Source of the DNA: Eledone cirrhosa
Lineage: Eukaryota
Direction: 5' to 3'
Assembly: GCA_964016885.1 (NCBI GenBank)
Contig: OZ024741.1
Coordinates: 346,394,001-346,458,000, forward strand
Length of the DNA stretch: 64,000 bases
Shown: piece after piece, positions 1 through 64,000 of the stretch
Layout of the letters: each line of letters starts with the position of its first letter
How positions within the stretch are numbered: position 1 is the first letter of the stretch
The notes under the pieces: generated by a model
Seen by the model: only the letters and a program-made list of their open reading frames with translations
The model's database searches: none
Told to the model about the DNA's origin: nothing
Program-made: the position numbers and the translations under genes

Positions 1-2
1 CT

Positions 3-222
3 ACCATAAAATCTGTGATTAGCAAAACATAGACATTTAAGAAAACCCACTTTAATAAAAAGACATGTGTTATATGTAAAATGAACCCCCGGATAAACTG
101 TAAAACTAGAAATGTAGTCTATAGCATAAGATGTACAGAGGTTACTTGCAGAAACATGACAACATACATAGGTGAGACAGCTCGAAGCATAAGAGAAAGA
201 ATAGACCAGCACTGGTGGAATT
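3..222 (+). pseudogene. Penelope-like element GIY-YIG endonuclease fragment
   Basis: Manual translation gives KTCVICKMNPRINCKTRNVVYSIRCTEVTCRNMTTYIGETARSIRERIDQHWWN*: VY..C..C..YIGET.R...R...H motif. In-frame stop near the window start. Confidence 0.8.
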
Positions 223-1386
223 AAAAGGACAAAAAATTGTTTCAGTACTGTGATGTTGCTATTGCATTCATGTTTTCTATTTAATTTTGGTTGGAGTTCA
301 TTTATGTTTATTGCCTCTGTGATTTGTCTAAACATTGCGTCTTTTCTGTGTAGATTTTATTTTTCTGTGTGTAGATTTTATTGTTTCAGTACTATACGAA
401 CACGTCCGACAAAGACATCACGGTAATATACACAAAATAGAAATTAAAATAATATCTAAAATAGAAATTACTCAACAGGTAGGTAAATAACTGAAGCAAG
501 TGAAATAGAGCTTAGAAGACCAAAGTTAAACAGAAAAAATCGAATGGAATAACAACAATAACCTTACACAAACAAACAATACTGACTTAAGGGAAATATA
601 CATAAATAAATAAATATACACTTAAGTGCAATAATAACAAACACATATAAACACACACTAGTGAACAAAGATAGAATACAAAAACCAAAACACATACACT
701 CAAACGCGAACATTATACACACGCGCAAACGCATGCGCAGAGATGAAGACAAGGAATAATAAATAAATAAAATAAAAATCGTGTAGTCATTACAATACAA
801 TACAATACAATAGGAGGGAACATAATAATAGTACCACTGATGATGTTGCAGATGTGCAACGATAGAACGTTGATAGACTATATGCATATATATATATTTA
901 TATCTGTATTTTTAACCGTTGGTCAATCAATGATAAACTTTGACTGCCAAATAAATTAACCATGGAGATATAAAAGATACAGAAGCGAAAACAGTGAGTG
1001 TGTTCTATTATTATTTCTGTCAATATTATTACAACAATATGAATCTCCCCAAGTATAACAATATATATATATATATATATGAATATATATATAGTGGTAG
1101 AACACTGGAAGTTAATATCCGCAGAGGTATAGAGCACTCAGTCCATGGGACGAGTAAGGTAGAAGTGGTTACACAACAGTTAGTACACCATACCGAGAAC
1201 AATTGTTTCAAATCAGCTCGTAATGGATATGGTTATACGGAACAGGAAGGACAACCGTACGAACGCGCATGCGCAGAAACGGTCAATTCACTCAGGCAAT
1301 ACTAAATTGCGTGCGAGAGGTGTAAGGGAGATAACTGCGAAAGTCCGAAAGTTTCTAGTTGATAAGAAAATTAGCATGTTGTAATT

Positions 1387-2260
1387 CAATCCGGAGCTTT
1401 GCAGTGTTTTCAGACGTGTGGACAACGTGTGAAGAATTCATTTCTTGAATTTAGACAATCGCTATTGCATAATCTATTTAGAATATTTATTTTTTCATCA
1501 ATACATAGTCCACACGATGGATTGCCCTTTGCCTATGGCTTGGACTAAGTGATGGCTTTCCATTGAATGGAGTAGTCTATACTTGAGTCCTTGAAGGACC
1601 ATACGTGGCTCGCGAGTTTCGTGGATGAACGTCTGTCCGGGTACCTAAAGGTCGACTGGTGATTCAGGAAACGTTCCTTAAATCGGCCCACCGCCATAGC
1701 CACATAGCATTTGACCTCCTATAGTTCATTTGGTCGGTTGGAAGTGACGACAGCTTCATAAACTAGAGCGGGTGTGTTGCATTGCAGTTGAAGGGGACAA
1801 CCTTCGGGCTTACGGCAAGAACACCCCGGTGGGGTGTTGCTCTTACGCCTGTTGGTGATGTGGTCCTTCATGTTATTAGCGCAGGAGTATCCTAGTTTTA
1901 CTTTGTGACTGTTAAAGATGGAGCGGTATTTATGACCTATGGGAAAGTGTCTATCTAAGAGGGATAGACATGTTTTGCCTACATTGGTTTTATCGTCGAG
2001 TGCGAAGGGAGGAGAGAACCAGATAGTTTGTATATTGTTACGCTTTGTTTTCTATTGCTGTTGTTGTTAGTGGGAGAGTAAGTGATAGGTTGCGAGAAGC
2101 CGCTGTTAGCTAACGCCGTGTTATAGTAGGGTGCCACTCTGTCAAAGATAGCCTTATTAGAGGAGAGGTTTGAGATTCTAGTAATGATATTATTTACGAA
2201 GTTTCTAAAAACAGTGGGAGGGTGGCATGAGCCCTTGTGAAAGTAATTGAGTTTTTCGGT
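1387..2260 (-). mobile_element. Penelope-like (Naiad-type) element, 3' fragment: RT thumb, linker, GIY-YIG; decayed
   Basis: Manual minus-strand translation: GSCHPPTVFRNFVNNIITRISNLSSNKAIFDRVAPYYNTALANSGF / IWFSPPF..TNVGKTCLSLLDRHFP / CSCRKPEGCPLQLQC..LVYEAVV / FKERFLNHQSTF / CGLCIDEK..LNSRNEFFTRCPH. Contains stops and a frameshift. Confidence 0.85.
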
Positions 2261-2302
2261 AAGCTTATATATATCATTAGGCTTATATATATATATTTAT
2301 AT

Positions 2303-2335
<33 letters not shown>

Positions 2336-3624
2336 CTACGTATTTTCAATACTATTGCAGTATAAAGGGTGTAGTTGATTGGTAGCATTGTTAGAGCGTA
2401 ATATAAAGTTCTATTGAGGCATCTGTTTTCTTTCCTTATATTCTTCGTTTAGAGTTGAACCTTGAATTTTATAATTTCCGCTCCGGTAAAATAATTAACC
2501 AGTCAAGTACTTTACGATCTCTGCAGCGTTTGCTACCCATGTGCATCAATGTTATTGCACAGCACCCGCATATTATTGCAGTAAATTTCTGATTTACTTA
2601 TGGTTTATATCATGTGACTTGTATATTACAATTCTTTTGTTATATATTAAAATTTATAGTATGCATGGCCCCGTAACTGCCGTGATAGTCGAAGTAGTGT
2701 TGCATTGGCATACGTCGTATCTAGGGCACGCTTTACAATCTGGTGAAGCCCATAACCTCTCCAGGTCTGAATGCTGCTGATGTGGTAGAAAGAAGGATAA
2801 AGAGTGAATGAATGGAAGTGAGAAAGTAATTTGTTTTATTGACCTCTAATGGATGAAAGATAAAGTTGACTTTGGCGGTACTTGAACTCAGAGGGCAAAG
2901 ATCCGGAACGAAAAACGCAAAATTTAGACCCGACGTTCTAATGATTCTCCACCTTGCAAATGACATTGAAATCGTTTAGTATATAAGTTTCTGTTTATAT
3001 ATAAACGCGTCAATGTCAATATGCTGCATCAATTGTCAAGTCATGAGTACTGAAACTATACGGCCATATGGAAAGATCAACTCGTGGTGTGAGTAGGATA
3101 TGTTTGGAAGGAAGGTTGGCTGGTAAGAGAAGCAGAGCAGGCAGCCAAAACGATGGTTTGGCAATGTCAATTTATGGACAGGACTTCATCTTTGATCTTT
3201 GAACTCTGCTGCTGGTGATCGAACTTTGTGGAGAGAGATATCACATGTTAATGCGAAGTCTGCAACTGGCGGAGTTTAGTATCACAAGAGAGATGACCTA
3301 TTTAGTACCTATTTCTTTATGAATTATATCAACATTATATTCAATCAGGTTCTAACTACACACGGAGGGAATTCGAACCTTAACTGTAAAATACTAGTTG
3401 AATTCACGGAAAAAGATTACACGTGGACAAGGAAAAAGTAAACAAAGGAAAAAGTAAACGAAAATATAAATACAATCAATTATTTTCAGGAATATAGATT
3501 TTTCAACCATGAAATTAATGCTTCAGTCATGATACTTCTACACAAGTCTAAACACATACAAACATACACAGGCATACATACTTACACACACAACACACAC
3601 GCACGCACGTATATATGTATAGAA

Positions 3625-3674
<50 letters not shown>

Positions 3675-3911
3675 ATATATATATATATATATGTACATAT
3701 ACATATTTATACGCATATATACACCCGCATTCAAATGTGAAGATATTTTGCGTAAACGTACTGAAGCCGTCGGCATTCGGCAAACCAGAGTTTAGTTCCC
3801 ACATATCATAATTTCCATATTTTTTATGACTAGGTCCAAAAGTGTTCGAGTATTTTTATATTAAGAATAACCTTACTTTGTATCAGCTTACTTTATGGCT
3901 GATATGCTTAT

Positions 3912-3987
3912 AATTACTCAAAATGTGCTCAACGCTTCTTAAATATGATTGAATCTTTGTTAAAATCCTACGGGCCGATAGGTAAGA
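3912..3987 (+). repeat. Dispersed repeat, second copy at about 10818-10893
   Basis: aattactcaaaat..cttcttaaatatgattgaatctttgttaaaatc.tacgggccga.aggtaaga occurs at both sites. Confidence 0.75.
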
Positions 3988-4186
3988 CTTAAAAACGACA
4001 GGTAAGCGGCCATTTTCGCTCCGGAGTAATTGCAATTTAGCCGTATGATATGTATGTATTCCATTACCTTCAAGAGTTTTTTATGCTCAAATTCTGAATT
4101 ATATTTATCGAAGCAGTTAACTTTAAGATAAATTACTTTCCAAAATACCAAAATTGTTCAACTGAAACCTCGAATATACTTGTTTC

Positions 4187-4345
<159 letters not shown>

Positions 4346-4390
4346 TTGTATGTGTGTGTGTATAATTACACACACACATATATATACATA

Positions 4391-4840
4391 TCTGGTTGGT
4401 GCGAGCAATAACTAAAGAAAGTTATTGGAACAGGTAAATTAGGGTGAAGCGGCTAGCGTCACTCTAATTTACGTGTCCCAATAACTTTTTTTTAGTTATT
4501 GCTCGCACCAACCAGAGGTATAGCCAGTCACTCTCTCTCAGCTGGCCACTTCCTCGCCCTTTCACTCACTCACTCTCTGCTTCTCCCCCTCTCTCACTTC
4601 CTCCCGTTTGACCTGTGTGAAATCCTTTTCTCGCTCACATCTTTCCCATGTCGGATGGTCTTTACCTCTCGTCTATGATTTCACCGAACTTAAGTTCATA
4701 GATATCACGGACTTGTTTCTCCTCTTCCTCTCTTTCCGTTGCATTACCATCTATGTTTGTTTACATGCCTCGCTCGCTTCACCCTATTTTACGTGTCCCA
4801 ATATCTATCTTTAGTTATTGCTCGCACCATCCAGAGGTAT
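4391..4840. repeat. Non-coding unit with 320-bp direct repeat and 5' inverted arm
   Basis: acgtgtcccaata..tttagttattgctcgcacca.ccagaggtat at 4471 and 4791. Segment 4391-4451 is its reverse complement. Confidence 0.8.
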
Positions 4841-4940
4841 ATTATATTTAAAGCGAAGAAATACCAATGAAGGTTGGAAGATCAATGATGAAGGACTAAT
4901 TTTATTCATGTGGAACCCATGTGCAACCACGCAGCACGCC

Positions 4941-4996
<56 letters not shown>

Positions 4997-5065
4997 CTCA
5001 AGGTTTAGCAAATAAGAAAAAGTTTCCAAATAAATTTCAAAAAATTCACTGTACTTACTATGGTT

Positions 5066-5144
5066 ACCTTTACCGAATCGGTTTCGAGTCTCAAAAATAA
5101 ATGGATAGTCCTTCCATTGAAAAGATAAACTCTCGTCAGAAGGT
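5066..5144 (-). ncRNA. Type I hammerhead ribozyme with extended stem II, in a retrozyme-like repeat (about 5035-5390)
   Basis: Minus strand: ACCTT-CTGACGA-GAGT..ACTC-GAAA-CCGATTCGG-TA/AAGGT. Intact core, GUA triplet. Homologous to 58851-58931. Confidence 0.8.
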
Positions 5145-5407
5145 TCTTTTCAGTCGGAGAATATAAAATTCCCGAGTTCAAATTACGAACTGGCGCTATT
5201 CAAAATTGTTCCCGAGATGAGAATGAATGATGTGGAAGCAAATCTGACCAGTGCCGAGTGCTAAGATAGAGGCAGAGGCAGAGAGGTCAATCTACTACCA
5301 CTATAAATAGCAGCTGTCAAACGACCAGTTTTCATATCGACCAGGGGGAGATTAATAATAATAATAAAGTATATATCCCTACACGCAAAAATCATATATA
5401 TATATAT

Positions 5408-5469
5408 ACTCTTTTACTCTTTTACCTGTTCCTGCCATCCGGCTGAGGCCATGCTGGGGCACCGCCCTT
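5408..5469 (-). mobile_element. SINE/LINE 3' tail fragment ending in (TAAAAGAG)n; similar tail at about 11113-11152
   Basis: Minus strand aagggcggtgccccagcatggcc..aggtaaaagagtaaaagag, next to (TA)n. Confidence 0.55.
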
Positions 5470-6258
5470 GCTGCTACTACACATTCTATCTCCAGTTTAT
5501 GTTGGCTGGCTATTGATGTCAGAGAGAGAGAGAGAGAGTTGCTGCTGCCCTTAGGCTACCTTCGTACCGTGCTGTGGGCTCATCCGGGATTCTGGACAGT
5601 AGGCTGTCGAGATGTTTCTTGAAAACCTCAGTTCTCTTCTCACTTACAACTGCGGGGATCGGACGTGTGTCTCGACTACTCAGGCTTGAACTTTATTGAG
5701 TGGTTTTGGATGTCCTACCTATAGTGGCTCACACATTGCTCGGTTTATTGTATTTTTCGTTATTTTGTTACTGTTTTCTCTTTTCTTCCCCTTTGCTTTC
5801 CTTCCCCCTTCCTTCGTTTCGCCAATAACTTATTCAGTCATTGACGCCTTAGGGTGAGGTATCTTGTCTTTAAAACGTAGAAATATCCGAGATCCACAGT
5901 AGACAACTGATGAGGAACGCCCCCCCCGTTCTTGCTTTCTTCGTATTCCCACTGCATTTTAAGTTACCTTAAAAGCAACTACACAGCCATTTCTATTCTC
6001 CATTTATATATATATATATATATATATTTCTATTTATTTGCCACTAGGGCACAAGAGAAAGGGACAAGTACACAGGGGGGAGTTTACATAAATGCGAGTA
6101 AAGAAAAAGGCATAACAATGAGAATAACATAATAATAAAAAGTCCTCAAAAGGGAGGGGGCGTGTTGGCGATTGCACATATCTCCGAAAAGTGTGCGACT
6201 CTTTTCGCGGGGGAAGCCCAGAGAGGAAGCGCTCCCCCTTTCCTCTTCACTTCTTCAC

Positions 6259-8674
6259 CTACAGAACAATGTAGAGAGAAGGCCCATTTACACGAGCCAT
6301 TCTCGCTTCTTTCACCCATCTTTCATAAAACTGTCTGGGGCCAAGCACTTCTCTCTCCATCCTGATCCTTCTTCCGAAGTGGTATCGGAAGAAGTAAACC
6401 AGGTGTTGGCCGGAGAGAAAGTCACCCGACCTCAGACCTTTCGGACGCGTCCACCACACAACCTCTTTCATCATGGCTATTACGCACAGAAAGACCGCCT
6501 CTGCTTCATTTCTGAAGGGAGGAGGCGGCTTGATGTTCACCACAGACTCGGCGGTCAATCGAATCGGCGCCACACGCGACAGCAGTCGTTCGACGTAGCC
6601 CCACAGATCGGGAACGCCCGGGCAGTGTACCAGTGCATGCGCAACGGTTTCCTCGTCGCGCACGCATCTGGGACAGATCTTTTTCGTGGGATCCCTGCCC
6701 GGGCGCCCGTGTCTGTAGAGCTTTTCTCGAACGGGTAGAGCCCCCCGGTAACACTGCCAGGCTAGGGACCTCTGGAAGTTGTCCATGGGTCCCGGGCCGA
6801 AAGTTCTACCGAACAGGCTGGCCAGTTCGTCCTCCTCCAAGCCTAGCGACTCTCCAAGGGTGTCGTCGCCCCTGCTAGCCACCAGCCCTCTATAGAATGT
6901 CGAGGTGGATTCTCCACTGATAGTCGGGTCCGCTTGCCAGAGAGCCGTGAGCACCTGGGCACACTCGGTGTGCCAGTTGCCCAGTTTTCTCGGTCTTTGC
7001 TTCACCCAGGATTGAAGCTCGGTGAGCGAGACGAGCTGTGGAAAGGCTCGCCTCACAAACGTGGCCCACACCGGCTGTAAAAAAATCTGTAACTCTGCAT
7101 TCAGCAGAGTTAGGGGCCTAAAGTTACTTAAGTCGTCCCCCTTGTTCTCGTCCTTCCTCACTAGCGTGACCACGCCCTTGGTCACAGAACAGGGAATTCT
7201 CCCGTTCTGTTGCCAGTTGCAATAGACAGCCACGAGGAGTTCGGAGAACAAGACCGGCATAGCTAAATAAAGTTCGTATGGAAGACCATCGAGACCCGGA
7301 GATTTGCGTCTGCTGCATTGGCTGAGCGCTTCCCCGATTTCAGTGACTGTGATTGGCCTTTCGCAGCACTCCGCTTCGCCGCTCGAAAGACGCGGTAGAC
7401 CGTCGAGGTATGGACCGAAGTCCACATCCCCGTCCGGCCCCCCGCCCCCTCCGAACAGTCGAGCAAAGTGCCTTTGAAAGGCCTCGCACATCCGCTCAGG
7501 TTCAAGGATCACCCGTCCATCCTGGTCTCGCAAAGACCGAATGGTGGATTTAATCCCACTCTTGGCTTCTGTCGCGCGGGCCCAGCTAACAGCTTTGGTC
7601 CCCTCGTTTCCTAAAGCACGTATTTTACTTCGGACAACGCAGCCTTCGTGCTTCGCGTCAAAGAACTGGCTCAACGCCGTTCTCGCCGCTAACACTCTGG
7701 CCACGTCTCCGCTCCTAATCGCCTCTTCTAGTTTATCTGTTAACTCCCTTTCCTTCCTATTTCTATTCGCCGCTAGTTCCTTACTGTAACCTATCGAACT
7801 TACTCTAATCTCTCTCTTTAGAGATACCCACCACCTGCTGTTGACGATCGCTCCCGTCAACCGCATCTTAACTAAGCTACTAATCCGGTTCCTGTAATCT
7901 TTCTTTGCCGGCAAGGACAAGTTCATCTTCCAGTAACCGGGACCCTGTCTATGCGTTCTATCAAGGTTGACCACGCAGGTAACTAATTTGTGATCTGAAT
8001 AGCCAACCATGATCAATTCTGTACAACTAACTACGTCCCTATCCTTACTCCTAACCCAAAACCTATCTAGGTACGATCTAGATTGACCACTGCGGTTTGC
8101 CGAGGTCCAGGTTGGCGCAGTTGGACAATCTAGTCGAAATCTATCGACCAGGTCGAATCTATCGAGTAACCCCTTGAGGCTGCTACACCCCCCTCTATCG
8201 GGACATGCCCCTGCATAGTCCCAACGCGCATCTAGGATTCCATTCCAGTCCCCCACTAAAAGCAGGGAACGCGACGTTCCTAGAAAAGTCTCCCGACGCT
8301 GGAAGAAGTCGGCTCTTTCAGCCCCGAAGGGGGCATAAAGACCGACCAGTCTGAAAGCCCCGCCTTCACTGCCTCCGACGTCCAGCACCAGTAATCGACC
8401 CCCCGGGTCCGAGTGAACAATCTGTACATCGAGAGCCAGACGTTTATCCAGCATTACGGCACCCTCCCCCCCAACCATCTCCGGGTTGACAGAGAGATGC
8501 GTGCATCTCAAAGTCATCGAAGGCGGGAGCCAGCTGTCGCACGCTGCTGATCCGACTCTCGCAAACAACCATCACATCTATACTTCTTGACTTGAGGTCA
8601 CTTAGAAGCTTTGCTTGCTTCCAAGCTGAGCCCAGGCCACGCGCATTCAAACAGCCAACTCTCAATTGATCTAT
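6259..8674 (-). pseudogene. Tx1 ORF2 (APE endonuclease, linker, C-terminal CxxC..H..C; RT domain missing)
   Basis: RVGCLNARGL, GLYAP, LVGDWN, SYLDRF, YSDH, SPGLDGLP, NFRPLTLLN, then a jump straight to LQIF..CPRC..ETVAHALVHC. Start appears mutated to ATA and there are 5' frameshifts. Confidence 0.9.
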
Positions 8675-10531
8675 TTTGGTGTTGAAAGTGAAGAAAGAAA
8701 AGCACCTACCTCTCCGGGTTGTGTAATTTCCATGGCGTCAGGTGTGTTGGGTGGAGGGATGTTTTGTGGTGGTGTGGGGGTACCCGAGTGTGGTGGGGTT
8801 GGGGTATTTGGAGTTGTGTCAGGGAGAGGGGAGGTTACGGGGAAATCTTTCAAGAGGACGCGATTTAACGGTTTTAAACAGGGGGGGGGGGCTCACGCCC
8901 TGTCTAAATTGTTCTTTTAAGGAGCGATAAAGGTCCAGAGGGACCTTTATCATTTTTAAATGGGTGAAGTTCTCTGTTGAGATAAAGTTTGGCCCTTCAG
9001 TCTGTACCAAAGGGCTATTGTTTATTAATTTAAACAGTTTTTTGTTTTCTTTATTTATATATGTGTATTGCAAAGTCTTTTTTTGTGATGCTGTCAATGT
9101 TTCGGAGAGGGGAGGCGCAGATTTATTTTTGTTTGTCGAGGGTGGGGTGTTTTTGATTGGAGTTGGTGTTTGTGTGTGGGTTATTTGTGGTGTGCTGGGT
9201 GTGTGCTTTCTTTTTTTTCTTTTAACTTGTCTGAAGGCTTCTCCTCCTTCTTCTTCAGAAGTTGGGGGAAACTCTTCAGCGCTAGGTGGGAGGGACGTGG
9301 TGTCTGGTTGTTTTTTTTTTGCGGGATGGGTAGATTTGTTGCTGTTTTTTTATTATTTGTTTGAATGCGTTTTGTGGTGGTGGTGATGATGTTTGTGTCG
9401 TGCTTGTGGTCGGTGATGGTGATGGTGGTGGTGATGTTTGTGTTGTGGTTGGTGATGGTGGTGGTGATTTTTGTGTCGTGCTTGTGTTTGGTGGTGGTGG
9501 TGGTGATGTTTGTGTTGTGCTTGTGGTTGGTGGTGTCTGTATTTTGTTTGCTGTGTGTGGTATTAGTGTATTTTTGGAGGTGGGTGGTGTTGGTGTACTG
9601 TTTGTGGTGGGTGTGGGCAATAGTCCTTTTTGGGGGATACGTTTCGGGCAGTTAGCCTTAACGTGTCCCCTTTCCGTGCATAAATAGCATGCTGGTCTTC
9701 TCCCCTCTACAATTATATATATTGGGGTGAGGTCATCCAGCCAGATGCGATCCGGGATTTGTGCTATTCTTTCGGGCCTCATTTGGACTAGTAGGTCGAG
9801 GCCCATTCCCAGGAACGCATCTCCAGATGCCTTCCCCATTGACAGCACTGTGTCCTCGCCCATGTCTATGAAGCCAGCAATAGCCCACCAGAAGTCCATT
9901 GTGGGCAGCATTGTTTGTATTTTGACTCTCTGTGTTCTTCTACCCATGTAGGAGGGATAGAAGCTGTATGTTGTTGATGAGAGTGGGCTTAGGGAAAGCT
10001 TCTGGGCTGTTTCCTTGTCTTTTGTTAAGACCGAAATCCTGCCATAGAGTCGGTCCTTTCGTATGAAGAGAATATTCTTCATATAGTCTTTTAGGACCAA
10101 CTCTATCTCCATTTGGCTGGGCTGTGCTGGCTTTCTCGTTTGGTTTAGGATTGTTCTGAAGAGAACTGTGCTCTCTGTTCTCGCTTTCTTGAATTCTGGG
10201 GGGGGGGGGGGGGGGGGTTAATGGAAAACATTCCGTTCTCCCCCAAGACTATGTGTTTTTTTGCTTCTGCCAGTTTTTCTCTGGCGGCAGTTAAGTCTAT
10301 TGGTGTATATATTATGGATTGTTTTGTTTTCTGGGCGAAAGTTGCCTTGTTGTTATTTGTATTCTTATTTTCTGTTTGTCTGTTTTCCGTTTGCTCATTT
10401 TCCGTAACATTTGTTTTTTCATTTTCCTTGTTTGTTTCGTTGTCTAGTTTTGTTGTATCTATTTTTTGTTCTTCAGACTTGGGGGGCGTGGCAGAGCTAA
10501 TGGCAGACATGTCTGCCATCTTTTCCGCCAT
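8671..10531 (-). pseudogene. Tx1 ORF1 (gag-like, CCHC zinc knuckle, Pro/Thr-rich tail); frameshifted
   Basis: ORFs 10145-10531, 9282-10112 (EGRRPACYLCTERGHVKANC), 8819-9097 and 8671-8853. Homologous to ORF1 of copy B. Confidence 0.85.
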
Positions 10532-11048
10532 GCTGCCAAGAAAGAAGTTTTACCGAAAAATAGTTATTTATTTTACCCCCTAAAAAGGGGGTAAATGTAA
10601 AAATATTTCCCTAAATAACAGGGGTAAATGTTCCAAATGTGTTGCACTGAAAAAATTCTCTGGTACTTACTATAGTAAGGGTAAATTCCTATAGAATAGC
10701 GGAGCCGATGTGAAGCGTGTCTCACTCTATCAAGATAGATAGATAGATAGATAGATATAAGAAAAAGTATGACCGTGACGGCAGAGCTCAAGCCGCTTCG
10801 ACGGCTATTTCTGGACCAATTACTCAAAATTTGTTCAACACTTCTTAAATATGATTGAATCTTTGTTAAAATCTTACGGGCCGACAGGTAAGATACATAT
10901 ATACATATAAATTTATATATATATTCCGGCTCTGTAAAACACATGATGTATTTACATTGAGCTATTTTTCTTACTGGTAATAATGTGGTAATAAATGACT
11001 GACCTTTCCTGATTATAATTATATGTAGTGTATATATATAAGTATAAG

Positions 11049-11110
<62 letters not shown>

Positions 11111-12620
11111 TACTCTTTTACTCTTTTACCTTTTTACTGTTTCTGCCATCCGTTTTCCTTCGGTTGCAATGTTTTTCGAAATATTTACTTCTGCGTTCAC
11201 AGATTGATTTTTCTAGTTTCAGAAGGTCCCGTTAAGGGTGAAAGCAACGATTCTTTGCTTAGACTTTCAACTGTTATTTTAATAAATATTTGCTCTAAGG
11301 TTCTTATATATTTGATATATATTTATCCTTATCAAGCGCTCTTTGGAATTTAGTCTTCAAATTTATTATTATTACTATATATATATATTTGTGTGTGTAT
11401 ATATACATAATGAGGCGTGATTATTATTAGCAGGTATCTTATTGTATCTAATCAGAGTCAGAGTCAGAAGAGTGAATCTCCATCTCTAGTTTCAAATCTT
11501 ATTTGATTTCCTTCGGAATTGAATAAAATGGCGTCGCCCCATCAGAAGAGAAATAATACTAAAACCTGTATTTGTGCTAAATGTTTTCTAAACACCCGAT
11601 TATTTTGACATATATATATATATGTGTTGGTGAACTATTTAAATTAATCATCTTATTAACAATTAACCACTTTTCTAAAATACTTCTATGTTTTCATTTT
11701 TCATAATAAATTTAATGAACGCGTCTCCTAAATAATTTAATGATTTGAATAGATTGCAAACAGATGATAGCAAATAAAACTAACCTGTTAAGGAAAACGA
11801 GAATATATTATTAATACACACACATATATATATATACACATTAATTCTTTGATCAATACAAATGCACGCATTTGTATACGTATGTACGTAGGTTATGAAC
11901 CAATGCTCTTTATTGTAGACCTTTATGTGTATGTATGTGGTTGCGTGTGTAATATGGTTGTATGCATGTTTTATATATACGTGTGTATGCGTGTGGTTGT
12001 GTATGTGTATATGGCTTTTTTGCTCGCATGTGTATGTGTATTTGTACGTATGTTTATTTTATATTTTGATGTATATATATATGTACACATGCATATGGGT
12101 GTGTGTTTTTATACGTGTGTATGATTTTCTATGCTTGTTTATGTGTGTGTGTGCGTGTGTTTGTATGTATGTGTATATTTATATATATATATATATATAT
12201 TTTTATGTATAGCACATCTCTTGTATTTGTTTATTCTTAAATTGTACCCCCCTCCCTCCACATACTCATACTTATCGTTGTCAACACGTCTCCTTTTTGT
12301 CTTTATTTTGTTTTTGACTTTGTATATATTTTTTTATTTTTTGTTTTTATTTATTTATTACTTCTTGTATATGTATGTGTATGTATTTATGTCCCTGTCT
12401 TTAAACGCTAATACGCTTATGTGAGAACGTATCCGTCTACGTACTTTTTAGTATATGCGCGTGGTTGAGTGTGTGTATGTTTACGTTCTGGATATTTATT
12501 GTTTATATATATATATATTTCCCCCTATCCTTTTTTCGCCCGTTCTTTTCTCAGCCCCACTTTCATATTTCTTAAATTTTGTTTTCAAATTCATATTTAA
12601 TAAAAACACCATGTTTTTTA

Positions 12621-12681
12621 TTCATTCTGACGGCTGAAAACAGATGCAATATCTGCTTTCAAGAAACCACTGGTAAATGAA
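12621..12681 (+). ncRNA. Hammerhead-like motif, probably decayed
   Basis: TTCATT-CTGACGG-(c)TGAAAACAGA..TCTGCTTTCA(a)-GAAA-CCACTGG-TA/AATGAA. One core change (A9 to G) and an unpaired base of stem II. Confidence 0.55.
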
Positions 12682-12772
12682 ATAATTATCTTATGTTGTT
12701 TATTACATAACTAATAAGCTCTGTAGCCTACATAGAGTACTCTTTTTCCCTGTACCCTTCCGACGGAATTAC

Positions 12773-12982
<210 letters not shown>

Positions 12983-14138
12983 AGTTAAAAACTAAAAACA
13001 AAAACAATAACGAAGAGTGCAGTACAAACAGTGTTAGTATTAGGTTCACATAAATCACTCCCTCCTTGCGGACAACTGACACTGCACAATTTGGTGTATT
13101 AATACATGCATCTACATTTAAGTATAGATAAGCGTTTGAAATAGCTTTAATTGTTCATCATTGTGTGCTTGGTAACGTTGTACAATCCTATTATGTTTAC
13201 ACCTACTTTGTTCGTTAGCTATAAAATGGAATGCAATGGAGACCTCCATTGGTTTCAAAATGGTTGTTTCATTTACTCGATCTAGAAAACAGTCTTTGTG
13301 GGGAATCAATATGCGATTGACAGGACTGCTGACCCTTATACCTTTTTGTGATATGACTGGCTCTTTGATTTACAATTGTTGTCAGCTTGATGGCTATCAA
13401 TTTGTTTCCGTGTAACGAATTGTAATCATCAATCTATGTTAACTGATAATCCGCCAATATGCGACCGGACCTTTGGATTGCGAAGCAAATTTCCTACCCA
13501 TTCGATAATACTGCGCCCACACATAGGTCAGTTTTTTTTATATTATTGATTAAATACAGCAAACTAACTCGCAATTCATAAAATTACGTTTGATTCTACG
13601 AGTAGCAATCAGATATTTATTACCTTACAATAAGTAATTATCGTCAATTCACATATACTTTCTATTGACTGGTAGAAATACGTTTTTTCACATACTGTTT
13701 GCAGATGAAATAGTAAATTCGAAGTTTGTTTTCTATGTGTAATTATATCACATTTTATTAACGTACACTTTGTTTATACCATTCTAGATACTGGAATTGA
13801 CTATTAATCGTATACAGCTGTAATTGAATTAGTGGTCTTTTCTAGTTCATAAAACCTTGTCCCTGACGTTTTATATTACTATCAATAATTTATGAGTTTT
13901 TCAATAACAGTAAATACTAATGCCAATCGTTCAGAAAATGTATGTTTATTATTTTAGAATAGAATCCCAACTACATTTTTTCCATAATAGTTGAACTCTC
14001 AGATCCACCTATTATATCATTACATACGAATCTAACATATCTTACGCTTTCACTGCTTGACAAACTACCATTGGCCAAACATCGATGTAACAGTAATTCT
14101 ATTCATACACACACACGATCACAGACACAAACAAACAG

Positions 14139-14140
<2 letters not shown>

Positions 14141-14231
<91 letters not shown>
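14141..14231. repeat. (CA)n microsatellite
   Basis: Directly visible. Confidence 0.98.
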
Positions 14232-14233
<2 letters not shown>

Positions 14234-14865
14234 CGCGCGCACACGTACACACACTTATTTTCTACCACTTTAGATTCTGTATATTTTGAGAGCGTGGTAT
14301 GATATATTGACTGGTTACTTTTAATTGATTAAGTGAATTAGGCATAGATAATATCGGTAACGGTGCCTCGCAGTTTGTGTTATATATTAATCGTTGCAGT
14401 CCGTTTTAGCTATTAGGTTCGACAAATCTATGCTAGCACATGACATTCGTCTACCAATTAAATTGATCCCATTGTCTGAATAATATTTTCTGTCTTCGAC
14501 CTTGGAAATGAATGGTAAAGGATATTTCAACTCTAATCGAACATTTTGTATGTGTAATATAAAATCAGTTCAAAGATCACCCTGATATATTTGTGTGTAA
14601 CCTGCATTCATCAAACTCCACTCAAAACGCGTTGGTCAACCCATGGTTATACTAGAAGACCTAGGCCCAACGAGGCTAGATTTGAACGCAGAACCATATG
14701 TTTGCGGAACAAAGTAATTTACATCACTGCTATACTTCTTGCGTCTATATACATACATTCATATATATAATATATATATTCATATGGAACCCGGTCATTG
14801 AAATGATCATAGTATAATAAACCTTTCAAGAATTTACACCATTCCAGCCTCCTGTTATTTTATTT

Positions 14866-14923
<58 letters not shown>

Positions 14924-14944
14924 TGGGATGAAGTCTAGGGACTC

Positions 14945-14991
<47 letters not shown>

Positions 14992-15119
14992 TCATTAGTT
15001 AAGCAAAACAAGACCACAAATGTCACAAGGAAGACATTATTGAAATATTTTCAACATATTTTAGTTTGATGTAAGGAATGTAGAGAATAATAATAATAAT
15101 ATTTATAATAATAATGTCC

Positions 15120-15238
15120 GTTTACAATTGTTTCGCTACTCCATACAATATTTCTGGATCAAATGATTATATATCATTATTCATCTGGTTCAGTTGAAAA
15201 TAATTAACATAGGTAAAGATAGAGTAGCTCATCGGAAC
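15120..15238 (-). ncRNA. Hammerhead-like motif in the inverted pLTR (CCGAUGA core variant)
   Basis: GTT-CCGATGA-GCTACT..(about 80 nt)..AGTAGC-GAAA-CAATTG-TA/AAC, with palindromic stem III. Confidence 0.65.
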
Positions 15239-15462
15239 TTCAACTCTTTCCTTCTTAAGGAACTTAATAAAAACTATAAAAAACTATACCCTCCAGTGTA
15301 AACTTACTTAACCGAAAAGCCCAGGCTTTGGTTAAGGACTAGCACCTGGATAGATTTACCCACCCTTATGCACCAACAACCCCAAGGTTTTCTCTCAAGG
15401 AGCATAAGCCAAACTTAATAGAGAACCCATCTATTAGACTTATAAACCCAACCACATCCGAC

Positions 15463-17275
15463 TTGGGTCGTATCAGTAAGAACATCCTTGATAGAATCAT
15501 CCCCAAGCTACGAGATGATATCACCTACAAGTTGTGGTCCAACACCGGGCAAGTCATTAGATGGTTCTCCGATCTAAGGTCCAAGGAATCTACGAGGTTC
15601 ATCCAATTTGACATTGACAGCTATTACGCTTCAATAATCCCGGAACTGCTCAACAAACCATTAACCCTAGCCAGCACCAACTCTGACATAACCAATAATG
15701 AGATTGACATCATACTTATGGCTAGGCAGACCATCATTGAATTTAACAGAACACTCTGGACTAGAAAAGACAGAACAGACAACTTTGACATCACGATGGG
15801 CTCAAGTGACTCTGCGCAAATCACCGATTTAGTTGGAATTTACCTATTAGATAACATTAGAGCCGAAATCCAACCCTTGCAAGGCGGAACATACAGGGAC
15901 AACGCTCTATTTGCAGTCCACAATTGCACTAATCGAGGCATTGACTTGCTCAAAAAACAATTACAGAGATTCTTTAAAAATAACGGTCTCTCTATCACCA
16001 TCGAGCAGAACCATAAAGTAGTAAACTTCCTAGACGTTACACTGGATCTTAAAATAACCTATATTACCCTTACCATAAACCAGGTGAAATACTTACATAT
16101 ATTAGCCCACACTTTAACCACCCACCTGCAGTCATCAGAGCAATAATCAAATCTATCTCGTATAGGATCTCCATGCTATCAGCAAATGAGGAGATATTTA
16201 TAAACCATGCAGCATATTATAATAAGGCTCTTTCTGAATCTGGTTATGAACAGTCCATTTACTACATACCTAAATGCCATAACACAGCAATTCACCACAA
16301 CCATAATAAACTTAACACTAGAACTAGAAATACCTTAGCATATAGCCAGATTCGCCGGAATTTTAGCAGTAACAGCACTTATACAGGGAACCTTAATGGT
16401 GGCAGTGGCCTGCTTCCGACTCCAAGTAGCAAACTAAAAATCAACCCTAGAATAGGAATGAGCAATGGGATGACAAATAACAAATGCCCAGGTAATAATA
16501 ACCCTATGAAGGCCCCTACCAACTCCACTAGAACCCCTAGAAGGAATAGGCCTAAAAATATCACCTGGCTTAACCCCCATTCTCATCTAATCTAGCCACT
16601 AATATCCCTAAACGCTTCTTCTCTATCCTATCTAAACATTCCCCTCCCCCAATCATAGATATTACAAACTCTTTAATAAAAATAACATTAATATCTCATT
16701 TTCCATAACACCTAACCTAGCTAGCCACATCCCATTGAGTAACAATCATAAACTAAGACAGTATTACTCCCACACCGCGGTACCACCACCCCCATCAAAT
16801 ACACCACACCACTACACCAATACTTACTCTAGTAGCACACCTCCCCCATCTAATCCTTCTAGCACTGACCAACCGCTTAGGTTAAACAACCCTACTCTCA
16901 CTAACCCCAGAAGTAACTGCAACTGCCGTTACCCTAATGCATGCTCCTATATCGGGTTTACCTCTAACCCTTTTAAGGTACGCTATAACGCGCACTCTTT
17001 TTCCTTCCGAGACCCTAACAACAGATGTTCGACATCTCTAGCTAGGCTCATTAAAAACCTTAAATTAACCAACATGATCACTCACTAATATGGGATATCT
17101 TGGCTAGGGCCCAACCGTTCAATGGACGAAGAAAATCTTGTGACCTCTGTCTTACCGAAGCATATTACATAACTCTATCACGACCTCTACCGATTAATGA
17201 TAGAATGGTGGTAACTATTAGCTGTCAACATCGAAAGGATAATTCCTTCGCCAATAGAATATTTGACCCAACATA
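15463..17275 (+). pseudogene. PLE polyprotein (RT plus GIY-YIG), frameshifted
   Basis: FIQFDIDSYYASI, FDITMGSSDSAQITDLVG, GGTYRDN (DD changed to DN), VNFLDVTLDL, NHAAYYNKALSESGY, NITWLNP, CNCRYPNAC/SYIGFTSNPFKVRYNAH, CDLCLTE. Confidence 0.9.
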
Positions 17276-17655
17276 GTCATGTAGCCCCATTTTTACTTGT
17301 AGCTAATAAGTTAAATAGCTATAACTAACATAGATAATTATAAGTTACCTCCCTTACATTTTCTCTCAATAAAAAAATAAAAAAATAGCACTTAACTATA
17401 AACTACCCACAATTTCTAATCTCTCGAGGAGTTACTTCCCCTGAAACAACCCTCTAATTAGTAAGGTAAATATGTCCATTGGTGGCCATCTTGTTACCCA
17501 TAGGCAGATCTCAGACAATGCAGCCTCGACAGAAGAATACTGCTGGACTATGGCAGACAATTGATATACCCAGGACACCATAGTGATATACCAATATATG
17601 GAACATTACATTTATGTAACATTCTTCCCTTATTTTAATTTATATTCCTTTTGAA

Positions 17656-17774
17656 GTTCCGATGAGCTGCTCTATCTTTACCTATGTTAATTATTTTCAA
17701 CTGAACCAGATCAATAATGATATATAATCATTTGATCGAGAAATAATATATGAAGTAGCGAAAAAATTGTCAAC
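17656..17774 (+). ncRNA. Hammerhead-like motif in the 3' pLTR (CCGAUGA core variant)
   Basis: GTT-CCGATGA-GCTGCT..AGTAGC-GAAA-AAATTG-TC/AAC. Confidence 0.6.
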
Positions 17775-18927
17775 GGACATTATTATTATTAATATTATTA
17801 TTATTATTCTCTACATTCCTTACATCAAACTAAAATATGTTAACAATCTTTTAATAATATCTTCCTTGTGAAATTTGTGGTCTTGTTTTGCTTAACTAAT
17901 GAATATTTCCAGCTCTGTGCACCTAACCTCTGCATGAACCCAGCCACCTAGCTGCTTTCCACTGCGTATTGCACATTGAGCACATGCCTTTACGCTTTGG
18001 CTTCTAACTAATTCACCAATCCCTCCTCTCCTATATCCTCTCCTATTTCCATCTCTCTCTTTAAGATTGGTTACTCTTGAACTGTGTATATATATATGCA
18101 TATATATATGGGGGTTGTAGTGTTGTACCTATGTAAATCCGTATGCATCTATACCTATCTCTCTCCCGAAATATATGTTTATATAACGAGAGGGATAGTG
18201 AGAGAACAAAACATGCAGAGTTAGATGGATATATAGATATACAATAAAATAGTAATACATAGATATTCACAGACAAACTTACATTCTTGAACACACTGTA
18301 AGCCGTACTCACACACGCATACACACAAACACAAACACACACATACACAGATACTTAATTTCTTTCTTCTTTCGTGTCCACACTATTGCAATTCCTAACA
18401 CATCACACCTTTGATCCTACGTTGCATTATATTGACAAACCTCTTTCTTACTCCACATGCTAAATATACCTGACGCCTTGCCTCACTTTTCTCCTAACCA
18501 AATTCTTGCATTTCACTTAAGTGTCATTAGTAACTAAACTCAAAAATTGCACGCGTAACATCCTATATTAACCCAGAATCATTCTTGCTTTACAATGAAT
18601 GCAAAATCCCTCCTTTGCAAGATATGAGGATGGTAGGTTTTCTTTTGTCTTTGTTTTGTTCGTTTTTCTATTTGTAACTGTTCTGCATATTAAGCTTCTA
18701 AAATATATCAGAGAAGAAAAATATATCACACCTGGCAACAATGAAATTTTCATGAAGCTACATATTATCCAGAATCAATACAATGCCGTATCAAATACGA
18801 AAAGTCGGCAAACATAATTAACTTTTGGTAGGCACCGTCCTTCTTTATTTATCATGGGCGTTGAGACGTTTCGCGAGTTTTGTCATAAATTTCCCATAAA
18901 TGAATGAATTATGTTTGGCAACATTTG

Positions 18928-19400
18928 TCATGGAAATATCTTATAGATATCCCCAAAGCGTTTAGCAACTAAACAGTGACTATGGATGATGCAATGTACG
19001 TAACAGTTTAGATGTGGTATTTTTTTAATATACTTAGTGAAACTCTGATTATTCAGAATAGCAGTACCCTCGTTCACACACAGATTTCTTTTTATATTTC
19101 TCATGCAAAATATTGTTTTCTTAACATATATGATAACTTCAAAAATTGTTTCAGCTTTTCTGTCTTTGGGAAAACAAACATCAACCAAAATACTAATAAA
19201 AAACTTCGATTTAGCTTAAAATTGTTTACTCAATTTCAAGGACCGACAATTATTTATACAATTGCACATCTAGTCATTTTTTCAGACAATTAGCTATTTC
19301 ATCAATGATGAGTTGCTTTAAATAATTCAAGTACTAATTTCGTATGCTCTCATTTTGCTTCATGAAAGTTGAAATTACCACACATACTACAGCGGAAAAA
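18928..19400 (-). pseudogene. hAT (Charlie/Buster-like) transposase remnant
   Basis: KYIKKIPHLNCYVHCIIHSHCLVAK matches the hAT CxxH motif (HCIIHRxxLxAK). Heavily decayed and the extent is approximate. Confidence 0.6.
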
Positions 19401-19710
19401 AATACAACACCACTTATGTAGCTTGCCAGCTTGCAATTCCTTTTTTCAATCTTATCGGCTGCCTGTAGAGTATTGTCTAGTTCAGATACACTTTTGATTC
19501 AATGCTTTCTTAGCTCGGGAACAATTACATATTTTCTTTATTGCGTTTTGTCTCCAAAGTGTTACACATCATAAATAGCTATGGGGAGAAAATATGCTTA
19601 ATTAATTATGCCATTCAATAGGGTGCATTAGTCACGTGAGCCGTAAGAAATACACATTGGGGCTTATAATGTATTTTGCAAAACACGTAAAATGGAATTA
19701 CCATAAGCCC

Positions 19711-19788
19711 TTCTTCTTCTTCTTCTTCTTCTTCTTCTTCTTCTTCTTCTTCTTCTTCTTCTTCTTCTTCTTCTTCTTCTTCTTCTTG
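19711..19788. repeat. (TTC)n microsatellite
   Basis: Directly visible. Confidence 0.98.
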
Positions 19789-20674
19789 GAGAAAGACTCG
19801 CGGGGGAAGAGTTTTCAAACCGAGACTAACCGAGTTCATGGATGTTATACAACCATCTTGTTCGGCGTCTACGCCTGCGTCTCCTGTCGATTGATTTAGC
19901 CTCTATCATCTGTCCAGCGATTCTTTTCTGATACATTCTAATCAGAGAAGTTGTGGTTCTATCTGTAGCGACTCTCTGATTTCTGAGCTACGAACTCTAT
20001 CGGGTAACGTTACTCCAAAAAAAAAAAAACCTTTCGAAAGAACCCCATTTCGACCGCTTGTATTAGCAATCGTATTCGTTCAGTCACCTACCTCCCTTCT
20101 TCTGATTACCAAATGCTGGAGCTGGCGCATTATTACTACAGCTCCTACAATTCCTGTACTTAATTCAATCACCTGCTTGAAATTCTCCACATGCTTCAGT
20201 GGAACTCCACTCACATTTAGAGTTCACTGTGCAGGATTCGTTGAGTGTCACATTCTTCGCCGCAGACGTTGAATATGTGACATTGCAAATATTTTATGAC
20301 AACCACATAGTTTAAAATTTCTAAGTTGCTAGGCAAATGTTTAAAATTTTCATATTTCAATAAATTAGCTTATTCGTGTGATATTTACATAACATGGTTT
20401 ATTCACACGCTTCTATAAAATGATTAAACATTCCTATAAAAAGGTTTAACATTTATATGTTACTATGATACAGTTTAAAATATTTATTAACAAAGGAATA
20501 CTGAATATTGATAAGTGCGATAGGAAATTCTTCTGAACTGGGAATTCAACGAGAATATTTTGCCTAAGCTCACTTATACACTTTAACACACGCACACATA
20601 TATATTAAATATTTGCTAGCATAGTACTCCAGAAAAACAACGCGGTTAATAGTAAATTATTTAATTAAATAGTA

Positions 20675-20881
20675 ATTTCTGAGTTAGGCACAAGGCCAAC
20701 AATTTTGAAGGAGGGGAAAGTCGATTAAATCGTCCCAAGTTATAGTTACTTTATTTTACCGACCCCGTAAGGATGAAAGACAGAGCTATCCTGCACGGGA
20801 TTTGAACTCAAAACGTTAAGGGCCGTAACTCTGTGGTGCAAAGCATGTTGTCCGACGCTCTACCGATACTGCCAGTCCACC
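20675..20881 (-). mobile_element. tRNA-derived SINE
   Basis: Minus strand: A-box-like TGGCAGTATCGG, B-box GAGTTCAAATCCC, central ctttcatccttacggggtcg.taaaataaagt (resembles the MetaSINE domain, from recall), tail ttgtgcct. Same family at 31.2-32.2 kb; decayed copies near 2.4 and 2.9 kb. Confidence 0.8.
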
Positions 20882-21075
20882 ACTTTATTTGGAATGATTT
20901 CATAAAGATATTATTTAATTAAATAATGTCTTTATTAAATCATTCCATGTAAGTTTGCTTGAACCCTCGATATTCCTTGAGCTTCTTCTTGTCAAAATTA
21001 TCATCCCTGTACTTCATTTTAAATTCATATAAATCCCTATATATATAAATATATATATATATATAGATAATAGCT

Positions 21076-21106
<31 letters not shown>

Positions 21107-21107
<1 letters not shown>

Positions 21108-21142
21108 CATTATCTATAAAAGGCAGATTGTTGTTGTTGTTG

Positions 21143-21191
<49 letters not shown>

Positions 21192-22358
21192 ATGTTCCAT
21201 GTTTATACATTTGCATAATTTCAAACTGATTCGACTCAACGTCGGTGAGAATGTTGCAAATGGTCTAACTTAGGTCACCGACTATTTATTTCATTCAAAA
21301 TCGCCCACAATTACAGAAACAATCGATAAAACTAAATACATGACGCTTGACCCTCTAATAAATCAGATAACCGCTCTCTACTCTCCTTCATCAGAGAAAG
21401 TTGCACCATCTATATAGTTTTATCGAATTTTGAGGGTGAGTTTGAAATAAATAAATAGTCGTAGACGTAAGTCAGACCATTTACAACATTCTTACAGACT
21501 TTTAGTCGAATCAGTTTGAAAATGGAAATGTATAAACATGGAACATGTACACACACACAACAACAACAATCTGCCTTTTATAGATAATGATGATGATTAA
21601 ACTTACATACTTTAAGAGAGAGAGAGAGAGAGAAAGTGAGAGAGAGAGAGATAGAGAGAGAGAGAGATAGAGAGAACGTTTGTTTTTGAGTGTGGAACGG
21701 TCAAATATTTATTTACTTCAATGACAAAGAGAACTTATTACATTTCATACGAAACAACAATTATTCAAAAGCAACAGATAAATTTATTCCACAACAAAAT
21801 ATAGCGATAAATCTTTTTTAAAACATCTATCAACGAACGTGGAAAAAGAAGTATCAGTTCATTTACTATACACAATAATATCCTCTATGAGGTCACTAAA
21901 CCTGCTAGAAACAGCAGCTAACACTTCCCCATATCACACCACTCCCTACTGTCTTAAATTTAGAAAACATATCCTCTATGAGGTCACTAAACCTGCTAGA
22001 AACAGCAGCTAACTCTCCCCCACACCACACCCCTCCCTACTGTCATACATTTAGAAAACACACATTCAACAACCATGCAGAACAACTCCATCGCTGCTCT
22101 GTTGTTCGGCTGGCATCGTCTACGCGCGTGTTGCGCAAGTACTGTGAAACAATAAATTTCAACACTTCTTTGCACAGAGATAATATCCATAGGCGAAACA
22201 ACAATTGTCACTGCCTTCGCAGCTCCTGCTTCGGCAGTCCAGGTCTACAATTCATTCACCCAGTGCCTGACAGACAAAAAAGCGCTACCATTAAATGGGT
22301 GGTGCAACCTAACTTTGGTAACTTACTGACCCCGAGCAACGCCAGGCTTTAATGCTAG
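21107..22358 (+). mobile_element. Putative non-autonomous Helitron containing a fold-back of its own 5' end (21107-21590)
   Basis: A|TCATTATCTATAAAAGGCAGA 5' end, with an inverted copy ending at 21590. Imperfect hairpin cccgagcaacgccagg plus CTAG|T at 22331-22359. Linking the two ends is an inference. Confidence 0.55.
21878..22060 (+). repeat. 91-bp tandem duplication
   Basis: tcctctatgaggtcactaaacctgctagaaacagcagctaac at 21881 and 21972. Confidence 0.9.
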
Positions 22359-22387
22359 TATATATATATTTATACTATAAAGTAAAG

Positions 22388-22760
22388 CATGTCCATAGAA
22401 TCATTTGATAATATATAAACATCATTTCTTCTCCCAATTAGCATAATTAACCACACAAAAAATCAATTAGACCAGGCTATAAGATTAATAGGCAACTATG
22501 AAAAAACAGTAAACAAATAAACGATAGCAGCGTCTTCGCGGCCAACTGCTATAGAATATTTACCCAACATTTCAACAGCACGTGGAAAGTAATTAAATAT
22601 ACGGTCAACCATACACAATTAGGTATAAAATTAAAGTTAGAAATGCTTATATACATACCAGGATTAAATTCCTAAATCCGGACCCATGGGTTTCGTTCTC
22701 ATTTTGAAATATCCTATTAAGGATAAATCTCGAGTTTCGAACTATTGAGGGGACAAACTC
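22388..22760 (-). repeat. Dispersed pLTR/retrozyme-like repeat with a decayed hammerhead; second copy at about 59672-59955
   Basis: Shared catgtc.atagaatca..tctcccaattagcataattaacca..aaaaaatcaattagacca.gctataaga. Minus strand gttc..gaac-GAAA-CCCATGGG-TC at 22681-22745, but the CUGANGA box is degraded. Confidence 0.65.
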
Positions 22761-22808
22761 GCTAGGACTGATTATTATATATATTATATTATATATATTA
22801 TATTATAT

Positions 22809-23553
<745 letters not shown>

Positions 23554-23566
23554 TATATATATATAT

Positions 23567-23600
<34 letters not shown>

Positions 23601-23830
23601 GACTTTCTATTTATTTGCCACCAGGGCATCAAAGATTGGGACAAATACAAGAGGGGGAGTTTACATACATTTCAAGGGACGTGTAAAAACATATAACAAA
23701 TCAAATTCAACAATCGAAGTCCTCCAATAGGAGGGGGCGTTGACGTAGGTCGCACACACCCCTGAAAAGATGTGCAACCCTCCTCCTCAGGAGCACAAAG
23801 AGCGGGTGCTCCCTTCCTCTCCTCTCTCAC

Positions 23831-26800
23831 CTACAGGCTGATATAGAGAGAAGGTCCATTCACTCAGGCCATTCTCGCCACTGTCACCCACCTTTCATAA
23901 AACTTGCTGGGGTAGGGAACCTCTCTCTCCATTCTGATCCTTCTTCTAAAATGGTATTTGAAAAAAAGGACCAGTTGTTGGCCGGAGAGAAAGGTGTCTG
24001 ACCCCAGCCCTTTCAACCTCGTCCACCATACAACCTCTTTAGCCATGGCTATCACACAGAGGGAAAACCGCCTCTCCTTCGTTTTTGAAGGGGGGAGGCG
24101 GTTTGATCGTGACAATGTACTCGGTGGTCAACCGGATTGGTCCCACCCGCGACAGTAGTCGTTCCACATAGTCCCACAGGTCAGCAACGCCCGGGCTTGT
24201 ACGAATGCGTGCTTGACGGTTTCCACGTCACGCACGCATCTTGGAGAGATCTTTTTCGAGGAGTCCCTCCTCGGGCGCCCGTGTCTGTAGAGTTTGTCCC
24301 GAACGGGTAGAGCTCCTCTGTATCACTGCCAAGCCAGGGCCTTTTGAAAGTTGTCCATCGGTCCTGGGCCAAACGTCCTACCCAACAGACTGGCTAGTTC
24401 TTCTTCCTCCATGCGCTTAGCTTCTCCGAGAGCGTCGACGCACTTGCTGCGCACTAACCCTTTATAGAATGTCGAGGTGGAGTCTCCACTCATTGCCGGA
24501 TCAGCTTGCCAGAGGGCCATGAGCGCCTGGGCACATTCAATGTGCCAGTCACCCACTTTTATCGGTCTTTGCTTGACCCAGGATTGCAGTTAGGTGGGCG
24601 AGACGAGTCTCGGAAAGGCTCGCCTCACAAAAGGGGCCCAAAACGGTTGACCGGTGAGGAATATCTGGAGGTGCCGTAGCCTTAATGCGTCTTTACGCAT
24701 GGTCAGCCATGGTAACCCCAGCCCTCCGTTCGAAGGGTGTTGACAGCAGATGGATCTTCTCACCAAAGGGGCCCGCTTCTTCCAAAGGAATTGGAAGAGC
24801 GTGCGCCCCATTTTGGCGAGCGTTTTCGCTGGGCAAGGCACGATGGTCAAGCGGTAGTAGATGACGGACGCTAAAGAAGTGTTGGCCACCTCCGCTCGAC
24901 CTTTCAGGGATAGTTTGCACTCGGTCCACTTCTGGGCGAGTGCAAACACCCTGCCCGTTACTTCGTCCCAGCTTTTCTTCACCTGGAAGTCTGTTCCGAA
25001 CCAGACCCCGAGCAGCTTCACCGGTCCCATCGTCCAGCGTCCGACGACGCCGTCGCAGGGCATCAGTTTGCCTCTCCACGTTCCGAGATGCAAACCGACG
25101 GACTTGTCCGGTTCAGCTTGGCTCCTGTAAACATTTCGTATTCCTCCAGTAAGGTGCCGATCTCCCCGATTTCCGACGCACACGACACCATTACTGTCAC
25201 GTCATCGGCGTAGGCCGACACCGCTTTCCGCAATCCCGGTTCCAAGGGGATGCCCTGTAACAGCTCCAACTTCTGCAGTAGTGGCTCGAGAGCCAGTACG
25301 TACAGAAGGGAGGAGAGAGGGCATCCCTGTCGGGTGGATCGCGTGATTTGGAACGGCTCCGAGAGGTAGCCGTTCACGTTGGCCCTCGAACAAATGTTGC
25401 TGCTGTGTATTGCAGCAATCCGGTCCCTGAAAACGGGCCCGAAGCCTGCCGCCGCGACACCACATCCAGGTACCGATAGTCGACCCTATTGAACGCCTTA
25501 GATTGAACCAAGTTGATCAGGGCCCCACCCAAAGCCGGGTTCACTCCCTACCCTCTCTATGATGTATCGCATGAGGTGGAGGTTGTCGTGTATGGACCTG
25601 GACGGGATTGTGCATGTGTGCGCTTCTCCCACCAGGTTCCCGCCGACAAGCGCTAACACCTTGGCCAAAATCTTTAACTCTGTATTTAGCAGAGTTATGG
25701 ATCTGAAGTTATCTATGTCATCCCCCTTGTTCTCGTCCATCCTCACTAGCGTGACTGCGTCCTTGGTCACAGAACTGGGAATTCCCCCGTTCTGTTGCCA
25801 GTTGCAGTAGACCGCCTCGAGGAGATCGGAGAACAATTCCGGAATCGCTACACAAAGTTCGTATCGTAGACCATCGAGACCCAGAGAGTTGCGTTTGCCG
25901 CATCGGCTCAGCGCTTCCCATATTTCAGTGGCTGAAATCGGCCTTTTGCAGGACTTCGCCTCCCCGTCCGAGAGCCGCGGCAGACCGTCGAGGTATGGAC
26001 CGAAATCCATGGTCTCACCGGCCCGCCGCCCCTCCCGAACAGTCGTGCAAAGTGCCGCGCACATCCGCTCAGGTTCAAGGATCCTTCAAAGACCGAATCG
26101 TGGACTTACTTCCACTTTTTGCCTATCATTCGGGCCCAGCTAACAGCTTTGTCTCCCTCCTTACCCAGAGCACGTATTTTACTCCTAACAACGCAGCCCT
26201 CGTACTTCGCGTCAAAGAACTGGTCTAGGGCCGTTCTTGACGCCAGCACGCCGGCCACGTTGCCACACCTAATCGCCTCTTCTACTCTATCTATCAATTC
26301 CCTTTCAGTTCTATTCCTATCTAATGCTAATTCCTGACTAAAACCTATCGATTCTATTCTAATTGCTCTCTTGAGAGAGCCCCACCACCTGCTGTTGACA
26401 ATTTTCCCCATCAAGCGCTGCTTAACTAAAGTGCTAATCCGTTTACTGTAAGCTTTGTTTGTCGGTAAGTACAAGTTTAGCTTCCAGTAACCGGGTCTTT
26501 GTCTATGGGTTCTATCAAGGTTGACTACGCAGGTGATTAACTTGTGATCTGAATAGTTAACCATGAACATTCGTGGACAGTTTAATATGTCCCTATCCTT
26601 ATTTTAAACTAGGAATCTATCTAGGTACGACCTAGATATTCCGCTGCGATTAGTCCACGTCCACAGTGGCACAGTCGGAAAATCTAGTCGATATCTCTCG
26701 GCAAGGTCAAATCGGCCGATTAACTGTTTGAGGCTGTTACACCCCCCTCTATCGGGACATACCCCTACATAATCCCAGCGTGAATCCAGGATACCATTCC

Positions 26801-27223
26801 AGTCCCCCACTAAAAGCAAGGAGCGGGAAGTTCCCAGAAAATCTCTAGACGTTGGAAGAAGTCTGGTGCGCGGTGTCCCAGATGGGGCATACGCTGCCAC
26901 CAGCCTGAAGGCTCCACCTTCCCTACTGCGACGTCTAGAACCACCAGTCGACCCTCTGGGACCAGGTGTACCTTCTGTGTTGCGAGGTCCAGGTGTTTTC
27001 GCAGCAGAACGTCAATCCCACCCCCATCCCCCGGCTGACAGAGAGATGCATAGTTCTCAAAGTCGTCGAAGATGGGGGCCAGTTAGTGCTCGCTGCTGAT
27101 CCTGGACTCGCAAATAGCTATTACATCCATTCTGTGCGACCAGAGGTCTTTTAAGAGTTTGCCCTTCTTCCAGGACATCCCCAGGCCGCGCATATTTAAA
27201 CATCCAACTCTTATAACAGCCAT
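23831..27223 (-). pseudogene. Tx1 ORF2 (APE plus RT), many frameshifts
   Basis: AAYAP, LVGDWN, SYLDRF, YSDH, NFRSITLLN, TRQGCPLS, AYADD, KLLGVWF, GGLGLP. Confidence 0.92.
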
Positions 27224-27264
27224 GTTGGTGGTGAAGAGTTAAAGTGGAGAAAAAGAAAAGACAC

Positions 27265-29061
27265 CTACCTCTCCGTCTCCTGGGGACCAGGCTGCACAAT
27301 TTCCATGGGGGTGTTGGAGGGGTTCTTTGGTGGGGGGGTGGTTTGGGGTGTGGTGGGGACATCAGTGCGTGGTGGGGTTGGGGTGTTTGGTTGGGTGGGG
27401 GTCTCTGGGGTGGTGGTTTTGAAACATTTCAAAAAAACGCGGTTGGAGGGTCTAGTACAGGGATTCCCCACGTCCTCGGGAAAGTTTTGTTCGAGCATTG
27501 CGTAAGTGTCCCTTGGGACTCTAATCATTTTCAAATGCGGTTTATTCGCCGCGTTGGTGAACATTTTCCCTTCGGTTTCCACCGAAGGGTCTTTTTCTAT
27601 TGTTTGTACAAGTGTTTTATTGTTTGTGTTGATGTATGTATAATGTTTTTGTTGTGTTGTGTTTGTTTTAGTTTGTTGTTCTTGTGTGTGTTTGCGTTTT
27701 GTAGTATGTGTTATATTTTCGGGAGGGGTGGTTTTTGTTCGTGATGTTTGTTCTGTTTGTGCCGGTGGTTGTGTATTTGTTGTATTTTTGTTAATGTGGT
27801 GCCTTCTTTTCTTTCTTTTTACTGGTTGAAAGGGCTCTCCCTCGTCGTCACTGGGTGACGTTGATAATGGGTCCTCGTCCGTGTTGTTGGTGAGGGGTAT
27901 ATTTTGTGGTTTTGTTGTGGTTGCGGGTGCTTTTGTATTTGTTTTAAGTGGGGAGGGGTTGAGTGGGACAGTGTCTTGTGTTGTTACTTTTTCGTACTGT
28001 TGTGGTTGTTGTTGTTTGTGTAGTGGTGGTTTTGTTGTTGTGTTCGGGGTTGGCAGAAGAGCCTTTTTTTTGACTCGTTAATTGAGGACAGGCAGCTCTC
28101 AGGTGACCTCTGCTTAAGCAGTGGAAACATGACGGCCGCCTACCCTCAACTGAAATGTTTATATAGGTTAGCCCATCCAGAGGCACGCGTTGTGGGATTT
28201 TAGCTATTCGTTCTGGGCTCATTTGAACCAGAACTTCTACGCTGGTCCTACTAAATACACCTCTGGAGTACTTTCATACTGAGATTATCTGTCCTCATCA
28301 AAATCAATGAATCCACATAGTATCCACCAAATATTTACATTTGGTGTGATACTCATAATTTTTATTTTTTGTGTCCTTTTCCCCCTGTAACAGGTGAAAC
28401 GGGGGGGGGGTACACAATGGGTGATACAGCGTATTTTTGTGCCGTTGGCTGGTCATTCATTAGCACCGAAATGCTACCAAACAGTTTTCCTCTTTGGATG
28501 AAGGTTATGTCCTTCATTGCATCTTTTAGAACCAGCTCATTTCATTTAGTGATAATTGAGCTGGTTTTCTAGTTGCGTTTGATATTGTCCTGAAAGCCAC
28601 AGTTTTCAGGACAGTATCTCTACGTAATACTTGGGGAGAATTGATGCTATAAAAGCACCGTTTTGTCCAAAAGTTACATATTGTTTTGCATCTTGGAGTA
28701 GCAGTTTTGCGTTAGTGATGTCAATTGGAGTGTATAGTTCCTTTTTTTTTACAGTTTGTGCCAAGGATGTTTTGGTGTTGTTGTCTTTCTTGTTGTTGTT
28801 ATTGTTGTCACTGTTGTTGATGTTGTTCATATTTTCCTTGGTGTTGGTGTTGTTATTGTTGCAGTTGTTGGTTGTGGTGTTATTGTCATTGTTCTTGTTG
28901 TTGGTGCTGGTATTATTTCCCTGGTTTGGTTCCGTGGTTGCAATATTGACAACGTTTTTCGATAAGGCGAGGGGGGAAGGATGTAAGCCTACCTTCCTTC
29001 TACCACTTTTCTTAGTGGGCGTGACATTCACTACAGCGTGAAAGGTTGAAATGGCATCCAT
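27265..29061 (-). pseudogene. Tx1 ORF1 with CCHC knuckle; frameshifted
   Basis: YTPIDIT (copy A has YTPIDLT), EGRRPSCFHCLSRGHLRAAC, HLKMIRVP (copy A has HLKMIKVP). Confidence 0.85.
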
Positions 29062-29372
29062 TACTAACTAACAAGTCTACACAAATTTTTCAGTTGAAAA
29101 TTTCGCCCCAAAAAGGGGCGAAAATTAGTTAACCCAAAGTCTGAAGGCCCAGACGAGGGGTTAAACTAAACAATAATAACAAATTCAACAATAAACTCAC
29201 AGTTTTTTGTACAATAATCCGTAAAAAATCCGGAGCGAAGTAATACACGTCTACCAATCAGGAAGATAGATAGATATATATCTAGTCAGATACAAGGCAA
29301 TTAGATAGATGTTTATTTATTGTCAGAATATATGGAGGACAGTGTTCTGACCATTGGCCGTCGCATATCTCC

Positions 29373-29375
29373 GTG

Positions 29376-29439
<64 letters not shown>

Positions 29440-29490
29440 ATAGAGAGAGAGAGTGTGTGTGTGTGTGTGAGAGAGAGAGAGTGTGTGTGC

Positions 29491-29522
<32 letters not shown>

Positions 29523-29636
29523 AAGTGTGTGTGTGTGTGTGTGGTGCTTAGAGCGGAATATATCTAACAAACATACCTCGAAGTAGTTGTCATAGACTCT
29601 AGTTTTTATTATACACACACAAACATACCCCCCCCC

Positions 29637-29667
<31 letters not shown>

Positions 29668-29751
29668 TACATATATATATACATATATATACATACATAT
29701 ATATATATATGTACATATTATATATATATATATATATATGTATATATCTTT

Positions 29752-29815
<64 letters not shown>

Positions 29816-29895
29816 TTATATATACATATATATATGTATATATCTTAATATATATATCTTCATATATATATATATCTTTATATATATATATATAA
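29373..29895. repeat. Compound (TG)n/(AG)n and (TA)n microsatellites
   Basis: Directly visible. Confidence 0.95.
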
Positions 29896-30142
29896 ATACC
29901 ATACATAAGTATATTGCACTATGTGTGTGACTGTCTTTGAGAACCTTCCATAAGGGTGGGGAAGTAAATGTGTGTTTTTATATCTAATGGAAAAACAAGA
30001 AAATAAGAAATATTTCTAAATAATGTTTCTTTTAAATATTGAAAATGAAAGAATGATGGCTAAACCAAATATACCTCTTTCTCACCAAAACCAATATTAT
30101 CACCATGACTACGACTGCCACTTCGACCATAACACTACCGCA

Positions 30143-30150
30143 ATCATCAT

Positions 30151-30196
<46 letters not shown>

Positions 30197-30231
30197 TCCA
30201 TCATCACCATCATCACCATCATCACCATCAT
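30143..30231. repeat. (ATC)n microsatellite
   Basis: Directly visible. Confidence 0.95.
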
Positions 30232-31220
30232 GTCTTCATTGCCATTATATCTATCAACAGCCGCTCAATAAGAAGTACAGTCTATTATATATTGTGTTGG
30301 AGTTTGATTGTTTATTTATGAATCATTTGTATATGAATGCCTGGATGTGTTGCATTTATGTGTGCGTGTGTGTGTGTGTATGTGTTTGTTTATTTATATG
30401 CAAGCATTTCTTTCTTTAATTGTATTTCTTTTCATACTTTGTAGGGCTTTTGAAAGGTTTCCATTAGATAAAATTTTTGAAAGACGGAACTAATGTGAAA
30501 TCGTAAATACAATTTAAAGACAAAAAAATCTTTACTGCTGTCGACAAAAAATTCCTTTCAAAACGAATTGGTTTTACCATTCGTTGGTCTCCCAATATTT
30601 CTATTGCTGCATTACTTTCCTTATCTATCATCATTGTTTGCATATATTATAGGTTAGTGCGTTTCTCTGGTGTGAAAGACTTGCTGATTTCCATAGATGT
30701 GTGTTCAACTTGGTTAACGGAAATGACTACACATAGAATTATAACAAAAGTGGCTGCTTATCACACTCACATTTCTACACCTATAATGCCCTTCAAAAAT
30801 ATTAGTATAACCTTTTTGAGGTGCTATTAAATCGCAAGTATAATTTAGTCAACGGACTTTTTCAATGTTTCTACCTTCCCAATATTCATTATATGATTAC
30901 AATTAACAAACGGCATCAAATGAAATTGCTACTCGGTGGAATCCAACCATAAAGTATAGGTTTGAGAAAAGATAATTTTCATCATATGCTCAAGAGCCTA
31001 TTTAAAATCAACAAAATATTGTTAAACTATCTGTAGAGTCAGCTGTTTCTATCTTCGCGCGGAGGTTTTGACATGTCTTTATTAATATCCTACATAGCTG
31101 CCATCATTTCGTTTTGTCTAGCCATATGTACCGGAAATAAATAAAAGTCAACACTTCACGTCTAAAAGCAATATTTACTAATAGTAGATGCTGGTTTGTT
31201 TCTTCACATAATAAATAATT

Positions 31221-31403
31221 GTTTCTAGTTTTGGCACAAGGCCAGCAATTATCCCAGTGTATTACTGGTACTTTATTTTATCGACCCCGTAAGGATGAAA
31301 GGCAAAGTTAACCACGGCGGGATTTGAACTCAGACCATAAGGGGCCGTAACTCTTTGCTGCAAAGCATGGCGTCCGACCCTCTACCGATACTGCCAATCC
31401 ACC
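31221..31403 (-). mobile_element. tRNA-derived SINE (same family as 20675-20881)
   Basis: TGGCAGTATCGG, GAGTTCAAATCCC, ttgcctttcatccttacggggtcgataaaataaagtaccag. Confidence 0.82.
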
Positions 31404-31814
31404 GAACTGGAAATATATGAAGGGACCTCACGGTATCAGTTGTAATGCTGTCAGTTCAGTAATCATAAAAATAAAATAACGGAGGAAGACAGAAAATAGG
31501 CCAATATTCTATCTAAACAAATATGAACTGAAACAAACTTAAAATAAGAGGGATGAATTTTATTGAATCTGAAAATGATTGAAATAATATGAGTTAAATG
31601 GACGTGCGCAGATGATTATTACACCGATAGAAAAGTAGTGAAAGGAATTCTAAAGAATATTAAAAAGGAATGACGTATATAAAGAATTAAATAAAACATG
31701 TAACTAAACGAATACAAAAGTAAATAGCTCGATAAATAATGCATTGAAAGTAAGACAGTGGCTGGAAATTTGTAAATGTTTAAAAATAGCATGCTATAAT
31801 TATTTGTTGTATGA

Positions 31815-32242
31815 AGGGCGGCGCATTGTTAGTATCTGTAGAGTGGCAGACACCAATCTCCGTAGCGTACTGTTACCGTCCTTTACGTTCTGATTTCCAA
31901 TCTCGCCGTAGTTAGCATTGCTTTTCGTTCTTACGGGGTTGATAAACTAAAGTTCCAGTAAGCATTCGGTTCAATTTAATCGACTTTCCCCTCACCTTCA
32001 AATTGCTGGTCTTGTGCCTAAAGTAGAAACAAAGGCGGTGCATTGGTATTTCTGAGGAGTGTCGATCAACATGCTTTGCGACATATAGCCACGGGAATTT
32101 ACATTCCCAGTTCAAATACCGCTGAGATTAACTTTGCCTTTCATCCTTACGGGATCAACAAACTAAAGTACCAGTTACACAATGGTGGTCGAATCTTACC
32201 TTTTCCATCAAATTGCTTGTCTTGTGCCTAAAGTAGGAACAA
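31815..32242 (+). mobile_element. Two head-to-tail copies of the tRNA-derived SINE
   Basis: Both begin ggcgg.gcattg and end cttgtgcctaaagtag.aacaa. Junction at about 32032. Confidence 0.75.
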
Positions 32243-32664
32243 TTATTTGTTGTATCGAATCTTTATAAATTATTTCTCTAATTATTCAATCATCAAATGT
32301 GTTTGGGAATCTCAGTTTATTGTTTAAGTGAAAAGAAAACAATTTGAATAACCTATAATAGCATAAGCATAAAAACAAATAACGAAACGAAATTAAATTT
32401 CGTTTCGTTTGTAACTCACTTTTGTATGACTGACGCTTAAACAATTAAGTTAAAGATGTACATCCATATATGTATACTGAAATACTAGTATGTATATGAA
32501 TACACACACGTATACATATGTAGGTGTACCAAGTTTTTTCACTGGTCACTTTACTGTGAGTGGCCAGCTATTCTGTATGTAAACACACAGACAAACCGGT
32601 TTTTAGAGTCATACTGGTTTTTGAGGAAACACCTCTCCTCTATTCTCCAGAAAGCCAGACAAGG

Positions 32665-32709
32665 AATATTGAACTAGTTTCGTTGTTGTTACAACTCATC
32701 AGCAATATT
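32665..32709 (-). ncRNA. Minimal type I hammerhead ribozyme (inverted arm)
   Basis: AATATTG-CTGATGA-GTTGT-aaca-ACAAC-GAAA-CTAG-TT/CAATATT. Confidence 0.9.
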
Positions 32710-32888
32710 TACCTATCTTCCGGCCTCTCTAGAGAATCGTAAAAGCACATATCGTTATATGCTTTTTCTATGAAAATTAGTAGTGGGCAGACTCTATGCA
32801 AATTAGTCTGCCCACTACTAATTTTCATAGAAAAAGCATATAACGATATGTGCTTTTACGATTCTCTAGAGAGGCCGGAAGATAGGTA

Positions 32889-32933
32889 AATATTGCTGAT
32901 GAGTTGTAACAACAACGAAACTAGTTCAATATT
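32889..32933 (+). ncRNA. Minimal type I hammerhead ribozyme, predicted cut after 32926
   Basis: 7-bp stem I, perfect core, 5-bp stem II, palindromic stem III (ACTAGT), GUU triplet. Confidence 0.9.
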
Positions 32934-33355
32934 CCTTGTCTGGCTTTCTGGAGAATAGAGGAGAGGTGTTTCCTCAAAAACCAGTATGACTCTAAAAACC
33001 GGTTTGTCTGTGTGTTTACATACAGAATAGCTGGCCACTCACAGTAAAGTGACCAGTGAAAAAACTTGGTACACCTACATATGTATACGTGTGTGTATTC
33101 ATATACATACTAGTATTTCAGTATACATATATGGATGTACATCTTTAACTTAATTGTTTAAGCGTCAGTCATACAAAAGTGAGTTACAAACGAAACGAAA
33201 TTTAATTTCGTTTCGTTATTTGTTTTTATCGTCTCCGTTGAACCGGTACTTACTCACACTCTATGCAAATTAGTCTGCCCACTACTAATTTTCATAGAAA
33301 AAGCATATAACGATATGTGCTTTTACGATTCTCTAGAGAGGCCGGAAGATAGGTA

Positions 33356-33400
33356 AATATTGCTGATGAGTTGTAACAACAACGAAACTAGTTCAATATT
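33356..33400 (+). ncRNA. Minimal type I hammerhead ribozyme, predicted cut after 33393
   Basis: Identical to 32889-32933, 467 nt downstream. Confidence 0.9.
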
Positions 33401-33855
33401 CCTTGTCTGGCTTTCTGGAGAATAGAGGAGAGGTGTTTCCTCAAAAACCAGTATGACTCTAAAAACCGGTTTGTCTGTGTGTTTACATACAGAATAGCTG
33501 GCCACTCACAGTAAAGTGACCAGTGAAAAAACTTGGTACACCTACATATGTATACGTGTGTGTATTCATATACATACTAGTATTTCAGTATACATATATG
33601 GATGTACATCTTTAACTTAATTGTTTAAGCATAAGCATAATTCTAAGAAAATTTCTGACAGGAATCGTGATAGGAAAGCTCCCGAAAAAAGAGACTCATT
33701 CAGCACCTTGTCATATTATTTTACGAGATTCACAATTGCCAATATTTATATTGACATAGTCATAATTTATATACGCAACGTATTAATGTGGCAAACTGAA
33801 GGATCTTTACACAAGCCATTACTTCTCTCATAAGTATACTCAATCTGTACTTTTT

Positions 33856-33996
33856 AGTAGTAGTAGCAGCAGCAGCAGCAGCAGCAGCAACAGCAGTAGT
33901 AGTTGTAGTAGTAGTAGTAGTAGTAGTAGTAGTAACAGCAGCAGCAGAAGTGGTTTTGTGTTTTTGGTGGTAGTAATAGAGATAGTTGAGGCAGTT

Positions 33997-34030
<34 letters not shown>
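33856..34030. repeat. Compound (AGT)n/(AGC)n/(TTA)n microsatellite
   Basis: Directly visible. The (TTA)n part is the tail or target of the Dong element. Confidence 0.93.
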
Positions 34031-34031
<1 letters not shown>

Positions 34032-37000
34032 GTTGCATTTATCTTGCTTTATGTTCATACGAGTTATCACCAAGTCACAACCAGTGACCTCAAGAGACAA
34101 CAAGGTCCGCCATGTTCAAGAAAGAACATACATATTCACACATGCATCTTTAGTGTTTAGACTTGTGATGTACTTATATTGACAGAATCTTCCTTAGTAT
34201 ATAGGCAGTTCCCATTAGTACTATCTTTTGTATTTCTCCTATACGCGGGTTTCCTGGGATTTGCGATAAGTAATCATTAGACCCCTTAGGTATCATTCCC
34301 AGAGCGCCTACAACCACTGGTATTGTTTTAGTTCTCAATTTCCACATTTTTCCAATTTCTATCTCCAGGTCCTTATACTTGCTCAATTTTTCAAATGTTT
34401 TTATAGATACATTCTTGTCTATTGGAACAGACATATCAATTAGCAGGCATATCCTCTTTTGAAAGTCCTTCAATATTATATCAGGTCTATTTGCATCTAT
34501 TTTTCGGTCTGTTTGGATGCTAAAGTTCCACAAGATTGAGATGTGATCTTTTTCAAGTATGGGAGGTGGTTGATGCTCCCACCAATTCTTTTGATGGGGC
34601 AGGTCAAAATGCTTACACAAAATCCAATGTATGTATTGTGCAGCTCTTTCATGCCTGTTTAGGTATTCGGTTGGAGCTATAGGACTGCACATTGAAATTA
34701 TATGGTCAATGGTCTCTGGTTGTTTTTTGCATACACGGCATAATGGGCTGCATCCATTTTTTATTATGTTGGCTTGGTAATTTGTTGTTGGCAGACATTG
34801 ATATTGTGCTGATATAATCAGTCCTTCAGTCTCTGATTTCAGTCCAGAGGATGCCAACCACTGATGAGTTAAAGTTTTGTCAACATCAGGAATGTTAGCT
34901 CGCTCTGGGTATTTTCCATACAGAGGCTTTTCTTGCCATTTCTTAGCCAGTTTCTGTAGCAGTTCTTTCTTTGCAGTTACTTTTACCTGCTTTGCTTTTT
35001 CTGTGTTTTCCATTTCAGCAGTAAATGGGACTTCTGAAATTTGTAGTCCATTACTGTATCTTTGTGCATCTTTTGTAATGGAATATGATCTTTTGATGCT
35101 TTCGTGTTTCAAAACGAGTTTGATCATCCAATCATGTGATTCCCTTAGATATGTAGATAATCCAATTGTTGCAGTTTTCAACGCAATGTCTAACTGGATT
35201 AACCCACGTCCTCCTTCTTTCCTAGGGAGATATATTCTATCTATATCTGCCTTAGGGTGATGCATTCTGTGCATGGTTAAGAATTTTCGAATTTTTGTAT
35301 CGAGCCTACGGATCTCTGTGCTTGACCAGTTGATGACATTGTAACTGTATGTTACTACTGGTATGGCAAGCGTTTTTATGGCATCGATCCTATTCCTTGC
35401 ATTCAATTCCGTTCTTAAGATTGCTCTTATTCTGCGGTAACATTCCTTCCTTATCCTTTCCCTCATTGTCGAGTGCTTGATTCCGTCTCCTTCACAAACA
35501 CCTAGATATTTATAAGTTTTTTCTTGATCAAGTTCTCTTATCACGTTCCCCCGATCAAGATTAATGTCTGAACTCTTCAGCAGCTTTCCTCTGGTGAACG
35601 TTGCTTTGGCGCATTTATCTAGTCCAAACTCCATTTTAATGTCATCACTGAACTGCTCCACAGTGGATAATAGCCCTTGCAATTGTTCATCATTTTTTGC
35701 AAATAGTTTCAGGTCATCCATGTAGAACAGGTGATTAATGGTTTTATCATAGACTTTATATCCATGTTTTGTTTCATTGAGCATTTTACTTAATGGTATA
35801 AGTGCGATGCAGAATAAAAGCGGTAATAAAGAGTCACCCTGAAAAATTCCACAATTAATATTAACTTCTCCAGCTTCCAGTGATTTTGTTTCACTATCCC
35901 AAAGGAATGTCGTTTTCCATGTCTTCATACTGAATGACAAAAACCTCCTGACAACGGGGGATATTTTGAAAATCTCTAAACATTTTTCAATCCAACTGTG
36001 TGGCAAACTATCGAATGCTTTTTTATAATCTATCCAAGCAATCGACAGATTTTTGTGTCTATTATGACAATCTTCCAGTATCATTTTGTTAACCAGAAGC
36101 TGATCCTTACAGCCATATGAGCCTCGTTTACAGCCTTTCTGCTCAATGGGAAATAGGTCATTTGTTATCAGGTGGTCATATGTGTATTCAGTTAGGACTG
36201 ATGTTAAAATTTTATACATTGTGGTCAAGCAAGTTATCGGTCTGTAATTTTTAGGATTGTTTGTCTCATCATTCTTCAGAAGCAGGAATGTAATGCCGTT
36301 AACTAGCCATGATGGTATCTTTTCTGGCTCCTTTACTATTTCATTGTAAAGTTGGGCTAACAGCTCATGAGACTCTGTGAAGGCATTTATCCAAAAGTTT
36401 TGTATTTTGTCTTTTCCTGGGGATTTCCATTTGCTGGTTTTTCTTAGAGCCAAGCGCAACTGTTCAACTGTTATATTTTCCCATATTTGTTCCTCAAGGT
36501 GAGCCTGTTTCTTTCATTTGTCTGTCTATCCATGGGCATGTATGTTATGAACTTTTTCTTCGGCCCAGATCTTTTCCCAGAATTCTTGCACTTCCTCCTT
36601 GGGTGGTATTGATTTAGCACTTATTGTTGACTTACCAATTTTTCTGTAGAAGTTTCTTTGGTTGTTTTTGAACATATTATTGTCCTTATAGAATCTAGAT
36701 CGTTTTTCAAAGCGCCTTATACGAGCAGCTTTGGCCGACACTTTTTGCTTGATTATTTCTATCAGCATGTCTATGTCACATGTTGATTTTATACTGTACT
36801 TTTTTTTCAATTTTCTAAGTTTAGTTTGTTTAACATGTTCACCTACTTTATAGTTTGTTAAAAGTTCTATGTCAGATCGGAGAAGGTTTATTTGGCGATT
36901 GATGTTTTCTTGCCAAGTAGATTTCTTGTGGGAATTCCTTTGTTTTTTCATCCTCACTCCACATAAGTGAGTGGTGACTTTAGCCGATGCATAATAGAGA

Positions 37001-37514
37001 TGATTTAAATCAGTAATGTTTAGTTTGTCTGTGATGATAATGTTTTTGAGAATTATGTTAGTCTTGTGTATTATCTTTTGGTTCTGTTTGGAGTTCTGGA
37101 TCTTAGGGAGGGTGTCTCGTTGCCCCATGTCAGATTCTTTCATTTTCATCCATTCGATCATAATTTCATCCTTCAAGTTGGCAAGTTCATTCTCATTCAT
37201 TTCTTTATCATTTACGATCTCATTATTTTCATTTGGAGTTTCATCCTGAGCATGCACTCCCTCCACTTTTTCGATCCTTTCTTTAATTTGTTCTGTTGCC
37301 ACTGATTCCGCCCCAACCCTGGGATTTAAGTGTTACAGTTTACCTCGTTTTCACTGACACATGTTTCATTTTCCCTTCGCTGACTTTGTACTAATAGCTT
37401 GATCTGATCAATTTCTATATCAGTTAGTAACTTTTTTCTTACAATATTTCTTCGTATATTGGCTAGTTTGTTACTGTCAATATAGCCTCTGTTTTCGGGA
37501 TGTTTCTTTTTCCA
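34030..37514 (-). mobile_element. R4/Dong-clade non-LTR retrotransposon, 5' truncated, with (TAA)n tail
   Basis: Single-ORF layout RT, CCHC, restriction-like endonuclease. The 3' end runs into (TAA)n, the known Dong target. Confidence 0.92.
34174..36459 (-). CDS. Dong/R4 polyprotein C-terminal part: RT, zinc knuckle, PD-(D/E)xK endonuclease (761 aa open)
   Basis: WKSPGKD, NYRPITCL, IDYKKAFDS, GIFQGDSL, YMDDLKLFAK, YKYLG, GGRGL, CRVC..ETIDHIISMC, RPDIILKD..LLIDMSVP..EKLSKY. Upstream parts (36526-37302, 37326-37514) are frameshifted. Confidence 0.93.
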   Translation of the reverse strand: MRLALRKTSKWKSPGKDKIQNFWINAFTESHELLAQLYNEIVKEPEKIPSWLVNGITFLLLKNDETNNPKNYRPITCLTTMYKILTSVLTEYTYDHLITNDLFPIEQKGCKRGSYGCKDQLLVNKMILEDCHNRHKNLSIAWIDYKKAFDSLPHSWIEKCLEIFKISPVVRRFLSFSMKTWKTTFLWDSETKSLEAGEVNINCGIFQGDSLLPLLFCIALIPLSKMLNETKHGYKVYDKTINHLFYMDDLKLFAKNDEQLQGLLSTVEQFSDDIKMEFGLDKCAKATFTRGKLLKSSDINLDRGNVIRELDQEKTYKYLGVCEGDGIKHSTMRERIRKECYRRIRAILRTELNARNRIDAIKTLAIPVVTYSYNVINWSSTEIRRLDTKIRKFLTMHRMHHPKADIDRIYLPRKEGGRGLIQLDIALKTATIGLSTYLRESHDWMIKLVLKHESIKRSYSITKDAQRYSNGLQISEVPFTAEMENTEKAKQVKVTAKKELLQKLAKKWQEKPLYGKYPERANIPDVDKTLTHQWLASSGLKSETEGLIISAQYQCLPTTNYQANIIKNGCSPLCRVCKKQPETIDHIISMCSPIAPTEYLNRHERAAQYIHWILCKHFDLPHQKNWWEHQPPPILEKDHISILWNFSIQTDRKIDANRPDIILKDFQKRICLLIDMSVPIDKNVSIKTFEKLSKYKDLEIEIGKMWKLRTKTIPVVVGALGMIPKGSNDYLSQIPGNPRIGEIQKIVLMGTAYILRKILSI

Positions 37515-40500
37515 GTTGAAAGCGAGGACATTCAAACAAAGGGGAGATTTTTGAAATGAGCACATTTTGCGTGCCAGAAGATTTGCTTCTGGTCCGAATG
37601 TCACTCAATTCTTTCAAAGAAATTCGAGAGAGCTTTCCTCAAGACGTGGGAAACCCGAATGTGAAACCCACATCAAGACTTTTAAAGGGGTTCCCAAAAG
37701 AAACCCCACCAACCATGGAGGTCGAACCACCCGACCTTCACAAGACCCGGGAGGTAAGTAAACCTTCCCTCTCTCTCTCTTAGCTTACCAATATGGCCAT
37801 ATTAAGAGTAGGAAGTTTAAATGTTCGCGGCCTGGGGTCACCCTGGAAGCAGGGTCGCCTGCTCAACGACCTCCGGTCGCTGGAAATGGATGTGATTGCC
37901 GTAAGCGAGACCAGAATTTCCGACACGCGTGCACTAGCCCCCATTTTCAACGACTATCAGATCTTCGCATCTGTTAGCAGGCCGGGAATGGGGGGTGGGG
38001 TGGCAGTGCTGTTTAGGAAAGGACTGGATCTCGAGGTAAGGTCGATCTTCCGGGACCCGGACGGTAAGTTGTTGGTCTTGGATGTGAGCAGTAGCGAAGG
38101 TGGTGCCTTTAGACTGCTGGCCGCCTACGCCCCTACAGGGGCCGGACGACCTGACTTCTTTAGGCGCCTGGAGACCTTTCTGGGTACGTCTCGCCCTTTA
38201 CTGTTAGCGGGGGACTGGAATGGCATCTTAGACGCACGCTTGGATTGTGTGGGAGTAGCCGATAGGAGCGGGGGTGCAAAAGCCTCAAGCACCTACTCAG
38301 CCAGTTCCAACTGTCTGACAGGTATCGACTAGATTTCCCCAATGTGCCAGTATGGACATGGACCAACCGAATGGGGTCATCTAGATCGTATATAGACAGA
38401 ATCTTCATTAGGAAAATAGATAGAAATAGTGTGGGCTGTCCACTTTTTAAAACGGTCGCCTATTCAGATCACAAATTTGTGATCTGTACGGTCGACCTAA
38501 ATAAAACGCGTAGGTTAGGACCGGGTTACTGGAAGCTGAACATGTCATTTCCGGCACGTAAGGCTTACAGGGACCGAGTCAATAAGTTAGTTAAGCAAAA
38601 GTTGACAGGGGGGATCATCAACAACAGATGGTGGGGAGCTCTCAAAAGAGAGATTAGAGTAACTTCGATAGAGTTCAGCAAAGAACTAGCGTTAGAGAAA
38701 AATAGAAAGGAGGGGAGCTGGTAGATAAGTTAGACGAGGCTTTTTGTAGTGGCATCGCAACTGACGTGCTAGCGGCGAGAATGGCATTAGACCATTTCTT
38801 CAATGCCAAACACGAAGGTTGCATTGTCAGAGCTAAGACGCGTGCGCTGAGAAACGAGGGAACTAAAGCTGTTCGATGGGCCCGCGTGGTGGAGGCGCAG
38901 CGTGGTAATAAAACCACAATTCGGTCTTTGGCGGACCGAGACGGACATGAGATGAGCGATTCCAAGCGGATGTGTGAGGCCTTTCGCTAGCACTTTGCTC
39001 GGTTGTTCGGGGAGAGTGGCGGGTCAGAGAAAGTAGCGGATTTCAGTCCCTACCTTGACGGCTTGCCGCGCATCTCGACGGTCGACGCTGAGCGCTGCGA
39101 AAGGCCGATTACTTCAGCCGAAATTCAGGACGCCCTTGTCGGCTGCATGAGGCGCAAGTCACCAGGCTTGGATGGCCTGCCCTACGAGCTTTACGTAAAT
39201 ATGCCAGACATGTTCTCCGAACTCCTTGAAGCACTCTACTGTAACTGGCAGCAGAATGGGAGTATTCCCAGTTCTGTGAGCTGGGGAGTGGTGACGCTGA
39301 TAAGGAAAGACGAGAACAAGAGGGATGCATTAGACAACTTCAGGCCCATAACTCTGCTCAACACAGAGTTTAAGATTTTGGCCAAGGTGTTAGCAAAGAG
39401 ATTGGCGCTTGTCGTCGAGGATTTGGTTGGGGAGGCGCAAACTTGCGCAATCCCAGCCAGGTCCATACACGACAATCTCCACCTCATGCGATACATCATA
39501 GAGAGGGTAGGGTGTAAACCTGGCTTCGGTGGGGCACTGATCAATTTAGATCAATCGAAAGCATTCGATAGGGTCGACCATCGGTATCTGGAGTTTGTCC
39601 TCAAAGCAGCTGGCTTCGGCCCTGTCTTTAGAAGCTGGATCGTTGCAATGCACAGCGGCACACGCTCGGTGGTCAAAGTTAATGGCCACCTCTCGGAACC
39701 ATTTCGGCTCTCCCAATCAGTCTGTCAAGGGTGCCCTCTCTCTTCCCTTCTGTACGTATTGACTCTCGAGCCTTTACTGCGGAAGCTGGAGCTGTTGCAG
39801 GGCATCCCGCTCAAACCGGGACGTGGAAAGGCGGTGTCGGCTTATACGGACGACATCACCGTGATGGTGTCGAACACCTCAGAAATCGAGGTGGTCGGCA
39901 CCTTATTGAAAGAATATGAAAGGTTGACAGGAGCTAAACTTAACCCGGAAAAGTCGGTGGGCTTGCAGCTCGGAACCTGGAGAGGCAAGCCCATGCCGTC
40001 CAACAGCGTCGTGGGGCGCTGGACGGACGGACTAGTAAAGTTGCTCGGGGTTTGGTTCGGACCAGACCTCCAGGTGGAAAAGAATTGGGACGAGGTAATG
40101 AGCAGAGTAGCCAGTCTCACCCAAAAATGGGCTGGGAGGCAGCTATCACTGAAAGGTCGCGCGGAGGTGGCGAATGCGTACATCGCGTCCGTCATCTATT
40201 ACCGCCTAACCGGCGTGCCTTGCCCCCGTCCGCGCCTCGTCAAGTTGGAACGGCTCCTCTTCAAATTCTTGTGGAGGGGACAAGTTCCGTTCGTGAGGCG
40301 GTCCATCTGCTGCCAGCACCCTCTACACGGAGGGCTGGGCATGCCGTGGCTAATGATGCGCAGACATGCGTTGAGGCTGCGAGATCTCCAGATATTCTGC
40401 CTCAATGGTGAACAGGTGTGGTCGCCGTTTATCAGACGGGCCTTTCCGCAGCTCATTTCTTTGACTGAGCTGCAGTCCTGGGTCAAGAAGAGACCGAGAC

Positions 40501-41487
40501 TGGGTGACTGGCACCTGGAATGTTACCAGGCACTCACTGCCCTCTACCAAGCGGGCAATGCGATCAGTGGAACTTCCACTCTCGAGTTTTATAGAGGATT
40601 AGTGGTGGGCAAGTGCGATGACGCACTCGGAGAAGCTTTGGGCCTCGACGAAGTCGAACTGACCAGTCTGTACCGGAGGACTTTTGAGCCGGGGACGATG
40701 GACAATTTCCAGAAATCCCTCGCTTGGCAGTGCTACCGGGGGGCACTGCCGGTTCGGGATAAACTCTACAGGCACAGAAGTGCTGTCAGACAGACCTGCC
40801 CAAGATGCGCACAGAACGACGAAACCGTTCTGCACGCACTTGTCCAATGTCCGTGCATTACTGACTTGTGGAGTTATGTCGAACAGCTACTGTCGCGTGT
40901 GGAACGAATCCAGTTATCGGCCGAGTCCATAGTGAAGATCGAGCCGCCACCTTCCTTAGGTCAGGAAGAGCAGGACATTTCCCTCTGTCTGGTGGCAGTT
41001 GCGAAAGAGATTATATGGTGGACCAGGTTGAAAGGACTAAAGACAGACACTTTTCTCTTCGGCCAATCCCTCATCAACTTCTTCAAGTTTCACCTGGAAA
41101 GGAGGGTGAGGGTGGAGAGAGAAGTGCTGCCCCCCAGTACATTTGCTAAAAGGTGGGTGAATGTGGCAAGAATGGCTCGTGTGAATGGGCCTACTCTGAC
41201 CATGCGCCTATAGGCTAGCTAACTTGAGGAGAGGGGTGCTCTCCTGGGTGCCCTAGAAGCGCAGGGTGGTTCAGGATTGGTGGGGTACCCGAATCACCCC
41301 AGGGTCGTCCACCCCCTATCGGGGAATTTATTTTGTTATATTTTGCATAGTTTATTTTATATTTTACATTTTCATTGTTAAATTAGTCTTGCCATTGTGC
41401 ACATTTACTCGACCTTATTGTAAATCCCCACTGTCCCTGTCTTTGTATTGTCCCCTACATGTCGGCCCTTGTGGCTAATAAATGAAA

Positions 41488-41489
<2 letters not shown>
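37515..41489 (+). mobile_element. L1/Tx1-clade LINE, copy C (only the last part of ORF1 remains), with (TTA)n tail
   Basis: ORF1 end FPQDVGNP (copy B has FPEDVGNP); ORF2; AATAAA at 41477. Confidence 0.93.
37793..41213 (+). pseudogene. Tx1 ORF2 (APE, RT, C-terminal Cys motif); two frameshifts and one stop, last 736 aa open
   Basis: RVGSLNVRGL, AAYAP, GDWN, YSDH, NFRPITLLN, LDQSKAFDRV, QGCPLS, AYTDD, CPRC..ETVLHALVQC. Confidence 0.94.

Positions 41490-41546
<57 letters not shown>
41490..41546. repeat. (TTA)n separating LINE copies C and D
   Basis: Directly visible. Confidence 0.98.
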
Positions 41547-41761
41547 GCCGACCTACGTAGTAAATCGTATCATCGTGAGCTCCGCAAACGTTTGTTATTT
41601 TCAGTTGTTTAAAATTGCCATTTATGGAAACCTTTTATTGTTAACTGTATATAAGTGCACATACATTGATTTCTGGAAAGGACACTCAAAAATATTGGGG
41701 CCTTGAGCCCAAAATTTAAACTTTTTATAATTATCAAACAAAAATTTTTCTTTGAAAAATC

Positions 41762-43580
41762 ATGGATGTCTCAGAGTCACTCCTTCCTCACACTCTAACA
41801 CTTCACACCGACACCACCATTGTAAATATTGCTACGTTTGCCAACACTGGAAATCTAAGCAGTAGCAAATTTTAAATTTGTCTCAGGCAGACGTTCATTT
41901 CCCGCCATTACCAATGACTGCAGGTGTTAAAGCCGCCACCACCACCACCACCGCGACAACCACCACCCCCACCACCACCACAGCGACAACAGAAACAAAA
42001 GAAAAAAATAAATTAACTCGTGATATCGAAATGAATTCAACCAAAATGAACTCTTCTACACCGAACACCACAACTGAAACTAAAATTAGCAATAGCAAAA
42101 ATAACGATAACAACAACAGCAACAATGAAATTAAGAAAACTACCCTGAGTTTTGCCAGAGTAGCAAAAACGTGCGAAGCGATCCAGGTAACTCAGGAGGA
42201 ATTAGAAGAAGCCAAAGGAATGGTAAAGAAAGATGGGTACAGGGTCAGCCTCACTCCCCCCACACCTAATAAAATGGAGCAACGTCGCCTATGCACCGTG
42301 TCTTATCGGACAATTAACATAAAGTCGCGCCGAGTGGAACGAGCATCCGAGTCCAAAATCCAAAAAGCTTTGGGACATGTGTGGGCAAAAAACCCCCACA
42401 TCAGACGTGGGCAGAAGTATGGAACCGTGGATGTGTTCTTTCAAACACCACAGGAGGATAGAGAACACTCCATGGCTCCATTAAGAAGTGACGACTTCAC
42501 ACTCGTCCCAAGCTATTGTGGCCAGAGACTTTTGAAGATCAGGGTGACCCACGTTCCACCGGCCATCGAAATTCCCTGGCTAATGGCTGCCGTCCTCGCC
42601 GGCATCGAAGCCAACACCAACATAATTGAAATAGCGAAAGAAAAGCAGGAGAACTGGTCCGGATCTGGGATGGAGCTCCTGATCCAAGCGGACCATAAAC
42701 GCATTGAGGAGATCCCAGAGGTAATATACCTCACTGACGGCAGCCACCTCTCTTACCCACCCCAGTGACTCAACCATCAACACCACCAGCAGCAGAAATG
42801 GCAGAAACAACTGTAGCAGCAACAACAGAAGCAACTGTAACAGCAACAACCCCAGCAACAATAGCAAAACCAACACCATCACCACCTAACGCGCCAGATC
42901 TAGCACCAGCGCCTACACCATCCACCACGCCACAACCAAAACCAAAGCCTGTGGAGGATTTTCCACTCCCCGGCTTATCACAACTGGAGACAGATTGTGA
43001 CGACGAGGAGTGGGAAACGGTATCAGGAAAAAATAAAAAATAAACCAAAAAAGAAAAAATTCTCTTCCAAAAACAAAATACAGAGGGAAACAAATAAATC
43101 ATCAAACAAAAAAGTTAGGACAGATATGCCACCATCCATACCAGCATCACCAACCCCATCACCACAAACACCAACACCATCACCATCATTAACCCCAACA
43201 CCACCATCACCAACACCAGAAAAGTCACCAAAAAGCGTAACAGAAACAACAAACGCAAACAAAACAAAACAACCAAAACGATACACACTACACAGCATTA
43301 AATTTGAACAACAACCAATTATTACACTACATGCAACACAACACCAGCATCACAGAAAAAAGACTACACAACAACCCAAAAGTTCACACCACCTCCACAC
43401 ATACAAATCACTCGCATCACACAGAAAACGTTCATGACACTAAAACAAAAATTCCCCAAAGTCATCGGAGACTTCCGACAAACACACTCCAGGAGGATTT
43501 CTAAGGACATCCTTCCGGAGGAGGCCACAAGCAGTGAAAAGGATGGACAAACCATCCTTCCTCTACGAGAAGTAAGGTAA
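41762..43580 (+). pseudogene. Tx1 ORF1, disrupted; zinc knuckle region apparently deleted near 42755
   Basis: IVNIAT (copy B has VVNIAT), SFARVAK, LVPSYCGQR (copy A has FYPSYMGRR), IEEIPEVIYLTD followed directly by the Pro/Thr tail. Confidence 0.78.
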
Positions 43581-43614
43581 GTGGTCTTTCACATCTTTTC
43601 CACTCCATTTCAAC

Positions 43615-46232
43615 ATGACCTCACTCAGAATAGGCAGCATAAATGCGCGTGGCTTGGGGTCGTCATGGAAGCAGGGCCACCTGCTCAACGACCTCAGGTC
43701 ACTAAACATAGATGTAGTGGCTATCAGCGAGACCAGAACTCCGAAGCACGGGCCTTCGCACCGATCTTCGGCGGCTACGATGTGTACGCATCTCCCAGCC
43801 GTCCGGGATCGGGGGGAGGAGTTGCTGTGCTTTTTCGGAGAGGTTTGGATCTCGCCATACGGGCCATCTTCCTGGACCCAAAAGGTAAGTTGGTGGTGCT
43901 AGACGTGACCAGCGGAGACGGGCAAGCTTTCAGGCTAGTGGCCGTCTATGCCCCGACAGGAGCAGGGCGGCCTGATTTCTTCCGGCGTCTGGAGACCTTT
44001 CTTGGAACGTCCCGCTCATTAGTGTTAGTGGGCGACTGGAACGGGATCTTAGATGCACGCTGGGACTGTGTAGGATTAGTGGATAGGGGAGGAGGTTGCA
44101 AGAGTCTCATCAACCTGCTCAGGCGTTTTGAACTGTCTGACAGGTACCGATTGGATTTCCCGAATGTGCGAATGTGGACTTGGACAAATCGCATAGGGTC
44201 ATCCCGAACATATCTAGATAGAGTATTTTGTAGGGAAATAGATTGGTCTAGCATAGGCTGTCCACAATTCAAGATAGTCAGCTACACGGACCACAAATTC
44301 GTGATCTGTGTGCTTGACTTAGATAGGCTTCATACTGGAAGCTAAACGCGTCCTTACCAGCGCGCAAGGCCTACAGAGACCGGATTAGCGAACTATTTAA
44401 GCGAGCGTTGACGGGGGCCATCGTCAACAACAAGTGGTGTGCTCTGAAAAGAGCAATTAGAATAGAGTCCATTAGGTTTAGTAAGGCTTTAGGAATAGAG
44501 AAAAATAGAGCAGAGGGAGAATTAGTTAGAAAATTAGACGAGGCGCTTAGCAAAGGCATCGCGACCGACGTACTTGCGGCGAAATTGGCCCTTGACCAAT
44601 TCTTCAATGCAAAGTCGAAGGCTGCGTTGTCAGAACTAGGGTGCGTGCTCTCAGACCCGAGGGGACGAAAGCCGTTCAATGGGCCCGAGTGGCGGAGGCG
44701 CGTCGTGGCAACAAAGCCACGATCCGGTCTTTGGTGGACTACGACGGGCGCATGCTACTCGATCCCGGGCAAATGTGTGAAGCTTTTCAGCGACACTTCG
44801 CTCAGTTGTTCGGGGGCAGCGGCGGGCCGGATCGAGGGATGGACTTTAGTGTCTACCTCGACGGACTGCCGCGGCTCTCGGTCACTGAGGCGGAGTGTTG
44901 CGAAAAGCCGATAACAGCCGCTGAAGTACGGGAGGTAATGACTAGCTGCACAAGAATCGCCTGGTTTGGATGGTCTGGCCTATGAACTTTACGTACATAT
45001 ACCAGACTTGTTCGGAGCCCTCTTGGCGGACGTCTATTGCAACTGGCAACAGAACGGGAGAATTCCTAGCTCTGTGAGCCGAGGAGCTGTGACGCTGCTG
45101 AGAAAGGATCCGAACAAGGGGGATAACATAGATAATTTTAGGCCCATAACATTGCTAAACACAGAGTTCAAGATTTTGGCCAAAGTGCTAGTAAAGAGGT
45201 TGGCGCTTGTCGTTGGTGGTCTGGTGGGAGAACGCAGACATGCGCCATTCCCGACAGATCCATCCACGAGAACATCCACCTCATGCGATACATCGTAGAG
45301 AGGGTAGCTAGGGAACCTGGCACGGGTGGGTCCTTGATCAATTTAGATCAATCGAAAGCTTTCGATAGGTTCGACCATCGTTACCTAGCGGCAGTCCTGA
45401 GGGCGGCTGGCTTTGGGCCCGTCTTCAGAGGCGGGATCGCTGCCATGCACAGCGACATCTGCTCTGTGGTGAGAGTGAACGGTCACCTTTCGGAACCGTT
45501 CAACATCATGCACTCGGTCCGCCAAGGATGTCCCCTCTCGTCCCTCTTGTACGTATTGACTCTCGAGCCATTACTGCACAAACTGGAGACGTTGAGAGGG
45601 GTCCCGCGAGAACTAGAATGCGGAAGATCCGTGTCAGCATATGTGGACGATGTCACCGTAGTGGTGTCGAACGCCAAACACATCGAGGCGATCGGCACTG
45701 CACTAAGAGAATACGAAGCGGTGACATGAGCAATGATCAACCAGGAAAAGTCAGTGGGCCTGCAGCTCGGCACCTGGAGAGGCAGGTCCATGGCGTCCAA
45801 CAGCGTCGTCGGGCATGTCCGAGATGCGCGCAGGGCGACGAAACCGTCCTGCACGCACTCGTCCAGTGTCCGAGCATTGCTGACTTGTGGGTTTATGTCG
45901 AACACATGCTGTCACGTGTAGAACGGATCCGTCTATCAGCTGAGTCCATCGTGAAGATTGCCCCGCCCTCTTCCTTTAGCTGGGAAGGGCAGGCAGTTTT
46001 TATCTGTCTGGTGGCCATGGCGAAAGAGATAGTATGGTGGACACGTTTGAAAGGGCTGAAGACGAGCACTTACTTCTTCGGTGATGCCCTGATTAACTTT
46101 TTCAAATTTCATTTAAAAAGGAAAATCAGGGTAGAGAGGGAAATGCTCTCTTCCCAGAATTTTGTTGAAAGATGGGTGAGAGAAGCAAGTATGGCCCGTT
46201 TGAATGGGCCTACTCTGAGTATGTGTCTGTAA
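43615..46232 (+). pseudogene. Tx1 ORF2 (APE plus RT), frameshifted, with about 0.8 kb deleted near 45814
   Basis: RIGSINARGL, AVYAP, GDWN, YTDH, LDQSKAFDR, VRQGCPLS, AYVDD. SNSVVG is joined directly to CPRCAQ. Confidence 0.92.
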
Positions 46233-46447
46233 ATTAAAAGTGGAAAACTGGGAGAGGGCACTTGCCCTGGTGGTCAGGGTCACTGTGGCCTTTTAATGGG
46301 CTTTCTCCACAAATGTCTCTCGGAAGTCTCCCCCCTATTGGGGAATTTTTCATTGTTATTTTTTAGTACATCCTCTGTTTTTTTACACGCAGAAATGCCC
46401 ATTTGTACCGTACTGTTTTGTCAACCCTTGTGGTTAATAAAGAAAGC

Positions 46448-46473
46448 ATTATTATTATTATTATTATTATTAT

Positions 46474-46530
<57 letters not shown>

Positions 46531-46572
46531 TAGTAGCATTAGCAGCAGTAGCAGCAGGAGCAGCAGCAGCAA
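46448..46572. repeat. Compound (TTA)n/(AGT)n/(AGC)n microsatellite
   Basis: Directly visible. Confidence 0.95.
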
Positions 46573-46969
46573 TGGTAGGAAATAAACCTATCTGGTATAC
46601 GTGATGAAAGGCGTTGGGTGAAATTCTCTGAGAATAATGACACGAATTATGATTGTCAACATGTTATACGTCTTATAATTTGATCATGGAAGACAGGCGG
46701 AATTAAACAGAGCTGCGAGCTGAATGGTGTGGTCAGTTGGTTGCCGATCACCTGCTTGAGAACAATCTTTGATTTAGACACAAAATTTGCTTGCAGACAA
46801 AATATAAATATTCCGATTTATTAATGATTGTTTATTTCTATGGAAGTTAGATTAATATTATTCAGTTATATATTTTATTTCGTATTATTAGTTGTTTCTT
46901 TTTCTTACTGGCAACATTTCGTCTGGGGTGGAAAGTCTGTCGTAGATTTGGCCTTTATTTTATATGATA

Positions 46970-49900
46970 CTAGCAGAGGCACCTGGCTTTGCCAGGGATT
47001 GAAATTGTTCCTTATATATTAGAAGAAAAAAAAAAAATTTGTTGTATAGAAATTTGTTATTCGAAATTCAATTTATTCTTCAATTGGGATACATGATGAA
47101 ATCAATTCTGAATTCTTAAAACGAAAAAAAAAATAAAATAATAATAATAAAAGACAAAAATACAAAATTTACCACTCTTTTGAAGGGAGATAATTCTATC
47201 ACGTATGTTGAAAGAAATTACGTAAGAGCTTCATGGTAAACAACATTTTTTCTTTTCTGGTTTGTAGCATAGACATATAAGTCTTGTAAACTACCCACCC
47301 TGAAGGAACCAACATAAAGTTGACCATGAGAAAAGCAAAGTTCAATTAAGTGCAAGCCACTAGATTTTAAAGTCTGACCTTGAGCTTTATTGATAGACAT
47401 TGTGAAGAAAAGTCGCACTGGGAATTGTGTTCGTTTGAACTCAAATGGCATGTCTGTTGGTTTGATTGGAATTCTTGGAATAAAAACATCTTCCACAGAG
47501 ACACCTCCAGTGATGATGGTAGCTTATATCACATTAGATAATAATGGCTTCACAATAAACCTTGTCCCATTGGATAATTTAGGAGAATCTAAATTTCTTA
47601 AAGCATTGTTGGGACTCCTCCCTTCAGAAAAAGTTTGTGGAGGAGTTCGAGGTGGCTCAAGAGAATTAAGGAATTCTGTTGGTTAGTGGACAGCTTGATT
47701 TTCATTAAGGACTGAATCAACTAACTTGTACTCCTTAATGACTGTTGGAATCTTATTCATTAATTTATGGTTAATCCTTGCTACCGTCTCTCAGTTTTTA
47801 GAGCAAGAATTTCCCTTTCACACAACCATTTATGTGAATTATAATTATTAATTAAGTCTGGAAATACCCTGTTTTTCAATTCAGCTGGGGAATTCCCCAT
47901 GATAGCAATATGAGCCGAATTGATAACACTATTCCCATCAATTGGTACTTTCCCATTTCCTAATTGGGGGTGCTGGGTTGAAGACTGTTCTGCATATTGG
48001 TCCCCATGCAATTAAACTCGCATGTTAGTATTGAAGGAAAACTTCTGTACTTTATGCATGATTTATTTCATCACCTCTTGTTCCTCTCGGAATGACTGGT
48101 AATATCTGTCTGAAGTCACCTGATAAAACAAATGTATCTCCTCCCATATATTTATTGTTGCCCCTTATGTCCTTAAGGTTTATCAAGAGCTTCCATTGTA
48201 CCTCTATGTGATATGGTGCATTCATCCCAAATGATCAGGTAGCATTGGCGCAACACTTCTGCTGAATCTGAACCTTTGCTTATGTTAAAATTGGACTGTC
48301 ATTTGTTTAGCGGTAATTTAAAAGTTTAGCGGTAATTTAAAAGCAGAATGAGCTGTTTGTCCTCATGGGAGAAATGTAGCAACAGTGCCAGACGATGCTA
48401 CAGAAACTGCAATTCTTTTTTGTTGCCTTACCTCGGAGAGAAGCAATGTTGGTAAAAATGTCACCAGGAAAATCGAGAAAGAAAACCACTTTTTTTCTCT
48501 GACAGACGAAATAATTTTATCATATGCACAGTGTTGTTCTGGAAGGAGTTCATTCTCCTTCACAAATGCAGCCAACTATGTAATGTCATAATTTATGTCT
48601 CTTGCTATGTTTCTTGAAGTTAAATCACTAATTTGACTGTTTGCGTTGCCAAAATTTGATCCTCAATTTCAATCAGTGCTTGGTTAAACATTTTTTCAGA
48701 GAACCGAATATTGATATCTGGGTTTTCCTTTTGAACTGCATACTCTATGTCCTCGGCCATGTCCTCACGATGTTTCCTCCAAAGCTGTAGGGACTGCGAA
48801 GTTGTCACATGTTCAGCATAATTACAAAAAGGTTATGGAGGATCTGACACTGATGCTTCAGTAAATGCAAGGTCCCAATGATCATCATTTTCTAAAATAA
48901 ACTTGTTGATAGCATGCTTCCCTATAAGTTTAACTCACAAGACCATTTACCCTCCTAAAATCTTCGAATGATTTGGCACTACGTACTTTATGCAAAAGGA
49001 GCCGTAAGTAGTAGCATTCTGCTTGGCTTGGGTGGACACTGTAAATTCTTTCAAGAGCGTCAGTCCCACGTTTCCTTTTGTGCTATTTAATGTTTCTCCA
49101 GGTGTAATACTTAGGTAATTCTAGGTAAAGTAGCTTTCTTGCATCTTCATCTTATTGAAACAACTCAAGAAAGGCAGTAAAGGTAGTTTCCTTTGGAGAA
49201 AGTGCTTATTGCAAGGCTGTTTGTAAAGATAACCCTTTGGCCATTCTCTAGATGGACACTCAGATGAATGAGAGCTGGGTGCCTCTCATGAATGGGAAAA
49301 TTGAAGATGCGGCAAAAAGCCTCATTGTTATTGATGTATCTTTCTCTCTCATACTGTGCAACTTCCTCATTTTTATTTATCTGCTGACTACCAATCGGCA
49401 TAAGAGTGTATGTTGAAACTAAACTTTTTTGTTTATATATTTGCAAACATACTGAATAGACTTAAGAGAGTTGCAGAATTAAACATTGATATGGGCTTTG
49501 AAAGTGTTTGTAAGAAGAGGACAATAGGGTACAAACCACCGACTGTCAATGATGAATTATTACCCATTTAACATTATTTTCGAAGGGAATCCACCATGGC
49601 CTGGTTTTCGTCCCCTGTAAAAGGGGGTAGCTACCTTCTCCAGTTTGGATTTCTTGTATAGAGGGACGTGAGTAGTTCTTGGTACACTTATTATCTTGGT
49701 ACACTTATTATCCCTCGTACATGGGGAGGATGGATTAATTGAACCACAGGGCCCGTGAATCATTTGGAACGTGACAATTTTATACAGTAAAGGATCTTGC
49801 TGTAGATCAGGCAGTTCAGCTGAGTTAAATACATCAATATCATGTGGCAGAAGTTTTTCATGTAACCAACTCAAACTGGGGACATGTGGCATTTCTCGTT

Positions 49901-52471
49901 TTTGCCATTCAATTGTGTACATGTCACATTTGACTGGTCCAAAGAATTCACATTTTTTAATGAGATCCATCAGCTATATTACTTTAAGTCTGAACACCTT
50001 AGCTATAATATCATGGCGATCTTTGGGTTCTTGATGATGATAAAGCTCACTCTTTATTTCATGCTATGTTGGTTTACATGTGAATGTAATGAAGAGGTCT
50101 GGACGACCATAGTGTCTGACATATGTAAATGGGTACGCTCATGCATATACTCTGGACCGCCTGTAAAGCTTGATGGAAGAATAACACAATGCTGTCCAAT
50201 GTTATAGGCAACCAATGCTACTTCATTACTGATTGCATATCTCAGGTGAATATAATCTGATGTGTTCTAATTTAAAGAAGCCTTTCTCCTTCAAATTTTG
50301 TATACATATCAACTGCAAATTGCTGGAAGAGTTCACGTGAACCATGACGTATATTGAAGTCTTGCTATCTTAATATGAAAATGTAAGCATATAATTACAT
50401 GCAGCTTACTGTTTTTGTCTGAGTAGGAGCTCTTGTTTTAAGATCTATTTTTTTATACCGAAGTGATATCAATCTTGGCCAAATACACAGAATAATGGAT
50501 ACTGGAGTGCATCATATGATCGGTAGTCATTTATCCGCTTCATCTTATATCCTCTTCCTTGAATAATAATATCTCTCTTCCCATACTTGTTGCCTGTAAT
50601 AATTGCTGCTACCTCATTATAGCAGCCTCTGAGTTCAGCAAGAGGCTTTTTGTCTGCATCAATAACTATCAACAAGTGACTGGTGCAGATTATAATGCTT
50701 GCTTGAAACGTCTGATGTGGCTATTATTTGCATGTAACATATCTTGCAAATCAAAGATTAACTCTTCTTTCAAATTTGGAAGGTTAAATGACCGTTGCAA
50801 AGCCTGCTCCTTGTAATTTGCCACAAAATATAGCTGTAAAAACTGAGGACTTTTGCCTTCAGTTGATAACAAAGATCCAATACGATGGTATACCTGACCT
50901 TGAACTTTAAAAGTGGGCTTCATGTTCCCTTCTCTTATAATATTGCTACCAGAATGAGGCCATTTGGAAAGCAGAATTATAATTCCTAATGTTTTTCAAG
51001 AAGTGCATGCTCCTTGATGTGTTTCCCAAAAGCCATGCCTTCAAAGTACCTGGGGGTGTACCAAACGTCTGTAAAACAAATATTCCTCCATCACAACACA
51101 TAGTGGTGGTTTCTCTTTCCCATTTTTTTCCTTTACAATAATTGCACTCTTTTGACATTGCTCCAATCAATTTCTCTGTAGAATAACAATGGTTTGGCTC
51201 ATAGTTGAAAGCTGATATTTTGAAAGGTGCAACTCTTTTGTCAAACATATTCAGCCTACCCAGCTTACGTTTCTCCCCTGATGATCGGCAAAGTCTTGCA
51301 GCAACTGTTTGTTCCTGGTTTTTTCTTTGTCTAACCACACGCCGACCTATTTTCTCATTGGCAACTCTGGTAGCTTGTCTTTTTCCTGCAGCCTTTAAAC
51401 GTTTTTCTCTTTACTTTCTTGACTCTTGGCTCCTGCGGATTGCATTTTGTTGACGTAATTGTTCTAACCGTTTTCCCCTTGCCTCTTGTGACTCATTGGC
51501 GCAGCGTGCAGCAGCTCTCCTCCGGTCGTTTTCATGTTTTTGCTATCGTTGTGCAGGGGTTTCTAGTGACCTTGCTCTGGCTACCTGTACCCATCTTTGC
51601 TTCACTGTAGAATACTGATCATCTACATCTACCCTGTTTTCTTTTGTAGAGAGTGAGAACAACTTTCTCGGAATCGTTTTTGAAAATTAAAATGGGGATT
51701 AAATGAAAAAATTAGTGCAATTTACGTGAATATCTTCACAAGAGTGATTGAAATAAATGCCGACTGTGGAACACCGCACGCACACACACACGCACGCAAA
51801 CGCACACGCGCACGCAAACGTGCACACGCATGCAAACTCACACTTGTTGATAGTTTTTACTTTCTGTGGAATGCCGCACGCACACACACATACACACACA
51901 CCTGCACGCACGCCTGCAGATACACACTCATGCATACATGTTAATAGTTATTGCTTTCCTTCCCCTCTTATTTCCACACACATGTATTTACACTGACACA
52001 TATACATACAGTATCAAACACAGCTCTCTTTCTCTTTCTCTCAGTCTCTCACGCGCTATCCCCCTCTTTTTGTGTCGGCTTTCTTTCAACTACTCCTACA
52101 GAACAGCATCTCTCCCTCTACCCACCTCTCCTTCAATTTCTATAGAAACTTGTTCTCTCTCAGTGTTTCTTTCTCACTCCTCTCTGCCTTTTTCTCATTC
52201 TGTGTTTCTCTCGCTCACACTCTCTGTAACACTTCCTCTCTTTTAGTCTGTCTATTTCTTTCCCTCTCTCACTCTCATCCCAACTCACTCACACACTCAC
52301 TTTCGAGAAACGTTGTGAAGAATGAGGAGATTGAGGATGAGAAGTAAAGAACCACTTCCTCACTTTGCCTCTCCGTTTCTTTCGATCCCTTCTCACTCGC
52401 CCATTGGCATTATGCACAGACATACAAATAGACAGACATCTGCTAACATCTAAACTATAATAAAGTAAGGA
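46970..52471 (-). mobile_element. Helitron (autonomous type, decayed RepHel)
   Basis: 3' end on the minus strand: hairpin CCTGGC-aaa-GCCAGG then CTAG|T at 46970. The 5' TC end near 52471 is approximate. RepHel fragments are in the expected order. Confidence 0.9.
47218..51600 (-). pseudogene. Helitron Rep (HUH) plus PIF1 helicase, heavily frameshifted
   Basis: CNYCKGKKW..CCDGG, NIRNYNSAFQMASF, FKVQGQVYHRIGSL, YDALQYPL, TIEWQKREMPH, MIHGPCG, VHLENGQR, SVASSG, IPRIP..QFPVRL..MSINKAQGQTL..FSHGQLYV. Confidence 0.92.
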
Positions 52472-52842
52472 GTGCGGGACAGCGTCCAGAAAATATTTGT
52501 TTTATCCCGTTTGTAAAATAAGTTGGATTACTTTGAATAAATAATGAATGCATATCACATAATTTATCTACTAAATTTCGTTATTCTTGATTAAATATTA
52601 TAATTTTATTGCTTATTTTAAGATTCACTTCTTTAACATTTTCAAATGTCGACACTTCCGGTTAGCGATCGCTTAAATAAACAGTCATATATTTCCGTCA
52701 ATGGATTACGTTACTGATTACCTAAGACAGTGTAACGCAGTCTTCGTTCAATGTCTGTGTATATTGTCATTTATAATTTTATTTGACGTATATATACATG
52801 GATATATACTTGCGTATAATATAAATATGCACACAACACAGG

Positions 52843-52881
52843 CTAGCAGAAAACCACCCGAGGGGTGGTTTTTTTGTTAGT
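52843..52881. other. Isolated Helitron-like 3' hairpin
   Basis: AAAACCACCC-gag-GGGTGGTTTT, with CTAG on one side and TTAG|T on the other. Orientation is ambiguous. Confidence 0.45.
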
Positions 52882-52996
52882 ATATATATAGATGTGTGTC
52901 TGTGTTAACCAGTGTTCGTTGTCATTCTCTCTCTGAATATCTGACATTGTATCTCTCTGTATAACGGCTTATCTCTCTGCCTCTCCCTCTCTTTAG

Positions 52997-53059
<63 letters not shown>

Positions 53060-53298
53060 TGTAATTTTCAAGTGATTAAACCAGCCAGCCAACCAGCCAA
53101 CCAACCAACCAAGAAACAACTCTCTTTTATATATGTTTAGATTGGTGTTGTATAAATTATTATCTACTTAAAAGGAATAGTTATTTTGAAATGACATCAA
53201 ATGTAAAAGCATTCAAATTGGATGCTATGAAAATGTTTGAAGACAGTATATATGTGTTTTTTGCCAGTGCAGTATGTACACACACACAAACACACATT

Positions 53299-53348
<50 letters not shown>

Positions 53349-53431
53349 TAAACACATAAACACACATACACACATACACACACACATACACACACTCACA
53401 CACACACAAAAAAATAAACACATAAACACAT

Positions 53432-53473
<42 letters not shown>

Positions 53474-53561
53474 ATATATATATATATATACAGACAGAGA
53501 TAGAGAAAAGAGGCAGAAATAGAGAAAAGGGAGAACGAGAGAGAGAGAGATAAGGAGAAAG

Positions 53562-53592
<31 letters not shown>

Positions 53593-54492
53593 CAGAAAGA
53601 GGGAGAGAGAAAACGAGAGAGAGAGAAAGAGACGGGGTGGGGGACGGGGGCAAGAATCAGTGGTGCATTGAGAAAACATTCTTTTCGAAGTGTACCTTAT
53701 GCCATACATATATGTATGTAGAGTTATTATATTTGTCATCTTAAATAAACTGCACAGTTGCCTCTGCATTCTAAGTATGCATATGTGTAGTTTTGAACGA
53801 CAGTTATATGTTCCTTTGATAGACTTTGAGATAAATGTATGATGTCTTGGACATGAATATTGAAGCGTAAATAATCTCAGGTAGAAGGTTCTCGGGAAAT
53901 ATTTTACGCAGTCTATTGTCAGCTAGATGTAATTACGTGAAAAATAGCTGCTTGCAATATATTAACAAAATTTTACACACATGCATATTACGTTTTCTAT
54001 TTACGTAAGCATATGTTTAACTTAAATATTCAAACGTTCTTATGAATTTAAGTGATGTTCAATGAGGAAAAGAAAATCAAAGCTTAGTTTTATTGAGATA
54101 TGTTGACATTTAGTCTGAGGTGTGTCAAGTTCGAACAAAGTTTAGTCTATGTAAAGTAAATATAGAATGCTTTTTTAGGCAAGAGCTAATGCCAGCACAT
54201 ATATTGTCTTAAGGATATAATTTAAAGTAAGTAAACTATTTAATCCTCTTCCAAACAACATTTGTTAATACTATTTATTTCAAGTTTATATGGAATTAAT
54301 TCAGAGACGTAGACTAAGCTATAGGTCTTTTAAGTTTGAATTTTCAAGTCAGAATAAAATGTTGTATGCAGTGCCCCGTATGTATGTCATACATTTTGTT
54401 ATATAAACGTTCAGTAATAGACAGAGCCGATTTATGAGACAGACACAAGACGTTCTCATTGGCTTTTAGACAATATCAATTTGGTAAATACG

Positions 54493-54610
<118 letters not shown>

Positions 54611-54970
54611 TGTGTGAGTGTGTGCGTGTATGTGCGTGTGTGTACAGATATGGATGTTGTTTTATGTGTGGATCTGCCTGTCTTTAGTTATACGTGTACA
54701 CGTGCATATGTTTCTGTATCTATACATGTGTACATGCAGTTATTGCAGTCAGAATTTACCAAATGTTTTACATATTATTACAGTTCCTTTAATGGTCTGT
54801 ACTTGCAACTTCCTAACTAGCGACTGCACAGAGGCACCCGCGTTATGTCATAGCTTTTAAAATTTGGGATAGAATGGAATAATATATTTTAAAATAATCA
54901 CAGAGAATTATTTCTAAAATGTATATATAACTCATGCAGTAACAAAACCCTTGGACTTCATTGTCTAAAC

Positions 54971-55173
54971 CAGGCATGTCAAACTGAAGGTCCCCTGAGG
55001 GCCACATAGGCGACATATGTGTTGTCTGAGGGCCACACATGACAACTAATTGCGCACATCACAGCTAATTTTACGAAGATAAAACATGCTCATGCTATAA
55101 AACCTTTGTGCAGGACGCAAGGGTGCTTGTAAATGGCCGCATAGGCCCACGGACCGCATCTTTGAGATGCCTG
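54971..55173. mobile_element. hAT (Charlie-type) MITE, 203 bp
   Basis: TIRs CAGGCATGTCAAA / TTTGAGATGCCTG; 8-bp TSD GTCTAAAC / GTCTAAAT. Confidence 0.88.
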
Positions 55174-55330
55174 GTCTAAATCACCCTTTATTTTGTAAGT
55201 GATTTCTGTTTTGATATGAACCTACACGCTGGATGAGCCGGACTGAGACAATCATCGTTCAAACTTATGTATGGTACAATATAGTATAAAAATAAAATAA
55301 AAATGAAACTTCGTTATCTCATATATAATA

Positions 55331-56625
55331 CTAGCAGAATGGCCCGGCGTTACTCGGGATTTGCTCTAGGCTTCTTATATATTTGATATATATTTATCCT
55401 TATTGAGCCTCGTGAAACAAATACGTTTATTTATATTTTGTTATTTTGTATGCAAAAATATCTGTACACGAATATATAATTATATATATATCTATATATC
55501 TAAAACAGAGAATGTCTGTCTGTCTGTCAGCTCACTAAAATTTGAGAACCACCCAACCGATTGTTTTCAAACTTTACACATGTAATACTTATGGTCCTGT
55601 GAGTGATTTGAGCAAAACATATTTCAAATTTTCAATGCTGTAGGGACCGTAAAAGGGAATTTAGCGATCGCTCTCTATAATTCTTAATCTTTCTTTTTAG
55701 ATAGATACATAGATATAACGCCCTTATAATATCTGTATGTCTATATGCCTGGCTGTCTGCATTACGTCATTATGACGCGATCAGTGTGTGTGTGTATATA
55801 TATGTATTGTAATGCAGACAGCAAGACATATAGCTTTCCTTCCCCTGTTCCAGCGTCTCTCTCTCTCTCCCGCTATCCCCCTCTTTTAGTCTGTCTGTTT
55901 CTTTCACACTCACTCTTTCTCTTTATAACTCACTCACATTAATACTAAAGGGTTAAGGTATTGTTCTCAAAATAAATAATATTAAATCTATGAAATTTTT
56001 ATATTATGTGAGATAAAGCCTTTACCATGAAAATAATATAGTATATATATAGTAATGTAAATGCTAAAGGTTTAATTCCATCAGAGAGAGTTTATAATCA
56101 CTCACGCACACATACACACTCACGCATGCAAACGCACACAAAGTCACACACTCACGCGCGCACGCACACACACACGCAATAGTTATTCCACTGTCATGTA
56201 TCTTTGACGCATACAACTCTCAAAAGACGGCGTCTGTCACTCTCTCTCTCTCCCGCTATCCCTGTCTTTCAGTCTGTCTGTTTCTTTCACTTTCACTCTT
56301 TCTTTCTGTAACTCGTTCACATTTCCCCCTCTATTGAAAAACGCTGTGACGAATGGGGAGAAGTAGGATGAAGAGTAGAGAGCCACTTCTTCACTCCGAC
56401 TCTCCGTTTCTTTCTCTCCCCTCTCACTCCCTCATTATGTACAGACATTGGCCAGTTCACTAATTCGATCCCTAGGTCAGAATAATTTGAAATTTTTGTT
56501 TCCTCAAAACACTTCCGGGGCGATACAGGTTACATGTGTAAAGTTTGAAAAAATTCGGTTGGGTACTTCTCGAGTTTTAGGGAAACAGACACACAGACAG
56601 ACATCCTCTGTTATATATATGTAGA
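55331..56625 (-). mobile_element. Non-autonomous Helitron related to the 47-52 kb element
   Basis: A|TC 5' end at 56625; hairpin and CTAG|T at 55331-55358. Internal 56240-56445 resembles 52240-52420. Inverted copy of its 5' end at 55491-55670. Confidence 0.8.
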
Positions 56626-56809
56626 TAAACACTCCACTGATTACAAACATGCAACACAGAGAAACGAAGAGAAAAACACACTTCGTTGGGAATCCCCCTG
56701 TTCAAGTAATGGCATTGTGTGCTCATATTCGCGTCATCAACAGATTTAAAAAACATAATTACATGCATCATATATATATATACAAACGCACACATACAAC
56801 ACGCCCGCA

Positions 56810-56889
<80 letters not shown>

Positions 56890-57241
56890 CAGGGTGTCCC
56901 AAAAGTCACTAATCCATTTTATACAAATATGTATATAAAATTGCCATGTACATGTATATATAGATAGATAAAAGGATGAGTTAGATAAGCAAACGGTGGC
57001 AGAATGAAAGTGAGAGACAGAAAGAACGTATTTTATTATATATAGAAAATCTGGTAGAATCGTAAAAGATAAATAACTCATAGCTTTTATTTTTAAAGTG
57101 ACTCAAATTATACTCGTTTACACACGCACACACACATATATATATATATATATCCAAATTTATGTTTCTCTCACATTCTTTCTCTTCACACACATATTCA
57201 CGCACTTACGCAAGCGCACACACGCAGAGGCAAACACAGAC

Positions 57242-57273
<32 letters not shown>

Positions 57274-57467
57274 GTATATATGATATTCCCATTCACACAT
57301 TAAATCAGAAATTTATGATAAACAAAGGTATAGCTAAATAAGAATATATTAATAACACTATTCATCACTCCCTATGAAGAAAATATTATCACCCATCTGG
57401 GAATTTTAGCTATAAATGTAATTTTATAACATAGCGTTCCTAGGATATATCAATTATATTAGATATT

Positions 57468-58600
<1,133 letters not shown>

Positions 58601-58760
58601 GTGTGTATTTTATTATTTTAATAATTTTCTATCCTCAGGAAATATTGCTTATGTAATTCCACTCAAACCTAAACAAAACCACATACAAGCATACGTACCT
58701 AACTTCCTACATATCTACATATGTCTGTGTATATATACATGTACATATGTATATATAAAT

Positions 58761-59543
58761 ATATAAAATCAGGGAGTGTAAACAAAGAAGATATCTTAAA
58801 ATATATATAAAAATATAAATTCCAAAAAATTCACTGTACTTACTATATGTGCCCTTACCGCGGTTTCAGATCCTTAACAAATAGATATTCCAAGCGGATT
58901 TTCATTGAGAAAGACACCCTCGTCAGAAGGCTTTTCTCTCTAGGAGAATATAAAATCCCGAGTTCAAATTACAAACTGGCGCCATACAATGCCTCAGAAT
59001 GAGAATAAATGAATGATGAAACAATTTTGTCTAGTACCGTGTGCAAAGACAGAAAGCAAGGTGGACAGGGAAATCCCGTGCTGCTAAAAATAGCAGCCGT
59101 TCAAACGACCAAAGGTTTCTCTACCGTTGGGGAGAATAATATTAAAGGTATATGTTCCTACATGTAATTAATACACATAGGGACATAAGTATAGTCCGAC
59201 CGTATGCCATATTGGTTTAATGGCAAGTTAATAAATTAACAAGCCAGAACATATAAAATCAGGGACTGTAACACAGAAAATATCCTAAAAAATATATAAA
59301 AAATATAGATTCAAAAAAATTCACTGTACTTACTATATGTGCCCTTACCGCGGTTTCAGATCCCAAACAAATAGATAATTTTTATATATTTTTAAGGATA
59401 TTTCCTGTGTTTACACTCCCTGATTTTATATCTTTTGGCTTGTTAATTTATTAACTCGCCATTGAACCACATTAGCATACGGTCGGACTATACTTATGTC
59501 TCTTTGTGTATTAATTACATGTGGGAACATATACCTTTAATAT
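58761..59543 (-). mobile_element. Hammerhead retrozyme-like element: 490-bp partial tandem plus inverted arm
   Basis: atataaaatcaggga at 58761 and 59251; gcccttaccgcggtttcagatcc at 58851 and 59341. Segment 59378-59543 is the reverse complement of about 59139-59304. Confidence 0.85.
58851..58931 (-). ncRNA. Type I hammerhead ribozyme with extended stem II
   Basis: GCCTT-CTGACGA-GGGT..ATCT-GAAA-CCGCGG-TA/AGGGC, with palindromic stem III. Confidence 0.78.
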
Positions 59544-59920
59544 ATAAATATATATATATATATAAAGGTTTACATATATATATACATATATATATATGTG
59601 TTTTGCAACGGGTCACTTTGTGGCTCAATGAAGAGTTAATAAATTAAATAATCAGAGCTATATATCATAAAACATGTCTATAGAATCACCAGATAAAATA
59701 TATACCGTTTCCTCTCCCAATTAGCATAATTAACCATATAAAAAATCAATTAGACCAAGCTATAAGAATAAAGGCTCCTATGAAGAAATCTCCGACAAAT
59801 AACCGAAAGCAGCCCTTCGCGGCGGTTGCGACGGAGTATTTATCGAGTATTTCGACAGCATGTATAATTCGACCAGATATACAGTCAACTAAACAGAATT
59901 AGGTGTAAAATAAACTAGGA

Positions 59921-59982
59921 GAAAAGTGAACATATTTAGTTACCTCTACCATGGTAGAGGTAACTAAATATGTTCACTTTTC
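59921..59982. repeat. Perfect 62-bp spacerless palindrome
   Basis: gaaaagtgaacatatttagttacctctacca|tggtagaggtaactaaatatgttcacttttc. Confidence 0.97.
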
Positions 59983-60423
59983 ATGCGGGTTTAGTTTTCG
60001 CAACATCAATAACAAAATAGTGTATAATTAAGACAATAACATCAACAATAAAACATACATGGTAAATGGATAGAGAACATGAGAATTTAGGGATAGGGTG
60101 CATTGAGATGATAATAGTAATGAGATAATGTACTTAGAATTAAGTTCATCTGTTAGTGATCATGGGTGCTAATATGAGATATGTAGATATAATTGTGTGG
60201 TCCGAAAGAATAAACACCAGCAAAGACGAGATTGATTTATGGGTTGACAAGATAATTGGTAAATGTTTGTAGACATTGCCGTCCTATCTTGGTGGTATAG
60301 ATGTAGGGAGGCTGGAATATGTTTATAGAAGTTTATGGTTCTGAAATAGGCTGTGTGAGAAGGCGGATTTTATACGTTAAAGTCTAAGTGGTTTTCCATT
60401 AATTTTGGGGATGCTGGTTCGAA

Positions 60424-61950
60424 TCACGCTGGTTTAAATCTCGTAAATTTAGTAGCAATCCTATATCTGCAGAAACTTGGCCTTTCTATTTTGCTGTTAA
60501 GTTGCATTTTATCGTACCTTAAGATATGTAGCAATTCAAGGTTGCAGAGCCCGCAATGGGACATACCGCTGCTATAGGCCTTTGCGGCCGCTAATTTTGA
60601 CCAGCTAATATTGTAATCAAGGATTTTGTCCTTAAGTTGCCAGATTTTATTGGTGGGGGTTGTAGAATTCACCAGTGCGAGGTTCTTCATTGAATGTCTG
60701 TGGACTTACCACCTTTTTTTAAAAATCACCCGCAGAGGATCCTATGTAGTGCCAGGTGGAGTTGCCCGAGTTTACAGTACACATGTACATTAAGCTAGTA
60801 TCTAGGCACCTATTCCCTAATGGGCACTTATGGTAGGTGGCATTTGCAGTTTGAGGTATTATTCCGTGCAGCTTTCACATTGCGGTTTTGTAAATTGTTA
60901 TATGTGGGTTGCGATTCATGCCTATTGAATTTTTGCTGTGGTATGTCCAGATGCGTTTGTGGTTGTGATACTGTTATGTGTTTGTGTTTTGTATTTGGTG
61001 CTATGTTGTGTATTGGTGGGGAAACTTCCTTAGATATATTTTTGTGGTTGATCTTACGTATGTGCGATTCTATGTTGGCTGCAGTTAAGTATGAAAGTTT
61101 TATAGTTTTTCTATTGAAGATTTTATGGTATATATGAGATGTAGGAAAGTGCGAATCTATTAGTTTAAAACATGTAGAAGGCAGTTTAGTTCTTATAGAG
61201 GAGTTGAAGATCGCATTGAACCATATGTATTTTCTTTCTTTAGTTCTATAGTTTTGAGGGTTTCTATTGTTAGTGCTCTGTTCTCCTACTCTCGGTATAG
61301 TTGTCTAGTTCCATGCCCAGTCCTGTGTCTTTTAGTTTTGTATGAGCGGGTAGTTGTTGATGTTGTCCATATCTGTTATAAACTGCAGCTTTTCTTTGTG
61401 TCCAGCTTTATGTAATGCTGCGTTATAATAATTAGCATGTTCATTAACAATTTTCAGGTTTGAGGATAGGCGGGATATTCTGAGGTATATACTACGTGCT
61501 ATGGAGTTAATTATGGATCAGGGGTGGTTTGAGTTGTAGCTAATGTAGGCTAGATTTTCATTATTTTTATGGAAGGATTCTATTAATCCTCTGTTTAGGT
61601 TTAGAGTTACATCTAAAAAATTTGCCTTTTTAAAATTAAGTTCGAAAGTGATATCTAGGCCTAGTTTTTTGAAGAATGTTCTAATGTTTTTCGTAATTTT
61701 CCATGTTCTGGTTATTTAAGTTTTTAGCTATAAGGAGCGTATCATCTCTATAAGTTCCTCCTTGTAGGTTATTGAATACTTTATGTAAATTATGTGCTAT
61801 AAATATACCCACAACGTCCGTTATTTGCGCTGAGTCGTTCGATCCCATTGTGATATCGAAGCTAATCTTCCTATTTTTCTTTCTAACACCCCTCTCCTAT
61901 AAAAGCCATGCCTTGCGTATCATCCTCATATCCACGTACTCTGATGTATT
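60424..61950 (-). mobile_element. Penelope-like (Naiad-type) element, decayed RT plus GIY-YIG
   Basis: Minus strand FDITMGSNDSAQITDVVGIFIAHNL..QGGTYRDD, closely matching ORF 15463. C-terminus IWQLKDKILDYNISW..CGLCNLE..LNSKIE..CRYR. Confidence 0.85.
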
Positions 61951-62289
61951 GACTGGTTGTAAACAAAGTATTGGAGATCGAGTGACGCAGCACCAGGCGA
62001 TTAGCGAGCTCTAGACCGACCAGATCAACGAAACAATTGTCAGCAATGTGAATAAAGCCCCTACTGTACAGCCAACCATGTTACTCTTATTTCTAGAATT
62101 ATTATTACTCCAAGTATAACCTACATAGAAATCACCGCGAACTCGCTGCATCACTATGGAAGCGTCTTGTTGAGTCAAACTTAGCCATACGTTAAAACCA
62201 TCCACAACACGGAATACTCTAACAGGACTACCTCTAAGTGGATTACCTACAACGATAACTTGTTATCCCGTATATATATATATATATAT

Positions 62290-62870
62290 CCTCAGTGTAT
62301 ACTGATTAATGTTCAGAGCCATCCTCAGCATTCTCGTGTTGCACCCATCCACCATCTGAGTGAGTTTCTTGGTCAGTGTCCAAGTCTCAGACCCATACAG
62401 CAGCACGGACTCCACTACAGCAATGAAGAGGCGGATTTTCAGGTCTCTACGAAGGTCCGACTTCCACACCGAACTGAAGCTGTGGCACGCCACCCACCCA
62501 GGCCTTGCTCTTCCTCTTAACAACATCATCTTCCGTATTCCCAATCTTTGCTCCCAAATACAGGAAGTCCACAACCAATTCTAGCGGCTTCCCGCCTACA
62601 TTAGTGATCCCTTCTGGCTTCTCAACATTCTCTACAAGATATTTTGTTTTAGACTCATTTATTCTCAGCCCCACACTCATCGACACAGTCTCAACCTCCC
62701 GCATCAAATCCTACATGGACACACTAGAAGAAGAAGAACAAGGTTAACGTATGTTGATGCCCTAAGGACTGACACTGGTCTGTTGGAGACGCAGGACATG
62801 GTAGCGATAATGAGGGACAGAGACCGCTGGAGAGAACTCGTCCATGGATCTCAGGAATTTTACCCGCCTT

Positions 62871-62872
<2 letters not shown>
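62290..62872. mobile_element. RTE-clade LINE 3' fragment with 5' inversion, inside (TA)n
   Basis: Minus 62290-62707: VGLRINESKTK..DFLYLG..ESVLLYGSETWTL..RMLRMALNI. Plus 62711-62872: HGHTRRRRTRLTYVDALRTDTG..RDRDRWR..*. Confidence 0.85.
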
Positions 62873-62940
<68 letters not shown>

Positions 62941-64000
62941 AAGATGAATATAAAATGAAAGTGCTTTTTTTAAAAAGGAATTTATTAGGTATTGACATAT
63001 GTTTCTGTAACAGACGGAATACCTATGTATCGCTGCTTGCGTAATCACATAATGTTAGCAAGTATTCGATAGCAAATGTATAATCAGTTGTCACATCTTC
63101 AGAGATTTTGGAGAAATTGGATAAAATCAGAAAAATTGAAGTATTTATATTAGTAATAGAGGAAGAAGAGAGGGGATAGTATATGACAGATGGTAATTCA
63201 ATTTACTGCTAATCAAGTATATAAAGGGTTTCTAATGAGAATACCATGAGTAGATGGTTTATTTTATCTAAATAAGAATTTTTGGGAGTGCCATTTTTAA
63301 TCTCTACTTGACCAATTGGACAGTGGACAGGGCTGGTCATTTGGTGTAGTAGTATTAATTATAAAGTGTCAATTGGGGAAAGGGGGAGATTTCGATTGCT
63401 ACTGAATAACATCAATGCTAGTAGCCAGCTGGTATATGCATTAGGGAATTGAATTAAGAAATCAGAAATCTCATTTTATCTATAGCAGTTTATATTAAAT
63501 GGTAAATAATAGAAGAGTTGATAGAATTAAGACTAATAGAGAATGTTAATATCTATTTTGACAATCAAACGGAGATAGAGACAGGCGTTCAATCCTGGTA
63601 GTATTTATAATATGAAAATGTATATTTTAAGTCATGGTTACAGTATAACGATCGCTCTATTCTGTTATTTAATAAAATGTTTTTGGATTTCATAATAATT
63701 CCATATTACATAATTTACAAAATTCCTGTCCGTGGGTATATGGTGGGGCAGCTGCTATTATATCCCATTTTAGGTGAAATTGTTGGTTATTTTCACGCAG
63801 CTGCCAAGCCTTGTCTGCGAGTGTTGTTACATAACGCTGGTTTTCATGTTTTATCGAGTAACATTATTGATAACCTGAAATTTTTACGTACATACATATA
63901 TGTATACAGACGTACAGTAGTATGTATATATATATATATACATACATGCACACATATATATATGTACGTATGGATTATATATATACATATAGATATATAT

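Follow-up and report, generated by a model that had tools for sequence, protein, structure and literature searches.

The analyzed window, a stretch of 64,000 nucleotides from Eledone cirrhosa, contains a LINE element on its minus strand (copy A, positions 6030..10732), flanked by (ATCT)n and (AT)n microsatellites whose borders define its ends by eye. The element has a full-length 5' end and is internally deleted. Its candidate 5'UTR intron of 138 nt (10533..10670) has the sequence ATA|GTAAGT at 10670 and a putative acceptor, a pyrimidine tract with an AG at 10533, 2 nt upstream of the ORF1 ATG; copy B carries a pair resembling it. ORF1 (8671..10531) extends from the ATG at 10531 to the unspliced stop TAG at 8673-8671, with frameshifts in homopolymer runs, and encodes a putative CCHC zinc knuckle (9642..9692; PF00098, E 0.0049, under the curated cut-off, with the pattern CX2CX4HX4C visible). 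At the ORF1/ORF2 border, the 5' splice-donor motif GAG|GTAGGT (8704..8712) is followed by a pyrimidine-rich spacer without AG (8675..8703) and the ORF2 remnant (6259..8674), which retains an APE endonuclease with a frameshift near 8470, a zf-RVT domain, and the stop TAG. The reverse transcriptase (RT) was lost in an in-frame deletion (junction at 7077..7082, short microhomology) of about 1007 nt relative to copy B, and the domain search yielded no RVT_1 match in this ORF2. We considered this deletion as a splice product and rejected it because of the microhomology and the lack of GT-AG at the junction. An AATAAA signal (6033..6038) marks the 3' end. Judged by its sequence, copy A belongs to the L1-clade LINEs and is dead: its ORF1 is frameshifted, about 1 kb of RT is gone, and ATA replaces the ORF2 ATG of its relatives.

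The first-pass annotation had described a donor with its GT at 8709, 35 nt before the ORF2 start. Re-reading of the sequence agrees on the donor and the distance; the codon at that place (8674-8672), however, is ATA rather than ATG and overlaps the unspliced ORF1 stop. The same position is ATG in copies B, C, and D. The ATA appears to be common to the family majority, with no variant listed at 8672.

Three other copies lie in the window. Copy B (23600..29260, minus strand) has a donor at 27268 in phase 2, with the ORF1 stop inside it, and TAG|G at 23831. The 5'-truncated copy C (37500..41490, plus strand) has a donor at 37754 in phase 0 and TAG|G at 41213. Copy D (41840..46450, plus strand) has the donor AAG|GTAAGT at 43577 in phase 2, and its ORF2 ends with TAA (46230-46232); AG is absent at the stop. 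Copies A and C are homologous, with about 70% DNA identity in ORF2.

Membership in the L1 clade is established at the sequence level by three features of ORF2. These are (i) an N-terminal APE endonuclease (PF03372, E 5e-6 in copy A), which matched L1 endonuclease structures, (ii) an RT, found as RVT_1 in copy C and deleted in copy A, closest to that of L1 ORF2p, and (iii) a C-terminal zf-RVT (PF13966, E 4e-5 in A, under the cut-off, and E 1e-8 in C). The best solved match of the family profile is human L1 ORF2p (E 7.7e-120, versus 3e-39 for R2). A CCHC zinc knuckle in ORF1 is a mark of the Tx1 group. All four window copies have microsatellite ends, in a window that itself is 5% microsatellite. 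The Tx1 group of the L1 clade includes the microsatellite-targeting Kibi and Koshi (PMC4494074, available text), and 13 L1-Tx1 families are reported for Octopus vulgaris (PMC13282606, available text). In architecture, our family may resemble the Tx1 group, Kibi and Koshi included, with its putative CCHC ORF1, its APE/RT/zf-RVT ORF2, and its microsatellite flanks. Under the terms searched, the main texts of PMC4494074 and PMC13282606 contain no mention of splice signals around ORF2.

Relatives were found at several distances. A distant family on G001 contigs has 42% ORF2 identity to the window family and is set apart by a branch of 1.17 changes with 100% SH-aLRT support in a quick tree. The outgroup of this tree is too long to root it, and the tree does not separate loss of the border donor in a further family, L001, from two gains. 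Both ORFs are intact in the L001 family. Scans of metagenome contigs for relatives gave 0 of 88 and, in a second scan, 1 of 174, a bacterial chance match (L063); viral contigs gave 0 of 85. Protein searches with ORF1 produced no match, and the single Rfam match among five loci (E 0.19) is attributable to chance.

The donor at the border is much better preserved than the acceptor. The sequence AG|GTARGT occurs 35-45 nt upstream of ORF2 in 4/4 window copies, and the spacers around it otherwise align poorly. In the 128,000 window bases of both strands AG|GTRRGT occurs 12 times, and the chance of meeting it within 60 nt is P 0.003-0.006, about 0.5% per copy. The border donor agrees with the U2-type 5' splice-site consensus. 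The family majority has GTAAGT instead of the GTAGGT of copy A (8706 C>T on the plus strand, depth 2384 of 3266 in run X1 and 34.7 of 34.7 in X4). In the distant family, G|GTAAGT stands at 65/65 ORF1 ends (586,450 bases, 16 G001 contigs), and 3 of the 7 bases just after it are variable. The border donor is absent in 3/3 members of the L001 family, and among decayed G002 copies it is kept in one of three, in another context.

Coding constraint alone produces 6/7 donor matches elsewhere, through an R-W-V motif, which counts against splicing. The reading phase of the donor is 0 in A (in the tail frame) and C and 2 in B and D, and in the distant family the donor lies after the ORF1 stop; therefore its conservation is not explained by coding. 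As a sequence feature, the donor motif is real, conserved far beyond chance, and independent of the reading frame. It is improbable that the motifs were simply inherited or kept under some other constraint, such as multi-frame stops, a reinitiation signal, or a protein-binding site, and that their likeness to splice sites is a coincidence. Such an origin would suit the stop codon within GTARGT that terminates ORF1 in B and D, the L001 family, which manages without a border donor, and the precedent of a human L1 donor retained because it lies inside a RUNX3 site (PMC5860796, available text). But the motif is read through in A and C, where it ends no ORF1 frame, and in the distant family it comes after the stop. 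Moreover, the complete consensus, followed by a U-rich tract, is found at three positions in unrelated contexts.

The second signal is a candidate 3' splice acceptor that coincides with the ORF2 stop of copy A (6259..6280). The acceptor-like motif reported by the first-pass annotation is present there: the stop TAG (6261-6259) is preceded by the quoted pyrimidine-rich stretch (15/18 pyrimidines) and followed by G. Ranked by pyrimidine tract, the ORF2-stop AG is first of 89 YAG sites in A (tied), first of 105 in B, and 14th of 124 in C. A synonymous-codon null gives P 0.018 for A, 0.23 for B, 0.07 for C, and 0.74 for D. A pyrimidine tract with YAG is present in A and B, of intermediate quality in C, and absent in D. 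TAG|G stands at the ORF2 stop in A, B, and C, and the TAA of D counts against splicing, as does the tendency of hydrophobic C-terminal residues to raise pyrimidine content by themselves. A search by eye for a branch point gave no convincing match in this stretch, which is coding. In the distant family the TAG at the ORF2 stop sits within the loop of an inverted repeat, and 7/62 units have TCG instead, also against splicing at this point; an acceptor-like site 240-280 nt past the stop, seen in 49/62 units, belongs to 3'UTR candidates that look better than the ORF2-stop site. G002 has TAG at 0/4 ORF2 ends. The putative acceptor is weaker than the donor and lends modest support, limited to the A/B/C lineages.

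The greater conservation of the donor invites another explanation, namely that it is spliced to a different acceptor. This could lie within ORF2, farther into the 3'UTR, or in host sequence beyond the element, and may be coupled to early termination as in plant copia, so that ORF2 would not be a clean intron. Ty1/Copia elements likewise conserve the donor much more than the acceptor (PMC5580714, available text). In copy A an equally scoring AG at 6044 (6044..6065) lies just upstream of the poly(A) signal, and in C and D other AGs outrank that of the ORF2 stop. Yet the AG of the ORF2 stop holds first rank in both A and B, the 6044-type AG is absent from B, C, and D, and ORF2 is almost devoid of poly(A) hexamers that could end a short RNA. 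We regard this explanation as unlikely. An acceptor upstream of ORF2, which would yield an ORF2-only mRNA as in human SpORF2, was also considered and rejected, since C is the only copy with an AG in the interval from donor to ORF2 ATG.

Joining the copy A motifs in a script reproduces the earlier reading of three more codons (V, K, K) and a stop. Copies A, B, and C each meet a stop within four codons of the predicted join when read in the copy's own ORF1 frame, against a background of 6-13% per position. In copy B the last residue and the stop would be identical to those of the unspliced RNA. Compared with B, copy A lacks 14 nt upstream of the donor and has 7 additional nt downstream of the acceptor; these additional nt contain the phase-0 stop. 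The post-junction stop of A and C is also in the ORF2 frame and may be a back-up stop. One loose end in X4, a B-like variant with TAG|G, has no stop in the six visible codons in phase 0 or 2, and counts against the pattern.

The explanation that we favor, rated a little below an even chance, is that part of the family transcript is spliced, joining the border donor to an acceptor that coincides with the ORF2 stop or follows it closely, making ORF2 an alternatively retained intron and yielding an ORF1-only mRNA. What we observe directly is the motifs, how far they are conserved, and the reading frames; the following roles of the RNAs we infer. The unspliced RNA would provide ORF2p, with the ORF1 stop and the ORF2 start close together or overlapping, and would serve as the retrotransposition template; the spliced RNA would provide an excess of ORF1p. 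In A, B, and C the TAG that stops ORF2 would serve as the acceptor, whereas D and the distant family would need one in the 3'UTR. Nonsense-mediated decay depends on the position of a stop relative to a junction, and the spliced RNA would escape it because the ORF1 stop is always at the junction or within a few codons of it. Copy A had been taken as independent support for ORF2 as an intron, as proposed for copy C. Its conserved donor does add support; the independence is only partial, given the homology of A and C, and the TAG stop they share may be inherited.

Spliced products were sought among assembled contigs and DNA copies. The donor-acceptor junction did not turn up in contigs of four runs, none of which is recorded as RNA; rare forms are lost from contigs. 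In these contigs, no such junction occurs among the 15 joints, of 49 across the element, that were covered, and none at the donor among 2 joints or the 12 of 29 loose ends covered. Contigs from X4, also not on record as RNA, cross the donor (8540-8835) and the acceptor (6030-6627) unbroken. Among DNA copies, 0/65 array units are joined, though spliced RNA would keep the 3' tail. No precise intronless copy like a SpIRE or HAL1 was encountered, copy A being unspliced and its deletion lying off the splice sites.

Read depth was also recorded. In X4, whose kind is unknown, contigs of the main-variant ORF1 are 131-403 deep, versus 24-35 at the donor, ORF2, and the A-type 3'UTR. The fall lies near 8820-8885, not at 8710, and contig depth cannot rank gene parts. 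Depth in X1 is flat (2874/2704/2384).

The main competing explanation is that the donors act as U1 snRNP sites without removal of ORF2, and that TAG|G is an ordinary stop. Such sites could block premature polyadenylation in the A-rich ORF1, aid transcription, or retain full-length RNA in the nucleus. Donor motifs occur in three parts of the element: close to the 5' end, where ORF1 ends, and shortly past the ORF2 stop. The 5'-end motif is present in 54/61 array units versus 21% in shuffles, a few being chance matches in truncated units, and also in A and B; the motif after the ORF2 stop is present in 62/62 distant units and 3/3 of the L001 family. AATAAA occurs 3-5 times per ORF1 in A, B, and D versus 0-2 times in ORF2, the nearest being 278-317 nt upstream of the donor in A and B. 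Every genomic copy retains all sites, and in EVD premature termination is blocked by U1 (PMC5580714, available text). On the other hand, L013 has a donor that matches the consensus at 7/7 positions although the 2.2 kb upstream of it are free of A(A/T)TAAA, and the L001 family has A(A/T)TAAA at -142 and no border donor. Strong acceptor-like sites downstream of the UTR donors also speak against it, and the frame-matched stops after the join are left unexplained. Overall, we consider it rather unlikely; it, too, would mean a conserved use of U1 sites by a LINE.

More tentatively than for partial splicing in the family, we propose a cephalopod group of L1-clade LINEs with U1 sites placed in the 5'UTR, where ORF1 ends, and downstream of ORF2. 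Here the whole ORF2 would be a regulated retained intron, the balance of ORF1p to ORF2p would be set by splicing, and retrotransposition would be limited to RNA that is entirely unspliced. A non-LTR element would then follow a retrovirus-like strategy, maintained or evolved anew across lineages with 42% identity in ORF2. If true, the long-kept strong donors would be a further means of controlling the ORF1p:ORF2p ratio, as copia and retroviruses do in parallel, and splicing would open an obvious path to ORF1-only elements. A literature survey by title and abstract start, with most subscription journals and Repbase reports outside its scope, returned no LINE described with such an arrangement.

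HAL1 is an ORF1-only non-autonomous LINE with the same layout as the predicted spliced RNA. TRE5-A.2 (PMC3159450, available text) is another such LINE, and the predicted RNA would share its order of 5'UTR, ORF1, and 3' tail. Both, however, are DNA elements with ORF2 deleted, and none such occurs among the window-family contigs or the 65 array units. In the available text of PMC5860796, LINEs are thought to rely on unspliced bicistronic RNA, splicing being a harmful by-product. Splice sites inside the LINE transcript are known, and functional, in human L1, as the SpORF2 and SpIRE products demonstrate; but these donors lie in the 5'UTR and remove the 5'UTR or ORF1, giving what are described as dead ends (PMC2896524, PMC5860796, available texts), whereas the border donor would remove ORF2. 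A functional precedent is the plant Ty1/Copia element EVD, in which a short gag RNA arises via splicing, as shown in RNA (PMC5580714, available text). There too the structural gene ends in a donor that binds U1 and is conserved more than the acceptor, and the proposed purpose, an excess of structural over catalytic protein, is the one proposed here. EVD, as described in the same text, is an LTR element with a short intron coupled to premature termination, whereas the present elements are non-LTR and have a predicted 3.4-kb intron comprising all of ORF2 and a normal 3' end.

The splice donor placed in copy A (6030..10732, minus strand) by the first-pass annotation is indeed present at 8709, and AG|GTARGT occurs at the ORF1/ORF2 border in all four LINE copies of the window. 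It lies 35, 45, 39, and 38 nt upstream of the ORF2 start in copies A, B (23600..29260, minus strand), C (37500..41490, plus strand, 5'-truncated), and D (41840..46450, plus strand), respectively. A pyrimidine tract follows the donor in each copy, the surrounding spacers being otherwise poorly alignable, and the main variant of the A family in sequencing-run contigs has the full GTAAGT. Relative to the frame of the conserved C-terminal domain of ORF1, the donor is in phase 0 in C and in phase 2 in B and D; in the ORF1 tail of A, homologous to that of B, it is in phase 0. Thus, no codon constraint explains the donor. The chance of a donor-type match is 0.003–0.006 per 60 nt, and we consider it improbable that the motifs reflect chance or another constraint. 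In copy D, donor pentamers stand in tandem (GTAAG GTAAGT, 43572-43582, plus strand), a string found identically in the distant family described below.

The four copies are 68–77% identical in pairwise comparison of ORF2 DNA. At the protein level, ORF2 of copy C shares 65% identity with an Argonauta hians sequence and 50% with one from Acanthosepion pharaonis, which makes an octopod the likely host. The family profile best matches human L1 ORF2p; the family is filed under the L1 clade and is likely a member of Tx1. In copy A, ORF2 matches the endonuclease and zf-RVT domains, and ORF1 weakly matches a CCHC knuckle. Copy A is dead, and therefore the family rather than this single copy is what matters. 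Its ORF1 has frameshifts at homopolymers, its endonuclease has one frameshift near 8470, and a deletion at microhomology has removed about 1007 nt of its RT. The ORF2 start codon of A is ATA, overlapping the unspliced ORF1 stop (8671-8674, minus strand). This ATA seems common to the majority variant of the abundant A family, no variant being listed there; other family variants, seen in loose ends of run contigs, have ATG. Human ORF2, with AUG-independent reinitiation, is a precedent for a non-AUG start. A separate internal deletion in copy D (45810-45820, plus strand) removed the linker from late RT to zf-RVT. Directly upstream of copy C lies an unrelated LINE (34174-37332, minus strand), whose 779-aa frame includes an RT domain (RVT_1, E 5e-27). 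The window is animal DNA, of which microsatellites make up 5%. A perfect 425-nt inverted repeat with an 11-nt spacer (32369-33635), accompanied by a direct copy of 100% identity at a distance of 467 nt, is either a fold-back duplication or an assembly artefact.

A scan of GTDB contigs provided distant relatives: 42 loci from G001 and G002, two bacterial MAG records containing animal DNA, with 42–43% identity to the window family in ORF2. A quick tree separates them from the octopod clade by a branch of 1.17 changes. One G001/G002 family is 74% identical to the cuttlefish (Acanthosepion pharaonis) protein mentioned above, so these relatives probably come from a squid or cuttlefish. In the main G001 family (L013 type, the distant family), 65 of 65 ORF1 ends within 586,450 bases consist of a stop, G|GTAAGT, 7 nt, and ATG, the spacer being variable at three of its seven bases. 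Among three decayed G002 copies, the motif is kept in another context in one, altered by a point change in the second, and affected by a deletion in the third. The border donor is absent from the second G001 family (L001 type, 0/3). The G001 contigs C3-C15 and C17-C19 (loci L001-L041, L051-L062, and L064-L087) are head-to-tail arrays of full-length intact LINEs with a period of 6.4–6.8 kb, dozens of open 1158-aa frames, and several unrelated 5'UTR types. These arrays are animal host contamination and probably arose by self-targeting insertion. The G002 contig C16 (L042-L050) spans 539 kb of animal-like DNA in which the same LINE group is present as decayed copies; its record is titled Rhodospirillales MAG.

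The first-pass annotation had joined the donor of copy A to an acceptor at the ORF2 stop (6259), making ORF2 a removable intron. The donor half of this claim stands, given its conservation in the window and in the distant ends; the acceptor half has modest support, in A, B, and C only. By pyrimidine content, the AG at the ORF2 stop comes first among 89 sites in A (tied with a 3'UTR AG at 6044), first among 105 in B, and fourteenth among 124 in C; copy D ends in TAA and has no AG there. A null model that recodes the same residues with synonymous codons gives P values of 0.018 (A), 0.23 (B), 0.07 (C), and 0.74 (D). Since A and B are sisters, the support amounts to about two lineages. In the distant family, TAG|G forms part of the loop of a 6-bp inverted repeat (L013:7725-7740) and is replaced by TCG in 7 of 62 units; none of four G002 ORF2 ends has TAG|G. 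One L013-type subfamily has TTCG in the loop, its frame continuing to a stop within the 3' donor motif. That the donor is spliced to other acceptors, or acts with early termination, is unlikely.

When donor and acceptor are joined in each copy's own frame, ORF1 stops within four codons in A, B, and C (background 6–13%). In B, the ORF1 end is the same with or without splicing. In A, a 14-nt deletion upstream of the donor accompanies 7 extra nt downstream of the acceptor that contain a phase-0 stop. Against frame-matched stops, one B-like loose end of run contigs shows no early stop after the join. The post-join stops of A and C are also in frame with ORF2 and may be back-up stops.

From these motifs, their conservation, and the frames, we tentatively propose, with slightly less than even confidence, that partial splicing joins the border donor to an acceptor located at the ORF2 stop or downstream of it, yielding an ORF1-only mRNA. 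U1 would bind the border donor, and a fraction of the RNA would be spliced. The short mRNA would produce ORF1p, with its stop at the last junction; the unspliced RNA would produce ORF2p and serve as the template for copying, and hence the signals would stay in the genome. HAL1, the NMD rule, and the splice-site consensus form the background to this reading.

Further donors occur in the UTRs. In the distant family, all 62 units have a second donor downstream of the ORF2 stop, followed 240–280 nt further on by an acceptor-like site in 49. The L001 family 3'UTR contains a textbook 145-nt donor-acceptor pair. These strong sites delimit candidate 3'UTR introns (L001:3340-3485 and L013:7748-8010), retained in every genomic copy read. 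Donor motifs near the 5' end are found in 54 of 61 distant-family units, versus 21% in shuffles, and in A and B, where candidate 5'UTR introns of 138 nt (10533-10670, minus strand) and 133–137 nt (29064-29200, minus strand), with donor and acceptor motifs, end just 5' of the ORF1 ATG. Thus donors recur at three positions, all kept in DNA, which fits a role of U1 binding without ORF2-removing splicing as well as it fits splicing; we regard this alternative as rather unlikely.

Four contig sets, from runs not recorded as RNA, were aligned to copy A at a likeness of 80%. No donor-acceptor link was found among the 15 joints listed, of 49, over the whole copy, and in region 8540-9000 none of 2 joints and 12 listed loose ends, of 29, in sets X4 and X1 falls at 8710. 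Unbroken X4 contigs bridge both the donor and the acceptor, and one appears to cover the 5'UTR donor without a break. Contigs drop rare forms, and the result is only that no abundant joined form occurs among the rows listed. A joined, ORF2-less copy is found in none of 65 G001 array units.

The main texts of PMC13282606 and PMC11203168, whose supplements could bear on novelty, contain no mention of splicing or introns; excerpts of PMC4494074 and PMC3159450 are cited for comparison. According to the excerpts cited, human L1 splicing takes out the 5'UTR or ORF1 (PMC2896524, PMC5860796), whereas the splicing proposed here would take out ORF2, and TART introns are antisense (PMC1636488). In plant Ty1/Copia elements (PMC5580714), the donor for the short gag RNA is likewise better conserved than the acceptor, and U1 acts both in splicing and apart from it. 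The proposed LINE splicing would work alike, although the LINE family does not belong to that group.

Follow-up and report, generated by a model that had tools for sequence, protein, structure and literature searches.

The LINE designated copy B carries, at the end of ORF1 and shortly ahead of ORF2, a 5' splice-site motif (D1) whose position before ORF2 is beyond chance and which looks, from its pattern of conservation, to be under selection. The best explanation that we can offer, held tentatively and with a little less than even confidence, is a minor spliced mRNA containing ORF1 only, like the shGAG transcript of copia elements, whose production would be gated by a predicted long-range RNA duplex (zipper). 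The observed basis of this reading is the motif, its conservation and the complementarity of both arms of the duplex.

The element and its conserved donor

The window, i.e. the whole stretch of 64,000 nucleotides from Eledone cirrhosa that was analysed, contains four diverged paralogues, A to D. Their ORF2s are 68-77% identical (copies B and C align at 71% over 3455 nt), and their ORF1s give no blastn alignment. Copy B (23601..29263, minus strand, the 5' edge being approximate) is apparently full length and decayed, with stops and frameshifts in both ORFs and indels relative to related records. Its broken ORF1 (27265..29061, minus strand) contains a region homologous to the CCHC knuckle of copy A, where zf-CCHC was found with an E-value of 0.005, a match under the curated cut-off; in copy B the homologous motif can be seen. 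The last ORF1 frame (27265-28077) ends in ...QETER*, with the codons AGG TAG and the stop at 27267-27265. The broken ORF2 (23831..27223, minus strand) comprises AP endonuclease, reverse transcriptase and zf-RVT regions, assigned from paralogues A and C, in whose ORF2s Exo_endo_phos, RVT_1 and zf-RVT were found. An AATAAA lies at the 3' end of the copy (23610..23615, minus strand).

Judging from its sequence, copy B is an L1/Tx1-like non-LTR retrotransposon. The ORF2 of copy C scores 246 bits against Xenopus Tx1 and 152 against human L1 ORF2p, which favours Tx1. In a tree constructed without mammalian L1, these elements fall together with Argonauta and Acanthosepion proteins in a group of their own that has strong support (100/99), and the link of this group to Xenopus Tx1 is unstarred (92/95). 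ATCT microsatellite runs flank copy B; copies A and B lie in ATCT/TA runs and copies C and D end in ATT runs, although these are only four copies in a microsatellite-rich window. The Tx1-clade elements Kibi, Koshi and crocodilian Tx1 likewise combine an ORF2 with AP endonuclease, RT and zinc finger with an ORF1 knuckle, and they insert into microsatellites (PMC4494074); the parts of that source covered here mention no splice signal or zipper.

D1 of copy B (27263..27270, minus strand) reads AG|GTAGGT. The extended motif is GAGAG|GTAGGT. As the preliminary description stated, the first intron base is the G at 27268, and the ORF2 ATG follows 45 nt on, at 27223. Homologous donors are found in copy A (8704..8711, minus strand), where the site falls in phase 0 inside ORF1, in copy C (37752..37759, plus strand; AG|GTAAGT, also phase 0), and in copy D (43575..43582, plus strand; AG|GTAAGT), whose splice phase is that of copy B. 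Thus, AG|GTRRGT occurs in all four paralogues, in two ORF1 phases, and always no more than about 45 nt ahead of the ORF2 start (at 8709, 27268, 37754 and 43577). Over the whole window AGGTRRGT occurs 12 times against a shuffle mean of 7.08, a count reached by 9 of 100 shuffles, so that there is no overall enrichment; the chance of a donor in a 60-nt window is 0.003 per copy.

The conservation of the donor, on which the preliminary description had hung its reading, holds: the site is kept in the four paralogues, in the family's public DNA records and in distant relatives. When the donor region (27222-27322) was compared with 151 and 269 contigs and with 39 and 18 raw DNA reads, none of the 20 variant rows at or above 5% fell within 27261-27270, and the synonymous third base of AGG was invariant too, an invariance that is partly an alignment effect because variant donors are soft-clipped. 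The +1 G (synonymous in copy B) and the +5/+6 GT (non-coding) show no variation, and neighbouring positions vary. Eight loose-end rows contain the donors of other subfamilies, GTGAGT or GTAAGT (reverse-complemented by eye). In distant relatives (about 42% protein identity), AG|GTRAGT precedes 65 of 70 ORF2 starts, which are mostly near-identical array copies and represent perhaps 2-3 independent lineages. The search of viral contigs found no relative, and that of metagenome contigs found one distant locus, which was left out of the comparisons.

Two simple explanations of the motif can be considered. The donor lies in phase 0 inside the ORF (A and C), overlaps the stop (B and D), or follows the stop (relatives), and because its relation to the ORF1 frame changes in this way, the stop codon cannot explain it. 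Pairing alone does not explain it either, since the partner bases of the donor in the zipper differ by family and the +1 G of copy B is unpaired in the best duplex.

The candidate acceptor and the predicted zipper

The candidate acceptor of copy B (23831..23853, minus strand) consists of a pyrimidine tract and a TAG. It reads ccttctctctatatcagcctgTAG|G, the intron ending on the G at 23831, as previously described. Joining 27269 to 23830 changes the ORF1 end from AGG TAG to AGG TGA and leaves the protein unchanged, also as claimed. The further claim that the phase is unlike that of A and C yet a stop still follows early is likewise correct: A and C would splice in phase 0 and reach a stop after 3 and 2 added codons, respectively.

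The proposal that ORF2 is bounded by a donor and an acceptor, however, stands only for the donor; the acceptor half has no independent support, because its AG is that of the ORF2 stop. This TAG is homologous in position to the ORF2 stops of A (TAG ending at 6259) and C (TAG ending at 41213). By a simple pyrimidine score the acceptor ranks 3/253 among the AGs of copy B, where it ties with a competing AG 7 nt upstream, 1/209 in copy A and 6/273 in copy C; copy D lacks the AG, its ORF2 ending on TAA at 46232. The acceptor in copy B is therefore only moderately unusual. In addition, pairing with the CACC, the ATG and the GAGAG region at the ORF2 start is predicted for the acceptor G, for the GTG after it and for the pyrimidine tract, and under this model the TAG can be fully explained by the stop codon and the pairing. 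Another candidate in copy B, at 23762, lies in a hairpin loop and reads differently in copy A, and was set aside.

In the relatives, a second donor (D2) is located just past ORF2, as G|GTRAGT in 59 of 66 cases and as A|GTAAGT in the other 7, and pyrimidine-rich YAGs follow it in the 3' UTR, which indicates that acceptors exist beyond ORF2 in this clade. The AG at the ORF2 end is absent from 11 of 66 relative ends (8 TCG and 3 TAA). Which AG serves as the acceptor probably depends on the lineage. The ORF2 stop TAG is the most likely choice in A, B and C, with about an even chance for copy B itself if splicing occurs; for D and the distant relatives, a pyrimidine-rich AG lying 130-280 nt inside the 3' UTR is the likelier one.

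Both splice sites fall inside a predicted long-range duplex, which the preliminary description missed. It comprises about 80 pairs between the ORF2-start and ORF2-end regions, 3.4 kb apart, and covers the donor, the ORF2 AUG and the candidate acceptor. The 5' arm (27197..27293, minus strand) contains the ORF1 end, the donor, a pyrimidine spacer, and the ORF2 ATG with the first codons; the 3' arm (23776..23862, minus strand) contains the last ORF2 codons, the stop and the purine-rich start of the 3' UTR. Among long-range window pairs, the pair joining the junction and the stop ranks 1/741 in B, 1/666 in C, 1/378 in A, 2/406 in D, 2/903 in M3 and 5/903 in M7. Against shuffles the zipper has z = -4.9 to -5.9 in A to D, and each of these copies pairs best with its own 3' arm. 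It counts against the duplex that two decayed relatives have only a weak zipper (z -1.0 and -0.7). Transitions at paired sites keep pairing with B's own partner in 11 of 13 cases versus about 8 expected, a hand count that is not significant. HDV-like editing of the ORF2 stop, an analogy that we considered, was rejected, since the duplexes place an A, not a C, opposite the A of TAG.

Search for copies lacking ORF2

The preliminary description suggested looking for intron-less, ORF1-only genomic copies, and none was seen: the ORF1 end is nowhere joined to the 3' UTR in the window, in the related DNA rows listed, or in the arrays examined. The junction pattern has no match in the window with up to 3 mismatches allowed. 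The joint 23830-27269 is not among the 15 listed of 1,764 joints from four contig runs (80% likeness), whose kind is unrecorded or guessed to be DNA and whose contigs show presence, not absence. Likewise, the 3' exon of copy B occurs in none of the 12 ORF2-side loose-end rows among the 21 of 79 rows listed. Two candidates were rejected: in G001, the short array units are copies truncated at their 5' ends, and in G002, an ORF1 end that gave no endonuclease match belongs to a decayed unspliced copy. A search for ORF1 proteins with the spliced C-terminus covered one distant match and 140 representatives, none close enough for comparing ends. The absence of ORF1-only units from the arrays examined counts against splicing, although under cis preference such genomic copies are predicted to be rare.

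Possible roles of the donor

In the splicing model that we tentatively favour, D1 would likely be bound by U1 and, in a fraction of transcripts, spliced to an acceptor at or just beyond the ORF2 end, and the zipper would hide both the donor and the candidate acceptor, leaving most RNA full length. U1 would reach the donor during transcription of the 3.4-kb ORF2; the 3' arm, once emerged, would compete with the spliceosome. Zipped, unspliced RNA would then serve ORF2 translation and reverse transcription, and spliced RNA would provide excess ORF1 protein. A broader version, which we regard as rather doubtful, is that a cephalopod-linked LINE clade uses retrovirus-like splicing, in which the zipper, acting over 3.4 kb, loops out ORF2 and gates its flanking donors to yield ORF1-only mRNA, unspliced genomic RNA and, in some lineages, bicistronic mRNA without a 3' UTR intron.

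The closest parallel is Ty1/copia shGAG, as in Arabidopsis EVD, where a strong conserved donor lies near the end of the structural frame and splicing provides structural protein in excess, from an RNA coding for that protein only beside the unspliced genomic RNA, according to the parts of PMC5580714 covered here. EVD, however, is an LTR element with experimentally shown splicing of a short intron coupled to premature termination (PMC5580714), whereas the element here is non-LTR, would lose the whole 3.4-kb ORF2 and retain the usual 3' end, and has a predicted long-range duplex over its putative splice sites. A short intron with a premature poly(A) site was not found: in 11 elements, the 680 nt that follow D1 contain no A[AT]TAAA. 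LINE RNA with conserved splice sites is known from human L1 SpORF2 (PMC2896524) and SpIREs (PMC5860796), and masking of the L1 5' UTR donor by structure has been proposed. As described there, human L1 splices from the 5' UTR and loses ORF1 or promoter sequence, which is called a dead end; in the present elements the donor sits at the end of ORF1, and it is ORF2 that would be removed. That a conserved donor of human L1 is mostly unspliced (PMC5860796) counts against a splicing role. The end product would have the same structure as HAL1 (half-L1), ORF1 without ORF2; HAL1s, however, are genomic non-autonomous families (PMC5753468, in part), and no such DNA copy was seen here among the rows listed. 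In the open-access articles searched (main texts), neither an intron that removes ORF2 nor a duplex that spans it was found to be described for a LINE, and the string 'splic' is absent from the main text of PMC13282606 and PMC9115989.

In the main alternative, D1 would be an unspliced landing pad for U1, which would keep transcripts from being cleaved and polyadenylated prematurely in the A-rich 3' half of ORF1 or aid full-length transcription. We consider this unlikely, although it agrees with the conservation of the donor and not of the acceptor, and A, B, D, M2, M3, M4, M5 and M6 have A[AT]TAAA hexamers 278-418 nt ahead of D1. In HIV-1, U1 plays the same anti-termination role at a donor downstream of a poly(A) site. 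It has this second role in EVD too, where U1 at the donor blocks premature termination (PMC5580714, as far as seen). However, M1 has D1 without such a hexamer within 2.6 kb upstream, M7 has a hexamer at -138 and no D1, and hexamers are few past D1 (0-2 in ORF2, none in the 680 nt mentioned above). A zipper covering the donor would also oppose lasting U1 binding, and donor and acceptor signals occur together in the relatives' 3' UTR.

Another alternative, which we judge improbable, is that the zipper alone is functional, either in ORF2 re-initiation or by keeping the 3' end beside the ORF2 start and thereby letting newly made ORF2 protein bind the RNA from which it was translated, and that the splice-like motifs are by-products of stops and pairing. 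The ORF2 AUG does lie inside the zipper, each of the B-type donor variants (TAG-GT, TGA-GT and TAA-GT) is an ORF1 stop, and SART1 translational coupling requires a downstream structure (PMC5972666, in the part seen). The family M7 retains the zipper and the 3' UTR splice signals and has only CT|GTAATG at its ORF1 end, which also counts against splicing. On the other side, the same donor appears in three frame contexts opposite differing partner bases, and the +1 G and +5/+6 GT are invariant even where copy B leaves them free of coding constraint. Finally, chance or a functionless inherited relic would fit the lack of window-wide enrichment, the dead state of copy B and the junction not being observed in DNA, but this is very improbable and largely refuted already by the position-specific motif in four of four paralogues whose flanks cannot be aligned and in relatives sharing about 42% protein identity, and by the cognate-specific pairing.

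LINEs must make much more ORF1 protein than ORF2 protein, for which inefficient re-initiation on a single bicistronic RNA is the known solution, and splicing has been described as harmful to L1. If the splicing model is true, a donor kept for removing the entire enzyme gene, under the control of a long-range duplex that co-evolves, would represent a second solution, reached convergently with copia and retroviruses, and would open a direct path to ORF1-only (HAL1-like) elements. Even without splicing, a conserved predicted pairing of the ORF2 start with the 3' end would make it possible to test how ORF2 protein locates the RNA that encodes it.

Copy B and related elements

The preliminary description had placed a splice donor and a candidate acceptor at the two ends of ORF2 in the LINE copy B, and all of its coordinates and motifs for this copy are present in the sequence. 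Copy B lies on the minus strand from about 29263 to 23601, is flanked by ATCT runs, and contains ORF1 (from 29061), ORF2 (27223 to 23831) and AATAAA at 23615. Since both frames are broken, copy B itself is a fossil, and the splice signals have to be considered at the level of its family. There are three paralogues in the window (A, C and D); the ORF2 regions are 68-77% identical, both to B and mutually, and blastn gave no alignment among the ORF1 regions of A-D. Internal deletions are found in ORF2 of D (about 45812-45818) and of A (window 7077-7082), which has lost about 1 kb, RT core included, and in which a single open frame of 770 aa nevertheless spans the break.

ORF2 encodes AP endonuclease, RT and zf-RVT domains, and ORF1 of A contains a weak match to a CCHC knuckle. 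Among named proteins, those of Argonauta hians (65%) and Acanthosepion pharaonis (50%) come closest, which suggests an octopod host; bit scores are 246 for Xenopus Tx1 ORF2 and 152 for human L1 ORF2p. In an RT tree of 25 rows, copy C groups with the Argonauta protein (support 99/99), and their sister group comprises the cuttlefish (Acanthosepion) protein and the distant relatives described below (joint clade, 100/99). The elements are likely candidates for membership of Tx1 proper. Adjoining copy C is another non-LTR element (34174-37332, minus strand) with an RT frame of 779 aa (RVT_1), which resembles the R4/Dong type, and the frames at 15343-17088 (plus), 60828-61304 (minus) and 50946-51410 (minus) resemble fragments of Penelope-like RTs or, in one case, of a Helitron.

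The donor upstream of ORF2

The donor motif D1 (AG|GTRRGT) is located at most about 45 nt upstream of the ORF2 start in all four copies, the chance of its occurrence at that position being 0.003 per copy; across the whole window, the motif is not enriched. In A and C the donor is in phase 0 within ORF1, and in B and D it overlaps the ORF1 stop. Variation at 27222-27322 was collected from contigs (two runs, with 151 and 269 records) and from raw DNA (two runs, with 39 and 18 aligned reads). None of the 20 rows of variants with a frequency of at least 5% falls within 27261-27270, an invariance that is flattered by the soft-clipping of diverged subfamilies at the donor; in the flanks, every position of 27271-27277 and 27251-27256 is variable. 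The clipped subfamilies have GTGAGT or GTAAGT in the eight loose-end rows that display a donor (reverse-complemented by eye). Because these are also ORF1 stops in the frame of B, a double constraint acts on donor bases +2 to +4, from which +1 G (synonymous) and +5/+6 GT (non-coding) are free. Judging from these sequence comparisons, the donor looks to be under selection.

A scan of prokaryotic genome contigs identified 48 loci that are 35-43% identical to the endonuclease of copy C and consist of animal-like DNA within two bins, G001 and G002. Most relative loci are intact elements arrayed head-to-tail. G001, which is labelled bacterial in the reference prokaryote collection and contains host DNA, holds about 70 intact animal LINE copies on contigs C3-C19 (loci L002-L047 and L049) in head-to-tail arrays with a period of 6.4-6.9 kb, an unusual self-adjacent arrangement. 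At 65 of the 70 ORF2 starts counted in the relatives, AG|GTRAGT is located upstream of the start, directly after the ORF1 stop; most of these 65 are near-identical and so represent few lineages. Three of the other five starts belong to copies of family M7, and the remaining two are a decayed copy and a misplaced hit.

Of the 68 ORF2 ends of the relatives, 66 were long enough for scoring, and at the homologous stop position these have TAG (54), TCG (8), TAA (3) or a misregistered site (1). A second donor follows soon after the stop (G|GTRAGT in 59/66, A|GTAAGT in 7/66), with a pyrimidine-rich YAG 134-261 nt downstream of it, so that the 3' UTR of the relatives looks as though it contained an intron of the conventional kind, with an acceptor that could be open to D1 as well. 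This apparent intron (e.g. L010:9477-9739 and L075:3025-3168, among the G001/G002 loci) is retained in all 66 genomic ends scored. Two ORF1 relatives known here from protein alone, P0244 and P0246, are 28-30% identical to ORF1 of A, and their C-termini (...EGKS and ...QGK) match G|GTAAGT translated in the third phase.

Predicted pairing of the ORF2 ends and the candidate acceptor

The region around the ORF2 start (junction arm) is complementary to that around the ORF2 stop (3' arm), and the two are predicted to form a long-range duplex, or zipper. When the junction arm was slid along each element, the ORF2 stop came out as the best partner for A-D, with z between -3.1 and -6.9, and likewise for the distant relatives M1-M4 and M7; in the decayed M5 and M6 the best partner was located elsewhere. 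Against dinucleotide shuffles, the zipper scores z -4.9 to -5.9 in A-D and -3.2 to -4.6 in the five intact relatives; among all long-range window pairs, junction-by-stop ranks 1 in A, B and C, 2 in D and M3, and 5 in M7. For each of A-D, the most favourable partner is the 3' arm of the same copy (for B, -93.6 kcal/mol versus -56.6 to -75.7 kcal/mol with the arms of A, C and D). In B, 27293-27197 is predicted to pair with 23776-23862, a duplex that would cover the exon end and donor +4 to +8 together with the pyrimidine spacer, two bases (A and G) of AUG and, on the 3' side, the candidate acceptor. With wider arms, pairing is lost at the stop region of D and kept at its donor. Long-range inverted matches also occur in C (38130-38151 with 41303-41324) and in D (43448-43484 with 46314-46350), the latter of which would lengthen the zipper on its outer side, into both ORF1 and the 3' UTR. 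B has a small hairpin in its 3' UTR (23748-23771), which recurs in A with another loop, and a second one in the 5' UTR (29102-29125), where A has a similar C-run/G-run hairpin.

By a crude score of our own, the candidate acceptor, the ORF2 stop TAG, ranks 1 of 209 AGs in A, 3 of 253 in B and 6 of 273 in C; D has TAA there, and two rank-2 AGs at 134 and 160 nt into its 3' UTR. As the last 100 nt upstream of the poly(A) signal of B contain no AG, the main candidates for B are the stop TAG and an AG 7 nt upstream of it. The predicted partner of the acceptor pyrimidines is GAGAG of the first ORF2 codons, that of the acceptor G|GTG is CACC upstream of AUG, and the acceptor A is required by the stop codon; since pairing and the stop codon would explain all of these bases, TAG is doubtful as an acceptor.

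Possible roles of the donor and the duplex

In the reading that we favour, to which we give somewhat less than an even chance from the sequence pattern, U1 would bind D1, a partial splice from D1 to an acceptor would remove ORF2, and the zipper would act as a brake on this splicing, sparing the genomic RNA. In logic, this resembles the Arabidopsis Ty1/copia element EVD, where, according to PMC5580714, splicing produces the structural-protein RNA and U1 also blocks premature termination. What the sequences of the LINEs show is the motif with its conservation and the complementary arms; U1 binding, splicing, the acceptor and the brake are inferred. The main rival, which we consider unlikely, is that U1 binds D1 without splicing: in 8 of the 11 elements, poly(A)-like hexamers precede D1 by 278-418 nt, a pattern that M1 and M7 break. 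It is more improbable still that the zipper alone is functional, in a translational or cis-binding role; this would fit M7, which has the zipper without D1, and leaves the constancy of the donor unexplained. In human L1, a conserved donor can stay mostly silent (PMC5860796).

No spliced junction was found among the DNA table rows listed or in the arrays, an absence that carries little weight because the rows listed are only part of the whole and an ORF1-only RNA would be without its own RT. No LINE with an intron that removes ORF2, or with a duplex that spans it, was described in the literature searched, which included few subscription papers. That a clade of LINEs carries a conserved RNA element is well supported.

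Follow-up and report, generated by a model that had tools for sequence, protein, structure and literature searches.

The 64-kb window examined herein (the entire stretch of 64,000 nucleotides that was analyzed) carries four copies, called A, B, C, and D, of a two-ORF non-LTR retrotransposon. Across the 3.0 Gb of genome surveyed, degenerate patterns for the start and the end of ORF2 produce 10,378 and 18,090 matches, respectively. The features of copy C and its immediate surroundings are as follows.

34174–37332: reverse transcriptase (RT) element, unrelated to copies A to D.
37520–37753, plus strand: 3′ remnant of copy C ORF1, the predicted exon 1; genomic copies align from 37520 onward.
37751–37759, plus strand: 5′ splice-site motif of copy C, with GT at 37754, in phase 0 of ORF1.
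37754–41213, plus strand: predicted GT-AG intron of copy C, which would hold all of ORF2.
37760–37792, plus strand: pyrimidine-rich spacer with the ORF1 stop codon of the unspliced RNA (TAG, 37781–37783) and the ORF2 start context.
37793–41213, plus strand: ORF2 of copy C (APE endonuclease, reverse transcriptase, zf-RVT), broken, with its ATG at 37793.
41196–41200, plus strand: weak branch-like 5-mer near the AG, which differs among subfamilies.
41211–41214, plus strand: ORF2 stop codon TAG (41211–41213) plus G, the predicted 3′ splice site.
41220–41222, plus strand: TAA that would end the spliced ORF1 two codons past the junction.
41477–41482, plus strand: poly(A) signal near the 3′ end of copy C.
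41490–41546, plus strand: ATT microsatellite between copies C and D, directly 5′ of D.

Copy C alone is a poor witness. Its 5′ truncation at 37520 leaves just 234 nt ahead of the donor, and its ORF2 lies in three pieces; the splicing claim developed below therefore concerns the whole family. Copy C shares about 98% identity with a young family, and its donor flank plus GT has 217 exact matches in the genome. The idea that family C has no ORF1 proved wrong: many C-type genomic copies share at least 1.6 kb with each other upstream of the position matching 37520, and the truncation is limited to the copy in the window. The 5′ ends of C-family copies differ, at 0.2 to more than 1.6 kb.

Family-level comparisons were made with 18 natural copies, hand-picked as one per 5′/3′ subfamily type from 50 complete elements and from further paired 5′ and 3′ ends. 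These representatives split into two clades that are about 0.47 apart at 4-fold sites. Donor phase was called from ORF1 motifs, or by reading for three copies taken from paired ends. Duplicates of a type were left out, as were copies in which private indels or chimeric structure had upset the phase (L137, L145, L147, L161, and the second elements of L199 and L200), 3′ types without a paired 5′ end, and the D-sister 3′ types L247, L254, and L282. Two single copies were also omitted: L151, which has a 5′ deletion and a 27-codon extension and would be a miss in the stop-codon comparison below, and L153, which would be a match. The downstream poly(A) signal reported for copy C by an earlier sequence-only reading of the window is indeed present at 41477, and 17 of the 18 representatives carry one near the element 3′ end; the eighteenth locus stops before that point.

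An intact ORF2 of 1145 amino acids matches PF03372 (APE), PF00078 (RT), and PF13966 (zf-RVT) in Pfam, and these domains are also found in copy C. Its best solved relative is LINE-1 ORF2p (E 1.9e-46, versus 1e-18 for R2). ORF1 encodes about 600 amino acids with a visible CX2CX4HX4C knuckle; in Pfam, zf-CCHC scores fall under the cut-off (E 0.007–0.07) and RRM gives no match. The Tx1 clade is described as having a type I ORF1p with RRM and/or zf-CCHC (PMC5203782). The family has the attributes of the L1 superfamily, namely APE and RT domains with a C-terminal cysteine-rich motif, a separate upstream ORF1, variable 5′ truncation, and no LTRs. Many Tx1 clade members prefer particular targets, often microsatellites (PMC4494074), and a preference of this type is seen here: as judged by eye, full-length copies are flanked on both sides by the same microsatellite, which is an ATT repeat for clade II and a TCTA-type repeat for clade I, with subfamily I_122 less clear. 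The element thereby resembles the microsatellite-specific Tx1 LINEs Kibi and Koshi, which likewise have an APE-RT ORF2, a CCHC-type ORF1 motif, and microsatellite insertion, but it differs from them in targeting ATT and TCTA-type repeats (PMC4494074). Thus, the Tx1-like label given by the sequence-only reading fits the element, on the strength of ORF2 domains, the CCHC knuckle, and microsatellite targets rather than an RT tree with named Tx1 elements.

ORF1 relatives carry the source names Argonauta hians, Octopus sinensis, and O. bimaculoides, which makes an octopod the probable host, and their presence in Argonauta and other Octopus species suggests that the lineage is octopod-wide. A 2026 repeat annotation of O. 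vulgaris lists L1-Tx1 among the recently active LINEs, and its main text contains no word beginning with “splic” (PMC13282606). The element has no match in Rfam, and the ORF1 tail of copy C gave none when used as a protein-search query. A metagenome scan returned three short matches of 27 residues.

The corresponding sites in the other three copies are listed here.

8704–8712, minus strand: donor motif of copy A, phase 0, with GT at 8709.
6258–6261, minus strand: ORF2 stop codon TAG plus G of copy A, the predicted acceptor.
27263–27271, minus strand: donor motif of copy B in phase 2; GT at 27268, ORF1 stop within the motif.
23830–23840, minus strand: tandem AG pair of copy B, formed by the stop TAG and, 7 nt upstream of the ORF2 end, a CAG; the layout is the same in the subfamily representative I_B160.
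43574–43582, plus strand: donor motif of copy D in phase 2; GT at 43577, ORF1 stop within the motif.
46230–46232, plus strand: ORF2 stop codon TAA of copy D, with no AG at the stop, fixed in the D subfamily.

The sequence-only reading proposed that all four copies have a donor consensus 35–45 nt before ORF2, and this is borne out by distances from the GT to the ORF2 start of 35 nt in A, 45 nt in B, 39 nt in C, and 38 nt in D. Its observation that ORF2 ends with TAG followed by G in A, B, and C and with TAA in D is also correct. The 8-mer donor pattern occurs seven times in the whole window, counting both strands, and four of these occurrences are the donors of A to D. Among the representatives, a canonical donor that conforms to the U2-type 5′ splice-site consensus lies 25–47 nt upstream of ORF2 in all 18, which span both clades. 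It is the sole strong sense-strand donor in nine of the 18 elements, for which 4–5.7 kb were examined.

The donor does not vary freely among subfamilies, in agreement with the earlier claim of conservation: all 18 are canonical, and variation is confined to positions +3 and +4, where three canonical variants are found. Positions −1, +1, +2, +5, and +6 have undergone no changes on the tree, compared with a mean of 4.0 changes per site in the adjoining spacer; 20 of 108 4-fold sites are invariant in the same set. The donor columns were anchored on the motif, so this invariance is partly built in, and the independent figure comes from 30 genomic copies chosen by ORF2 start alone, 28 of which have the exact donor. 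A destroyed donor is common to three copies, so some limited spread of a lineage lacking the donor could occur.

The donor occurs in all three ORF1 phases (phase 0 in two representatives, phase 1 in six, and phase 2 in 10), and therefore coding is not its explanation. We consider it improbable that the motif has no role in RNA processing and is merely a by-product of the last ORF1 codons, the stop context, and ORF2 reinitiation signals, all kept by descent. Parts of the motif do read this way. In phase 2, an arginine codon is followed directly by the ORF1 stop, which occupies +2 to +4, with each of the three donor variants corresponding to a different stop codon; in phase 1, the reading is Gly-Lys-stop and the T at +6 begins the stop. 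However, no one coding reading fits all phases. Positions +5 and +6 are noncoding in the 10 phase 2 representatives and are still invariant, and +2, which falls at the third position of a codon in the six phase 1 representatives, is invariant as well. Thus, the comparative data make it very likely, by inference, that the donor motif has a function at the nucleotide level.

The acceptor side appears modest. The ORF2 stop is TAG in 16 of the 18 representatives, with G next in 14 of these, and among 30 copies chosen by ORF2 end it is TAG in 23 (22 of them followed by G), TAA in six, and mutated in one. The TAG/G bias noted by the sequence-only reading therefore exists, but the stability of TAG is unremarkable by itself, given that 70 of 115 two-fold sites also have zero or one change. 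Before the stop, where the sequence-only reading proposed a pyrimidine-rich run, the pyrimidine share is 0.56–0.68 in clade I and 0.48–0.56 in clade II, versus 0.46 for ORF2; in copy C the run is weak, with a share at −30 to −5 of 0.56 against an ORF2 mean of 0.46. Similarly, the branch-like 5-mer at 41196 exists, but such motifs are weak and vary between subfamilies. The 40 nt before the stop TAG of copy C contain no other AG.

Most clade I subfamilies carry a second AG 7 nt before the ORF2 end, a feature that the sequence-only reading missed. Tandem AGs at −7 and 0 occur in eight of the 10 clade I representatives, and the upstream AG may be the acceptor used in this clade. These tandem AGs, the further AGs near the stop of D, and the several splice sites used by human L1 (PMC5860796) are what might be expected if the donor were spliced to other acceptors, within ORF2, deeper in the 3′ UTR, or in flanking host DNA, giving other ORF1 mRNA ends or inactivating the RNA, with the ORF2 stop as only one of several choices. 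We regard this alternative as highly improbable, given that donor flanks joined to other sequence in the genome (7, 8, 18, 6, and 1 variants across the searches) could all be put down to point mutation, indels, inversions, or chance matching, and that the phase-matched stops described below indicate the ORF2 end.

Subfamily D is an exception on the acceptor side. D types have a perfect donor, whereas their ORF2 ends with TAA and has no AG at the stop. Of the nearby AGs, that at +7 leads to an extension of 65–67 codons, and that at −13 belongs to a weak GAG. The splice has probably been lost or relocated in this subfamily. D types make up 29 of the first 100 ORF2-start matches, and with D among the commonest subfamilies, the missing acceptor is a larger caveat than the sequence-only reading stated.

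The success of D with a perfect donor and no stop-site acceptor, together with donor conservation that far exceeds that of the acceptor, favors what we see as the main rival to splicing. This rival holds that the donor is mainly a binding site for U1 snRNP that protects or promotes full-length RNA, without routine splicing to the ORF2 end, and that the TAG and the later stops are inherited context. U1 is known to suppress early polyadenylation in the copia element EVD (PMC5580714), and a poly(A) hexamer is present within ORF2 in 11 of the 18 representatives. However, the other seven have no such hexamer in ORF2, the position of the donor right at the ORF1 stop is left unexplained, and phase-matched stops past the ORF2 stop are not predicted. 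On balance, U1 binding without routine splicing seems unlikely. A U1 role and splicing coexist in EVD (PMC5580714) and, by analogy, could also do so here, which would account for D.

A stronger test than the stability of TAG comes from reading frames downstream of the predicted acceptor. Use of the splice predicts that translation in the frame dictated by the donor phase will reach a stop codon soon past the acceptor. A stop within three codons is found in the donor-matched frame of 12 of the 16 TAG subfamilies, compared with six of the 32 other frames (permutation p 0.0011); the early-stop rate elsewhere in the 3′ UTR is 4–6%. The spliced ORF1 ends given in the sequence-only reading (TRE-AS-stop for C, PGE-VKK-stop for A, and TER-stop for B) and the predicted 3460-nt intron of copy C were reproduced. 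In clade I, phase 2 is mostly paired with an immediate stop, and thus the spliced and unspliced ORF1 proteins would be the same in most of this clade. In clade II, phase 1 is paired with stops built from different sequences, and all six TAG subfamilies match; their stops are TGA, TAA, and TAG and fall at two positions. In A, C, and I_274, the phase shifted late, and each of these three shifts meets an early stop.

Because related subfamilies share sequence, neutral evolution was also simulated along the tree, starting from ancestors in which a matched stop was already present and using rates on either side of the observed 4.2 changes per site. At least 12 matches of 16 were obtained in 2–9% of runs (p 0.02–0.09), and six of six in clade II in 0.8–1.9% of runs. 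The four misses are all phase 2 subfamilies. In each of them, splicing to an AG at −7 would meet a stop after two codons; this rescue was noticed post hoc, is automatic from the frame, and carries little weight. Under a fixed rule that takes the first CAG or TAG after −30, 13 of the 16 subfamilies match. The phase-matched-stop signal is real but moderate. The by-product account offers no explanation for it. We also considered backup stops for ORF2 as its cause and rejected this idea, as most of the matched stops lie outside the ORF2 reading frame.

We therefore return to the splicing of ORF2. The claim of the sequence-only reading that ORF2 is an alternatively spliced intron gains support at the comparative level, from a donor in 18 of 18 representatives and a matched stop in 12 of 16, rather than at the level of RNA. 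From the sites, their conservation, and the matched stops seen in genomic copies, we infer as the probable explanation that the host spliceosome removes the whole of ORF2 from part of the transcripts, giving a short ORF1-only mRNA. The extent of this splicing, the resulting protein ratio, and its control by the host are predictions of the model. Two RNAs would arise from one promoter. The unspliced RNA would yield ORF1p and a little ORF2p and would serve as the template that is copied. The spliced mRNA, with a predicted length of about 2.2–2.4 kb, would yield only ORF1p, identical to that of the unspliced RNA or differing from it by a few residues. It should be stable and well translated, because its stop would lie in the last exon, followed by a short 3′ UTR. 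In clade I RNAs spliced at the AG at −7, the phase 2 donor would read into the stop codon of ORF2 itself. The net outcome would be an excess of ORF1p over ORF2p.

Cis preference, in which ORF2p binds its own RNA, has been described for human L1 (PMC5860796). If it also operates here, spliced RNA would not be copied, and we propose this as the reason for the lack of processed copies in the genome. The numbers of processed and unspliced matches are 0 versus 217 for C-type junctions and 0 versus 3,203 for the phase 2 families; none was found in the genome search for the D, II_134, and II_206/214/215 types. A junction-type pattern gave seven genomic matches (11 for the reversed control) and the −7 acceptor junction gave two, all of them unrelated. 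One ORF2-less copy, L059, was encountered. Its deletion, which spares 60 nt and 113 nt of the predicted intron, lies away from the splice sites and is unique among 40 scored matches. An ORF1-only or processed family of the SpIRE or HAL1 kind was not found in the genome. These results weigh against the earlier suggestion that splicing offers a route to ORF1-only non-autonomous elements, since the more than 3,400 unspliced matches, a denominator counted for C and the phase 2 group only, were accompanied by no processed copy. The absence weighs more against that route than against splicing itself, because a spliced RNA makes no ORF2p and cis preference accordingly predicts few such copies.

Contigs assembled from four sequencing runs, whose kind is unrecorded, were compared with positions 37500–46445. 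A joint between 37753 and 41214 was not present among the 15 joints listed of 2,340, an absence that proves nothing. The lack of a junction read, like that of processed copies, is in keeping with the by-product account. Runs X1 to X3 have about 1.4 billion letters each, are DNA-like, and filled the joint table, whereas X4 has 88 million letters and may be RNA. In X4, unlike X1 to X3, contig depth is 182 in the ORF1-end bins, 995 and 954 in the 3′ UTR, and 39–96 in the first ORF2 bins, although contig depth cannot rank gene parts. A loose end in X4, in which CAG replaces the stop, has no match in the genome.

A stronger version of the splicing model, which we treat as a serious possibility that falls somewhat short of probable, is that this octopod Tx1-like lineage has turned its reverse transcriptase gene into a dedicated alternatively spliced intron, whose retention decides between a mobile template and a pure ORF1p mRNA. 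The donor would be fused to the ORF1 stop and the acceptor to the ORF2 stop, creating in a LINE a switch between spliced and unspliced RNA like that of retroviruses. Host splicing factors could tune such a switch by tissue.

HAL1 (half-L1) elements are ORF1-only, non-autonomous genomic families derived from an L1-type element. The predicted spliced RNA resembles them in being an ORF1-only product; the difference is that no ORF1-only family was found in the genome surveyed, where L059 is a single deletion. The closer parallel is with Ty1/copia elements, such as EVD of Arabidopsis and BARE1 of barley, in which alternative shGAG splicing yields a short mRNA that encodes just the structural protein, and an excess of structural over catalytic protein was proposed as the outcome (PMC5580714). 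Both systems place a stop soon past the junction (here in silico, for 12 of 16 subfamilies at the TAG acceptor), and in both the unspliced RNA encodes the enzymes. In contrast, copia elements have LTRs and a single gag-pol ORF; removal of their intron, which is coupled to early termination, eliminates the protease region (PMC5580714). The Tx1-like element has no LTRs and two ORFs in place of a gag-pol polyprotein, its predicted intron is the whole of ORF2, its normal 3′ end is kept, and ORF1 has its own stop. Thus, the element is not a member of the copia group, but by analogy it may work like copia shGAG.

Other spliced elements differ further. As in human L1 and its SpIREs, splice donors and acceptors occur in RNA of the L1 superfamily and cis preference would decide copying, but SpIREs arise by splices within the 5′ UTR or from the 5′ UTR into ORF1, retain ORF2, and enter the genome as copies, to the detriment of later mobility (PMC5860796). 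The sites in the Tx1-like element instead flank ORF2, are conserved across deep subfamilies, and have left no genomic copies that we could find. Spliced transcripts are also known from the Drosophila non-LTR element TART, which has introns in antisense transcripts (PMC1636488), whereas the splice predicted here would take ORF2 out of the sense RNA. In searches of full-text literature, which covered titles and abstract openings, few subscription journals, and no Repbase Reports, we found no case of a LINE with its whole ORF2 spliced out and no account of splicing in Tx1 elements. The splicing logic itself is known from copia shGAG.

The excess of ORF1p over ORF2p in LINEs is usually ascribed to inefficient translation of ORF2 from one bicistronic RNA. 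If the splicing model is true, a family with more than 10,000 copies in one genome would have a second solution to this need, at the level of RNA and convergent with that of copia. In octopus tissues, LINE expression that is counted by way of ORF1 or 3′ reads may then reflect mostly non-mobile RNA. The phase-matched-stop test can be applied to any LINE library.

The predicted splice would run from a donor at the end of ORF1 to an acceptor at the ORF2 stop. In the II_134 type, three copies (L317, L318, and L321) have in common an identical double change that destroys the donor (position 1516-1521), and two of these copies are near-duplicates located 45 kb apart. The copy L059 (G000:C2:219.61 Mb) retains a nearly whole ORF1 and the 3′ UTR, and its ORF2 is missing the stretch that corresponds to 37814-41099. 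This loss is a short-homology deletion distant from the splice sites, and it is unique.

Among ORF1-related proteins, P0146 is a relative of 603 amino acids whose contig measures just 2,209 nt, approximately the length of an ORF1-only mRNA. It terminates in the residues QGK, and the Argonauta relative P0144 terminates in EGKS. Both ends resemble the peptides encoded at phase-1 donors in the Eledone cirrhosa LINE family.

Near-identical elements of the I_122 type form a head-to-tail array with a spacing of ~5.9 kb (G000:C1:4.22-4.26 Mb; L072-L075 and L202). Tandem runs of mixed subfamilies are also common because copies insert into each other's flanking repeats. The ORF2s of copies L139 and L140 are only 1% apart, yet the starts of their 3′ UTRs differ, which suggests that subfamilies exchange 3′ ends. 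Copy C in the window has an unrelated neighbor, and its truncated 5′ end starts just past this element; the two lie back to back:

34174-37332, minus strand, RT-bearing element unrelated to the LINE family (RVT_1, E 4.6e-27)

Subfamilies also vary where ORF2 begins. All five subfamily A copies seen (window 8672-8674, minus strand; L078, L082, L158, and L159) carry ATA, overlapping the ORF1 stop, in place of the ATG used by other subfamilies. This subfamily may use a non-AUG start for ORF2 or may be a non-autonomous element. In types I_272 and I_274 (L270, L272, and L274-L278), a strong acceptor-like site consisting of a pyrimidine tract and CAG is located ~10 nt upstream of the ORF2 ATG, and its joining to an upstream donor could yield an ORF2-only mRNA. 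Some C-like types have TAG at this site, and most subfamilies have no AG.

At the other end of ORF2, a loose end in X4, a sequencing run of unrecorded kind that may be RNA, carries ORF2-end-like sequence at window position 41197 with CAG replacing the stop TAG. A search of the genome for this sequence returned no match.

In family C, ORF2 is in frame with ORF1, and a single TAG separates them. This TAG ends a 30-nt GT-AG stretch (window 37754-37783), which probably lacks the length needed for an intron. If the TAG were read through, ORF1 and ORF2 would be joined into one fusion.
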